64,000 bases of DNA from Macrostomum lignano (Eukaryota). Below are positions 1-64,000 of the stretch, in pieces. Position numbers and translations under genes: made by a program. The DNA lies in assembly GCA_002269645.1 (NCBI GenBank), contig NIVC01000200.1, forward strand, positions 644,543-708,542, in the 5' to 3' direction. The notes under the pieces are model-generated. The model ran no database searches. It worked only from the letters and a program-made list of their open reading frames with translations, and was not told the DNA's origin. Position 1 is the first letter of the stretch. Each line of letters starts with the position of its first letter.

Positions 1-60
1 TGTCAGGGGGGGGGGGGAATTCCCCCTCTTGGTAGTTCGATCGGCGGAAAATGGCTTGGC

Positions 61-824
61 TGTGACGTTGTCAGTTTCAGTGGCCCGCCAAGGGCCGTTT
101 TGACATGGTACCGATCTTTAATATTGCCGGTATTGTATTTTAACGTAGTGCCCTAAGAATTTTATTCAACTGCGTACAATTGTAAACTCTGCGTACAGCG
201 CGCGATCAATAATTTCTGTTCCTGTTTTTTACAGTTAGCCAATAGAAATACGCCGCATAAATTATACTAATTTCTCTCGCGCGCCACCCCCCCAGCCCGG
301 TCCTTATCAGCTCTGTCTGGCCGTGCGCTCGGGGCCTTTTCACTTTCTTTCGTCCCTTTGCTCGTCCCTTTCGTCTCTCGCTCCGCCTTTAGCTCCGCCT
401 CTCGCTCCGGGCGCTCTGTCTGCCCTACTGTTTAGACTTTAACTCCGCCGCCACCCCGTCTGGGGCCTGTTAGACTTCGTTAGCCTCTCGCACCCTTGCG
501 AGTCTGTGTAGCCTGTAGGCTCTGACTGCCTTATTTAGTCACTAGCCGTCTCTGCTAGTTCTAGCCACGTCTTTGCCACTCCTAGCTACGCCTTTGCCAA
601 TCCTAGCCACGCCACATCTAATATTTAAGCTAATTATTATATTGTTGTGTAGCCGCCAGTGCATTGTTAATCAAAGTAAAGGAAGTAACAATAAACCAAA
701 TCTGCATCCTACGTTAGTATTAACGCTGATCCGATTACTGCCAAGTGCTACCGCTATAATTCTGCCTCTACCACATTTATTTGTCTTCGTTCGCTCTCCA
801 GGCCACCACGCTAATAATGTCACA
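61..824. mobile_element. Solo LTR (764 bp, Ty3/Gypsy-like) inserted upstream of TRP copy 1
   Basis: Begins TGTGACGTTGTCAG and ends CTAATAATGTCACA (11/14 inverted match). Flanked by 4-bp TSD TGGC (57-60, 825-828). The paralogous region at ~19052-19070 reads GGCTTGGCATTCC with no insert, giving the empty site. Contains AATAAA at ~630. Confidence 0.85.
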
Positions 825-1201
825 TGGCATTCCTACTGTTAAAGCTAGCTTTTATTGACTGTGTAGTGATGGCTATAGCTAAGTAATGAAGAATACCGGT
901 ATTTCGTTGGTAGAGTCCACGAGCCGCTTCCAAATACTAATTAATTAGATGATTGCGGGAGCTGACAGTTACAAAGCAAAATAAAGTTTATTAAGTCAGA
1001 TGATTGAGAGTCAATATAGTATCTGCAGAAAAAGGGATCGGTAATATGGACTCTGGACTAATCAAGTCAATACACAATCCGGTTATAAAGCAGTATTTGG
1101 TTAGCCCGCAGTTGCTACTTTTTTGTCAATTTGACTTTCTGGCAACTGTAGCGAAGTTCACTATCACGCAAAGCTTAACGAAGACTACACAAGTTTTGAG
1201 C

Positions 1202-3113
1202 ATGCACGATACAGTGGATGAGCTGGTCACCGATGCGGACTTTGAGACCATGGAACTGCTGTGCGACTGCAATTTCGACCAGTTCCTGGCCGCTTTGAAG
1301 CGTCGACCTGTCGAGTTGCTTCGCCTTCGGCACAACGACTGTCGGTTCTGCTGCGACAGCGACCGCCGCGACGCTGCACTTCCGGCGGTGAGTTCGATGA
1401 CGAACACTTCAAGATGTCGCCATTTGGTCTCATTCTGCTATCGAGAGACGACGAGTTGGTCAGCGAGGCAATCCACCTGATTGTCAGTCTCGACTTGTGG
1501 ACACCGCTAGATGCGCCTTGTTCCAACTGGTTGACTTCTGCTGCTCCAGTCTGGCCTGTTCCACTGACGAGATGCAGCTGGCCAGATTCTTTGTCCGCCT
1601 CTCTCGTCGGCATGGAGAATCGTGTACTCGACTGCTCACTGTAGAAATGACCGACGAATGCTTGACAGTTCTTGAGTACGCTGCTGCCAGAGACTGCTTT
1701 CATCTGGCCGCTGCGTTCGCCAACGCTCCCGGCTACCTACTCAAAGAACGGAGGCATCCAACGGATCCGAGCCTGACTATCCAGGAGTTCGACCTCTCCT
1801 GCTACTGCAGCGATGGTGGTGACCGATTCCTAAAATCTCCGTTCCAGCATCTGACCAGGCTCGGACAAGTCATTCTGAGTGAGAACATTCCTAGTGGCTA
1901 TGTTTGCTTTTACAATAGTCCGGCAACACAGGCCTACTTCACCAGCATTGTGCACCTGAAAAAGAGTCAAGCAATGTCGTTTGTGTCACTGTTCTATTAT
2001 TTTTTTCTGTACACGACAGAGCTGTTGACACTTATGGTTCGGATATTCACGAGGGACACGTTCGACTCCAATGTGCAGGTGTTCCTTGCTGGTACAGACA
2101 ATTCCAATCAGTCTTATCTTCAGCTCATTCCAGCTTCTGTCGTATCCGGGTTCAGGCCCGTCTTGTACCTGCGCATCGGTCTCCAGGTAGTATTCATACT
2201 GTTTCTGTCGTCTTGGATAGTTACTAGATTGATGGATTATCGAAGCCAACTTAAGTTGGTGCGCAAGCGTCACACTGGACTGCAATTGTGCAAAGATACT
2301 CTGGCAATGAGAGGAGTAAGGTTAACAGAACTATTCTTTATTGTATTCATTTTCCAACAGATTTTGTCAATTGTCTTGGAGCAGAGCTTTTTTAACGATC
2401 CTGCGAGCTACTTTGAACTCGACGGTCGTCTGATTGTGGATCCAACTCGTCTGCAGACCATCATTGTGTGCAACATCTTGTTTTCTTTTCTCATGCTGTA
2501 CTTCTTCATGTGCGAAATGAGTTCATTTCATCAGGTGTTTTTCAAGCTTGCCTTCTGCATGAGCGCAACAATAAAGGTAACGATTATCGTAATGCTCCCG
2601 GTGTCAATGGTTTGCGTTACAATGATTTTTAGCCAACCTTTCATCGAATGCTCGTTTTACTCGTGGGCTTGCGTCGTGGAGTACATTGGCCGTACGTTTC
2701 GCTGCGCATTCAGCCTCGCCAGCTTTCCTGGCGTGAGCGACTACATCTCGTTGCTGCCTCTAGTGGGCACGTTTCTTCTAGTAGCAGTCTTTGTGTTAAA
2801 CTTTGGCGTAGCTCTACTGACCCAACAGATCGACTTGCTGCAGAAGAATTTCGAATTTCGTCAGACCATTTTAAACTTTTATTGGCCAAGTCAGATAGAG
2901 CTGGTTCGAAGTCGGTTCTTTAAAGCCTTCAAGAAGCATCGCCCATCGGTGATAATGCGGCGCACCCTGTCTCGACTCTGCTCGAATTGCAAGCCTAATA
3001 ATACCACCGGGAACAACAACTGCAACTGCAGTATTAGCAGTGAAGACGCCGATTGTGCCTGCGTGCCAAATTGTCTGCGGCACACGTTTAGAAAGGTTTC
3101 CACAGCAGGGTGA
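1202..3113 (+). pseudogene. Divergent TRP(V)-like cation channel, copy 1, with two 1-bp frameshifts (~1385, ~1500)
   Basis: Near-identical to the intact ORF 19438-21354. The N-terminus is split over ORFs 1004..1480, 1261..1644 and 1497..3113 by single-base deletions relative to copy 2. May be a pseudogene or an assembly error. Confidence 0.7.
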
Positions 3114-3686
3114 ATGTGCCGACGCTTCATCATGTGCAGAATAAGAACCAGTGAAAGCAGTTCCTGGAGTTTTGTTTTTGACAAAAGCGAAATTAATTAT
3201 TTGGCTAAATATTGTAATTATAAACTTTTTGGACCTTGGACGCCGTATAGTGCTACATTATTTTTTGGTTAGCACGGCTACCTTGCACTGTTTTAGGAGA
3301 TGAATAATGTAGCCCTGTAAATACCGAATCACATCACTTCATTTCATTCACACCGCCTCCCTTTCTTCCTCCAATCTTGGCAATTGCCTCCATTGGCTTG
3401 GAGGGCCCTAATATTCGCACCATCATACTTGCATACGCGCCTCACTCTCTGATCATATTTATGTTTTATTCTACTTACCATAGTAGTCAAGCACATATAA
3501 TATTTTTTCTGTTTTTACGAGCGTACTGCACCCGAACATTTGCGCAATTTTGTGCCATTTTCTGCTCTGTTTCTTTCTGTAATTTGAATAGCTTTGGTAG
3601 GTTGCTACGCCTAATACGCTCGTAATAATAACAACGTTATCATTTGAGGCGTTATCTTACAAAATGATTATGAATCATCTTGACTA

Positions 3687-3754
3687 TTTTAGCTTAGCGA
3701 CATGTTTCGCCACACATGTGGCATCGTCAGGCGATGAGTTCTGATAGGCTAAAA
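3687..3754 (-). ncRNA. Minimal type I hammerhead ribozyme (Penelope-element type)
   Basis: Minus strand reads GC-CUGACGA-U-GCCAC(AUGU)GUGGC-GAAAC-AU-GUC-GC. This gives the conserved CUGANGA/GAAA core, a 5-bp stem II, a palindromic ACAUGU stem III and a GUC cleavage triplet. Distal TTTTAGC/GCTAAAA can extend stem I; proximal stem I is only 2 bp. Confidence 0.7.
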
Positions 3755-3902
3755 GCAGGCCTAGAAAAAAAATAAGTGGATGAAATAGAAGGGGTGAAAT
3801 TCTAACAAAAGTTGTGGTAGGTGAACGCACGGTAAATGACGTTCACCTGACTTTTCTTATCTTGTACTGTCTGTCCAGACGCGCCGGCACACGTTTAGAA
3901 AT

Positions 3903-6900
3903 TGTTTGGGAGGTAGATTATTAACTTATTGATTTTCTTTCCATCGCATGATTTAATGTACTGCTTTATTCAGTTCGCTATGTACGCGGGTCTAGTTCAG
4001 GCCCATTTCACCCACCCCCCACCGCTGACTGATATTCTGGCTGACTTGCAAATAAATATAGCATCGAGAGGGCTTGCGAGCCCTGTGTACTGTTTACGTT
4101 TTTCGTTTTGTTAGCGTCTCGCTTGAGCCTCAGCTCCAAAATAGTTTGGCGGACCATCGGTCTCTTCATTTCTACAGTACATTTTGGTAGCAGAGCGTGG
4201 TTGGACAAGCCTAACTTACCACTGACGTGGCAAGCAATAGAATCCTACTGTGAAACGAAGGACCAAGATGGACAGTGACGACGCCAATGAACAACAGCAG
4301 GAAGCCCAAGACGATGCCGGCGCGCTGCGTTTAGAGAAGCTGCGCTTCGAGAAATCCCGGAAAAAATCAGTGTTCACTCGTTGCAAAAACAAGCTGTCTT
4401 GGCTGCTAAAGACGCGCGCCTCTGATGACGAAGTGCAAGCTGCCTGCGACGCTCTATCCGACCTGCAGGACCTGGTCAGCGCCATCCAGGAAGAACTGCA
4501 TCAAAGCTACGCCGACGCCAAGGACAACGAGAGGCGACAGCGCCTACTAGAAGAGATGGAGGAGACTGAGCGTGACTACCAAGCTGCCATTCAGCGCGTC
4601 GAAAGTTCCAGAAACCGGGGATTGCAGCGCGCCCAAGAAGCCCCTCCTGCCGCGAGTTCAAGCGGTGAGAACGCTGCGGGTGACCAAGAAGAAGCAGCTG
4701 GTGAGTTAGACAAACTTTCTGGCAGTGCTGCGTCCAGCAAAGGATCCAACGCGAAGGAGCTTTCAAAGGATTTGTGGAAGATGCTGAAGCGTGTTGAAAT
4801 CCCAACGTTTAGTGGAGAAAAGCAGAAGTATGAAAACTGGAAGGCAGCCTTTGTTGCGTGCATCGACAGCGCCCCTGCAACACCAGAATTCAAGTTGCTG
4901 CAGCTTAGGCAGTACCTCAGCGGTGAAGCTTTGAAGGTTATAGAACATCTAGGACACTCCGCTGCTGCATATGAGGCTGCAAAAGAGAGACTAGAGAGAG
5001 AATTTGGTGGACAGCGTAGGCAACTTGCTCTGCACTTGGAAGAGCTGGACAGCTTCCCGATCGTGCGAAATGGAAACGCCAAGGATCTCAAAAGCTTTGC
5101 TAATCTACTGGATGTGGCTGTCGTTAACCTTGAGGGTGCGGGTAAAGAGGCAGAGCTTCAAGACGGGATGTTGTATGTGAGGCTGCAGAAAAAGTTGTCT
5201 GAGCAGATGGTTACCAGCTTCCGGAGGTGGATCTTTAAGCAGCGGAAGCCGCAGAGTGTTAGAAATCTGAGAATTTGGGTGCTGCAAGAAGCAGAGTTTC
5301 AGACTGAAGCGTCAGAGATTGTGCAGGGCGTTGCCACCGTGCAGCAGGAGCGTCAAAAGCGAGAGCAGCGACCAAAGACTTTCGTTACTACGGACAGTGA
5401 CAAGAAGGTACAGCGAAAGATTTGCATTGTTTGTCAAGGTGATCACGAGCTGTGGTCCTGCAGTGAGTTCAAGGAGCTTCCGGTGGAAAAACGCTGGGAC
5501 GCGGCGCAGAGCTCGAAGTGTTGTTTCCGGTGCTTGGGCCAAGGACATCTTGGCAGCCAATCTCGGCACGGTCGTCGGTGCGGCATCAACAGCTGCACAA
5601 AGTTCCATCATCGCCTGCTTCATGCAGAAAAAGTGTTGGCCAAGTCTGGTGAAGCGAAGCAGACTGCATCCAAGGACGCTAAATCCGCTTCCAGTTCAGG
5701 AAAGACTGGACCGGTGACGCTTCTGTCAGCTGGTGAAATGGCAATCTCGTTACGAACGGTGCCTGTAGTCCTACGGAACGGGTCCCGGAAGCTGAAGGTG
5801 AACGCCTTGCTCGACGATGCCAGTACCAAGAGCTACATCAACATCGGGATAGCAGAGGCGCTTGGAGTGCATGGAGCGCTCGAAAAGGTGAAAGTCGGAG
5901 TCATCAATGGCCAAACAGAGATCTTCATGACAGCCCCAGTCTGCTTTAGCTTGGAAAGTCTGGATGGTCAGACCAGCTTAATGATCGTCGCCTTCACCGC
6001 TGATCACGTGACCGGGTCCCTCAAAGGCGTCGACTGGCACGAAGAAGCGCAGCAGAGGCCTCATCTGAGAAATGTGCCGTTTCCGAAGCTGTGTGAGCCT
6101 GCAGTAGTGGACTTGCTGATTGGTGCTGATCACCCGGATCTTCACGTGTCCCTCAAGGAAATCGTCGGACAGCCGCTGGAGCCAAAGGCGCGCCTGACTC
6201 CCCTGGGTTGGACGTGCATCGGTCGCACAGAGCAGGACAATTCTGAAATGCAGAACGCCCATTTCGCTGCCACTTTCTTCAGCTGCGATTCCGAATCTGG
6301 TCAGGTGGCTAAGATCCTGCGGCAGTTTTGGGAGATCGAGAACGTCTCAGAAGGTGCCAATCGAAGTCCGCTGACCGCCGATGAAGAGAGAGCCGTCCAG
6401 CAAGCCAAGTCGTCGCTGAAGTACATGAAGGGCCGTTACCAGATCGGGATTCCATGGAAAAAGGATCGGCTGGCTCCAGCAGGCACTTTCTCAATGGCCT
6501 TGAAGCGACTAAAGAACACCGAACTGCGGCTGATTAAGGATGTGCACGTCTGCAAGCAGTATCAGGAGATCCTTGAAAAGTATGAACAGCAAGGTTATAT
6601 CCGAAAAGTGTCGCAAGCTGAGACTGAAGACCGCTGTTTCCTGCCGCACTTCCCAGTGCTGCGGCCAGACAAGGCTACAACAAAAGTGCGGATAGTCTTT
6701 GATGCATCGGCTGCCAGATTGAACGAGAAGATCCTCCAGGGCCCCAAACTGCAGAGGGATTTGGTTGACGTGCTGCTTCGGTTCCGCCGACACCCGATTG
6801 CGATCGCATGCGATGTAGCGGAAATGTATCTCTAGATCGAGATGGATCCGAAGGACAGGCCGCTGCACAGTTTCCTTTGGCGGGACGCCGATCCTTCAAA

Positions 6901-9900
6901 GCAACCGGATGTCTACGAGTTCAACAGAGTGGTGTTCGGCGTCACCAGCTCTCCTTTCTTGGCACAGTTCGTTACCCGCTGCCATGCTGAAAAGTTAAAA
7001 GGTGAGCTTCCAAAGGCGGCCGAGACAGTACTGCACTCTACCTATATGGATGACAGCCTGGACTCTGCGCCCACCGAGGCAGCCGCCTGCAGGCTGTACG
7101 ATCAACTCAGTGAGCTCTGGAGGCGCGCCGGCATGCACGCGCGCAAGTGGGTCTCGAACTCGAGAGCTGTGCTCGATAGAATCCCGCCTGAAGACCGTGC
7201 AGCAGAAGTTACCTTGGACAGCAAAGAACTACCAAGCACCAAGACACTGGGTGTCACGTGGCAGAGTGAGCAGGACGAATTTACCTTTAAAGATGAAAAC
7301 GAGTCGCGTCAGGTGACCACAAAAAGAGGTCTGCTGAAGAAGATAGCGAGCGTCTTTGATCCACTTGGACTGATCTCTCCATTTGTCGTGCAGGCGAAGA
7401 TTCTGATGCAGGAGCTTTGGCAGACAGGTATTGATTGGGATGAACCGCTGAATGCAGAACTTAGTGCGAGAGTGAGCGCCTGGTGTATTGACCTGAAGCA
7501 TTTAAGCGAGATTCGGCTTTCCAGGGCGCTTGAAGGAGAAAATTCCCTGTCGGGTAGTCTGCACGTGTTCGTTGACGCATCCGAGAAAGCTTACGGAGCT
7601 GTATGCTACTGGAGAAGTGAAACGGCAACTGACAGTGAACGTTCTGTTCGACTTATCATCTCGAAGACTCGAGTAGCTCCAATCACAACCATGAGTACAC
7701 CGAGGTTGGAGCTGATGGCAGCAGTTCTGGGAGTCCAACTCGCAAGCAAAGTAGCGCAGTCATTGCAAGTGCCGCTTCGTGACGCAGTTTTTTGGTCTGA
7801 CAGCTTAAACGTGTTGTACTGGATTCGTGGCCGAGGAAAAATGTTCAAGCCGTTTGTCTCCTCTCGAGTGGGCGAGATCCAAGCTTCAACGGAGCCGAAC
7901 CAGTGGAGATATGTTTCGACGGAAAAGAATCCGGCAGATCTGCTCTCTCGAGGACTATCGATCAAGGCAGTGGCGGCTAGCCAGTTGTGGTGGCATGGAC
8001 CTCAGTTTCTCTTAGAAGAGGCAGAGAATTGGCCAAAGAACAAAGTAACAAAGTGCAGGTTCCTGAGCAGGTGGAAGAGAGACGCAGATGCGAGGATCAG
8101 TCGCCGGCCGGTGAGAGCCAGAGAACGTATGTCACCGATGTGCTAGAGCGCAATCATCGACTGGAGCCAGAGCGCTTCTCCAGCTGGATCAGAGCTGTCC
8201 GTGTTCACGCTTGGGTGGCCAGGTTCGCTAACAACTGCCGTTTGATGAAAGAACACCGAGATACTGGCGAGCTATCACCAGCAGAGATTGAAGCAGCTGA
8301 ATCGAAGATCATCCAGAGAGCCCAGAAAGAAACGTTTGCGGAAGAGATCGCTTGTCTGCGAGCAGGAAAGCAGTTGCCGGGACGCAGTGTGATTTCTAAC
8401 TTGAACCCGAAGCTCGACGTCAACGACCTGCTTCGCGCTGATGGGAGACTAAATTTATCCGATGTGATACCGTTTAGCGCTCGATTTCCCATCATTCTGC
8501 CAAGATCACACCGCGTGACGGAGCTCATCGTGAAGCATCACCACGAAAGTGTCCAACATCTAGGCACAAACCAAACTCTGGTGGCACTGTCAAACCGATT
8601 TTGGATCATCTCGGCCAGAGAAGCCATCAAGTCTTGGGAAGCAAAGTGCGCCGAATGTCGCCGACGGAAAGCCAGACCAGCCAGCCAGATTATGGCCCCC
8701 CTTTCCCGCTTGCCGATTCAAGGAGCCGCTTCGTGCCTTCGCTCGGGTCGCTGTCGACTTTGCCGGTCCATTCATCACCAAGCAGGGCCGTGGCAAGGCT
8801 CGGCAGAAAAGGTACCTGGCATTGTTCACCTGCTTGGCAACGCGAGCTGTACATCTGGAAGTGGCATTCGGCATGGATACCGATTCCTTCCTACGGACTC
8901 TACAGCGGATGATCAGTCGACGAGGCCAACCGATCGAGCTGTTCTCGGAAAACGGCACGAACTTCGTCGGTGCGGCGCGCGAGCTTCGAGAACTAGTCGA
9001 CGTCTTGGATACCCAGAAGCTTCAACAGCGAACGGCTTCTCAGCAGTTGCGATGGCATTTCAACCCGCCCGCTGCGCCGCACTTCGGTGGGGTGCACGAA
9101 ATCATGATCAAAGCAGCGAAGAAGGCAATCTGGGCAGTTCTGAAGGAGGCGGACGTCACGGATGAGGAGCTGCTAAGCGCGTTTGCTGGAGCGGAGGCAC
9201 TTCTGAATTCAAGGCCGTTGACGTACCAGACGGCGCATCCGAGTGATGATGTGCCGCTGACGCCGAATCACTTCCTCATCGGGCAAGTCGGCGGGAAGTT
9301 TGCACCGGAGGTCGACGCTGCCATCGCCCGCAGTCCTTCAAGAAGATGGCGTCACGTTCAGCAGCTGGTGTCGCAGATCTGGCGCCGGTGGTTGCGCGAG
9401 TGGCTGCCGGGACTTGCACCGCGGAGCAAGTGGCGCTGCTGGTGAGCCCCGACTCGCCTCGGGGTCACTGGCCGCTGGCTCGCGTGCTGGAGGTCATGCG
9501 CGGTTCGGACGGTCACGTGAGAGTCGCCTCAATCAGAGTCGGTGATCGCACAATGATGAGACCAATAACAAAATTGTGTCCAATATCTGCAGGTTAGTTT
9601 GCGAACCTTTGCTAGAGAATTTGACTTTGTCAGGTTTTGCAATTCTTCTGATGAGTTTTTCAATTTTCCTGTTTTTTGAATTGTTCGTATTGTCTTTTTT
9701 CTCTTTCCTGCTAATAGGATTCACCCTGTGTTGCAGTCATAACCCAATTTTTGTATTCAGTTTGCAATGCGAATAACATTCATTATTTATTATTTATATA
9801 TTTTCTTACGTAATTTTTTGCTGGATGGACGTTACGGTCTATTGAATTTGTTGGCAAGGTTTGTCTTTTGCGCTTTTTGAGTTTTTTACGAGCGATGTTT

Positions 9901-10616
9901 GCATTCTTTGAGCTCTACTTAATATTTCTTGATTTTCTGCGCTTAGAAGTAGTTTTGCATAGTTTTTCCATAGTTTTGCACCAGTTACGACCTTTTGATA
10001 GTCCAATGCTTACAATTATTGTTTCAGTTTTTGTTTCAGTTGCGTTTGGTGGCGGAAGTCTGCGTTCGTGTTCAATTTTGAATTTTTCTTGATAGCTGAC
10101 GTACTTTTGCAAAATTTTCGATTGTCATCTACGATCTGCGTATTTATCTTCATATTTTGCTCTAATTTCTACCATTCACAATGTCGCCATCAATGTTCAT
10201 GCCACGTTTGCTTGTTTGCTTTTGCATTTGATTTTGCATCATGCATAATTTTCGAATACTTTTCTAATATTCGTTTTTTATTTCATCCCATCATCCTTCG
10301 AATAGTTTTTTGTCATTGTTATGCCAAGGTGGGGGTATGTTTGGGAGGTAGATTATTAACTTATTGATTTTCTTTCCATTGCATGATTTAATGTACTGCT
10401 TTATTCATTTCGCTTTGTACGCGGGTCTAGCCCAGGCCCATTTCACCCACCCCCCACCGCTGACTGATATTCTGGCTGACTTGCAAATAAATATAGCATC
10501 GAGAGGGCTTGCGAGCTCTGTGTACTGTTTACGTTTTTCGTTTTGTTAGCGTCTCGCTTGAGCCTCAGCTCCAAAATAGTTTGGCGGACCATCGGTCTCT
10601 TCATTTCTACAGTACA
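3903..10616 (+). mobile_element. BEL/Pao LTR retrotransposon, full length but degenerate
   Basis: 279-bp LTRs at 3903-4181 and 10338-10616 (TG...CA, 6 mismatches by eye). PBS TGGTAGCAGAGCGTGGTT at ~4185 is complementary to the initiator tRNA-Met 3' end. Purine tract at 10326-10337. 5-bp TSD GAAAT/GAAAG with one mismatch. Confidence 0.93.
4250..9597 (+). pseudogene. BEL/Pao gag-pol polyprotein (gag with Cys/His knuckles, aspartic protease, RT, RNase H, integrase), disrupted
   Basis: Motifs CIVC..H..C, ALLDDAS, VRIVFDAS, YMDD, LHVFVDASEKAYGA, PRLELMAA, NPADLLSRG, HFNPPAAPHFGG and LTPNHFLIG. In-frame TAG at ~6833 and frameshifts near 8050, 8700 and 9440. Confidence 0.9.
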
Positions 10617-11210
10617 GAAAGGTTTCCACTGCAGGGTGAATGTGCCGACGCTTCATCATGTGCAGATTAAGAACCAGTGAAAGCAGTTCCCGGAGTTTTG
10701 TTTTTGACAAAAGCGAAATTAATTATTTGGCTAAATGTTGTAATTATAATTTTTTGGACCTTGGACGCCGTATAGTGCTACATTATTTTTTGGTTAGCAC
10801 GGCTACCTTGCACTGTTTTAGGAGAAGAATAATGTAGCCCTGTAAATACCGAATCACATCACTTCATTTCCTTCACACCGCCTCCCTTTCTTTCTCCAAT
10901 CTTGGCAATTGCCTTCATTGGCTTGGAGGGCCGGCGCTAATATTCGCACCATCATACTTGCATACGCGCCTGACTCTCTGATCATATTTATGTCATATTC
11001 TACTTACCATAGTAGTCAAGCACATATAATATTTTTTCTGTTTTTACGAGCGTACTGCACCTGAACATTTGCGCAATCTTGTGCCATTTTCTGCTCTGTT
11101 TCTTTCTGTAATTTGAATAGCTTTGGTAGGTTGCTACGCCTAATACGCTCGTAATAATAACAACGTTATCATTTGAGGCGTTATCTTACAAGATGATTAT
11201 GAACGATATA

Positions 11211-11823
11211 TACTCAGCAACAGCCAAACCCCCCCACTCACGCTGTCACACGGCCTAAAAGTTTTGTATGCCATCGGTGACTCAGAAATGTGTGAAGGCT
11301 GCCGCCGCCAGACGCGAGCGCAAAGTGCAGCATGGGGGATTTGGGGAGGGGGTGGCGCAACTCAACCCACTGGTGGCTGCATTGCTGCAAAGTTTCTGCC
11401 ATTTGCTACGACAACCTTTGGCGGCCCGCAGAACTGCATGCTTCAAGACGACAACGCTGCGCCACATCGAGTAGCACACGTGCAGCTGCTGAAGGAGCAG
11501 CTCGGCATTCGCACATTGAACTGGCCGTCAAAGTCTCCAGACATGAACCCCATCGAGCATGTCTGGGACTTTGTAAAGCGAAGAGTTCAGCAGGATGCCC
11601 CACAGAATGCTGAAAAGTTGCGACTGGCGGTGCTGAATGCCTGGCAGCAGCTGCCCCAAGAGTTCATCAACCGGCTGGTGATCAGGATGCCACGACGAGT
11701 CACGGCACTTTTGCATGCTCGTGGTTCCTACACACGATACTGAGACTGGAATTAAAGACATTGCTTAACTTTTGTGCCCGTGTGGCAGCGTGAGTTGGGG
11801 GGGGGTTTAGCTGTTGCTGAGTA
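11211..11823 (+). mobile_element. Internally deleted Tc1 (DD34E) DNA transposon
   Basis: ~57-bp imperfect TIRs starting TACTCAGCAACAGC and TA TSDs. ORF 11264..11743 has QDDNAAPH...WPSKSPDMNPIEHVW with 34 residues between D and E and ends in GSYTRY. Confidence 0.9.
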
Positions 11824-11835
11824 TATTTTAGCTTA

Positions 11836-11871
11836 GCGACATGTTTCGCCACACATGTGGCATCGTCAGGC
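11836..11871 (-). ncRNA. Second copy of the hammerhead ribozyme core
   Basis: Core sequence identical to 3697-3732. The distal stem I partner is lost because the duplicated block ends at ~11876. Confidence 0.6.
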
Positions 11872-11889
11872 GATGATCCATTAGTGCCC

Positions 11890-11990
11890 TAGTGAAGTGT
11901 ACATGCCTAACGATAAATAAAGTTAGGGCTGCTGTTCATTCCTGAGTGTGTGCCTGTGCGTATGACTGCGTTTCCGCGCGTTCTTGTGTG
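11890..11990 (+). repeat. Fragment of a dispersed SINE-like repeat (also 45050-45240, 46545-46600 minus, 55735-56030)
   Basis: AGTGAAGTGTACATGCCTAACGATAAATAAAGTTAGGG is shared exactly with ~55863-55900. Confidence 0.65.
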
Positions 11991-12007
11991 CCTGCTTCGG
12001 TGATGTA

Positions 12008-12647
12008 TACTCAGCAACAGTCAAATGTTCCACCCCACTAAGCGAGATGATTTTTTCACATATTGCGAGTGACGCAACCTACGGCACGCGCAAAGCTTAT
12101 TGCCGCTTGGGGTTGGCTTGGGTCTGCTTAATGGTCCAGGCCTGGACATTAAGCAGACCCAAGCCCAGGAACAACGCCCCGCCACACCAAGCCGATGCTG
12201 GTAGTCAACTGAAGGAACAGCTACAGCTGCGCACTCTGCGCTGGCCTTCCCGGTCCCCAGACATGGATCCCATCGAGCATGCCTGGGACATCCTAAAACG
12301 TAGCATTCGAAAAGAGAATCCACCATAGAATGTTGCGGAGAGCTCTGCGTCATGCCATTGAAAACGCTTTGGAGCAGCTCCCTCGGGACTTTCTGCGCTG
12401 CCTCATCCTTGAGATGCCCCGCAGAGTCGTCGCACTTCTGCGTGCGAGGGGATCCCACACGCATCGCGATCCTAACTGAATATTGCTTAAAAAATTATGA
12501 TTTTGTGCGACTGACGTCAACTATAAGTATTGATATTCAAGCAACTTTCCCTTCTTCGCGGCGGCTTAGTTGAGTAACTTGAGGGTTGAATTGTGAGTGT
12601 TAAGTTTTCGCAATTTGGAGGGTGGAACTTTTGCCTGTTGCTGAGTA
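12008..12647 (+). mobile_element. Second internally deleted Tc1 element (related subfamily)
   Basis: ~29-bp TIRs starting TACTCAGCAACAG, TA TSDs, and the remnant NAPPH...WPSRSPDMDPIEHAWDILKR followed by a stop. Confidence 0.85.
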
Positions 12648-12825
12648 TAGGTTTTCGGAGACACAAAGCGTAGGAATTGTGAAAGAAGCTGATTGTGATT
12701 TTCTGAGATATCTGAAACCCTGAAAACCCTGCAGACCCTGCAGACCCTGCAGAGAAACCCTGCTACCTGCACATCCACTCCGATTGTGTTATGTTTGCCA
12801 GTCCAATATAGGAATGCATTATTAA

Positions 12826-13266
12826 CAGTAGAACTTCCAAGAAAGGGGGAAAAATCCCCATCCCTCCTCCTGACAAGTTTTTTGCTGCGCCGGAACGGAG
12901 CAACGCAGGCACAAAAAATTCAAGAACACGGGTAAACCTTTTGTTGCGCTCCTTCTTAAGCAAGAATCAAGTCGCCAGCCCTCCAGACCGTCGAGATATT
13001 CGACGATTCTGCCAGAAGGTCGGATTTTTCCCATAAGCGCTAGTGTAATCAGTACACCCCTGTGCGCCAATCAGCTCTGCGCCTCAGTGCCGCCTTGCCA
13101 AGCCTCCAAATTTCATCAACACGTCGACCACATGTGTCTGCATCAGCTCTGACTTCATTGGTCACTGGCCTTTACCCAGGCGGAGCTTCTGGACCTTCAA
13201 CAGGTGGCGCAAGGTGACTATGAGCACCCTGATGCGGATTTCTCTAGCTTCGCCAATCAAGCCTCC
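12826..13266 (-). repeat. ~440-bp inverted duplicate of 18615-19072, outer end abutting TTAA
   Basis: ORFs 12822..13070(-) and 18808..19092(+) share their first ~60 codons. Both outer ends read TTAA-CAGTAG inward. Confidence 0.8.
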
Positions 13267-13666
13267 ACAGTGGGCAAGCCTCGATTGCTGAACATCCTCA
13301 GCTAGTCTCTCGAGCATTCCGTCATCACCCCGACGCTGTCGGCACCTTCAATAGGTGGCACCAGGTGAGTAAAGACACCCGAGTGTGATTTTTCATCATG
13401 CTCTTAACATTTCTGGAGCTCTTAAAATTATTTTAAGCACGGGCATTGCTAAAGTTAAGCTTGAACTTATGTTGCTGTATATTTTTAGTATTATTACACA
13501 TACTTTTATACATACAAATTTATTTGACAATCTTTTTAGTTTATTCAACTATAATATTAAACCCAATTTTCAGGCAGAAAGGGTTAGCTATGCTTTTAAA
13601 AATACAAACCTATTGAATTTACTGTCACTTAGATGGAATTTAAGATCAAGTAAAGCTAACTACTAT

Positions 13667-14009
13667 TGTCGCGACTTTCCTAGTCATTTCTTAGTTCACC
13701 TTCACTTGTCTCTGTTTACTCTGTTTTCTCTCTCTCTCTCTCTGTCTAGCTCAATCTTGTTATTCTTATCTCTCTCTCTCTCCCTTGCTGCCTTCTGATT
13801 GGTTCTCCATTCTCGCCTCTCTTTTTAGTCGCGCACTCCACCCCTCTCTTTATTATCTGCAATTCAAACCCCCTAAGTTAATGTCTGGTATAAATATACT
13901 TGTTTGGGCCCTGCGCCCACTTACTGGCTTATCTTAGATTCAATTTAACTCCAAGTAACTCTCTAGTCTTTAGTTTAGTATTTTTTCTATATGGCGCCCA
14001 ATGTGGGGC
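13667..14009 (+). mobile_element. Probable orphan 5' LTR followed by a tRNA-Lys primer-binding site
   Basis: TGGCGCCCAATGTGGGGC at 13992-14009 matches 17/18 of the complement of the tRNA-Lys(CUU) 3' end including CCA. Upstream is a TGT-initiated CT-rich segment with TATAAATA at ~13889. The LTR 3' end lacks the canonical CA and no internal ORF follows. Confidence 0.55.
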
Positions 14010-14764
14010 TTTAGTCTTTAGTCTTTAGTCTATAGTCTTTAGTTTAGTATTTTTTCTATAACTATAGTATTATAATAAAAAAACAAACAAAAATTAGCGT
14101 AAAAGCATGATAGCTACTACTGTACACTCGCAAGAAATCCTAGAACAATCGCAACGTTTTTAATCATCTTCAAATATCCTTCAATTTTCTGATGAAACAA
14201 CATGCACAACAAATTCATCGGTGCATCAACAGCCCTGCCACCAGTGATTTTTCGAAGATGTTGGTAATTTCTGCTGGCCATGTGTACCTTCAAGCTCATA
14301 TCGGTGATCAGCGCATGTATCTAGCCCAAATTCGGCAGGCCTCATGGCGAGCTTCTTTTCTTTTGGTGTCCTTGTAGATGGAACAAGATGCAATAAACTT
14401 TTTTGTGTCATTCGTTGTTGCGCCATTCCGCCGCAGAAAATCTTTAAAATTCTCAATGTCGGAAGACATTTTACGCACCTCTTCAGTGTTGAAGCTGTTG
14501 ACTATAGAAACCTAATTCGCGGAATGTCGTCTGTGATATAAATGTACGAGTTTTGGATGGCAAGTGGTGTGTAAACAACATTTTCACATACATACGATAC
14601 CCGTAGGAACTGGGGCTAGACAGCAGGCAGAATGCAGGGTGGGTAATGGCTGTCTGTCTGCCGGGCAGCAGCCAATCACGGTCTGCCGCCAGTGAGGGGA
14701 GGGAGGGGCTCTAGAGGCACAATGGGGGAGGCAGAGCGCCAGCCACGCAAGGGTGGGTCTAAAC

Positions 14765-17700
14765 CACAGACCAAGAAGTAAGACTAGACTGCGCATGGAG
14801 AGTACAAAGTGTGCCTCTTTCCCAGTTATAAAAATGGCACCCAGCCAACCCCCCCTCCGCAGTCGATATAGTGGGTAGAGAATTTCCCTTCCTAAACTGC
14901 ACTTTCACTGGTTTGCTTTTCGGTTCCTACAGGGCACAACACCAACAAAAAATATTATCATAGCTTTTTAGACTCATTTGTAAATATTTTTCTAGAGATT
15001 CTTTCTAAACACTACGTCGTACTTTAATTTAATTAAAGCTTGTCTGTATAAAAACTTGCAAATCAAAATAATGAGTTCAACTTACCACAGGTATCCACTA
15101 GAATAGGCTAAACTACAGATTAAGAAATACCGCCGTTCGTAGAAGCTTTTGTCTCTTTCCTGATTTTCTTCTGGGACATGAAAGGTCTTTCGCCACCTTC
15201 TTCATTCGAACCCGCATGTAGAACAGCGCCATGATGCAAATCAGATGAAGCTTGTGGGATTCAATGCCAATGCTGGCAGCTGCGGAATGCAAGTCAAGTT
15301 CGGGAAATGCATCAACTGACATATGCGCAACGTCTCCTGGACAGCCAAATCGCTAGAAAATCCGCTGCTATAGTTTGAAAGTCGAATGATTGTTTCGGCA
15401 TGAAGCAAAACTTGCAAGAGATTGCTGCTTGGAAAAATCAACCCCCAGTCCCTTCTTTATTCAGCACATTTTTCATGGTGACAAGAGAGCAGGGCAACCG
15501 TGAAGCTGCTGACATTTCAGTGCTGGAAATGAGTGCTGATCTGCACGGGGCGCATTCAATTAATTTTAGCATACTACGGACCATTGCGCCTGCAATGTTA
15601 TACACAATCGACTGGCATACTTCGCATTTTGATGCATTCACACAATGTTGAATAGAATTAAGGCTTAAACCCAAACTGTTCTGAGCACTTATCTGCTTCC
15701 ATTGAGGTTTTCCTGCCTCTGTTGATTGTGACGAAGGCAGACAAGATAAATGACAACTGAATAGTGGCATCCGGTTGCTTAACATTGGGACTAGTCGATT
15801 AGAGAATTCCACCTCCAGCGTGCACTAGTAACTGTCTAAAGGCTGAGCGAAACTGTCTCGGAGTTTCTCGGATTGTGATTCCAGCCGTTTCGAAGTCTGA
15901 TGGCATTAAAAAATACCTCAAAAAAATAGTGCGACAACTTGTAAGTGCAAAGAAAGAAAAAAGCACAACTTGAAAACAAATACTTGGCAAGGGCCATAAC
16001 AGCCTCACAATTCACCATGAAGCCGAGAAAGCCTGTTTTTTGCAGTTTCAACAATTTTGCGTCCAGACAGATTTTCAAGACTTCCGAGAAGCTTAATCGA
16101 GTCAGTAAAGAAGTCAAAGTCCGACTGGTTGTCTAGCTCTTAGAGCCATTTTGGCCCCGTAATTTACTAGTCGCTTGGAGTTAAAGGCGTCGAACAAGTC
16201 ATTCATGTGCTCAATAAAATCTTCCGTCACAAGTACATCATGGTGCTCGAATCCGGCCAAAACTTGCTGATAATTGGAGATTAACTCTCAACTTAAATCT
16301 CAACTCAGCAAAACTTGCTGAGTTGCTGACTCCCTGCGGTGGTAATTAGCTGGGGGTGGTGGTAATAGACCTTCATCTTTAAATTGGCAGAGTTGATGTG
16401 ATGCCTGCTTAGTTTATTTCCCAGTTTGTGCCCGTGACTCTCCTGAACTTGCTGCAATAGTGAAACATATTTCTAATCAATATTCCCCCTATTCGGCCAA
16501 ACTATCGTGCCCATTGATTGCCACTGATTGCGAATCAGCTTCAACATATGAGGCGGATCGAGGAAGGCAGAAACCTGAATGCTTGGGTCACAAGGATGAG
16601 GGAACGTGGCGACAATTGAGTCCGGAGAACTAATTTTAGCCCCAAGAAGTTCAATAGCTCGAATGTTGTGCTGCGTTCCATCGCATGTGAACGATGTGGC
16701 GAAAACGCCAACCTGATAAAGCCTCTGAATTGATTCTTCTACAACTAGACAAAAATTCACCATCCACACCATTTACTAGAAAATAACCCAATGGCAACTT
16801 CCAACAGTTCTTCAGACCCACACCCATCACTACCAATGCCGACGTCGCCTCCTGATCACTTGCCTTGCCATCCCCTTTGTCAACATAGCCGAAGAACATG
16901 CCTTCATTCGAATTCCATTCAATCATTGATTCCAATGACATCTCATCGGCCACTACATTGCAGTAGTCAAAGGCTGTGCCATCGTCGGAGCTGCATCGAT
17001 GAGAAAGTTCTTGGAAAGCCTGATTGAAATCTTCCCTGTTTACATTACACAGTTGGCATGAAGGTCTGGCTGAGGAAGTCCGTCATTGATAGTCATGGCT
17101 TCCAAATCAGATTTCGTCTCGTTGCCTTCTTGAGGCGCCTGAAATATTTCAAAATCAACTTCTCGAGTGACCGCACCTGCTGTGATTGTCTTTCTCTTCT
17201 TCTCAGCTGGCTGCAGATGTTCTGGAAACGCAGGAAAGATCGAAGGAACAGCGTACACTGTCTCCTGGCGTTGGGCAAGAAGCCTTCAAACTGCTCTTTG
17301 AAACAAGACTCAGAAAAGTGTTCTGAGCAGTCTTTTGAACTTTTTGACGGTTTGAAGTCTTTTCGCCTCAGTGCTGCGACCCACTTCTTCTTCGTCTCAT
17401 CGTCCTTGGGGAAAGGAATGGAAGGAGACTCGACCGGAAGTGGAAGCTGCGCTATTCGTGCAACCAAAAGCACTGCAATAGCTGCCACATTTTTGAGTCT
17501 TCGACGGCTTGGAGGAATTAACTTCTTCCATCGCTTGATACAAAGTTGCTTAAATGAAATCGGTTTGATTCTAGTAGGTAGGTAAACTTTGTGTTGTTTT
17601 AGCACTGAGAGAATGGCTTATTTGAACGCATATAAAAGGTGAATTAGAAACCCCAGGACCAGTAAAATGCTCTGTACCCACTATCCTGTTCCCCTTCACC

Positions 17701-17820
17701 TTCACATACTATCGATTTTTTTCGGTGGGAGCAAGGGACCATTTTTTCACAGCGTTTTTGTCAAAAAAACGCCCAGGCAGGGAATGGGGCTTGCGCAGTC
17801 TAGATACTTACTGGTCTGTG
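14765..17820 (-). mobile_element. P-superfamily (THAP9-type) DNA transposon, 3056 bp
   Basis: 29-bp TIRs CACAGACCA(A/G)(G/T)AAGTA(A/T)CTAGACTGCGCA (26/29) and a perfect 8-bp TSD GTCTAAAC at 14757-14764 and 17821-17828. Confidence 0.93.
15113..17490 (-). pseudogene. THAP-domain P-element transposase, multiply frameshifted
   Basis: Across frames: SYCSAFGCTN, FPKD..KKWVAALRRKDFKPS..CSEHF (THAP), DEMSL, WKLPLGYF, TCDG, FLDPPHMLKLIRN and TYKLS..FF..IR..NGWNHNP. Confidence 0.88.
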
Positions 17821-17920
17821 GTCTAAACCCCAAAACCCGGCCTCACTTACTGGCCCAAAACTGACAAGAGTGAATTTTTTTCAGTTTCAGATATCAGACA
17901 AGCAGTTTTGCGCCAGATGC

Positions 17921-18610
17921 AATGGCGAGCTATAACGGAAGATACGCCAAAGGTTCTGACCCAACAGACGAATCAAGATCGACCAGTACCGATTCGAGTG
18001 ATTCGGAAGCTGACGCTGACGAGTTTCTGTCCGATGAGGAGTCGCCCAAAGTATATTTAATTCATGAGATCGCGCCCCTGCTAAACCATGAATTTAGCTA
18101 GCTATAGCACTCAACATCCGCACCCAAGGCAATGGCCGAGCGACTCTGTGCTGCGTTTGGAACCGCAGATCAATCCAAACTTTTCCTTCGACTCGCCAAC
18201 GGAATGCGTCCTATTCTTTTTGCCCAGAGATGCTGTTGAATAAATTGTCAGAGCGACAAATGAGACTGGCCATCGCAGACTTGGTAGTGACTTCGAAGAC
18301 TGTGATGTTGTTGAAATGGAAGGCTTCATTGGAGCACTACTTTATTTAGGAGCCCACAACATGCGTAACGCAAAGTGTACAGCCAATTTGGTCTGCCGAC
18401 TCCTGTCACCCGATTCACGCTTTTTTGGTGACAAGCTTCTCGAGAAACAGATTTTCGCAATTATGGAGTTGTCTCTCGTTTGAATGTCGCGCGAGCCGGA
18501 TTGCAAGGGCTGCCAGAGATCCCATCTACGCCATACGAGCTCTCTATAGCATTTTTCAAGAATGCCCGTCCTGCCTGGAGCCTACATCTGTATCGATGAA
18601 CAACTCTAAC
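17921..18610 (+). pseudogene. piggyBac transposase 5' remnant
   Basis: Acidic N-terminus, then FFLP..VE*IVRATN, MEGFIGALLYLG, SFSRNRFSQLWSCLSF, and PGAYICIDEQL (first catalytic Asp motif). Contains stops and frameshifts and is truncated right after DEQL. Confidence 0.8.
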
Positions 18611-19437
18611 GCCGAGGCTTAATCGGCGAAACTAGAGAAATTCGTTCAGGGTGCTCTTAGTCACCTTGCGCCACCTGTTGAAGGTCCAGAAGCTCCGCCT
18701 GGGTAAAGGCCAGTGACCAATGAAGTCAGAGCTGATGCAGACACATGTGGTCGACGTGTAGATGAAATTTGGAGGCTTGGCAAGGCGGCACTGAGGCGCA
18801 GGGCTGATTGGCGCACAGGGGTGTACTGATTACACTAGCGCTTATGGGAAAAATCCGACCTTCTGGCAGAATCGTCGAATATCTCGACGGTCTGGAGGGC
18901 TGGCGACTTGATTCTTGCTTAAGAAGGAGCGCAACAAAAGGTTTACCCGTGTTCTTGAATTCCGTGTGCCTGCGTTGCTCCGTTCCGGCGCAGCAAAAAA
19001 ATTGTCAGGGGGGGGGGGAAATTCCCCCTCTTGGTAGTTCGAGGGCGGAAAAATGGCTTGGCATTCCTACTGTTAAAGCTAGCTTTTATTGACTGTAGTG
19101 ATGGCTATAGCTAAGTAATAAAAATACCGGTATTTCGTTGGTAGAGTCCACGAGCCGCTTGCAAATACTAATTAATTAGCTGATTGCGGGAGAGGGAGAC
19201 CGTTACAAAGCTAAATAAAGTTGATTAAGTCAGATGATTGAGAGTCAATATAGTATCTGCAGAAAAAGGGATCAGGTAATATGGACTCTGGACTAATCAA
19301 GTCAATACACAACCCGGTTATAAAGCAGTATTTGGTTAGCCCGCAGTTGCTAACTTTTTTGTCAGTTTGACTTTCTAGCAACTGCAGCGAAGTTCACTAT
19401 CACGCAAAGCTTAACAAAGACTACACAAGTTTTGAGC

Positions 19438-21354
19438 ATGCACGATACAGTGGATGAGCTGGTCACCGATGCGGACTTTGAGACCATGGAGCTGCTGTGC
19501 GACAGCAATCTCGACCAGTTCCTGGCCGCTTTGAAGCGTCGACCCGTTGAGTTGCTTCGCCTTCGGCACAACGACTGTCGGTTCTGCTGCGACAGCGACC
19601 GCCGCGACGATGATGCAGTTCCGGACGGTGAGCTCGATGACAAACACTTCAAGATGTCGCCATTTGGTCTCATTCTGCTATCGAGAGACGACAAGTTGGT
19701 CAGCGAGACAATCGACCTCATCGTCAGTCTCGACTTGTGGGACACCGCTAGATGCGCCTTGTTCCAACTGGTTGACTTCTGCTGTTCCAGTCTGGCCTGT
19801 TCCACTGACGAGATGCAGCTGGCCAGATTCTTTGTCCGCCTCTCTCGTCGGCATGGAGACTCGTGTACTCGACTGCTCACTGTAGAAATGACCGACGAAT
19901 GCTTGACAGTTCTTGAGTACGCTGCTGCCAGAGACTGCTTTCATCTGGCCGCTGCGTTCGCCAACGCTCCCGGCTACCTACTCAAAGAACGGAGGCATCC
20001 AACGGATCCGAGCCTGACTATCCAGGAGTTCGACCTCTCCTGCTACTGCAGCGACGGCGGTGACCGATTCCTAAAATCTCCGTTCCAGCATCTGACCAGG
20101 CTCGGACAAGTCATTCTGAGTGAGAACATTCCCAGTGGCTATGTTTGCTTTTACAATAGTCCGGCAACACAGGCCTACTTCACCAGCATTTTGCACCTGA
20201 AAAAGAGTCAAGCAATGTCTTTAGTGACACTGTTCTATTATTTGTTTCTGTACACGACAGAGCTGTTGACACTTATGGTTCGGATATTCACGAGGGACAC
20301 GTTCGACTCCAATGTGCAGGTGTTCCTTGCTGGTACAGACAATTCCAATCAGTCTTATCTTCAGCTCATTCCAGCCTCTGTCGTATCCGGGTTCAGGCCC
20401 GTCTTGTACCTGCGAATTGTTCTTCAGGCATGGTTTTTACTATTCCTACCCTGTTGGATAGTTACCAGAGTGACGGACTTTCGAAGCCAGCTTAAGTTGG
20501 TGCGCAAGCGTCACACTGGACTGCAATTGTGTAAAGATGCTCTGGCAATGAGAGGGATAAGGTTAACAGAACTGTCTTTGATTGTTTTCCTTTTCCAACA
20601 GATTTTGTCAATTGCCTTGGAGCAGAGCTTCTTTAACGATCCTGCGAGCTACTATGAACTCGACGGTCGTCTGATTGTGGATCCAACTCGTCTGCAGACC
20701 ATCATTGTGTGCAACATCTTGTTTTCGTTTCTCATGCTGTATTTCTTCATGTGCGAAATGAGTTCATTTCATCAGGTGTTTTTCAAGCTTGCCTTCTGCA
20801 TGAGCGCAACAATAAAGGTAACGATGATCGTAATGCTCCCGGTGTCAATGGTTTCCGTTACAATGATTTTTAGCCAACCTTTCATCGAATGCTCGTTTTA
20901 CTCGTGGGCTTGCGTCGTGGAGTACATTGGCCGTACGTTTCGCTGCGCATTCAGCCTCGCCAGCTTTCCTGGCGTGAGCGACTACATCTCGTTGCTGCCT
21001 CTAGTGGGCACGTTTCTTCTAGTAGCAGTCTTTGTGTTAAACTTTGGCGTAGCTCTACTGACCCAACAGATCGACTTGCTGCAGAAGAATTTCGAATTTC
21101 GTCAGACCATTTTAAACTTTTATTGGCCAAGTCAGACAGCGCTGGTTCGAAGTCGGTTCTTCAAAGTCTTCAAGAAGCATCGCCCATTGGTGATAATGCG
21201 GCGCACCCTGTCTCGACTCTGCTCGAATTGCAAGCCGAATAATAACAACGGAAACAACAACTGCAACTGCAGTATTAGCAGTGAAGACGCCGATTGTGCC
21301 TGCGTGCCGAATTGTCTGCGGCACACGTTTAGAAAGGTTTCCACTGCAGGGTGA
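19438..21354 (+). CDS. Intronless divergent TRP channel (TRPV-like), ~638 aa, intact copy 2
   Basis: Long ORF with ankyrin-like segments (TVLEYAAARDCFHLAAAF), a TIQEFDLS pre-S1 strand and six hydrophobic helices. A pore-helix-like segment (YIGRTFRCAFSLASF) precedes an S6 VFVLNFGVALLT resembling TRP LNLLIAMM. Subfamily assignment is inference. Confidence 0.72.
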   Translation: MHDTVDELVTDADFETMELLCDSNLDQFLAALKRRPVELLRLRHNDCRFCCDSDRRDDDAVPDGELDDKHFKMSPFGLILLSRDDKLVSETIDLIVSLDLWDTARCALFQLVDFCCSSLACSTDEMQLARFFVRLSRRHGDSCTRLLTVEMTDECLTVLEYAAARDCFHLAAAFANAPGYLLKERRHPTDPSLTIQEFDLSCYCSDGGDRFLKSPFQHLTRLGQVILSENIPSGYVCFYNSPATQAYFTSILHLKKSQAMSLVTLFYYLFLYTTELLTLMVRIFTRDTFDSNVQVFLAGTDNSNQSYLQLIPASVVSGFRPVLYLRIVLQAWFLLFLPCWIVTRVTDFRSQLKLVRKRHTGLQLCKDALAMRGIRLTELSLIVFLFQQILSIALEQSFFNDPASYYELDGRLIVDPTRLQTIIVCNILFSFLMLYFFMCEMSSFHQVFFKLAFCMSATIKVTMIVMLPVSMVSVTMIFSQPFIECSFYSWACVVEYIGRTFRCAFSLASFPGVSDYISLLPLVGTFLLVAVFVLNFGVALLTQQIDLLQKNFEFRQTILNFYWPSQTALVRSRFFKVFKKHRPLVIMRRTLSRLCSNCKPNNNNGNNNCNCSISSEDADCACVPNCLRHTFRKVSTAG

Positions 21355-22701
21355 ATGTGCAGACTTTTCTTCATGTGCAGATCAAGAATCATGAGGACAC
21401 AGTACAGGAATTAAGGGTTTGCTTCTGACAAAAAAAATTAAATAAAAATTGATTGAATATTTTCATCTGCACCTTCTGGAGACCGTAGAGCTTCATTCCT
21501 ATTTTAATTGGAACGGAGCCTACATTGTCTGGGCAACCAATCCCCATATTCTTCCTCAATTTTCCTTACTTTTGCACGCGATCCTCTCGAGATATTTCTT
21601 TTTTTAGTTACAGTACAGTGACGCTAAGGCACCGGTGTCCAATCGAAGAGAGGTGTCATGGCAACGACCTTGGAGTGCGTCACGTGACCGACTTTGGGAT
21701 TCTACATGTTTATAAACTGTTGACATTTTGAATTCAAAGTCTTCAGCCATCTGGGTCCTTGCACTCCTGCTTTGGTTCTTACGCAAGCTAGCTAGCTACA
21801 ATGCACCGCTCGCGACTCTACTCTACTCCCGGGACCGTGCCGACGATCGACCCACCGGCGGAGACTTGCTGTCCTAACTCTGGACGATACCAGCTAGTTA
21901 CATCAAATATGACAGCGATACTTCTGGATTATCAGAGCCTACAGACTGCTCCGCCAGCATTCTGTCACTCCAGCATCCTGTCTGTGCTTATTTCTTAACA
22001 GCGATCGTTTTCGAACCTATTCGCACTTGCTTATTGCTAAAAGATTAGATCGAGTCTGCACTTATCCGTGTGTTTAAATTTTCTTATTCCAGCACGTTAA
22101 CTTCACGATATAATTACGCCGATTAACTTTATTAGGCTGCTTATTTTTCCTGACTGCATTACTTAATCTGTACATCTGTAGCTCTATCCTAACTTTTTTT
22201 AACCATGGATAACTGCAGTGAAGGACGCTTCGAGCTATAATATACATACGATTTAAGAGATCGCATAGCACTCAATGGGGTTTCGCCATAGACAAATTCT
22301 GTGGAGAAACTCGAGTGTCTGTCTCATTCTGCTTCTAAATTGGAAAATCTTCATTTAAACAAAATTAACGTTAAGTTAGACGAACGCAAATCGCTTTTTC
22401 AACCATTTATTAATGTTATTCAGCTTTGAGACAAATAAGTCGTGTATTTATTGATTTTGATGTTAGTATGGAAGGCAAGAGAGCTATGGGGTCGTACTCT
22501 GCAGGTTCAGTGAACGTACATTATTCTGTTATTTTTGCCTAAATCTTAGTAACTACTTCGTCAAAATAATATTTTATCGAGATGAATCTAAGCGTGTAGG
22601 TAATTATTTCGGATAATTATAATAGATGGATGCACACTAATCGCTACCCTCTGTCAGATGCTACATGTAAATTAGTCAAGTAACTTGTTAACATATTGTT
22701 A

Positions 22702-23264
22702 TTATAAGCTAGAAAATTTGAAAACAACAGCGACAGCAGCAACGGCCGCTGTCATCAGCCGAGCCGAGCTGTCGAATCCGTTGTTGGCCGAGTTGCAATC
22801 CTGAGTACTGCATGAGCAGTACTTGATCTTGATCTTCTTAGTGCCAACCCGATCGTAGCAGTTATTTTTGTTCTCAACCGCGGATCCGCAGGTTCGGTCA
22901 ACGATAGTCAGGCCTTCGACTGGAATGAAACAATAGTTTAAATAAATGCGAAATATTCTAACTATACTACTACTGTAATTTACATCACGTATGCACGTAT
23001 TATATAAAATAAGGATTAATTAACACATATTAATAACTCACTGTCCTGCGACTGCTTCCAGCAGACTTGAGCATTGGGCACCGCAATTCTGTCCGGCCCA
23101 ACGGTTCTGCCGACTGAACAATTCACCTTGTAGTCAGCCGATGGGTCCACTTCGCAGTTCTTGTCAACCAGACTGTTGCAGATGTAGCAGCTGAGGCCTA
23201 GCACTCCAGTTGTTGATGCCAATGCCAATAGTAGGAGTATAATTGATGAAAATCGGTTCTGCAT
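22702..23264 (-). CDS. Ly6/uPAR three-finger, quiver/sleepless-like GPI-anchored protein; 2 exons (23042-23264, 22702-22919)
   Basis: Signal peptide, then CYICNS..DKNC...VNC...CWKQSQD|IEGLTIVDRTCG...CY...YCSCSTQDCN and a hydrophobic C-terminal GPI signal. The 122-bp GT-AG intron joins in frame. Confidence 0.88.
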
Positions 23265-23527
23265 CTTATGCATATGCTGCTGTAGAAGTTTCAATCGTGC
23301 CGAGTTTCAAGCCGGTTTAATTTTGCTTTTTTTCCTGCTGTTTAGCTCTCTAACCCAGCTGCCGAGCAGAGCATACACACAAGTATTATTAGCTGTTTGT
23401 CTTCAAAGGCTCCAACCAGCCACCCCAACTATACTGACCGCGTGTGCACTCGCGAGGGGGGAGGGAGTCGGGACGCACAATAGCAATGCAACTGGCTGTC
23501 ATATTGCTTCAACTAGTTAGAGCCTAA

Positions 23528-23566
<39 letters not shown>

Positions 23567-23965
23567 GCTAGAAGAGTGAGAAAGGGTTGGCGGTTAACAA
23601 AATGGAAGCCGTCCTTAGTGCTTCATTCTATGGCTGCGTGCTCAAGAATGGAAGAAAGAAAAAACGAAAGAAAGAAAGAAAGAAATGAATTCGCGTTTGG
23701 TCTGGTCAGTCAGGAAGGCCCAGAATCCATGCTGCGTCATCTCTTTTACTACATTTACCTCGTGCCAAACAAACATGTAAAATTGTCAAACCGAAACCAT
23801 TTTGATCGAATGTAGTGGCGTACGCAGAGGTATTTACGTCCCACCCCGAAATCACCACCACAAAAACAAAATCAAAGAGGCAATCAAGCTTAACGAATGA
23901 CAGGAGCTCAACTTTTGATAACCTCTTGGACGAGGCATCCCATCCGGCCTATGAACCAGGGGCAG

Positions 23966-24221
23966 GGAGACCCCCCGAGACAGGGGCGCCCACCAAGAGA
24001 CAGGGGCTCCCACCAAGAGACAGGGGCACCCACCAAGAGACAGGGGCGCCCACCAAGAGACAGGGGCTCCCACCAAGAGACAGGGGCGCCCACCAAGAGA
24101 CAGGGGCGCCCACCAAGAGACAGGGGCGCCCACCAAGAGACAGGGGCGCCCACCAAGAGACAGGGGCGGCCACTAAGAGACAGGGGCGCCCACTAAGAGA
24201 CAGGGGCGCCCACCAAGAGAC
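23966..24221. repeat. 20-bp minisatellite (CACCAAGAGACAGGGGCGCC)
   Basis: Direct tandem copies. Confidence 0.95.
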
Positions 24222-24718
24222 GCCTCACCAAGGTTTGCCTCCCGATACAAAAGCCGGCTTAATTCCATCAGGTAGAATTAAGAGATAGGAGAAGCTAAGA
24301 TTTTCAAAGTAATTTTAATCGATGATTAAATTATTAGTTAAATTATTCTGTAGAAAATACTTACCGACTACTTTTAGTAGAAGGGAAGAATGTAAACATT
24401 TTTCTTCACCCTAAAAAGCATCGAAATGTTTTTGAATTCTCCTACCTTACCGCTATCGCTATGCTGTTTATTGCTTGTCCGTTCAGCAGTTGCTTGTGGA
24501 TACATTCAATTTTTTTATAATAATATATCTCGTAAAACAAGAAGCACTAAAGCAAACTGTTTCAGGATTGAAAATTTTCATGAACTGTTATATCGCGATG
24601 CTTTCAATAGTTAATTTTATTTAAATTGAGACACTTAGCTTGTTTGGTGTAATGGGAGACACAAATTTTTGGTGGTCTTGGTGTCTTGTGTGGGGACCCT
24701 GTCTCTCGGTGGACGAAG

Positions 24719-26465
24719 CTGTCTCATAGAAGACGCAACTGTCTCAAAGACGGACGCCACTGTCTCATAGATGGACGCCACTGTATCATAGACGGACGCC
24801 ACTGTCTCAAAGATGGACGCCACTGTCTCATAGATGGACGCCACTGTCTCATAGATGGACGCCACTGTCTCATAGACGGACGCCACTGTCTCAAATATGG
24901 ACGCCACTGTCTCATAGATGGACGCCACTGTCTCATAGATGGACGCCACTGTCTCATAGACGGACGCCACTGTCTCATAGACGGACGCCACTGTCTCATA
25001 GACGGACGCCACTGTCTCATAGTGACTGATTGTCTAACTGACTGACTGTCTGACTGACTGACTGACTGTCTCCTAGACGGACGCCACTGTCTCATAGACG
25101 GATGCCACTGTCTCATAGACGGACGCCACTGTCTCATAGATGGACGCCACTGTCTCATAGATAGACGCCACTGTCTCATAGACGGACGCCACTGTCTCAT
25201 AGATGGACGCCACTGTCTCATAGACGGACGCCACTGTCTCAAAGATGGACGCCACTGTCTCATAGATGGACGCCACTGTCTCATAGATGGACGCCACTGT
25301 CTCATAGACGGACGCCACTGTCTCAAAGATGGACGCCACTGTCTCATAGATGGACGCCACTGTCTCATAGACGGACGCCACTGTCTCATAGACGGACGCC
25401 ACTGTCTCAAAGATGGACGCCACTGTCTCATAGACGGACGCCACTGTCTCATAGACGGACGCCACTTTCTCATAGTGACTGATTGTCTAACTGACTGACT
25501 GTCTGACTGACTGACTGACTGTCTCATAGACGGACGCCACTGTCTCATAGACGGACGCCACTATCTCATAGACGGACGCCACTGTCTCATAGATGGACGC
25601 CACTGTCTCATAGATGGACGCCACTGTCTCATAGATGGACGCCACTGTCTCATAGACGGATGCCACTGTCTCATAGACGGACGCCACTGTCTCATAGACG
25701 GACGCCACTGTCTCATAGTGACTGATTGTCTAACTGACTGACTGTCTGACTGACTGACTGACTGTCTCATAGACGGACGCCACTGTCTCATAGACGGACG
25801 CCACTATCTCATAGACGGACGCCACTGTCTCATAGATGGACGCCACTGTCTCATAGATGGACGCCACTGTCTCATAGACGGACGCCACTGTCTCATAGAC
25901 GGACGCCACTGTCTCAAAGATGGACGCCACTGTCTCATAGTCGGACGCCACTGTCTCATAGACGGACGCCACTGTCTCATAGATGGATGCCATTGTCTCA
26001 TAGACGGACGCCACTGTCTCATAGATGGACGCCACTGTCTCATAGACGGACGCCACTGTCTCATAGATGGACGCCACTATCTCATAGACGGACGCCACTG
26101 TCTCATAGATGGACGCCACTGTCTCATAGACGGACGCCTCTGTCTCATAGATGGACGCCACTGTCTCATAGATGGACGCCACTGTCTCATAGATGGACGC
26201 CACTGTCTCATAGACGGACGCCATTGTCTCATAGACGGACGCCTCTGTCTCATAGACGGACGCCACTGTCTCATAGACGGACGCCACTGTCTCATAGACG
26301 GACGCCACTGTCTCATAGACGGACGCCACTGTCTCATAGACGGGTGCCACAGTCACATAGATGACGCCACTGTCTCATAGATGGACGCCACTGTCTCATA
26401 GATGGACGTTACTGCCTCATAGACGGACGCCACTGTCTCATAGATGACACCACTGTCTCATAGAT
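24719..26465. repeat. 21-bp minisatellite (GACGCCACTGTCTCATAGAYG) with three embedded GACT-rich modules
   Basis: Tandem copies with near-identical ~50-bp modules at ~25021, ~25473 and ~25717. Confidence 0.95.
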
Positions 26466-26623
26466 GTGCGACCCTTGCGGTCTTTGTGAGCAGAGACAAG
26501 CTCCCCGAGTTTTTGCATACTAGACTAGTCTAGAAAACCATAGATATTTAATCAGGAATTCCCATAAATTGGCTTCCTTTTTACCAGCTGAGCATTGAGT
26601 CCATACAGCTGCATTGAGCTCAG

Positions 26624-27148
26624 TTGCAGTCATTGAAAAACTCAAAGCTAGCCATGGTTGAACGCACTTCAGATACCGGCACCTTTCGCAGCGCAGTCGC
26701 AGCGGACAGGACAAAGACTGCGGTGCGGGTGTCGTCCCTAACAAAGAAGGGCTACGGCAGCGGAGTCGGAGCCAGTCGACACCGCGGCTACCTGCTGAAG
26801 CGTCGAGCTGCAGTTGCTAAATTTGCTGGATCTGCAGGACTCAGAGAGTCGTCGGTGCAGCAGCAGCAACAACAGTCTCAAAAGGAGCAGCAGTGCCTTC
26901 TGGACATGGAGAACCCTAAGTTGGATTTTCAGCTTCGCCAGATGGCGGACGAGGACTTGTTCTGTGCAGAGGAGCCGCAGCACCAGCAGCTGCAGAATTC
27001 GCTCTCCTGCGGCGGCACCGCCCTCACATCCGCATCCGGGCCGGGTCTCCAGCTGTTCGGAGGCGGTGGCGGAAGTCACCTGCAGTCGGCTGGCTGCAGC
27101 GCCGCTCTCCAAGACGTCAGCGCGTCCGCCATCCTGCAGCAGCACCAG

Positions 27149-27180
<32 letters not shown>

Positions 27181-28664
27181 GGCCGAGCAGCTGGACGTCT
27201 CCATGCTGATGCACAGCGGTTTCTACGGCACTCGCGAGGAGGTCGAGCAGCTGCTGGCTCAAGCCATCCAGCTTCACTGCCGGCCCAACAGCAAACTGGG
27301 TGACAGCAACTCCAAGGCTGCCGACTGCTGGTCGAGTCTGCCGCAGCAGCACCAGCCGAGACCAGGACCGAAGACTTCGGCGGCTTCGACTGCGGGTCTG
27401 GCTGAAGACCTCCTGCAGGCCTGGAGCTGCGGCGGCGGTTCCGGCGGGAAGTCCGTCCACTTCAGCTTGGACTCGCCCAGCAACACCGCGAGCTGCCAGC
27501 AGAAGCTGCCGCCACCTGCCACCGCTGCGACCCCGCGACCGACGATGCGCAACCAGCTGCTGCTGACGGACTTCTCAGAGGAGGAGACAGCCGCGGAGCC
27601 CGAGGCGGAGACGGCGGTGTTCCTGACTGCCAAGCCGCCCGTGCCGAAGCCTCGAACTGACCGCCGATCCGCGTCCTTGAACCGTCAGAGAGCCCAGCCC
27701 GCTCCGTCTGGTAATTTTTGTCACCAACCTGAATGCATCAGTGTTTATACTGAAGCATGTCTCTGAACATGAAGCATGTCTGTGAACATGAAGCATGTCT
27801 CTGAACATGAAGCATGTCTGTGAACATGAAGCATGTCTGTGAACATGAAGCATGTCTGTGAACATGAAGCATGTCTCTGAACATGAAGCATGTCTCTGAA
27901 CATGAAGCAGGTCTCTGAACATAAAGCAGGTCTCTGAACATGAAGCAGGTCTCTGAACATGAAGCAGGTCTCTGAACATGAAGCATGTCTCTGAACATGA
28001 AGCAGGTAAAAGTACATGATTATTGAGACGGGTCACCGAACTGCCCCAGCAGGTGGCCAGCAGGTGAAGCTCCGCAATTGCAACGCAGCCGTCGGTCAGT
28101 CTCCCGGATCCGCCTCCCGCCCGCCTCAGCCGCCGCTAACGCAGCCGCGTTTGCCCGTCCCGACACCGGCGCCCCGACAGCGCCGAATGGGGGGCCCGGC
28201 ACCGGCTGCCGCCTCGACGCTTCGCTGTCTGCCTCCGCCGCAGTCTCCTCCTGTGTCCTGTGCCTCGGCAGCGCCGTCGACTGTCGGTCAGCTCACTACA
28301 GGGACATCGTCAGCCGCTGGACGAACCCTGTCGTGGCCTGTCAGCGTACTCGACGCCATTGACGCAGGCTGCTGAATCTGACGAGGTCGGTCAGCATCGC
28401 ATCGATGAGGACAACGCCACGGTGAAGCCGGAGTTCGTGGGCACAGCCTTGGGACAGCTGCTGCAGACCCGACTGCGGCATTCTCAGAGCTTCAGCGGCG
28501 GTTCAGCAGGAGCAGACGATGAGGTTCTCCGCTTCGACCTGGAGAACTCCTTGACAACCGCCCGAAGACCGCAGGGGCCGAAGAGAACTGCTAGCCGCGC
28601 TGAGATGAGGCGCTTTGGGCAGTTCAAGAGAGGCCAGCAGTTGGACAATGTTCCGGGATTGTAG
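26624..28664 (+). CDS. Exons of an unidentified low-complexity Q/P/A/S-rich protein (exon to 27711; next exon from ~28050)
   Basis: GC-rich ORFs. Donor TCTG|GTAATT at ~27711 joins in phase to acceptor GCCCCAG| at 28049. A probable frameshift lies at ~28300-28370. No domain recognised and the gene start is not located. Confidence 0.5.
27752..28006. repeat. 19-bp intronic minisatellite (GAAGCATGTCTCTGAACAT)
   Basis: Tandem copies. Confidence 0.95.
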
Positions 28665-28984
28665 ACTGCAACTAACCCAATAGAGATGGTATTAGATGAG
28701 TTCCCTGCAGATTTAAAGGTACTGGGTTAAGGATAGTCATGTACCACTTTTTATTGGCTCAGCCGTAAGGCCGCGTACAAGATGTTAGGTATTCTTTTTC
28801 TCCAGAATCATTTCTTGCAGGAGTGACCGCTTTTTTCCACTTTTTCCCGAGTCTGCTATGCGGAAAAGTTTTTAGGTTTGTTTTCATTCATATTTGTGTC
28901 TTAGCCTGAGCATGCAAAGTAAAGTTTCTCTGACCTGAAATATGCGTTAACTAACCATCTCACTAACTTTCATGGTTCATTTTT

Positions 28985-29508
28985 ACTGACTGACTGACTG
29001 CCTGACTGACTGCCTGACTGCCTGACTGACTGCCTGACTGACTGCCTGACTGACTGCCTGCCTGCCTGACTGACTGACTGACTGACTGACTGACTGACTG
29101 ACTGACTGACTGACTGACTGACTGACTGCCTGCCTGACTGCCTGCCTGCCTGACTGACTGACTGACTGACTGACTGACTGACTGACTGACTGACTGACTG
29201 ACTGACTGACTGACTGCCTGCCTGACTGACTGACTGACTGACTGCCTGCCTGACTGACTGACTGGCTGACTGACTGACTGACTGACTGACTGACTGACTG
29301 ACTGACTGACTGACTGACTGACTGACTGACTGACTGACTGACTGCCTGCCTGACTGACTGACTGACTGACTGCCTGCCTGACTGACTGACTGGCTGACTG
29401 ACTGACTGACTGACTGACTGACTGACTGACTGACTGACTGACTGGCTGACTGCCTGACTGACTGACTAACTGACTGACTGACTGACTGCCTGCCTGACTG
29501 ACTGACTG
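28985..29508. repeat. (GACT)n/(GCCT)n microsatellite
   Basis: Direct. Confidence 0.95.
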
Positions 29509-30002
29509 AAAATATTTAGTAGAAAAAACGTTCACAGAAGCCGCACTTTGAACTTTAGTGGTCAAATGATTTATATTTTGGAAGTGAAGTTGCAGGTGCA
29601 CTAGCAAAGTTCGATTGCTACAATGTGACTCTGATCGGCATGTGCAAGTGACTGTCAGGGTGCATTGCTACTTTAGGAGTTTGTGCAAATCAACTTATTT
29701 TCAAATATTAATTGATGACTAGATTGGGCGATTGTTACAAGCAAATAATAATGTCTTAACTACAAAAGTCTACAAAAGTCTAGGAAATTGATCTAGATTA
29801 TCAAGCAACATTAAGACAATAATATTCCATGTTTGCCTTCTAAAGTGATGCTGAAGCATATGGGCGAAGAGCCTCTTAACTGGTGTAAGCAGTGTACCAC
29901 GATTGTCAAAAAAGGTCATAAATATTATAAGGTCATACCAGATCAGACTGTCTAATAGACCTCACATTGCTTAGTTGCCTTACACACGGGGGTCAAAAAA
30001 GA

Positions 30003-30215
30003 GGGCACAAACAAGGTCACATCAAGGTCAAACAGATGTCAAATCGAAGTCAAGGTCAAGCAGAGTTCACAACAAGGTTAAGCAGATTTCGCATCAAGGT
30101 TAAGCAGAATTCACATCAAGGTTAAGCAGATTTCGCATCAAGGTCAAGCAGAGTTCACATCAAGGTCAAGCAGAGTTCACATCAAGGTCAAACAGAGGTC
30201 AAGCAGAGGTCAAAC
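30003..30215. repeat. Degenerate 22-bp repeat (CAAGGTYAAGCAGAGTTCACAT) abutting the GPCR stop codon
   Basis: Period 22 at 30073, 30095 and 30117. Confidence 0.85.
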
Positions 30216-31790
30216 GGAGGTGACGATCATCTCGCAATCGGAATTCTCGTCGTCTCCACTGCCGCCGCCGCCGCCTCCGACGCTGCCGGCAGATGAAGCT
30301 CCGGCGGAGGCTGAGGAGGCCGTGGCGGCCGCCGCAGCAGCTGCCGAGCTCCGCTTTCTGAGCTGCTGATGCTGCTTCTGATGCGGAGCCTGCCGACGTT
30401 TCTGCTGCTGACGTTTCTTCTTCTGCTGCTCCTGCAGCCGACGGCGCCGAAGCTGCTGCACCTCCTCATCCTCGTCGTCGTCTTCATTGTCGTCGTTATC
30501 GTCGTCATCATCGTTGGCGACGCCATCCCGGCCAGCGGACGCGGACGTCATCGGGCGCAGCTCGGTCTGGTCGGCGGCGTCGCCGTCGGAATCCTGCAGG
30601 CCGTGGAGGGCCAGCAGGCGCATCTTCTGGTTCTGCACGTACTTGTGCTGCACCTCGTCGTTTAATAGGAAGTAAAACACGACAAAGAAGATGCCCTGCG
30701 AATGGACGAATCGACGAACTGGGTGTGAGTGCTACCAGAGGATAAAGAGGGTATGAGAGAGTAAAAAGGGTAGGGAGGGCAAAGAAAGTAGGAAAAGGTA
30801 GGAGAGGGTGGGAGAGGGTAAGGATGATAGGAGAGAGTAAGGAAGGTATGAGAGAGTAAAGAGGGTAGGAGAGGTTTAAAAGGGTAGAAGAGGGTAAGGA
30901 GGGTATGAGAGGGTAAACAGGGTATGAGGGGGTAAGGAGGGTATAAGAAGGTAGGGTAAGGAGGGTAGGAGAGAGTAAGGAGGATTTGAGAGGTTTTAAG
31001 AGGGTAGGAGAGGATAAGGAGGGTATGAGAGGGTAAAGATGGTAAGAGGGGATAATGAGTGTAGGCGAGGGCAAGGAGGGTATTAGAGGGTAAGGAGGGT
31101 AGGAGAGAGAGGATGTGAGGTTTAAGAGGGTAGGAGAGGGTAAGGAGGGTAGGAGAGAGAGGATGTGAGGTTTAAGAGGGTAGGAGAGGGTAAGGAGGGT
31201 AGGAGAGAGAGGATGTGAGGTTTAAGAGGGTAGGAGAGGGTGAAGAGGGTATGTATACAGGGAGGCGATTAGCCAACTTGATTATACATTCAATATCAAA
31301 ATGAATTTGACTGCAGAGTCTGAAATACAGAAACTCCCGTGTTATAAAAATTACCTGAAGACAGTTGAACATGGCGTACAGCAGTTTCACAATGATGTCG
31401 TGCATGATAATTGAGACGAACGCGAACGACCAGGACACGCTTAGTAGAATCACCTGCGTCCACAGCGCCTTGGAGTGGATGCTGAAAATCCACCACAACA
31501 TCAATTGGCTTGTCAAAAATCTTTAATTAAAGCAGGTTTTCTAATTTTTTGTAACTTAATCATTTTGGCCGCTTTTTAAGTCTGGCGCATCCAGACCCTG
31601 GGGCCAAACAAAGTAAGCCCCATCAACTCACGTGATCGCCTTGTTCGCCTTCTCATCCTTCGTGTAGGAGCTCTCGTGGTGCTCTTTGGCTGTGAAGGTC
31701 AGAACCATCACTGTTATCTGAAATGTTCCAAATCCATGCATTAGCGACTGACTGACTGACTGACAAACCAACTAACTAACTAACTAACTG

Positions 31791-31877
<87 letters not shown>

Positions 31878-32066
31878 GACTAACTAACTGACTAACTAAC
31901 TAACTAACTGACTAACTAACTGACTCACTAACTGACTAACTAACTTACTAACTAACTAACTAACTAACTAACTGACTAACTAACTAACTAACTAACTAAC
32001 CAACTAACTAACTAACTAACTAACTGACTAACTAACTAACTAACTAACTAACTGACTAACTAACTG

Positions 32067-32109
<43 letters not shown>

Positions 32110-32122
32110 GACTAACTAACTG

Positions 32123-32188
<66 letters not shown>

Positions 32189-35100
32189 CAACTAACTAAC
32201 TAACTGACTCACTAACTAACTAACTAACTGACTAACTAACTAACTAACTAACCAACTGACTAACTAACTAACTAACTAACCAAATAACTAAATAACTAAC
32301 AAAGCTAAACAACTTAGATTTTGAATAAATCGGCAACGCTAGAATTCGATATTTCTGTAAATATTTAAATTCTCACCGCCACAATACCAATGGCAGGCCC
32401 AGCATATAGCCACACATTCTCTCTAGCCGTCCAGCACCTGGAAATAAAAATTTTATTATTTTAATAAAAAGTGTACACAAAGCCTAAAAACTGATTGTTA
32501 CTGCATATTTGCGCACTTACATGTCAATAGCGTAATAACTGTTTCCGTTGATGCCGACAAAGGTGCCAACAAATGCAATTGGAACAACTGAAATAATTGG
32601 TAGGGCGGGTAATGAGGGTAGAGAGGGTGAAGAGTGTAGAGAGGGTGAAGAGGGTAGAGAGGGTGAAGAGGGTAGAGAGGTGAAGAGGGAAGAGAGGGTG
32701 AAGTGGGTAGAGAGGGTGAAGAGTGTAGAGAGGGTGAAGAGGGTAGAGAAAGTGAAGAGGGTAGAGAGGGTAGAGAGGGTAAAGAGGGTAGAGAGGGTGA
32801 AGAGGGTAGAGAGGGTAGAGAGGGTAAAGAGGGTAGAGAGGGTGAAGTGGGTAGAGAGGGTGAAGAGTGTAGAGAGGGTGAAGAGGGTAGAGATGGTAGA
32901 GAGGGTAGAGAGGGTGAAGAGGGTAGAGAGGGTGAAGAGGGTAGAGAGGGTAGAGAGGGTAGAGAGGGTGAAGAGGGTAGAGAGGGTGAAGAGGGTAGAG
33001 AGGGTAGAGAGGGTAAAGAGGGTAGAGAGGGTGAAGAGGGTAGAGAGGGTAGAGAGGGTAAAGAGGGTAGAGATGGTAGAGAGGGTAGAGAGGGTGAAGA
33101 GGGTAGAGAGGGTGAAGAGGGTACAGAGGGTAAAGAGGGTAGAGTGGGTGAAGAGTGTATAGAGGGTGAAGAGTGTAGAGAGGGTGAAGAGGGTAGAGAG
33201 GGTGAAGAGGGTAGAGATGGTAGAGAGGGTAGAGAGGGTGAGGAGGGTGGAGAGGGTGAAGAGGGTACAGAGGGTAAAGAGGGTAGAGTGGGTGAAGAGT
33301 GTATAGAGGGTGAAGAGTGTAGAGAGGGTTAAGAGGGTAGAGTGGGTGAAGAGTGTATAGAGGGTGAAGAGTGTAGAGAGGGTGAAGAGGGTAGAGCGGG
33401 TGAAGAGTGTATAGAGGGTGAAGAGTGTAGAGAGGGTGAAGAGGGTAGAGATGGTAGAGAGGGTAAAGAGGGTAGAGAGGGTGAAGAGGGTAGAGAGGGT
33501 AGAGAGGGTAAAGAGGATAGAGAGGGTGAAGAGAGTGGTGCTACAGACAGTAGCAAAGGTGGAGAAGCTAAGACTGTAATGAAGGGTTATGCTGAAATAA
33601 AATCATTCTAAATAAGTAACAAAAAATCAGCTGATAAAAGTTAGCTACGAAACATATCGGCAATTTTTTAATTTAATGAACTTCCAGTCTCGAGTCAACA
33701 ACTCACTCCAGCCAATTAGATAATAGCGCCACATGCCGCCCTCTTCAGAGCCGTCCTGGTGCGCATGAGCGGCATAGGTGATCACAATGTACAGATTGAA
33801 GGCTTCGTTCATTAGCCAGGAGAATGAGGCTAAGAAAAAATAGTGGATAAGTGCAGCCATGGAGTGGCACAGGGCCTGTGGAATTGAAATTGAAAATTAT
33901 AAGCTTAAATAAAAAAATCCATCTTTGCGCAAATAGTTCTACTATAAGTAGTTTTTAGTTTGAAATATTTTATCATTTTCAGAGCATCTATTTAGTTCTA
34001 ACTGAATTATTCAATTTGATTATTACTCGATTAATACATACGAAAAGCATTTTATTTAAAATGATACACTTTCTAATGGGTTACAAAACTTAATTAAATT
34101 CCAATAAATCAATCTATAATTCTTTCCCTTAACCAATCAATCAATAGATAATCAACCAGATGTGCAAGCATTTTAAAATCCTGCAGTCATTATTTCAATT
34201 GCTATCCATCAATACATCAGCAAATATATGAATTAAATACAGAAAAAAGGTCCCAAACCCTCAAGGGGCTCAAAGCGATCCCTATAAGCTCACATCCGGT
34301 TTGAGCTTGTCAATGCCGAACACGAACACCAACTGGCCGCAGACAATCGCCAATGAAAAGTGCTGATGAATTTTCGCTGTATTGGATGAAGTTCTGAAAA
34401 AAAGATATTTAAGTAAAATTTAAATAGTATAAGTTTTTAGTCTACGCGATAAAAATGGCGATAAAATGTGCAGCACTCTACCGAAAGTAAAATAAAAGGA
34501 CGCAAGTAGTCAGGCAAAGAATCGATGAAACGCCGCAGCCAATGTAGGACGGATAGGCTAGCAATTTCATGACGTCCTTGGTTCGATTCAACTGAAAATT
34601 AAATAAAAAAATACAAAATGAAAATTCATTTATTTAGAATTTCTTAATACCTATGTAATGCAGAAATAACGATTATACATGTGATTTTATAATAAAACTT
34701 AAAATAATTATCCTTCAATGTATAGTTTATAATTTGTCGGGATTAGAACGATGAATTCTAATTTTGTTTATTCATTAATTAGTTAAAACACCTGCAAGTA
34801 AATCTTTCTTCTCATGCAGTACCAGACTGAAAGTACGTTTCGGTTTATAATGATCAAATTATCGCAAATAACTTCAATGAATAGCATGGGAGCAGAGATA
34901 TTAAGTGATTCTGCTGACTCTAAATATATAAGGACTTATTTGGCTTTGCATGTAGCTGGCAATAAAATTCGATCAAGGCACTAACAATATCAGAAGCTTG
35001 AAAGTACTTGACAATATTTTATAGACATAAACGCGCACAATCGCATTTTTAACAGTTTTGCCAGGGGTTGATAGTGTCTGTGGATAAGATATAGCCGTCT

Positions 35101-37551
35101 AAAAAGAGTGTAAAACTAATTAAAGAAAATCGCCTATGCGCTTTGCAGTGGCAAAAATGTATTAAATAATCCCAAACGTCATTTTTGTTTCGCATTCAAA
35201 AGAGCTGAAAACTACTTACAGTAGAGCTATTTGGGCATTATAGCTCTAACCTTGAATTCATTTAAACTATCGGTTAATTTTATTGATATTACTTAAGGAT
35301 TGAAAAACAACTAAAGCTTTAATAAATCTAGCCTTTATTGTTAATACTTTTTATTATACATGTAAATACTACTCAACACATAGATACATGATAAAAGACA
35401 CTTCGCGTGTGAAATGCTTCGACGTGCCTACTGAACAGGGACTAAAGAAGTAGTACATCCTATGTACTAAAATATATTGTTTAATGTTGCGCGCGTGTGT
35501 TTGCTCAAAGAGTTGAGGTCTAAAAATGCACAAAAATAGTTGACAGTTTGTACATGTATAAATTATTGTTACATAAATATTAATTGGCTTGAATTCGGGT
35601 AATTTTTTTAATTACGCCCAACAGAAGTGAAAGGGCGAAACATCGGTTTGTTTCGTAGAAATTCTCGAAAACGGCGATGATACAATGCATATTTAATTTG
35701 TTTAATCGTGTTCAACTTTCATTCTTGCTACATCAATTTAAAAAAATATATAATTATTACTTCTAATTGCAGCAACGTTATATAACTTTGGCTTTATCTA
35801 GATTTTGTTTTTATTTTATTTTATTTTAAATTATTATTTTTTTTTATCTAGAAGACATGATCGAGACTTCAAATATATTTTATGAAACTAGAGTGTCCTT
35901 CTTATAATAATCCCCTATTCGCCCCATTGTTTTTGCTCCCTAATTAATCTGTAGATAATGAAACTGGGTGGAAACAAGAAAGCATGCAAACTCTTCGATG
36001 AAACAAACAGTTTTGATGAGAAAAAAAACAAATTGAAGTGTGATAAGAAGGTCTCAAATATTGATTTGTACATATAGTAACAGCATGCACCCGAAATTTA
36101 AAAAATTTCCAATAAAAAACGGTTCACTTTAATACAACAAACCGTAATTTAAAAAAATATTTTAAGGAATTTTAACCCGTTTCAGTGTCCTAGTAGCGTG
36201 ATAAAAATCTTTTTTTCAAAATATATCAAATTCGTTCTCAGCTGGCTTGCGGATATTTATAAATTTCAGATTTATTATGTTACCTGATCGAGCCAGTTTC
36301 TCTGAAAGCGATTGCCAAACAAAATTATATGACATTATAAAATTCTGCTTAAATTCCAATCAGCATGGTATTAAACTAATAATCAATAAATATAGTAAAA
36401 TAAATTAAAAGAAACGATTTTCTCCAGCAGAAAAAAGTTTAATTATGGTTGGTTAAAGGTGAGGATATTTCAAGTTTGTATAAGCATCAAAATTACATAA
36501 ATGCATGTTAATTGCTTTTATGCAGGCTTTAACAGAAATTTGCAAGTTTTGGAAAAATTGACGATGCATGTACATGAAGGTTAATATATTTGTGTACATG
36601 TAGTAGGGAGTGAGTACAGGTGTGGTAAACCAAAGTTCAGGGGTCGTTATAGGATAGAGAGTTAAAAAAATTGGTTGAAGACATAAATTTGCGAAAAAAG
36701 AATAATTTTTTCCGGCACTCTTTAAATAATAGAGCAAGGCTCAAATAATTAATTTCGTTTAAGTTAAGTGGCTATAAAACTATACACGTATGCATGATTA
36801 ATTTGTGAAATGAAAAATTTTTCTCTAATATCTAGACGTGATACTTTAGTGCAAAAATATACCGGCTCCAAATATTTGGTTTTCGTATAAAATAGTCTCT
36901 AAATTCAAACTGTACTACTGCGCTAAAATAGAATTATAGTAAGTAGCACACAGCTAGAGTTTGTTTTAATCGTTGAGATCATTTTAAAACTCTATCGATT
37001 ATTGTTGTAATTATAATTTTTTTTTATAATATACATTGTATGAGGTAGTAAACAAAGTAATTTTTTTGAAAGTTATTAAAAGCGTTAAAAATTAGTAAAA
37101 ATAGCTACAAACATAAATATATACTGAAATATGGCAAGAAAAAATTATAGACTCACATTATTATTGTACATATCTGTGGTGATTGCTTGAAGGCCAGTAG
37201 TATTGCAGGCGCATCTAACGAATTCTGCGTTGTAGTCTTCAACCCAGCAGTCCTGCTGGGTCCAGTGATAATCGTCTCTGCATTGAATGAGAAATGATAA
37301 AACTGCATTTTAATAGAACCAAACGCAATCTCGATTATAATGGACAGACAGTTGGTAAGATTTATGTTACACAGACGGACGCAATACACTATAACAGACA
37401 ACTAAACAGACAGACAGACACAACAAGACAGAAAGACAGAAGACAGACAGAAGACAGACAGACAGACAGACAGACAGACAACCAGACAGACAACCAGACA
37501 GACAGACAGACAGACAACCAGACAGACAGACAGACAGATAGACAGACAGAC

Positions 37552-37649
<98 letters not shown>

Positions 37650-40600
37650 CCAGACAGACAGACAGACAGACAACCAGACAGACAGACAGACAGACAGACA
37701 GACGCGGTAAAAACGCGGCAAATCAGCGGGTTTGATAATTTGCAAATATTTTTCATAAATTCGGACAGTTGTAAAAAAATTCGTGACTATGTTATATTAC
37801 ATGATAAGCTTGCATTGATGTTACTTTAAGTAGGAAGGCAAGGTGCATCGGCGAAGAGTTTGCAAAAGTGAAAAGTGCAGAATACGCAATTAAAATACGC
37901 TTATTTTACCTATTCTAGTTATAAAATTGATATTGAAATAACGCCTTTCGCCGAAAACATGAGTATTTGCATGTTCTGCTCTAGATGCAACGCTAACTAA
38001 TTTGTTAATTTGCACAAAGACTGGCATTGATTGGGTGCAGCTAGTATCATGAAATGTACCGGTCTGCTCTGATTCGCCAATTCTGTGTAAGCTTCTAATT
38101 TAAGGGAGAGATAAAATTTAGTACAAGTTAATGTTTTACAAGAAACCTTCACTACCAACTAAGAATATTAATTCAGCGTTAGTGTAGATAACTTACGACA
38201 ACATACAAAATTTAGACATCATAAATAGGGAACATGACTGACGAAAAAAACTGATTTCATTACCTTTCGGGCACTCTGAAATAAATAATTAAATATGCTA
38301 TTCATTCATTTGTTGGGTGGTGATAGTCCGAGTGCTTTAATTATATAATTGATTAAGAAAAGTCTGCATGCAATTATATTTCGTCAATTTATACGGCCAT
38401 GGGGCATATTTGACTTGGTTAGTAATTATATCCTATATTTACATGCATCTAGAGTTTATACCTAAGCGACCAAGATTGCTAGCACACATACAAGCATGCA
38501 AAATGATCCATGTAGTTTAAAATTTAGTTTAAAGAATATATTTGATAGATAGTTTAGTACATTATATACGAGGTAGCTAAATGTATTGATAGATTACGCA
38601 GTATACACAAATACTAAAAACGTTACAAGTTATTTAAAAGAGAAACCCGACGCTTTTTAAGTACTCTATGAACTATTTCTAACCGTCTGCTATGTAACTA
38701 CCTCAAATGAAACACACGCCAGTTTAGTTTTATTATGAAAAATTTAGGCCTCGTATAAGGTGAGATATTGGGACAATTTATCTTGCTAATTTGCATTTTT
38801 GAACGAAATCGGTATATAATTAAAACTCTTAATCATCCTTAGGTGCCTATTTAGCAAATTTAAAATGGGAGTTAACGGCTAGCTAATCTACACGTTATTA
38901 AAAGTTACAGAAGGAATAAAGTGCATTTATGCACGTCAGGAAATGCATGCATGTAGCTATGGATCAAGCAATCATGCTTACCTGTCGTGAAAAGTCAACC
39001 GAACACATTTTACGTCGGATATATTGACATTCTAAAATTTTTGTTTTAATTAAACAAACTTCATATAAAGCCAGTCTGATGATAGTGTAGCACTCAATAT
39101 TGAATTTTAATATTGCTATTCTTTAACTTGATTTTATTTAAAGAACAGAAAACTATAAAACTCACATTAGTGTATCTCAATCGGGTTCGTATTGGAACAT
39201 TGAGACCTCTGAGCAGTTCTTGGTTGTTACGAAACAATAGGACGTGATAGATTGCACTGTTGACATTGTCCTCTCTGTGGGACATCGCTCCAAGTCTGCA
39301 AATTGTTTTTTTAATTAAGTTTATCCGCCTCGTTGAGTGGGTGCCATTTCCTTTGGTGGGTGCCATTTCCTTTGAGTGGGTGCCATTTCCTTTGAGTAGG
39401 TGCCATTTCCTTTGAGTAGGTGCCATTTCCTTTGAGTGGGTGCCATTTCCTTTGAGTGGGTGCCATTTCCTTTGAGTGGGTGATATTTCCTTTGAGTAGG
39501 TGCCATTTCCTTTGAGTGGGTGCCATTTCCTTTGAGTGGGTGCCATTTCCTTTGAGTAGGTGCCATTTCCTTTGAGTGGGTGCCATTTCCTTTGAGTGGG
39601 TGCCATTTCCTTTGGTGGGTGCCATTTCCTTTGAGTGAGTGCCATTTCCTTTGAGTGGGTGCCATTTCCTTTGGTGGGTGCCATTTCCTTTGAGTGAGTG
39701 CCATTTCCTTTGAGTGGGTGCCATTTCCTTTGGTGGGCGCCATTTCTTTTGGTGGGCGCCATTTCCTTTGAGTAGGTGCCATTTCCTTTGGTGGGTGCCA
39801 TTTCTTTTGGTGGGCGCCATTTCCTTTGGTGGGCGCCATTTCCTTTGAGTAGGTGCCATTTCCTTTGGTGGGTGCCATTTCTTTTGGTGGGCGCCATTTC
39901 CTTTGGTGGGCGCCATTTCCTTTGAGTAGGTGCCATTTCCTCATTTGAAAACAAGAAACCCAGACAAAAAACTCACGTTCTCTTCCAAGCAGCGATGAGG
40001 TGCACGTGAGGAAGCAGCCGGTCTCCATAGGGGTACATTGCCAGTATGCTGATGTACATGGCTGCAAATTTTGATTGCTAATATAATGTCCATTTTCCGG
40101 TTTTTCCTGTTAATGTTTCTATTGTAATCTAGCTTATAGCTAGTGAGAAATTACATGTTTACATTACAATCGAATTACGATGTAATATCAATGTAAAATT
40201 TTTGTCAACTTCTTTACTCGGTTAAAGTTCATCTTCTAAAGATTACAAAGGTTCTCAAAGTTAACCTTAGTTGTTTTGAAGTTGATTCTGATTGCGTTAA
40301 GGGTTATGTCTATGGGAGAATCTCCCACATAGAGCGTACAGGATTTGGTTATGTCTATGGCAGAATCCCTCATAGAGCGTACAGGATTTGCTTTATGTCT
40401 ATGGCAGAATCCCCCATAGAGCGTACAGGATTTGGTTATGTCTATGGCAGAATCCCCCATAGAGCGTACAGGATTTGGTTATGTCTATGGCAGAATCCCC
40501 CATAGAGCGTACAGGATTTGGTTATGTCTATGGCAGAATCTCCCTTGAAGAGTACAGGATTAAATTGTTAATCTATATAAATCAAAGTTAAGCAGAATTC

Positions 40601-43600
40601 GGCGTGGTTAGTGCGTCAGAAAAGCAAAAATCTGAGCAACACTCACTCGGAGCAGCCAGCATGTCCTGCTTAGTGGCACCCTCGTACAGTTCAGCCAGAA
40701 GGCTCATGTTCCTGAATGTGTGCGGTTGCACCCCGACAGCTCCCAGCTGCACCACCGATGGCTTCATCAGCTTCTCATCGGCTTTATCGGGCAGAGCGTC
40801 GCCGTCGAACTTCTCCGGATGAAAAGCGGTCACCTTGACGACTGCGGGGCATCAGTGGGGTCAGTTGTTGCAAAGTGAGTAAAGTGGTCATCTCCTGACA
40901 TCTCCTGACACCCAAAGTGCCGATCTCCTGACACCCAAAGTGCCAATCTCCTGACACCCAAAGTGCCAATCTCCTGACACCCAAAGTGCCAATCTCCTGA
41001 CACCCAAAGTGCCAATCTCCTGACACTCAAAGTGCCAATCTCCTGACACCCAAAGTGCCAATCTCCTGACACCCAAAGTGCCAATCTCCTGACACCCAAA
41101 GTGCCAATCTCCTGACACTCAAAGTGCCAATCTCCTGACACCCAAAGTGCCGATCTCCTGACACCCAAAGTGCCAATCTCCTGACACCCAAAGTGCCAAT
41201 CTCCTGACACCCAAAGTGCCAATCTCCTGACACCCAAAGTGCCAATCTCCTGACACCCAAAGTGCCAATCTCCTGACACCCAAAGTGCCAATCTCCTGAC
41301 ACCCAAAGTGCCAATCTCCTGACACCCAAAGTGCCAATCTCCTGACACCCAAAGTGCCAATCTCCTGACACCCAAAGTGCCAATCTCCTGACACCCAAAG
41401 TGCCAATCTCCTGACACCCAAAGTGCCGATCTCCTGACACCCAAAGTGCCAATCTCCTGACACCCAAAGTGCCAATCTCCTGACACCCAAAGTGCCAATC
41501 TCCTGACACCCAAAGTGCCAATCTCCTGACACCCAAAGTGCCAATCTCCTGACACCCAAAGTGCCAATCTCCTGACACCCAAAGTGCCAATCTCCTGACA
41601 CCCAAAGTGCCAATCTCCTGACACCCAAAGTGCCAATCTCCTGACACCCAAAGTGCCAATCTCCTGACACTCAAAGTGCCAATCTCCTGACACCCAAAGT
41701 GCCAATCTCCTGACACTCAAAGTGCCGATCTCCTGACACCCAAAGTGCCAATCTCCTGACACCCAAAGTGCCAATCTCCTGACACCCAAAGTGCCAATCT
41801 CCTGACACCCAAAGTGCCAATCTCCTGACACCCAAAGTGCCAATCTCCTGACACCCAAAGTGCCAATCTCCTGACACTCAAAGTGCCAATCTCCTGACAC
41901 CCAAAGTGCCGATCTGCTGACACCCAAAGTGCCGATCTCCTGACACCCAAAGTGCCAATCTCCTGACACCCAAAGTGCCAATCTCCTGACACGCAAAGTG
42001 CTGATCTCCTGACACCTAAAGTGTCGATCTCCTGACACCCAAAGTGCCAATCTCCTGACACCCAAAGTGTCGATCTCCTGACACCCAAAGTGCCAATCTC
42101 ATGACACTCAAAGTGCCAATCTCCTGACACCTAAAGTGTCGATCTCCTGACACCCAAAGTGTCGATCTCCTGACACCCAAAGTGTCGATCTCCTGACACC
42201 CAAAGTGCCAATCTCCTGACACCCAAAGTGTCGATCTCCTGACACCCAAAGTGCCAATCTCATGACACTCAAAGTGCCAATCTCCTGACACCTAAAGTGT
42301 CGATCTCCTGACACCCAAAGTGTCGATCTCCTGACACCTAAAGTGTCGATCTCCTGACACTCAAAGTGCCGATCTCCTGACACCCAAAGTGTCGATCTCC
42401 TGACACCCAAAGTGTCGATCTCCTGACACCCAAAGTGCCAATCTCATGACACTCAAAGTGCCAATCTCCTGACACCTAAAGTGTCGATCTCCTGACACCC
42501 AAAGTGTCGATCTCCTGACACCCAAAGTGTCGATCTCCTGACACCCAAAGTGTCGATCTCCTGACACCCAAAGTGTCGATCTCCTGACACCCAAAGTGTC
42601 GATCTCCTGACACCCAAAGTGTCGATCTCCTGACACCCAAAGTGCCGATCTCCTGACACCCAAAGTGCCAATGCATGTAATTAGCATATAAAAAGTACAT
42701 TTTTTTGCATCCACCTACCAAGGTTTTCACCGTTGAAAAACGAGTTCATGTCGGACAAGTCCAACTGCTTGGCGCTCAGGCGCTCCATCGGATGCTGCGT
42801 CACTTTTGACGTGTAAATCTCGGACACGTATAGGGAGAAAATGTTGTGCAAGTTGGACAGCAGATGCCGGCTCTCTTGGCCAGGATGTCGGGTTAAATTC
42901 CAAGCGGCCATGTTCTTATCCGACATCAGGTTATTTGTGAGCTTTAGGATTTTCTGCCATATTTTCGGTTTTGGTATTTTTCAATTCATACGAGCGTACT
43001 TATTTAAGAGTTACGAGCGTAGTTGCAATTCGTACGGTTTTTTAATTTAAATAAAAAAATTTCAATAACGTACTATCACGATCTGCCGTAACTAAGAAAT
43101 ATTTTGACGTTTAAAATGAATATTTTGACTTTTGTTTTAGTTTTTGCCATTTTTAAATATAATAGGTTTTGATATTTACATGCAAGGCAGTTTCTAATTC
43201 TGGATGGATATATGCATGCGATTTCTAAGGAAAAAAACTAAGAACTTATTTAAATTATTCTTACAGAATTCAATCAGTATAAAAAAATTTACAACGTTAT
43301 ATTCTTCGTCAATCAGTCATAAATGTACTTTTACATAAAGTTCAAGGCACAAAACTCACATTAAACAGCTGCTTCAGTTCCTGAATATCCGTTCGCTGCA
43401 TTCTCGGCACTGAGCAGGACTTTTTCTACAATATTATTGAGCGTCACATAATAGTTTCAGAAATATGAAGAGTTTGTTTTAATGTCGGCAATAAAATCCG
43501 GAAAATCAATGAAAAAAGGAACAACTGCAGGTGCTTACCCAGGCTGCCGCAAAATTATCAAGCGCCGTAACCATGACGTGTAAATCCATTGGATTTTTGT

Positions 43601-46600
43601 ACGCCGTCAATTTGGTGATGTTCTCCATGCGGGTCAGCAGGCTGAGGCCCAGCAGTGGATAGCAGCTAATGTCCATAGCTGATAGGGAATTGCTCTGAAA
43701 TTGATGACGGTCAGAAATTTCTTTGTTAAAGATGACTTCAATGAGACTTCATTTACTGTAATCAATATATATATCATATATCATATATCATTATCTCAGT
43801 TACTTTGTATATCTTAGACTTATTGAAATTCTCGACACGGGGATAAAATGGAATTCATTACATTACAAACATACATGTACTGACATCCTGTTGTACATTC
43901 GGAATGAACTGTGCATGTACACACTGAATTAATAAATCATATACTAAATAGATAACAAACATACTGACATCATGGGCATACTGACGTCATGGACATACAT
44001 CATAGACATACTGACATCATAGACATACTGATGTCATGGACATACTGACATCATAGACATACTGACATCATAGACATACTGATGTCATGGACATACTGAC
44101 ATCATAGACATACTGACATCATAGACATACTGACATCATAGACATACTGACATCATTGACATACTGATGTCATGGACATACTGACATCATAGACATACTG
44201 ATGTCATGGACATACTGACATCATAGACATACTGACGTCATGGGCACACTAACATAACGGAACATCATACACGTGTAGAAAGTGGCCTTTCACTATTGAC
44301 CCGTAATCCCAACCAGAATAAACAATAAAACACTAACAATCCACGCACCTCATTTAAAATGTCCAGATGTTCTTTACTAACGCAACGATCGTAATTGGGC
44401 TGACTCCAGCTGCCCTGCTGTTTGCTGTTCCTCAGGCAGGACCGATAAGCGATGGGATGCGAGCCGTCTACAGCCAGGTTGATTTTGAGGGATTGAGTTA
44501 AATGAGTGTTTGCCTGCGGCGCCAAAATGAGTGTTTGCCTGCGGCGCCAAAATGAGTGTTTGCCTGCGGCGCCAAAATGAGTGTTTGCCTGCGGCGCCAA
44601 AATGAGTGTTTGCCAGTGGCGCCAAAACGAGTGAAAACAACACGGATTTCCAAAATAATATAGGAATTTAGTCATGTGTAGAACTCTTGGCTTTGCCCCC
44701 CTCACCATAAAATCCTTGGTCATAATTGAGTAGTCAGATCATATGTAGTTGAGTAAGCTTATTTTAATCCAGTAAAAACTGTGCTCATTCCTCACCAGTG
44801 GCATTCTCAATCTTCTCGGCAGTGGGGCATGGCACCGAGGTGCTCTGATCAGCCTTGGTTCTGGGCCATTCAATATTTGAGTCAATGCTTGCTTTGCACT
44901 GAGCGCCCATACGTTCGCTGCAGTTGAAATCGCAGGACTCTTGAAGGCTGGCCACCATGGCGTTTCTTGTGTGTTCGTCTGCAAATGCGGCAAGGCGTTG
45001 GTCGGCTTTTAAGGCTCAGGGGGTGTCTCTGCGATTCACACGAATGAGGACCAATCCCTAAGGCACTGAGAGTGCACATGCCTGAGGATTAGACAGTCAG
45101 GACCGATGTACACCCTGTGTGAGCGCGTACGAGTGCGTACCTGCGTACAGTACTGGCGCGCTTGCATGTGCTCAGGAGTCAGCGGAATGGGCAGAACTGC
45201 CTCGGCGCTGGCTGTAAGACGATGTCATCAAAGGCAGTCAGTGTCCAAACTATTTGTGCCTTTGTGGCTCTTATAGAGAGACAAGACAAAGACACAATTT
45301 CCAACAGTGCCTATGCCATCAACAAACTGCATTTGATTATCCTTAACCTTAAATCCTTAATCCCTCAATTCTACCGGTGCTGGGCATTAGCGTGGACATA
45401 ACCGCTGTTTGCTAAACTGGACCAATATCTATCTAATCAAATATTAGCCAACAGCGCCCATTGTCACATTTTGCATGACTTTCGTGTCTATCTATCAGCT
45501 ATTTATCTAGTATCTAATAGCAACGGAAGCCAATCTGATTACCAAATGGGTTTTAGTAATTAACTACAGTTAGTCCTTGGTGGGAATATTGCAAACTATA
45601 ATGTCAATAAAGTAATCCTCTGCTCACTGAACAAAGTAAACAAGCGAACTTGTAAATTTGCTGAGATACCAAAGCTCTTTAGGAGTTTCTGAGATGCTAA
45701 TGCTCTTTAGGAGTTTCTGAGATGCTAATGCTCTTTGGGGAGTTTCTGAGATGCTAATGCTCTTTGGGAGTTTCTGAGATGCTAATGCTCTTTAGGAGTT
45801 TCTGAGATGCTAATGCTCTTTGGGGAGTTTCTGAGATGCTAATGCTCTTTAGGAGTTTCTGAGATGCTAATGCTCTTTGGGGAGTTTCTGAGATGCTAAT
45901 GCTCTTTAGGAGTTTCTGAGATGCTAATGCTCTTTGGGGAGTTTCTGAGATGCTAATGCTCTTTAAGAGTTTCTGAGATGCTAATGCTCTTTAGGAGTTT
46001 CTGAGATGCTAATGCTCTTTAGGAGTTTCTGAGATGCTAATGCTCTTTAGGAGTTTCTGAGATGCTAATGCTCTTTAGGAGTTTCTGAGATGCTAATGCT
46101 CTTTAGGAGTTTCTGAGATGCTAATGCTCTTTAGGTAGTGTCTGAGATGCTAAGACTCAAATGGAGGGTTCATGGCTCCATGGCTTGAAAAAGAATTTGA
46201 TGCCTAAGCTCAAACAGGATGCTGATATTTTAGGCTAGGATAGCCGGCTTTTAGAGCAGATGCTTTTTAATTCAAACATAATTTTGTTGAAGAAACTGAC
46301 AATAGCGACCGTACAAGGCTTGCCAGCTCGTGCAGTGTATATGAAAAGTTTATTCGAAAAACCTTATTGCTGTCCTTTCCTTCGAAGACTGCCAGTACTT
46401 GCTTGAATGGTAACAGACATGGTCAATTTAGTTGTTCCAAGAATAAGAGTCTTAGCATCCAATTCTATTTATAATGCTTGCTCACGGATGTAAAAATTGT
46501 GCTGACAGAAGGACTATGACGCGTAATAATAGAAATGATTACATGGGGGGCTCGCACTCACACACGCTCACACAGAGTGTACAGCGGCCCTGACTTTCTA

Positions 46601-49600
46601 ATCGTGAGGCATGTACAGTCTCTGTTCATTGCGGGATGATATTCATAGCTGGGAATCGAAGGACAACCTCCTGGGCCAAATTTCGGGCACACAACCCAAC
46701 ACAGGAATTGAACCAGGGATCGAGTCAGACGCGTTTATCACTAAGGTTCTCTGCCCCCGACAGTGATACTATATGCTCAGTTAGTAGTCAGTTTAGTCAG
46801 TTAAAAGTGTCAAAGATACGGACGCATCAGGAAACTCCCAATTATAACGGCGGTAGCAACCACTCCGAACAGCGACAAGAATCTCTCGATAGCGCGGGCG
46901 GCCACCACCCAGTCTGAATCGTTCGATTTCTGTTCCGCCGCAGGAGGTTTCCGCACGCAGTCGCCGTCGCCCTCAGCCTCAGCCGGACTCTGCTGGCCCA
47001 CCTGTGACGCTGTGGCGCCGTTGACGCAGAGCAGGCGGCCCAGGCATCGAACAAAGACCGCCCGAGCGCATTTCGGCATGCGGCTGCCCTCCGGTCTGAA
47101 GTGGAACAGCATGACCAGCGATGTCAGCAGCAGCGACACGGTGGACAACATCATGGCGGCCGTGATGAACAGGGCGATGGCGGGCATCTTCTGCGACTTC
47201 GGCAGGATTCCGTCCAGAAGCAGCAGGAACACGGTGTAGCTGAGCATGATTGTGATGCCGAATCCCAGCTTCTCACCGGACTCCAGTGGCACAAAGTACA
47301 CCAGCACTTGGAGCAGAGTCAGCAGCAACAATGGCGTGATGATGTTGATGAAATAGTACGTTGACACTCGTTTCAAGCTCAATCGCAGAACAAAGGTCGA
47401 AAGTTTTATCTCTGGTTGTCCTACCGTGATCAGAAATTCTTTCAGTTCCACAGTAGCTGAGGCGTTCGTCACAGTCCACTCGTTGCTAGGCTTAAAAATG
47501 CCCATCACCCGCAAAGGATTTGCCTGGTTGATAATAGGGAACACTGTTTTGCTGTAGCCCTGATTATTGAAAAAGAACAGCAGTTCGCACTCGTGCCGAT
47601 CGTAGGGAAATTCGGTCATGTTAAATTCGCAGAAAAACTCGAACTCCCGGCGCCAGAATGCTGTTACTAATGTCTGGTTTGGATTCAACGATCCCAGTGT
47701 AACTGGGACCTGCGGCACCAGGATCTGGTCATTTCCATTTCCATTGTAGACCATGATGGTCGGATACCAGATCTGCGTGGCCTCCCAGCGAGTTTCTCTG
47801 ACGCCGCCAAAGTCGGCAGGATTCCACACGAGTCGCTCCTCCTCCCAGCTGGCTTGAAAGTAGGCAGAAATTTTCATGCTCTGTTGAGCAGTGTCCACTG
47901 AGACCAAGTGACTGATCATCACCTCTACAGACACGTTTATTACCATAGAGCTATTGATTCTGGGCAGTATCAATGGACTGTAGTTTGTAATGTTATTTTT
48001 CAAGTACTGCATCAGGCGGATTTCGTAATCTGGAGTTGCCGACGAAGTGACCGCTAGACAAGCGAGTAAAATCAATGCGACAAACATTCTTGTTTTTTTC
48101 TAACTTTTTCACCTTGAACATCAGTTGGGATTATCCGCATCGATAGAAGCTAAATATACTGGTAGAATTTTATTGCGTCTCAGCCTGGCCAATCAAAACG
48201 TTACTTCGGCTTCAATTCATTTCCATGAGTCTAATTTTGCATTGCTATTGGACGACAGACTGTATGACATGGAGATGCTTCCTGGAGGCGAACTGAATTT
48301 CAGTCACTAGATGACTCGCTGCGGGGACATCTTCAGCAATTGTAGATGACTCGCTGCGGGGACATCTTCAGCAATTGTAGATGACTCGCTGCGGGGACAT
48401 CTTCAGCAATTGTAGATGACTCGCTGCGGGGACATCTTCAGCAATTGTAGATGACTTACTGCAGGACATCTTCAGCAATTGTAGATGACTTACTGCAGGA
48501 CATCTTCAGCAATTGTAGATGACTTACTGCAGGACAGGAAATCTTCAGCAATTGTAGATGACTTACTGCAGGACATCTTCAGCAATTGTAGATGACTTAC
48601 TGCACGACATCTTCAGCAATTGTAGATGACTTACTGCAGGACATCTTCAGCAATTGTAGATGACTTACTGCAGGACATCTTCAGCAATTGTAGATGACTT
48701 ACTGCACGACATCTTCAGCAATTGTAGATGACTTACTGCACGACATCTTCAGCAATTGTAGATGACTTACTGCAGGACATCTTCAGCAATTGTAGATGAC
48801 TTACTGCAGGACATCTTCAGCAATTGTAGATGACTTACTGCACGACATCTTCAGCAATTGTAGATGACTTACTGCAGGACATCTTCAGCAATTGTAGATG
48901 ACTTACTGCAGGACATCTTCAGCAATTGTAGATGACTTACTGCAGGACATCTTCAGCAATTGTAGATGACTTACTGCAGGACATCTTCAGCAATTGTAGA
49001 TGACTTACTGCAGGACAGGACATCTTCAGCAATTGTAGATGACTTACTGCAGGACATCTTCAGCAATTGTAGATGACTTACTGCAGGACATCTTCAGCAA
49101 TTGTAGATGACTTACTGCAGGACAGGACATCTTCAGCAATTGTAGATGACTTACTGCAGGACATCTTCAGCAATTGTAGATGACTTACTGCAGGACATCT
49201 TCAGCAATTGTAGATGACTTACTGCAGGACATCTTCAGCAATTGTAGATGACTTACTGCAGGACAGGACATCTTCAGCAATTGTAGATGACTTACTGCAG
49301 GACATCTTCAGCAATTGTAGATGACTTACTGCAGGACATCTTCAGCAATTGTAGATGACTTACTGCAGGACAGGACATCTTCAGCAATTGTAGATGACTT
49401 ACTGCAGGACATCTTCAGCAATTGTAGATGACTTACTACAGGGACATCTTCATCAAGTAGATGACTCGCTGCAGGGACATCTTCAGCAAGTAGATGACTC
49501 GCTGCATGGACATATTCTAAGCTAGACTAGCAATCTAGTGCCACCCTTCGGGGCGGCCAATAAGCAGGGGACGAAAATTATTTATGTGAGTCCTATTTGC

Positions 49601-50579
49601 TATAACATCTTAGCAATACCCCCAGGCCTTGTCATCTCAGCAATCCCTCCCGTAAGAATTCAAGTCGAAAATTCTGCTTGACCTTTACAAAAAAGCATGT
49701 GAGTCATTCCAAATATGAGCACTGAACTCATTTCAAATAGTTCATTCCTTGACACAAACCGTCACAAAAAAATTACTGATCGAATGGTGCAAGTTTGAAG
49801 AAAATTTGTTGAGCCGTCTATCACACAGTTACGGACACTCATTTTTAGTATATTGGATGGACTAGCCATTTAGGCTCCCCTCCGGGGGGCGAAAAATGAC
49901 CCCCAAAGTAGTTTCCATTTGTGCCCGAGAGTAATTTAACTCATCAACAATGGAATGATGATTTCCATTAGTTAAATTACTTTTTCTCATTTATGGCAAA
50001 AGCCATTATCCCCAAGTAAGCAGCCAAAAAAGTTTCCTTCATCAGCCCAAAGCCTTTTTCTCAATCAGCAATTAATACTTATCTTAGCGGGATGGATCGT
50101 CATTAACCTGGGTATATTCTAGTTCCCGACAGCTCAATACGCCAATCCATGGCGGCCGTAGACCCCTCTTTATTAGCAGCAGTCGAAGAATCAAACTTCT
50201 TTACTAAAAATTTCCCGATAAACCTTCACATCTTAGCCATTCCCCAATGACCCTTGACATCTTAGCCATCCCCATGAGAAATGAATTCTTAGGAATTCCC
50301 CCATAAGTCTTTCATAGGTGACAGGGCGATTATTCTATGATTATACCCTAACCGTAACCCCCAAACTGACACAAAACCCTAATTCTAATATCATAAGTGA
50401 GTCTTAGTATCTTAGCAATTCCCCCATGAGCCTTGAGCCCTAGCATTTAAACAACTCCCTCATAAGCCTTGAAATCTCGACTTGCAATAGTAGCTAGTTT
50501 TATTTAATAGCTTGCTTTATACCAGACAGACAGACAGACACATACACAGAAAGACAGACAGACAGACAGACACACACAC

Positions 50580-50610
<31 letters not shown>

Positions 50611-53600
50611 CAGACAGACAGACAGACAGACAGAGACTCACTATAGACACCGCTGGACCCGAACTGAATGTTTGAAGGCCACTTGAGCGTCACGTTTCCG
50701 CGGGTGCCGTAGCGCAGGTCGGACCATTCCACCTGGTTGCCGCAGAACCGGTGTTTGTCATCCGTAGCCAGGGCGGCGACGTCCTCCCGGGTCAGAGTTT
50801 CGTTCCACATGTTGAAGTGGCTGATTTCGCCTAGCAAAGCGAATCTCATATCGAAATGATTGGAGGCATTCGGCGAGTTCTGTCCCAGGTAGAGTTCGGT
50901 TCGATTCGGCAGGGTGGCGCCTTCGGCGATGTTGGAGCCGCCTACGCTGCGTTTGATTTTCGGCGGCAGTGTGCCACCCTGCGGCGGTGTGATGTACACC
51001 TTCCAGTCGGTGCTGCGATTCCTCGGGTGCATCAGGTTCGTCCAGGCCAGGTGGTACCACTCGCGCGGACGCAGATTGTCGATCTGCAGGTTTAGGATTG
51101 GGGATTTAGGAGCGGATTAAGTCGGTCAGTTGCTCAATGACTATGAGCAGTCATTGAGAATTGTATGAGCTACCGAAACTCACTATATGAGCAGTCATTG
51201 AGAATCGTATGAGCTACTGGAACTCACTATATGAGCAGTCATTGAGAATTGTATGAGCTACCGGAACTCACTATATGAGCAGTCATTGAGAATTGTATGA
51301 GCTACCGGAACTCACTATATGAGCAGTCATTGAGAATTGTATGAGCTACCGGAACTCACTATATGAGCAGTCATTGAGAATCGTATGAGCTACCGAAACT
51401 CAGAATGAGCAGTCATTGAGAATAATGAGCTACCGGAACTCACTATATGAGCAGTCATTGAGAATCGTATGAGCTACAGGAACTCACTATATGAGCAGTC
51501 ATTGAGAATCGTATGAGCTATCGAAACTCAGAATGAGCAGTCATTGAGAATAATGAGCTACCGGAACTCACTATATGAGCAGTCATTGAGAATCATGAGC
51601 TACTGAAACTCACAATGAGCAGTCATTGAGAATCATGAGCTACCGAAACTCACAATGAGCAGTCATATAGAATCATGAGCTACTGAAACTCACAATGAGC
51701 AGTCATTGAGAATCATGAGCTACTGAAACTCACAATGAGCAGTCATTGAGAATCATGAGCTACCGAAACTCACAATGAGCAGTCATTGAGAATCATGAGC
51801 TACCGAAACTCACAATGAGCAGTCATATAGAATCATGAGCTACTGAAACTCACAATGAGCAGTCATTTAGAATCATGAGCTACCGAAACTCACAATGAGC
51901 AGTCATTGAGAATCATGAGCTACCGAAACTCACAATGAGCAGTCATTGAGAATCATGAGCTACCGAAACTCACAATGAGCAGTCATTGAGAATCAGATGA
52001 GCTACCGAAACTCACAATGAGCAGTCATTGAGAATCATATGATTTATTGGAAATCACTATGAGTAGTCATTCTAGATTTCTATATAAGCTACTGGAATTA
52101 TTACCATGAGCAGTCATACAGGTCTCATACGAGCTCCTATGAGCAGTCAAGCTAGCCAGAAAAAAACATTTCATAAAATTTAAGTGCTCACCTTGAACGA
52201 AAAGCTAAACTGAGGCGCCTCATTCGTTCTCCCAATCTGGAGCTCAGAATAAGTCTCGATGTGAAAGCGCCTATCGCTACCGCTGTACCAAATTCGCACA
52301 TAATTGCCGTGGCTGTCTTTGCGAAGCGAGAACAGCGTTCCAGTCTCATTGAGGTGGAACAGTTTAACGAATAGAGCGATGGTGAAGTTGTACTGCTTTG
52401 GCAGGATCTTTGTCCGGTTGTTAATGACAGCGTAAGATGCGTTGGCCCGGTTTGAGAACACCATACTTGAGTCCACCGCCAAGGCTGCGAGAGTCGAAGA
52501 CGGGTTTGGGGATTTGGAGAAAAAGTTTCCTTTAGCAGCTGGGGGTTTTCCGAATCTGATTCTTATCTGTGTGGGATTTTCACCGTGTGGGATTTTCAAC
52601 GTATGGGATTTTCGAGTGTGGGATTTTCTAAGTATGGGATTTTCATCGTGTGGGATTTTTGAGTGTGGAGTTTCGAGAGTGGGATTTTCACGTGTGGGGG
52701 ATTTTCGAGTGTGGGATTTTCACCGTGTGGGATTTTTAGCGTGGGATTTTCCAAGCATGGGATTTTCACCGTGTGGGATTTCCAACGTATGGGATTTTCA
52801 CCGTGTGGGATTTTCGAGTATAGGATTTTCGAGTGTGAGATTTTCTAAGTATGGGATTTTCACCGTGTGGGATTTTCGAGTGTGGGGTTTTCAGGTGTGG
52901 GGGATTTTCGAGTGTGGGATTTTCAGCGTTTGGGATTTTCACGTGTGGGGGATTTTCAGCGTGTGGGATTTTCACCGTGTGGGATTTTTAGCGTGGGATT
53001 TTCCAAGCATGGGATTTTCACCGTGTGGGATTTCCAACGTATGGGATTTTCACCGTGTGGGATTTCCAACGTATGGGATTTTCCCCGTGTGGGATTTGTG
53101 AGTATAGGATTTTCGAGTGTGAGATTTTCTAAGTATGGGATTTTCACCGTGTGGGATTTTCGAGTGTGGGGTTTTCAGGTGTGGGGGATTTTCGAGTGTG
53201 GGATTTTCAGCGTTTGGGATTTTCACGTGTGGGGGATTTTCGAGTGTGGGATTTTCACGTGTGGGGGATTTTCGAGTGTGGGATTTTTAGCGTGGGATTT
53301 TCCAAGCATGGGATTTTTACCGTGTGGGATTTCCAACGTATGGGATTTTCGAGTGTGGGATTTTCCAAGTATGGGATTTTCATCGTGTGGGATTTTCGAG
53401 TGTGGAGTTTCGAGAGTGGGATTTTCACGTGTGGGGGATTTTCGAGTGTGGGATTTTCAGCGTTTGGGATTTTCACGTGTGGGGGATTTTCAGCGTGTGG
53501 GATTTTCACCGTGTGGGATTTTTAGCGTGGGATTTTCCAAGCATGGGATTTTTACCGTGTGGGATTTCCAACGTATGGGATTTTCGAGTGTGGGATTTTC

Positions 53601-55189
53601 CAAGTATGGGATTTTCATCGTGTGGGATTTTCGAGTGTGGAGTTTCGAGAGTGGGATTTTCACGTGTGGGGGATTTTCGAGTGTGGGATTTTCAGCGTTT
53701 GGGATTTTCACGTGTGGGGGATTTTCAGCGTGTGGGATTTTCACCGTGTGGGATTTTTAGCGTGGGATTTTCCAAGCATGGGATTTTCACCGTGTGGGAT
53801 TTCCAACGTATGGGATTTTCACCGTGTGGGATTTGTGAGTGTAGGATTTTCGAGTGTGAGATTTTTTAAGTATGGGATTTTCACCGTGTGGGATTTTCGA
53901 GTGTGGGGTTTTCAGGTGTGGGGGATTTTCGAGTGTGGGATTTTCAGCGTTTGGGATTTTCACGTGTGGGGGATTTTCACCGTGTGAGATTTTCACCGTG
54001 TGGGATTTCCAACGTATGGGATTTTCACCGTGTGGGATTTCCAACGTATGGGATTTTCGAGTGTGGGATTTTCCAAGTATGGGATTTTCATCGTGTGGGA
54101 TTTTCGAGTGTGGAGTTTCGAGTGTGGGATTTTCACGTGTGGGGGATTTTCGAGTGTGGGATTTTCAGCGTGTGGGATTTTCAGCGTGTGAGATTTTCGA
54201 GTGTGGGATTTTCAGCTTGGCGTGTGGGATTTTCACCGTGTGGGATTTGCGAGTGTGGGATTTTCGAGCGCAGGGCTTAAGCACCACAGCTCCCATTGAC
54301 CCCATCCGCAGAGCAGCAGCTCACAGACGCAGGTGTAGGAGTTCCACATGAAGCCGGGTCCGCACTCGCAGTAGTATCCGTCTGGCCGGTCCAGGCACTC
54401 CGGACGGCAGTAAAAGTCCGCGTGGCACTCCGTCTCTGGAGGGGGATTGTCAGGGTTGGCTCGCAAATCCCGTTGAGGTCATCACTGACTCTCTCTAATC
54501 TAATCGGCGCCATTACTGACTCTCTAATCGGCGCCATCACTGACCCTCTAATCGGCGCCACCACTGACTCTCTAATCGGCGCCATCATTGACTTTAATTG
54601 GCGCCATTACTGACCCTCTAATTGGCGCCACCACTGACTCTCTAATCGGCGCCATCATTGACTCTAATTGGCGCCATTACTGACTCTCTAATCGGCGCCA
54701 CCACTGACTCTCTAATCGGCGCCATCATTGACTTTAATTGGCGCCATTACTGACCCTCTAATTGGCGCCACCACTGACTCTCTAATCGGCGCCATCATTG
54801 ACTCTAATTGGCGCCATTACTGACTCTCTAATCGGCGCCACCACTGACTCTCTAATCGGCGCCATCATTGACTTTAATTGGCGCCATTACTGACCCTCTA
54901 ATTGGCGCCACCACTGACTCTCTAATCGGCGCCATCATTGACTCTAATTGGCGCCATTACTGACTCTCTAATCGGCGCCATCATTGACTCTAATCGGCGC
55001 CATTACTGACTCTCTAACCGGCGCCATTACTGACTCTCTAACTGGCGCCATTAATGACCCTCTATAATCTGCAACTAACTCACTGAGCGCGTCGCTGATC
55101 GCAGTCTCAAACTCCAACGACTCAGTCGTACAGGCCAAGCAGCAGAGGACAGTGAGCAGATTGACACCGATGCTTAGTAACGATGCCAT
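30210..55189 (-). CDS. Adhesion GPCR: signal peptide-EGF-pentraxin/LamG-HRM-GAIN/GPS-7TM-acidic/Q-rich tail; 21 exons
   Basis: Phase-consistent GT-AG exons: 55084-55189, 54325-54435 (EGF), 52192-52484 and 50651-51083 (PTX), 44796-44939 and 44349-44467 (HRM: WPRT..VPCP, WSQPNYDRC), 43539-43694, 42719-~42950, 40647-40841, 39977-40061, 39166-39295, 38982-39031, 37157-37277 (GPS), 34482-34591 (TM1 SYIGCGVS), 34294-34393, 33707-33875 (HYFFLASFSWLMNEA), 32521-32587, 32377-32437, 31632-31717, 31355-31508 (FNCLQ|GIFF), 30210-30695. Confidence 0.88.
30735..31250. repeat. Purine-rich degenerate GAGGGTA repeat (intronic)
   Basis: Direct. Confidence 0.9.
31745..32300. repeat. (AACT)n microsatellite (intronic)
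   Basis: Direct. Confidence 0.95.
32600..33530. repeat. 9-bp-based GAGAGGGT(A/GA) array (intronic)
   Basis: Direct; it generates the spurious E/G/R-rich ORFs. Confidence 0.93.
37400..37702. repeat. (GACA)n microsatellite (intronic)
   Basis: Direct. Confidence 0.95.
39330..39942. repeat. 19/20-bp minisatellite (GTGCCATTTCCTTTGAGTGG), intronic
   Basis: Direct. Confidence 0.95.
40300..40560. repeat. 43-bp minisatellite (ATGTCTATGGCAGAATCCCCCATAGAGCGTACAGGATTTGGTT), intronic
   Basis: About six copies. Confidence 0.92.
40890..42671. repeat. 23-bp minisatellite (CTCCTGACACCCAAAGTGCCAAT), intronic
   Basis: Direct, ~1.8 kb. Confidence 0.97.
43960..44245. repeat. 17-bp minisatellite (CATACTGACATCATAGA), intronic
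   Basis: Direct. Confidence 0.93.
44500..44630. repeat. 24-bp minisatellite (AAATGAGTGTTTGCCTGCGGCGCC), intronic
   Basis: About five copies. Confidence 0.9.
45050..45240 (+). repeat. Diverged copy of the dispersed SINE-like repeat
   Basis: Colinear with 55850-56030 (CCYAAGGC..GTGYACATGCC..TGTACAC..TGTGTGAG..GCGCGCTTG..GCGGAATGGGCAG). Confidence 0.6.
45670..46155. repeat. 28-bp minisatellite (GCTCTTTAGGAGTTTCTGAGATGCTAAT)
   Basis: Direct. Confidence 0.95.
46810..48087 (-). CDS. Intronless Cys-loop ligand-gated ion channel subunit (nAChR-like, non-alpha), nested in a GPCR intron
   Basis: 425 aa with a signal peptide, loop A IWYPTIMVYN, Cys-loop CEFNMTEFPYDRHEC (C-x13-C), M1 YYFINIITP, M2 SGEKLGFGITIMLSYTVFLLLL, M3, a short loop and M4 (WVVAARAIERF). 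Confidence 0.95.
   Translation of the reverse strand: MFVALILLACLAVTSSATPDYEIRLMQYLKNNITNYSPLILPRINSSMVINVSVEVMISHLVSVDTAQQSMKISAYFQASWEEERLVWNPADFGGVRETRWEATQIWYPTIMVYNGNGNDQILVPQVPVTLGSLNPNQTLVTAFWRREFEFFCEFNMTEFPYDRHECELLFFFNNQGYSKTVFPIINQANPLRVMGIFKPSNEWTVTNASATVELKEFLITVGQPEIKLSTFVLRLSLKRVSTYYFINIITPLLLLTLLQVLVYFVPLESGEKLGFGITIMLSYTVFLLLLDGILPKSQKMPAIALFITAAMMLSTVSLLLTSLVMLFHFRPEGSRMPKCARAVFVRCLGRLLCVNGATASQVGQQSPAEAEGDGDCVRKPPAAEQKSNDSDWVVAARAIERFLSLFGVVATAVIIGSFLMRPYL
48308..49510. repeat. 34-bp minisatellite (TAGATGACTTACTGCAGGACATCTTCAGCAATTG)
   Basis: Direct, with some 39-bp variants; no spacers. Confidence 0.96.
50522..50636. repeat. (GACA)n microsatellite
   Basis: Direct. Confidence 0.93.
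51140..52145. repeat. ~40-44-bp minisatellite (ATGAGCAGTCATTGAGAATCATGAGCTACCGAAACTCACA), intronic
   Basis: Direct; the unit variant changes along the array. Confidence 0.94.
52570..54270. repeat. GTGGGATTTT-monomer array with ~235-bp higher-order period, intronic
   Basis: Landmarks recur at 53461 and 53696; repeat-derived ORFs recur at a 235-bp offset. Confidence 0.93.
54485..55060. repeat. 22/24-bp minisatellite (ACTGACTCTCTAATCGGCGCCATC) with 140-bp higher-order period, intronic
   Basis: ACTTTAATTG recurs at 54591, 54731 and 54871. Confidence 0.93.
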
Positions 55190-55734
55190 AATTATTTATC
55201 AAATAACAATAATTGTTAGGCAGGAAATATTGCAGTTACTAACTGTCGAGGCACTTTATAAACACATACAGAAGACTGGTTGTCCTCGCAAGGCTGTGTT
55301 ATGGATGTGTGGGCATCAGTGCTGCTCTGGGCCCGCAACTGACTACCCGCTGACCCCCTGCCTTGCTTACACGCACTCTCTCCTCCTCATTCTCATCCCC
55401 TGAACGAGGAGAAGACACTGCTGAGCTTCCCAAATCCCTCCCGAAGTAATGCTAGCTCTGCTCTTTCTCTCCCAGTTCCCTCTTTCTCCCCTTCTCCTTC
55501 TCTACTTGTATTTCCTCTCCTCAGCCACGCGTACTGTAGCCCCGTACTCAAGAAACGATTCGCTTTGCCCCCCAGTAGGCCCGCGTCCCTCATCGTGTCC
55601 TGGCGTAGTCCCCTTCTCCAGCGGGCGGGGGTCGATTTCTCTCGATCCCACAGCCACAATGTACGAGTACGTCGCCTAAGCTTGGATATGCAGCTATACA
55701 CTTATAATAGAAAGTGTGCCTACATCTATAACGG

Positions 55735-56030
55735 GGCAGGCCGTAGCCCAGCGGTCTAGCGCAGGCTCTGATGTGCAGTCACATTAATTTGGGGCTAAAT
55801 TGAAATCTCGGCTTGGCTCCGCCCGTGCAATTAACGGCCTGGAGGCCCAACCCCCAAGGCGCAGTGAAGTGTACATGCCTAACGATAAATAAAGTTAGGG
55901 CCGCTGTACACTCCTGTGTGAGTGCCTGTGCGTATCACTGCGTACGTATCCGCGCGCTTGTTTGCCTGCTCAGGGGAGTCGGCGGAATGGGCAGCAATGC
56001 CTCTCGCCGGTTGTGTGACAATGTCGCTTG
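55735..56030 (+). mobile_element. Most complete copy of a putative tRNA-derived SINE
   Basis: A-box-like TAGCCCAGCGG at ~55744, no clear B box, and a body shared with three other loci in the window. Confidence 0.45.
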
Positions 56031-56389
56031 AAGTGCTCCAAGCACCCCTGCCTCTAACTAAAAACTAAACCATATGCATGTATAACGCGACACTAGTGAG
56101 CACACAGAGACGAAGCAACTCGCGACAAGATATCCTGTTAAAGTTGAGACTAGAAGCGTTTCAATTTTTTCCTTTCCAACAGCTGGTATTTGGTAGCAAG
56201 GTGTTCGTGTAATGTTTGAGTTTTCACTGTTCGATTTTGAAAAGCTAAACAAAGTTTAAATTCGCAGCACAATTTTAATTGGTCTCCTTATCGGTTCGAA
56301 CTTTCACATTTTTAATATTTATTATCTGGGAATCTAGCTTGCAGATTGTATGTAGATTGTAATGCTGCAATACTAAGCATTGACAGTGA

Positions 56390-57030
56390 AGGACAGGTAA
56401 CTAGGATGTCCACTGGTCACTCAAGGACAGGTAACTAGGGTGTCCACTGGTAACTCAAGGACAGGTAACTAGGGTGTCCACTGGTCACTCAAGGACAGGT
56501 AACTGAGGTGTCCACTGGTTACTCGAGGACAGGTAACTAGGATGTCGTGTCGTAGCAATAAGTAGGACTCTTTTCTATTTGAGATAGCTCTTAGCTGAGC
56601 ACAGAATATACGAGACTTCAACTGATAGCCAAACCAGCCTTTATATTAACTTGACAACAACCGACGGCAACATGCCGCCTACATCTCGAGTACAGAGCGA
56701 TCCAACTTCAAGCTTTAGCATATAGATAGAAAGATGCAACGTGCCGCGCGCACACTAAGTACATTGGTAATGAGTACACTAGATATTAAGTACGCAGATA
56801 CGCAACGCGAGTCAGAGATAGTTAATGGGCCCCGCCAAGCGGCGCCACAGGTCACTTAAGGACAGGTAACTAGGGTGTCCACTGGTCACCCAAGGACAGA
56901 TCACTAGGATGTCCACTGGTCACTCAAGGACAGGTAACTAGGATGTCCACTGGTCACTCAAGGACAGGTCACTATGATGTCCACTGGTCACTCAAGGACA
57001 GGTCACTAGGGTGTCCACTGGTTACTAAAG
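56390..57030. repeat. 34-bp minisatellite (AGGACAGGTAACTAGGGTGTCCACTGGTCACTCA) split by a 302-bp insertion
   Basis: Direct. Confidence 0.92.
56548..56849 (-). mobile_element. Possible solo LTR inserted into the 34-bp array
   Basis: Unique 302-bp segment with TGT...ACA termini and TATAAA on the minus strand; no clean TSD. Confidence 0.4.
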
Positions 57031-57506
57031 GATGACCTAGAATTATATTGAAATATGCAATAAAGAAATAAAAAATCAAATACAATTTTTTCATAGCCAC
57101 AAAAATCAATTTTCTGTTTAAAGACAGACATCAACAACAGCATAGATATAGTAAAGATGCATTTGAAATTGATGTAATTTCTATAAGTTAATGACAGCTT
57201 GCAGCACAGCTTAAAACAACAACGTAAACATAATTGAACTATGAATAATCCTCAAAACATGCTACTTACAATACAATAGTAGGATAAATACGAGAAATAC
57301 CAATTGCTATTCACTGAGATATTAACAATTAGACAATTAAATTAGGATTAAATTAATTACACAAGCAAAGCACACGCCGCAATTCAAAGTAATTAGTCTA
57401 CAGTGAGTTGTTTACACTGACTCTTTAGAGTTTCTGGTCTCGGTAACTTTTTCAACGGGTTTTGGCTAATAAGCGATCAAAGAAGATTCCCCCCCCAGCA
57501 GCCCTG

Positions 57507-58634
57507 TCAATCGGTCAATTTCAGCTTCTCCAGCTGCTGCATCAAATCCAGTTTGCTAGCCAGCTTCTTTTCTTGATCAGAATCGGGTTTAGAGACGCTG
57601 CCGTCAGCTAGGCGGGCTTCCAGGGCTTCGATTTGACGCAGTTTCTTTTGTAGTTTGCGAATCTGCTGCTTGTTGTCTTCTTGCACTTGCTGCTGCTGTT
57701 GCTTCTTTTGCGGCTCCTGTTGCTGCTGTTTCGGCTGCTGCTGTGGTTGAGGCTAAAAATATCGGCGACAGTGGACGTTATTACAGTGAGATGACAGTGT
57801 CAGGAAAGTAAATAAAGTGTCATGGGGAGTTAATGAGGTGTCAGGGAGAGACAGTGAGGTGTCGGAAGAGACAGTAAGGTGTCAGGAGAGACAGTAAGGT
57901 GTCAGGAGAGACAGTGAGGTGTCAGCAGAGACAGTGAGGTGTCAGGAGAGACAGTAAGGTGTCAGGAGAGACAGTGAGGTGTCAGCAGAGACAGTGAGGT
58001 GTCAGGAGAGACAGTGAGGTGTCAGCAGAGACAGTGAGGTGTCAGGAGAGACAGTGAGGTCTTAAGAGCCAACGTGACAGACAGAGCAGGCGTCAGGATT
58101 AATCGAAATATGAAATATGCAAACCAACAATTGCTTCTGAAAAATGCAATCTACCTGTTGTTGCTGTTGTTTCTGCTTCCGCTTGCCAGTGGACTCGTTC
58201 CATTCGGAATTTGTCTCGGAAGCTTGCGGTTGCTGTGGCTTAGCCCCAGATGCTGATTGGCTGGGGGCAACCGGTTGAGACTGTTGTTGCTGCTGCTGTT
58301 GCTGCTTCTGTCGCTTCCTTCGAGCCGCCTTTGCCGACGAAGAGGACGCTATTGAAGCATCGCCAGCTGCCGACGTCGCTGCCGGAGCCTCCTTCGGGAT
58401 GATACGTAACGGCGGTGGGACCGCGGCAGCCGCAGCCGCCTCTGCTTCGCGTTGTTGAGCCGCCCGAGTCTTGTAGAGCGGCACCTCCTCCTGGGGTATG
58501 TAGCCTTCGCGGACGCGCACCGGCTTGCGCCAGGAACCGTCCGGCCTCTGGCTGGCCGGGATTATCAGCTGACCGTCGGCCGCTCGGACAACGCCTTCGC
58601 GTTGGATTCCCGCGGTAGAGTTGCCGGTTGACAT
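57507..58634 (-). CDS. PYM1: Partner of Y14 and mago (PYM/wibg); exons 58155-58634 and 57507-57752
   Basis: N-terminal [31 protein letters not shown] (Mago-binding motif) and C-terminal [15 protein letters not shown]...DQEKKL; in-phase GT-AG intron. Confidence 0.93.
57790..58062. repeat. 20-bp minisatellite (GTGTCAGGAGAGACAGTGAG) in the PYM intron
   Basis: Direct. Confidence 0.93.
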
Positions 58635-58645
58635 CACTTTGTTGG

Positions 58646-59350
58646 GCAGACGAGTGTACACTGCAGGGAATGAGGGGTTTGAGGGGAGTCGGTCGCGGGC
58701 AGACGAGTGTACACTGCAGGGAATGAGGGGTTTGAGGGGAGTTGGTCGTGGGCAGACGAGTGTACACTGCAGGGAATGAGGGGTTTGAGGGGAGTTGGTC
58801 GCGGGCAGACGAGTGTACACTGCAGGGAATGAGGGGTTTGAGGGGAGTCGGTCGCGGGCAGACGAGTGTACACTGCAGGGAATGAGGGGTTTGAGGGGAG
58901 TTGGTCGTGGGCAGACGAGTGTACACTGCAGGGAATGAGGGTTTGAGGGGAGTTGGTCGCGGGCAGACGAGTGTACACTGCAGGGATAGAGGGGTTTGAG
59001 GGGAGTCGGTCGCGGGTAGACGAGTGTACACTGCAGGGAATGAGGGGTTTGAGGGGAGTCGGTCGCGGGCAGACGAGTGTACACTGCAGGGAATGAGGGG
59101 TTTGAGGGGAGTTGGTCGCGGGCAGACGAGTGTATACTGCAGGGAATGAGGGGTTTGAGGGGAGTCGGTCGCGGGCAGACGAGTGTACACTGCAGGGAAT
59201 GAGGGGTTTGAGGGGAGTCGGTCGCGGGCAGACGAGTGTACACTGCAGGGAATGAGGGGTTTGAGGGGAGTCGATCGCGGGCAGACGAGTGTACACTGCA
59301 GGGAATGAGGGGTTTGAGGGGAGTCGGTCGCGGGCAGACGAGTGTACACT
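58646..59350. repeat. 53-bp minisatellite immediately 5' of the PYM start codon
   Basis: 13 periods plus a partial copy; the unit contains CCCTGCAG|TGTACACTC on the PYM sense strand. Confidence 0.95.
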
Positions 59351-61617
59351 GGAAGAAAATTAAAAAAAAAGGAAAGATGCAAATGCCTCAGTATAGGCGC
59401 TTCCGACTTTAATGCCGAATATATATTTTCAAGGATAAGTGACACAGCTTCACCTGAGCACTAGACAAGGCACGCACTCGTACATGTGCAGTAAAACATT
59501 ACACAAACACTTTAGCTTAGATAGTTCGAAGAATATTTTTAATGAAATGAGTAGATTTGAAATAACTTGACTTAAAAAATCCAAGAAATAAAGTAGCTAG
59601 GTTACAAATCAATTATTAATTAATAGTACCTAGGTCACAGCACACAAAACAAGGATATAAGTAAAAGTACATATAAATAGTACCATTCATTCCTAGATAA
59701 TAATTTATCGCTAGCTAAAACAAGCATAAACAACAACGAAAATGAAAATGAAGTTTTCTTTAATGAAAAAGCTCACTTTGTACACAAATTAATTTTATAT
59801 AATTCTGCTAGTCACAGGTACAAGGTAGATGAAATGCAAAAAAATCATAAGACGAGAAATAACTGTATATGTAGGTTTGAAAATAGTAAATGAGCAAATC
59901 AATATTATGTTAAATTATAAGTGCAAATTATGTTCAAGTACGATGAAAAAAATATAATAAATATAGCTTTTGTCAGACAAGTTACTAGATAATAAATAAA
60001 ACCAAGGGAGAGAGAGAGAGAGAGTCGATGAGAGGTTGTTGCTGGCATCCTTCTTGATGTTGATGCTGTCTATGGCCGAACTTGGTTGTTTGGTTGTTTT
60101 TTTCGACTATGTCTATGTGCAAGACCAAATAATCTAATGCTGCCAAACAGAAATTCTTAACTTGGTTGGGCTTAACTTATCAACTTATCAAAAGCTTCGC
60201 CACAGACAGTCGTTTGTCAACGGAACGATTAGTCAAGATAATATCATTTACAGAAACTTGAACTGATTCTAGCTGATTGATTTACGAGTAAAAAGCTTTC
60301 ATATTCAACATTATGGGAGGAAAACCAAATACGCGAAACGCAAAACGTTGAGCTACATATCGTCATTGTTAGTCAGGAAAAAATCTAATCAAAGATGACA
60401 GTCTTCGCATTCGCGAGTGAAACTCTTAACTCTTGCAAAGTGCAGAGTTGGAAAAGCTTTACGATCGGTGACGTCGAATTCTGTAACGCAGGAATCGCGA
60501 ATGGAGCTTCTGCAAGTTATTTGAGATATTGTTGCGATTTTTATTGTTCCACTTTTTATATACTATTTGTACTACTAGCAATTTATAATCAGTAGCAAAG
60601 TGTGAAAACGTTTTAATGGGTAGATTAGTTTAGTTTAAATCTCAGCTAAACTCCCTAAATCCAAAAACATTGAGTGTGTAAAGATGTCTAATAAATGCCA
60701 GAGCCGCTGTGAACCTTGTGACAGTGTCTAAGTGTCTCAGAGCCACCTAATTGACATTTAGAACATTTTGAGAACCATATTTAATGTAACAAATTGTATA
60801 AAAATTAGTATTTCGTCTACCACAATCTCAATCAGTCTGAAGCAAGTGCTTCCAATTAACAAGAAGCGGTCTCAGTTCGTGAAGACGAAAGGCTGCAAAA
60901 GAATCAATCGACTGGAGATATCGATTTTGTTTCGTTGGCTGCTTTACAGAGACTTGAACAATATTGAGTTGCGTAGAACTAATTTGTATTCCGACTAACC
61001 ACATGTAAATCCAGTTTTAAGATACAACTCCAAGAGAGAAGGAAAAAAATCACAAAAAATCTAGTAGATTATATTGGTAAATTAGCACTTTTTCTTAGAA
61101 TTTTATAAGCTGCTGAGCCGCAGAGAGTATAAGTATGCGGAAGTAGTTAAAACTATTGTTAAAGACTTTTAAAGAATATCCAACAAAATGTCGATAAAAA
61201 CGATTGATTTTTTTTATGATTCGAATCTTCGCCTGGGAGATTCTAGCATATGTATACGCTCTAAAGTAGTTTGGATAAAATAGGGAATAGAAAAAGGGGA
61301 ATCTGGCAGCGCTAGTCTAGCGTAACAGTTATTGGCTGCAGCCTAGAAACCGACTGTTAACCACAAATTCAGCAGTATGCGCTGCCAAAAGCCAGCCAAT
61401 AGCGGCCTGTCTGCAGTTGACCTAGATCCACCGAAACTTCTAGAGCTAATAAAAATCCTAACCAAGAAGAGGCTGATAAGGATTTTTTAAAACTATATTG
61501 TTTTGCTCTAGTTTTTAATTCACCAAGGCCACTCTGTCAAGGTTGATATTACACAAAAGAAGGCATGTTCAAGTTTGCTTGACTTTTCTGTAGCACTGTC
61601 GACTCTCGAAAGCTCAG

Positions 61618-63638
61618 ATGGATCGGGACCTAAACAAGAGCAGCGACCGGTACAGACGTCGTGTACTGTTTGCCAACATACACAGCTTTGCCAGTAGGAC
61701 ATCAGCTCATGGTCTTAGTAGATTCTTCTCTCAGCAGATACCTTGGCTGAGACTACTATGGATAGTAGTTGTAATGGGCGCGCTTACAGGACTGACAATG
61801 CACACTTACAAGCAGATTAGTCTGTTTCGCGACTATCCAGTGTCCAGCACAACCCGGCTACTAACTAACAAGTTCACATTTCCAGACGTGACAATATGCG
61901 ATCCGTTAATGAAAAAGTTTCTACGCAAACAGTCGAGCGATTTGCGGCGCAGCAACGAGTCGATATTGAACTATTTCGTGCTCAGCTACATGATGGCTAT
62001 GCAATTTGCCAATAATAAAAACAGCAATCAATCAGACGAGGCCATCTCGGTGCAAGCAACAAAGATGGCCTACGCCAGCTTCGAACACGCGGTGCACACT
62101 TGGCCAATTTTCAACATGACCGAAGTGAGCGCTAGAATGCTAGACATGCTAGTCTTCTGCCAATACAATCAGGAAACTTGCAGCGAAAAAGACTTCAAAG
62201 TGTTTTATCATCGCGACTACGGCAACTGCTTTTCATTCAAGCCGCACAACAGGCTGATGAAGTCCAGTGGAGTTGAAAAAGGCTTAGTATTAGTCCTCTA
62301 CAGCCCGAGCGTTGACCATATTCAGAACAATGACTGGTACAGCAATATTGTTACTACTGGACTAGAGACAGGCGGACTCAGAGTTGTGGTCCATCAGAAA
62401 GTAAATTATGATATATTTATTTTTTTCAACTCGTACATAGACAGCAATAGTAATTAAATAATATCTTTCATTTTAACAGGACACGATCCCGTATCCAAGC
62501 GAGTACGGCATCAACTCGCCAAGCGGTATGCAAACTGTGCTGGCTCTGAACCAGGTGCAAACTAGTCTGGCTAATACGCCAACAAAACAATGCGAGCCAA
62601 GGACCAGATTCCATGCTTACGATCACATTTTAGGGTGAGTAGGCGATAGGTGAGAAAAAACGTGAAAATGACTTTCCATGGTAATTTTCACTATTAACCC
62701 AATGAAAATTCTTCGTTTAAAAGCCTCACACTACAAGACTTTTAATGAAATGGTATTTAGCATCTTTGCAATGTTACTCTAAGCAAATATCGATTGAGTT
62801 TCTAATTTTCGCATTTGCTTATTACAGAAACACACAGAGCTACGAGAAGCAATTAACCGACTGCACAACATTTGAGCACATGAAGCGAGTCAGAGACAAG
62901 TGCAACTGCACCATAGAAGGCCCGGTACCAACGGAAACTTACGGAAGCGGCGAGCGACGAATCAATTTTTGTCACGACATTATGGGCGCTCAAAATCCCG
63001 AGAGAACGATTAAGCTGATAAAAAATATGGTGGAATTTCTGAGAAAGAATCGAAACGATTTAATAAACCCTCGCAATAATCAATTGAACATGCTAGCCTA
63101 CAATAACCTGCCAATGCACGAGAAGCAAGCCATCTCAGCAGCTTTAGAGCACGAGTTTCACAATGAGGTCAAACAAAGGTTAAAAAGTCTTCGCTGCGCA
63201 CTGCCCGAGCTTAGGTCTGGTCGCAGCCAGTCCAAGTGCCTCAACATGTGCAAGTACACAACGTACGACTTCTCAGTGTTTCAAAGCCGTTGGCCCGACC
63301 TCAGCCTAGAGATTCGGGTGCCAATATAAGACTAGCAAGAATTGCTCAAATGTTAAAAAATCGAGTGGACAGCTTGAACAGGAATATAACAAACAATCAC
63401 GCGCTTAATCACTCGATTGCGTCACATAATTTAAATCTTAGTCACTGCATGGTGAATGAGCTCAATCTGAAGAGCAACAAGTTTAGAAACGATACTTATT
63501 GCAACCAGGTGCACAACATTATCAGACAGTGCTTCCTGCAGTTGCGCGTGTACCCGAAGACGCTCACTGTCAGACAACTGTTTGAGGAAAGAAGCTACGA
63601 ATTGGTGAATCTATTCTCTGATTTAGGCGGAATCATGG
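61618..63638 (+). CDS. DEG/ENaC (ASIC/FaNaC-like) channel, 5' partial; exons 61618-62400, 62480-62634, 62828-63638; apparent 1-bp frameshift near 63305
   Basis: TSAHG, TM1, FPDVTIC, YGNCFSF, GLVLVL, GLRVVVH, CNC, and terminal SYELVNLFSDLGGIMG|GTAAGC. The last exon(s) are not in the window. Confidence 0.88.
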
Positions 63639-63829
63639 GTAAGCAAAGCCACTTGCAGCACTGAATTGGTGTCAGGAAATAAGGGCAATTATTTTTTTGG
63701 TAGATTGATTTAAATACAGCCTGTACAGGAAGTAAAATTTAAAATGTCTACGGTGGTTTAAGGGCGAACAACGATTGATAGCTTATTGGAGTTTTGATTA
63801 TAGTGATAAGGGGTGTTTTCATATCTCCA

Positions 63830-64000
63830 CCGGCCCTTCTTTCATGTTTCCGGCACTTCATATCTCCGACACTGCATATCTCCGACACAGTTCATATCTC
63901 CGACATTTTATGTCTTCGACACTTTATGTCTCATCATTTCATATCTCCGATAGCCCCTCTTTCATATTTCCGACACTTCAATCTCTGACAGTTCATATCT
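63830..64000. repeat. Degenerate CATATCTCCGACAC repeat in a DEG/ENaC intron
   Basis: Direct; truncated by the window end. Confidence 0.8.

What the first reader, a model, noticed from the sequence alone, without database searches (positions are those of the whole stretch)
46810..48087. Intronless Cys-loop receptor without the acetylcholine aromatic box, nested same-strand in a GPCR intron
Seen: a complete single-exon ORF inside intron 44940-50650, bracketed by two minisatellites. Loop A Tyr is kept, but loop B Trp (here LLFFFNNQ) and loop C YxCC..Y (here ELKEFLITVGQPEIKLSTF) are absent. GEK at the M2 -1' position implies cation selectivity. Established: cephalopod chemotactile receptors are divergent nAChR-like channels that lost ACh binding and detect poorly soluble compounds. 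Inference: an independent, possibly retroposed chemosensory receptor of an undescribed lineage-specific family.
Basis: partly seen in the sequence, partly recalled or inferred. Interest (0 to 1): 0.7.

Follow-up and report, generated by a model that had tools for sequence, protein, structure and literature searches.

The report
Orphan nicotinic-type channel gene in flatworm
This is a real, intact, intron-free gene for a very divergent nicotinic-receptor-like cation channel subunit of the flatworm Macrostomum, one of a handful of such genes found only in that genus. Nothing here shows that it is a chemosensory receptor.

Summary
Window 46810-48087 (minus strand) is a complete 425-codon single-exon ORF. 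It has a signal peptide, a Cys-loop ligand-binding domain, four membrane helices and a GEK cation-type pore motif. It lies inside a GT..AG, phase-1 intron (44979-50641) of a same-strand Pentaxin-HRM-7tm_2 adhesion GPCR.

The loop A Tyr is kept. The loop B Trp, the loop C Cys-Cys and the second loop C Tyr are gone. Aromatic residues remain at or near two box positions (loop D Tyr76, loop C Phe218).

The locus is Macrostomum lignano or a very near relative. The gene belongs to a small Macrostomum-only clade (NJ bootstrap 100/100, longest stem in the tree, at most 33% identity to anything else). Three clade members form a same-strand tandem array of intronless genes elsewhere in M. lignano. So intronlessness is ancestral to the clade, and no poly-A trace marks this copy.

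The gene is under purifying selection. It is a mosaic: its channel half (46858-47397) is 89-100% identical in DNA to paralog g3, while its ligand-binding half is 49-87% identical.

The flanking minisatellites carry no meaning, because about 41% of the surrounding region is tandem repeat. Intronless, tandemly duplicated orphan nAChR-like genes are already described in lophotrochozoans. The chemosensory reading remains untested.

The parts
46810..48087 (-). Complete single-exon CDS (425 aa plus stop) of a divergent non-alpha nAChR-like Cys-loop subunit ('WIN')
48034..48087 (-). Predicted signal peptide (aa 1-18, MFVALILLACLAVTSSAT). The ATG has A at -3.
   Evidence: Sequence read directly; N-terminal helix 2-12 in the model. 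The cleavage site is inferred.
47368..48033 (-). Extracellular ligand-binding domain (aa 19-240), with 7 N-glycosylation sequons and the clade-specific motif WRREFEF in beta6
47587..47631 (-). Cys-loop C153-C167 (CEFNMTEFPYDRHEC)
   Evidence: C153, P161, D163 and C167 are invariant in an 86-sequence alignment
47101..47367 (-). M1-M3 channel module (aa 241-329); 72-98% identical (mean 79%) among the five clade members, with the M2 helix and M2-M3 loop nearly invariant
47269..47277 (-). GEK (G271, E272, K273) at M2 positions -2', -1' and 0': the cation-type selectivity filter
   Evidence: the rule itself from PMC9874803
46825..46914 (-). M4 helix (aa 392-421), preceded by a short intracellular loop (aa 330-391, window 46915-47100)
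46858..47397 (-). Tract of 89-100% nucleotide identity to M. lignano paralog g3 (L001 12825-14105). The rest of the gene is 49-87% identical. Inferred to be a gene-conversion or recombination tract.
48088..48307 (-). 220-bp 5' flank between the ATG and the minisatellite, with CCAAT at -164, ATTGG at -106 and TATATTTA at -71. This is a candidate own promoter, inferred only.
44979..50641 (-). Host intron (GT at 50641/50640, AG at 44980/44979, phase 1) between the Pentaxin exon and the HRM exon of an adhesion GPCR
50642..51104 (-). Host exon: C-terminal part of the Pentaxin domain
44794..44978 (-). Host exon: first half of the hormone-receptor (HRM) domain; its end is approximate
48308..49517 (.). 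34-bp minisatellite (about 35 copies) 5' of the gene. It is not specific to the gene.
45661..46153 (.). 28-bp minisatellite (about 17 copies) 3' of the gene. It is not specific to the gene.
46540..46780 (.). Interspersed repeat (SINE/MITE-like) starting about 30 nt after the stop codon, with other copies in the window and in L001

Best explanation
SHOWN
- The ORF is a selectively maintained gene for a non-alpha, nicotinic-type pentameric ligand-gated channel subunit.
- It belongs to a small clade found only in Macrostomum. The known members are this gene, g1, g2 and g3 in a tandem array on M. lignano contig NIVC01000059.1, and P0002.
- Every member whose locus could be read is intronless.
- This copy is a dispersed, unannotated member that sits in an intron of a same-strand Pentaxin-HRM adhesion GPCR.
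- Its channel half was recently homogenised or recombined with paralog g3, while its ligand-binding half is much older.

INFERRED MECHANISM
- The protein is secreted into the membrane through its signal peptide. It assembles into pentamers, most plausibly with itself or with its clade paralogs, which share an almost identical M1-M3 module.
- It conducts cations. E at -4', E at -1' and D at 19' form rings of negative charge, L9' forms the gate, and there are no anion-type Pro or Thr13' changes.
- The gating hardware is intact: the Cys-loop FPYD, the pre-M1 Arg240 and the M2-M3 Pro296.
- An interface made only of these subunits cannot form a canonical ACh site. On the principal face the loop B Trp, the loop C Cys-Cys and Y198 are missing. 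On the complementary face the loop D Trp is Tyr here and is Leu, Ile, Tyr or Phe in the paralogs.
- The agonist is therefore most likely not ACh bound in the classical way. The variable ligand-binding domains joined to one conserved pore suggest that the paralogs differ in what they bind.
- What the ligand is, and in which cells the gene is expressed, is unknown.
- Its position in the GPCR intron is most simply an accident of duplication in a repeat-rich genome.
For: - Gene identity and fold.
- Species: the M. lignano 'Pentaxin' model A0A1I8IZB6 matches the host exons at 94-100%, even across its frameshifted segments.
- Clade: only P0001/P0007, P0002, P0003 and P0008 exceed 54% identity, and everything else is at or below 34%. 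NJ bootstrap is 100/100 and the stem length is 0.74 against a median internal branch of 0.058.
- Tandem intronless paralogs.
- Constraint: dN/dS against the paralogs is 0.20-0.39. In M1-M3 against g3, pN is 0.01. This gene differs at only 2 of 132 positions invariant in the other four members, fewer than any other member. Its LBD changed less than g3's (11-15 against 26-27 unique changes).
- Mosaic: synonymous difference is 0.50 in the LBD and 0.14 in TMD+ICD (Fisher p = 5e-11), with a sharp identity break at about 47397.
- Pore and binding-loop residues.
- GEK against PAR/PAK rule: PMC9874803.
- Precedent for intronless, tandem, orphan nAChR-like genes in lophotrochozoans: PMC6896357 and PMC10338036.
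Against: - There is no transcript, protein or physiological evidence of any kind, so expression is assumed from sequence constraint.
- Residue equivalences in loops B and C depend on the alignment. I could not inspect model coordinates or build a pentamer.
- Aromatic residues remain at loop A (Y114), near Y190 (F218) and at loop D (Y76), so weak or atypical cholinergic binding is not excluded.
- Many non-alpha subunits that lack these residues work normally as accessory subunits of ACh-gated receptors.
- The paralog census is limited to what public protein sets and one 21-kb locus show.
- The direction and mechanism of the mosaic (conversion or domain recombination) are not resolved.
Confidence: 0.6

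Rival explanations
1. It is an ordinary accessory (structural, beta1/beta3/alpha5-like) subunit. It co-assembles with canonical Macrostomum alpha subunits in ACh-gated receptors and contributes to neither binding face, or only to a weak one.
For: It is a non-alpha subunit with intact pore and gating elements and clear nAChR similarity. Loss of binding residues is normal for accessory subunits (established knowledge). In some bootstrap replicates its nearest neighbour is an Aplysia 'unc-29-like beta' protein, in 20 of 100.
Against: No stable grouping with any beta clade appears, and the clade has the longest stem in the tree. The loop D Trp that ACh-binding complementary subunits keep is not conserved within the clade. 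Five paralogs share one near-identical pore but have LBDs only 37-57% identical, which looks more like diversification of binding than a passive structural role.
Confidence: 0.27
2. It belongs to an independently evolved chemoreceptor family analogous to cephalopod chemotactile receptors, expressed in epidermal sensory cells and gated by environmental (for example poorly soluble) compounds.
For: It shares several CR traits: nAChR descent, loss of ACh-site residues, intronless genes, tandem arrays and a cation pore (CR traits from PMC11526382 and PMC10338036). The LBDs are variable on a conserved channel.
Against: Only about five paralogs are known, which is not an expansion of chemoreceptor size. 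Pairwise dN/dS in the LBD is 0.33-0.45 with no window above 1 outside the converted tract. The conserved clade motif WRREFEF is charged rather than hydrophobic. There are no expression data. No chemotactile-receptor entry appears among the top 60 sequence matches or top 50 fold matches in the PDB.
Confidence: 0.1
3. It is a silent dispersed duplicate, that is, a young pseudogene or unexpressed copy stranded in an intron. It looks intact only because part of it was recently overwritten by conversion from a working paralog.
For: It is a solitary copy away from the tandem array and is not in any public gene set. Its 3' half is nearly identical to g3. Intron-poor nAChR copies in bivalves are more often unexpressed (PMC6896357).
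Against: The unconverted LBD half (dS about 0.85 from g3) is also intact and has dN/dS 0.33-0.35. This copy is the most conservative member of the clade at invariant sites (2 of 132) and evolves more slowly than g3. It has its own ATG in good context, a signal peptide, and CCAAT/TATA-like motifs upstream. g1 and g3 are also not among the called genes of their locus, so absence from gene sets says little.
Confidence: 0.06
4. It is a recent retrocopy of a g3-like mRNA inserted into the GPCR intron.
For: It is intronless and dispersed, and its 3' half is very similar to g3.
Against: The parent clade is itself intronless, so lack of introns says nothing about this copy. High identity covers only an internal 540-bp tract and fades before the stop codon. 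There is no UTR homology, and no A-run within 500 nt after the stop. The 5' half is old, with dS about 0.85.
Confidence: 0.04

Closest known systems
Lophotrochozoan lineage-specific intronless, tandem nAChR-like expansions (Jiao et al. 2019, PMC6896357)
   Same: Both are nAChR-derived, intronless, arranged in same-strand tandem arrays with dispersed copies, lineage-specific and highly divergent in sequence, with function unknown.
   Different: That work describes molluscs and annelids with tens to hundreds of copies, and the word 'Platyhelminthes' does not occur in it. Here the setting is a flatworm genus with only about five copies. This copy is nested in a GPCR intron and is a conversion mosaic.
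Alpo4 and the Alpo orphan nAChR-like receptors of Alvinella pompejana (PDB 8BX5 and related; PMC10338036)
   Same: Both are isolated lophotrochozoan nAChR-like subunits without the loop C Cys-Cys, with no known agonist and a cation-type fold. There is direct sequence similarity at E = 1.6e-32 over residues 25-416.
   Different: Alpo4 keeps the aromatic cage, including loop B W159, loop C Y199 and Y205, and loop D W65. The Macrostomum protein has lost the loop B Trp, the Y198 equivalent and the loop D Trp.
Cephalopod chemotactile receptors (CRs)
   Same: Both are nAChR-derived non-selective cation channels that lost ACh-binding signatures, and both are intronless genes (PMC11526382).
   Different: CRs are a cephalopod family with shown sucker expression, hydrophobic agonists and diversifying selection in the pocket. 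None of these is shown here. No CR entry is among the best PDB matches, so any resemblance would be convergent.
Vertebrate and invertebrate non-alpha nAChR subunits (beta1-4, gamma, delta, epsilon; unc-29 type)
   Same: There is no vicinal Cys pair. The GEK pore, overall fold and length are the same, with best PDB E-values of 1e-37 to 1e-26.
   Different: Identity is 22-27%. The clade stands on its own long branch. The loop B Trp and loop D Trp, which most of these subunits keep, are missing.
Schistosome acetylcholine-gated chloride channels (SmACCs; PMC4055736)
   Same: Both are flatworm nAChR-like subunits that depart from classical nicotinic function.
   Different: SmACCs carry the anion motif (PAR/PAK) before M2. 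This protein has GEK and is predicted to be cationic.

Membership tests
Cys-loop / pentameric ligand-gated ion channel superfamily | Neur_chan_LBD plus Neur_chan_memb domains, and four TM helices with M4 after a cytoplasmic loop | tested here: met
   Pfam 9.1e-29 and 6.1e-22. The model has helices 242-263, 273-294, 303-329 and 392-421.
Cys-loop / pentameric ligand-gated ion channel superfamily | Disulfide loop of two Cys separated by 13 residues, with an FPxD core | tested here: met
   C153...C167 is CEFNMTEFPYDRHEC. Both Cys, P161 and D163 are invariant in 86 sequences.
Nicotinic (cationic) branch of the superfamily | Closest relatives are nAChR subunits rather than GABA, Gly, GluCl or 5-HT3 | tested here: met
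   59 of the top 60 PDB sequence matches are nAChR subunits, and the remaining one is the betaine receptor ACR-23. All top 50 fold matches are nAChR subunits. Named nearest proteins are 'nAChR alpha-9/10-like' and 'beta-like'.
Nicotinic (cationic) branch of the superfamily | Cation-type selectivity filter: Glu at M2 -1', no Pro insertion at -2', Val rather than Thr at 13' | tested here: met
   The sequence is ...PLESGEKLGFGITIMLSYTVF.... The rule is cited from PMC9874803. Ion selectivity itself was not measured.
Alpha-type (agonist-binding principal) nAChR subunit | Vicinal Cys-Cys at the tip of loop C | tested here: not met
   The loop C tip is LITVGQPE. There is no Cys between C167 and C340.
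Alpha-type (agonist-binding principal) nAChR subunit | Aromatic box: loop A Tyr, loop B Trp, loop C Tyr190 and Tyr198 | tested here: not met
   Loop A Y114 is present. Loop B Trp is replaced by N174 or F173. Y198 is replaced by L229. Y190 is replaced by F218 or I220, depending on the alignment.
Conventional beta/gamma/delta-type complementary subunit | Loop D Trp (W55/W57) on the complementary face | tested here: not met
   It is Y76 here, and L, I, Y and F in g1, g2, g3 and P0002.
Conventional beta/gamma/delta-type complementary subunit | Phylogenetic grouping with a recognised beta clade | tested here: inconclusive
   In the NJ tree of 88 sequences the Macrostomum clade scores 100/100, but its sister is unresolved, with the best candidate at 20/100. 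No ML tree and no curated reference set were used.
Cephalopod chemotactile receptors | Common descent with octopus and squid CRs | not tested
   No CR sequence was available for a tree. No CR entry appears among the top PDB sequence or fold matches, which argues against closeness.
Cephalopod chemotactile receptors | Intronless genes in tandem clusters, with loss of ACh-binding residues | tested here: met
   These traits are shared with many lophotrochozoan nAChR-like genes, so they are not diagnostic.
Cephalopod chemotactile receptors | Expression in sensory epithelium, and activation by poorly soluble environmental compounds rather than ACh | not testable with these tools
   No expression or physiological data were reachable.
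Cephalopod chemotactile receptors | Diversifying selection on pocket residues | tested here: inconclusive
   Pairwise dN/dS in LBD windows is 0.15-0.45. There are too few sequences for site models.
Retrogene (processed copy) | Lacks the introns that its parent gene has | tested here: not met
   The nearest paralogs g1, g2 and g3 are themselves single-exon. No intron-bearing parent was found.
Retrogene (processed copy) | Poly-A remnant and target-site duplications at the ends of the insert | tested here: not met
   There is no run of 8 or more A within 510 nt after the stop, and AATAAA occurs only at +456. Target-site duplications could not be sought because the insert ends are unknown.
Nested gene in a host intron | Lies wholly between two exons of one host gene, with splice sites and frame compatible | tested here: met
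   The intron runs GT(50641)...AG(44979) in phase 1 and keeps the frame from Pentaxin to HRM. The Pentaxin, HRM and 7tm_2 domains lie in order on the minus strand. That they form one transcript is inferred.

The most novel reading that the evidence does not exclude
The Macrostomum clade (this gene plus g1, g2, g3 and P0002) is a second, independent conversion of nicotinic receptors into receptors for something other than acetylcholine. The ligand could be environmental or a new internal signal. In this reading, a single conserved cation-pore module is recombined by gene conversion with divergent ligand-binding domains, and that is how new specificities are generated.
Probability: 0.12. Interest if true: 0.65.

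Novelty: new member of a known kind. Interest (0 to 1): 0.32.

Why it matters
If the clade proves to be gated by a non-cholinergic ligand, it would be another case, besides the cephalopod chemotactile receptors, of a neurotransmitter-receptor scaffold being reused. It would also be in a transgenic, RNAi-tractable flatworm model.

The practical yield today is smaller:
- An unannotated, intact ion-channel gene hidden in an intron of an adhesion GPCR.
- Two more unannotated paralogs (g1 and g3) in the public M. lignano assembly.
- A clear example of a conversion or recombination mosaic that keeps the channel half uniform while the ligand-binding half diverges.

The case also carries a caution. 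Intronlessness, flanking minisatellites and loss of the ACh box are common features of lophotrochozoan nAChR-like genes and of this repeat-rich genome. They do not by themselves indicate retroposition or chemosensation.

Tried and rejected
- Exact look-ups of this protein, of P0001 and of the host Pentaxin model in the contig index found nothing. Only P0007 gave a locus.
- tRNA and Rfam scans of 43-52 kb found nothing. The repeat 3' of the gene looked tRNA-like by eye, but it is only an interspersed repeat.
- The bacterial-type promoter/terminator scan is uninformative for a eukaryote.
- Alignment of the 5' flanks of the four paralogs showed no conserved promoter block.
- No second copy or fragment of the gene is present in the window.
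- No adhesion-GPCR exons lie near the M. lignano tandem array. The nesting is therefore specific to this copy and not a property of the family.
A multi-exon gene was not excluded.
- I first read the 81% match to M. lignano Pentaxin as meaning a different species. tblastn then showed 94-100% identity across frameshifted pieces of that gene model, so I rejected that reading.
- The idea that the near-identity of M1-M3 among all paralogs is due to conversion was rejected. Synonymous differences there are 0.49-0.60 for every pair except this gene and g3.
- I did not use the last word-index homology search, because the exhaustive search had already answered the census question.
Full report

Yes. The ORF listing gives one ORF at 46810..48087 on the minus strand: 425 aa, with an ATG start. 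An in-frame stop lies four codons upstream of the ATG. It therefore cannot be read as an internal exon continuing an upstream frame.

Pfam finds Neur_chan_LBD (9.1e-29) and Neur_chan_memb (6.1e-22). The best solved relatives by sequence are nAChR alpha1, alpha3 and alpha7, at E from 3e-41 to 1e-39.

An AlphaFold2 model built on an 86-sequence alignment has mean pLDDT 89.6 and pTM 0.80. It shows the expected beta-sandwich and helices M1-M4. Its 50 best PDB fold matches are all nAChR subunits, at E about 1e-32 to 1e-29 with target-normalised TM 0.73-0.91.

**2. Residue-level claims**

- The Cys-loop is C153-C167 with FPYD.
- Loop A Tyr (Y114) is present, and it is invariant in all five clade members.
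- The loop B Trp is missing. MAFFT without a gap puts N174 there. HMMER with a one-residue gap puts F173 there. In the model, strand beta7 ends at F173.
- Loop C has no Cys-Cys. Counting back from the invariant pre-M1 Arg240, the Y198 equivalent is L229.
- The Y190 equivalent is F218 by MAFFT and I220 by HMMER. Position 218 is F or Y in every clade member.
- The loop D Trp is Y76 here, and L, I, Y and F in the paralogs.
- The classical box is therefore reduced to one strictly kept residue plus two aromatic residues whose equivalence is approximate (Y76) or alignment-dependent (F218).
- M2 reads ESGEK-LGFGITIMLSYTVFLLLLDG. It has E at -4', E at -1', K at 0', L at 9', V at 13' and D at 19', with no Pro insertion. 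This matches the cation-type pattern as summarised for flatworm LGICs in PMC9874803.

**3. Context**

On the same (minus) strand the window carries, in order:
- an EGF-like exon (weak match);
- two Pentaxin exons at 52200-52464 and 50642-51104 (Pfam 3.9e-11);
- an HRM exon at about 44794-44978 (1.4e-5);
- a weak GAIN match;
- 7tm_2 exons at 33648-33896 (2.7e-11).

A GTGAGT donor lies at 50641 and a TTTGCAG acceptor ends at 44979. Together they give a phase-1 intron. Removing it keeps one open frame from Pentaxin into HRM. The channel ORF lies wholly inside that intron. No transcript evidence was available.

The two minisatellites are real. However, about 24 arrays occupy roughly 14.5 of the 35.5 kb around the gene (my sum). 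Any 1.3-kb feature here would be 'bracketed' by them.

**4. Whose genome?**

The only hits above 50% identity are uncharacterised Macrostomum lignano proteins.

The host exons match the M. lignano gene model A0A1I8IZB6 ('Pentaxin') at 94-100%. This holds even across stretches that the model reads in another frame. The window is therefore M. lignano or a very near relative. The apparent 81% identity was an artefact of a frameshifted model.

This channel protein itself is in no public protein set.

**5. The family**

An exhaustive HMMER scan of 1.84 billion representative proteins returns P0002 (58%), P0003 (57%) and P0008 (68% over a 184-aa fragment). Identity then falls to 34% or less. The high-scoring long hits are fused tandem models from hemichordates, bivalves, annelids and nemerteans.

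The nearest named single-domain proteins are 'alpha-9/10-like' or 'beta-like' nAChRs of a nemertean, a starfish, corals, amphioxus and a hemichordate.

In an NJ tree of 88 sequences over 400 columns, the Macrostomum sequences form a clade in 100 of 100 bootstraps. The clade sits on the longest internal branch of the tree (0.74 against a median of 0.058). No sister group is reproducible, and the best candidate appears in 20 of 100 replicates. The refutation condition 'groups with conventional beta subunits' is not met, though an ML tree with curated references is still needed.

**6. Paralogs in M. lignano**

The locus of PAA92206.1 (contig NIVC01000059.1, fetched as L001) holds three intact single-exon paralogs in a row on one strand:
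- g1, ORF listed at 7863-9188 (first ATG at 7884);
- g2, 10001-11305;
- g3, ORF listed at 12783-14105 (first ATG at 12825).

A C-terminal fragment lies at 16333-16674. Only g2 is among the called genes of that locus. No adhesion-GPCR exons are nearby.

Intronlessness is thus a property of the whole clade, and the family's usual arrangement is a tandem array. The window copy is a dispersed member.

[quoted passage not shown] Any retroposition would have happened at the root of the clade, not at this locus.

At this locus there is no A-run after the stop, and AATAAA occurs only at +456. Homology to g3 does not reach either flank.

**7. Is it alive?**

Nei-Gojobori dN/dS against the paralogs is 0.20-0.39. 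In M1-M3 against g3, pN is 0.01.

The window gene differs at only 2 of the 132 positions that are invariant in the other four members. The corresponding counts for the other members are 12 to 30. Relative-rate counts show its LBD changed less than g3's, with 11-15 unique changes against 26-27.

It has an ATG with A at -3 and a signal peptide. Upstream it has CCAAT, ATTGG and TATA-like motifs at -164, -106 and -71, although these are not conserved among the paralogs.

A decaying pseudogene is unlikely. Expression remains unproven.

**8. A mosaic**

Against g3, the proportion of synonymous differences is 0.50 in the LBD and 0.14 in TMD+ICD. In the normally fast-evolving cytoplasmic loop it is 0.03-0.07. 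The contrast gives Fisher p = 5e-11.

Nucleotide identity jumps from 64-69% to 89-100% at about 47397. It stays high to about 46858, then drops to 76% in the last 45 nt.

All other paralog pairs have near-saturated synonymous differences in M1-M3 (0.49-0.60). The near-identity of the pore among them therefore reflects selection, while the tract shared with g3 reflects a recent conversion or recombination event.

The breakpoint falls at the LBD/pre-M1 junction. The result is an old ligand-binding half joined to a young channel half.

**9. How it most likely works**

Shown: this is a constrained gene for a non-alpha, nicotinic-type subunit with intact gating elements and a cation-type pore.

Inferred:
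- It forms pentamers, most plausibly with itself or with clade paralogs. Among the five members M1-M3 is 72-98% identical (mean 79%), while the LBDs are 37-57% identical.
- It passes cations.
- Interfaces built from these subunits lack the key residues of both faces of a classical ACh site, so the agonist is probably something else.

The main rival is an accessory subunit of ordinary ACh-gated heteromers. This cannot be excluded from sequence.

The chemosensory reading is possible but has no positive evidence. The family is small. LBD dN/dS is well below 1. The conserved clade motif WRREFEF in beta6 is charged rather than hydrophobic.

**10. Comparison and novelty**

The closest described situation is the set of lophotrochozoan orphan nAChR-like genes. 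These include the intronless tandem expansions (PMC6896357) and Alpo4, which also lacks the Cys-Cys and has no known agonist but keeps its aromatic cage (PMC10338036).

Cephalopod chemotactile receptors share nAChR descent, loss of the ACh site, intronlessness and a cation pore (PMC11526382). Their defining features are sensory expression, hydrophobic agonists and diversifying selection. These are untested or not met here.

Schistosome ACCs differ by their anion motif.

I file this as a new, unannotated member of a known kind. The flatworm setting, the nesting and the conversion mosaic are modest additions.

**11. Limits**

- There are no expression data.
- The tree is NJ only.
- The paralog census is limited to public protein sets and one 21-kb locus.
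- No CR sequences were in hand.

Noticed in passing
L001 (M. lignano NIVC01000059.1) 7863-9188, 12783-14105, 16333-16674: Two further intact single-exon nAChR-like genes (g1, g3) and a C-terminal fragment flank the annotated PAA92206.1 gene in a same-strand tandem array. They are not among the called genes of that locus. P0003 looks like a frameshifted model of g3.
   Followed up: yes
window 46858-47397 versus L001 about 13500-14050: There is a sharp switch from about 65% to 89-100% nucleotide identity between the window gene and g3, exactly at the junction between the ligand-binding domain and the channel. This indicates a gene-conversion or recombination tract.
   Followed up: yes
window 4250-9445 (+): BEL/Pao-type LTR retrotransposon coding region (DUF1759 gag-like, Peptidase_A17, RVT_1, Integrase_H2C2, DUF5641), split over several overlapping ORFs and so probably frameshifted.
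   Followed up: partly
window 825-3154 and 19059-21394 (+): A segmental duplicate of about 2.3 kb at 95% identity. Each copy carries a long single-exon ORF (1497-3113, 538 aa; 19432-21354, 640 aa). By eye from the translation the product looks like a multi-pass membrane protein with a Cys-rich tail. It has no Pfam match.
   Followed up: partly
window 61618-62457 and 62745-63329 (+): Exons of a DEG/ENaC (amiloride-sensitive sodium channel, Pfam ASC 1.7e-31) gene at the right end of the window. This is a second ion-channel gene in the neighbourhood.
   Followed up: partly
window 58062-59243 (-): An ORF with a Mago-binding (PYM-like) motif (1.4e-14). Its upstream part runs in frame through a 53-bp minisatellite (58644-59351).
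   Followed up: no
window 23900-59400: Extreme density of mini- and microsatellites: about 24 arrays covering about 41% of the sequence, many inside introns of the adhesion GPCR. Several give long spurious repeat ORFs on both strands.
   Followed up: partly
window 46540-46780; also 45013-45137 (inverted), 55870-55933, 11898-11958; L001 4192-4275, 15242-15345: An interspersed repeat of about 240 bp (SINE/MITE-like), 76-84% identical between copies. One copy starts about 30 nt after the stop codon of the channel gene. It is recognised neither as a tRNA nor by Rfam.
   Followed up: partly
window 11264-11743, 11984-12328 (+); 17093-17605 (-): A Tc1/mariner-type DDE_3 transposase remnant at 11264-11743 (Pfam 4.1e-10), a similar-looking unscanned ORF at 11984-12328, and a THAP-domain ORF at 17093-17605.
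   Followed up: no
P0172 (UniProt A0A1I8IZB6, M. lignano 'Pentaxin'): This public gene model for the host locus is frameshifted. Its C-terminal tail weakly resembles a translation of the 34-bp intronic minisatellite (tblastn E = 9e-4, 47% identity, at 48377-48523). The adhesion GPCR therefore appears mis-annotated as a short pentaxin.
   Followed up: partly
A multi-exon gene is not excluded.
   Followed up: partly
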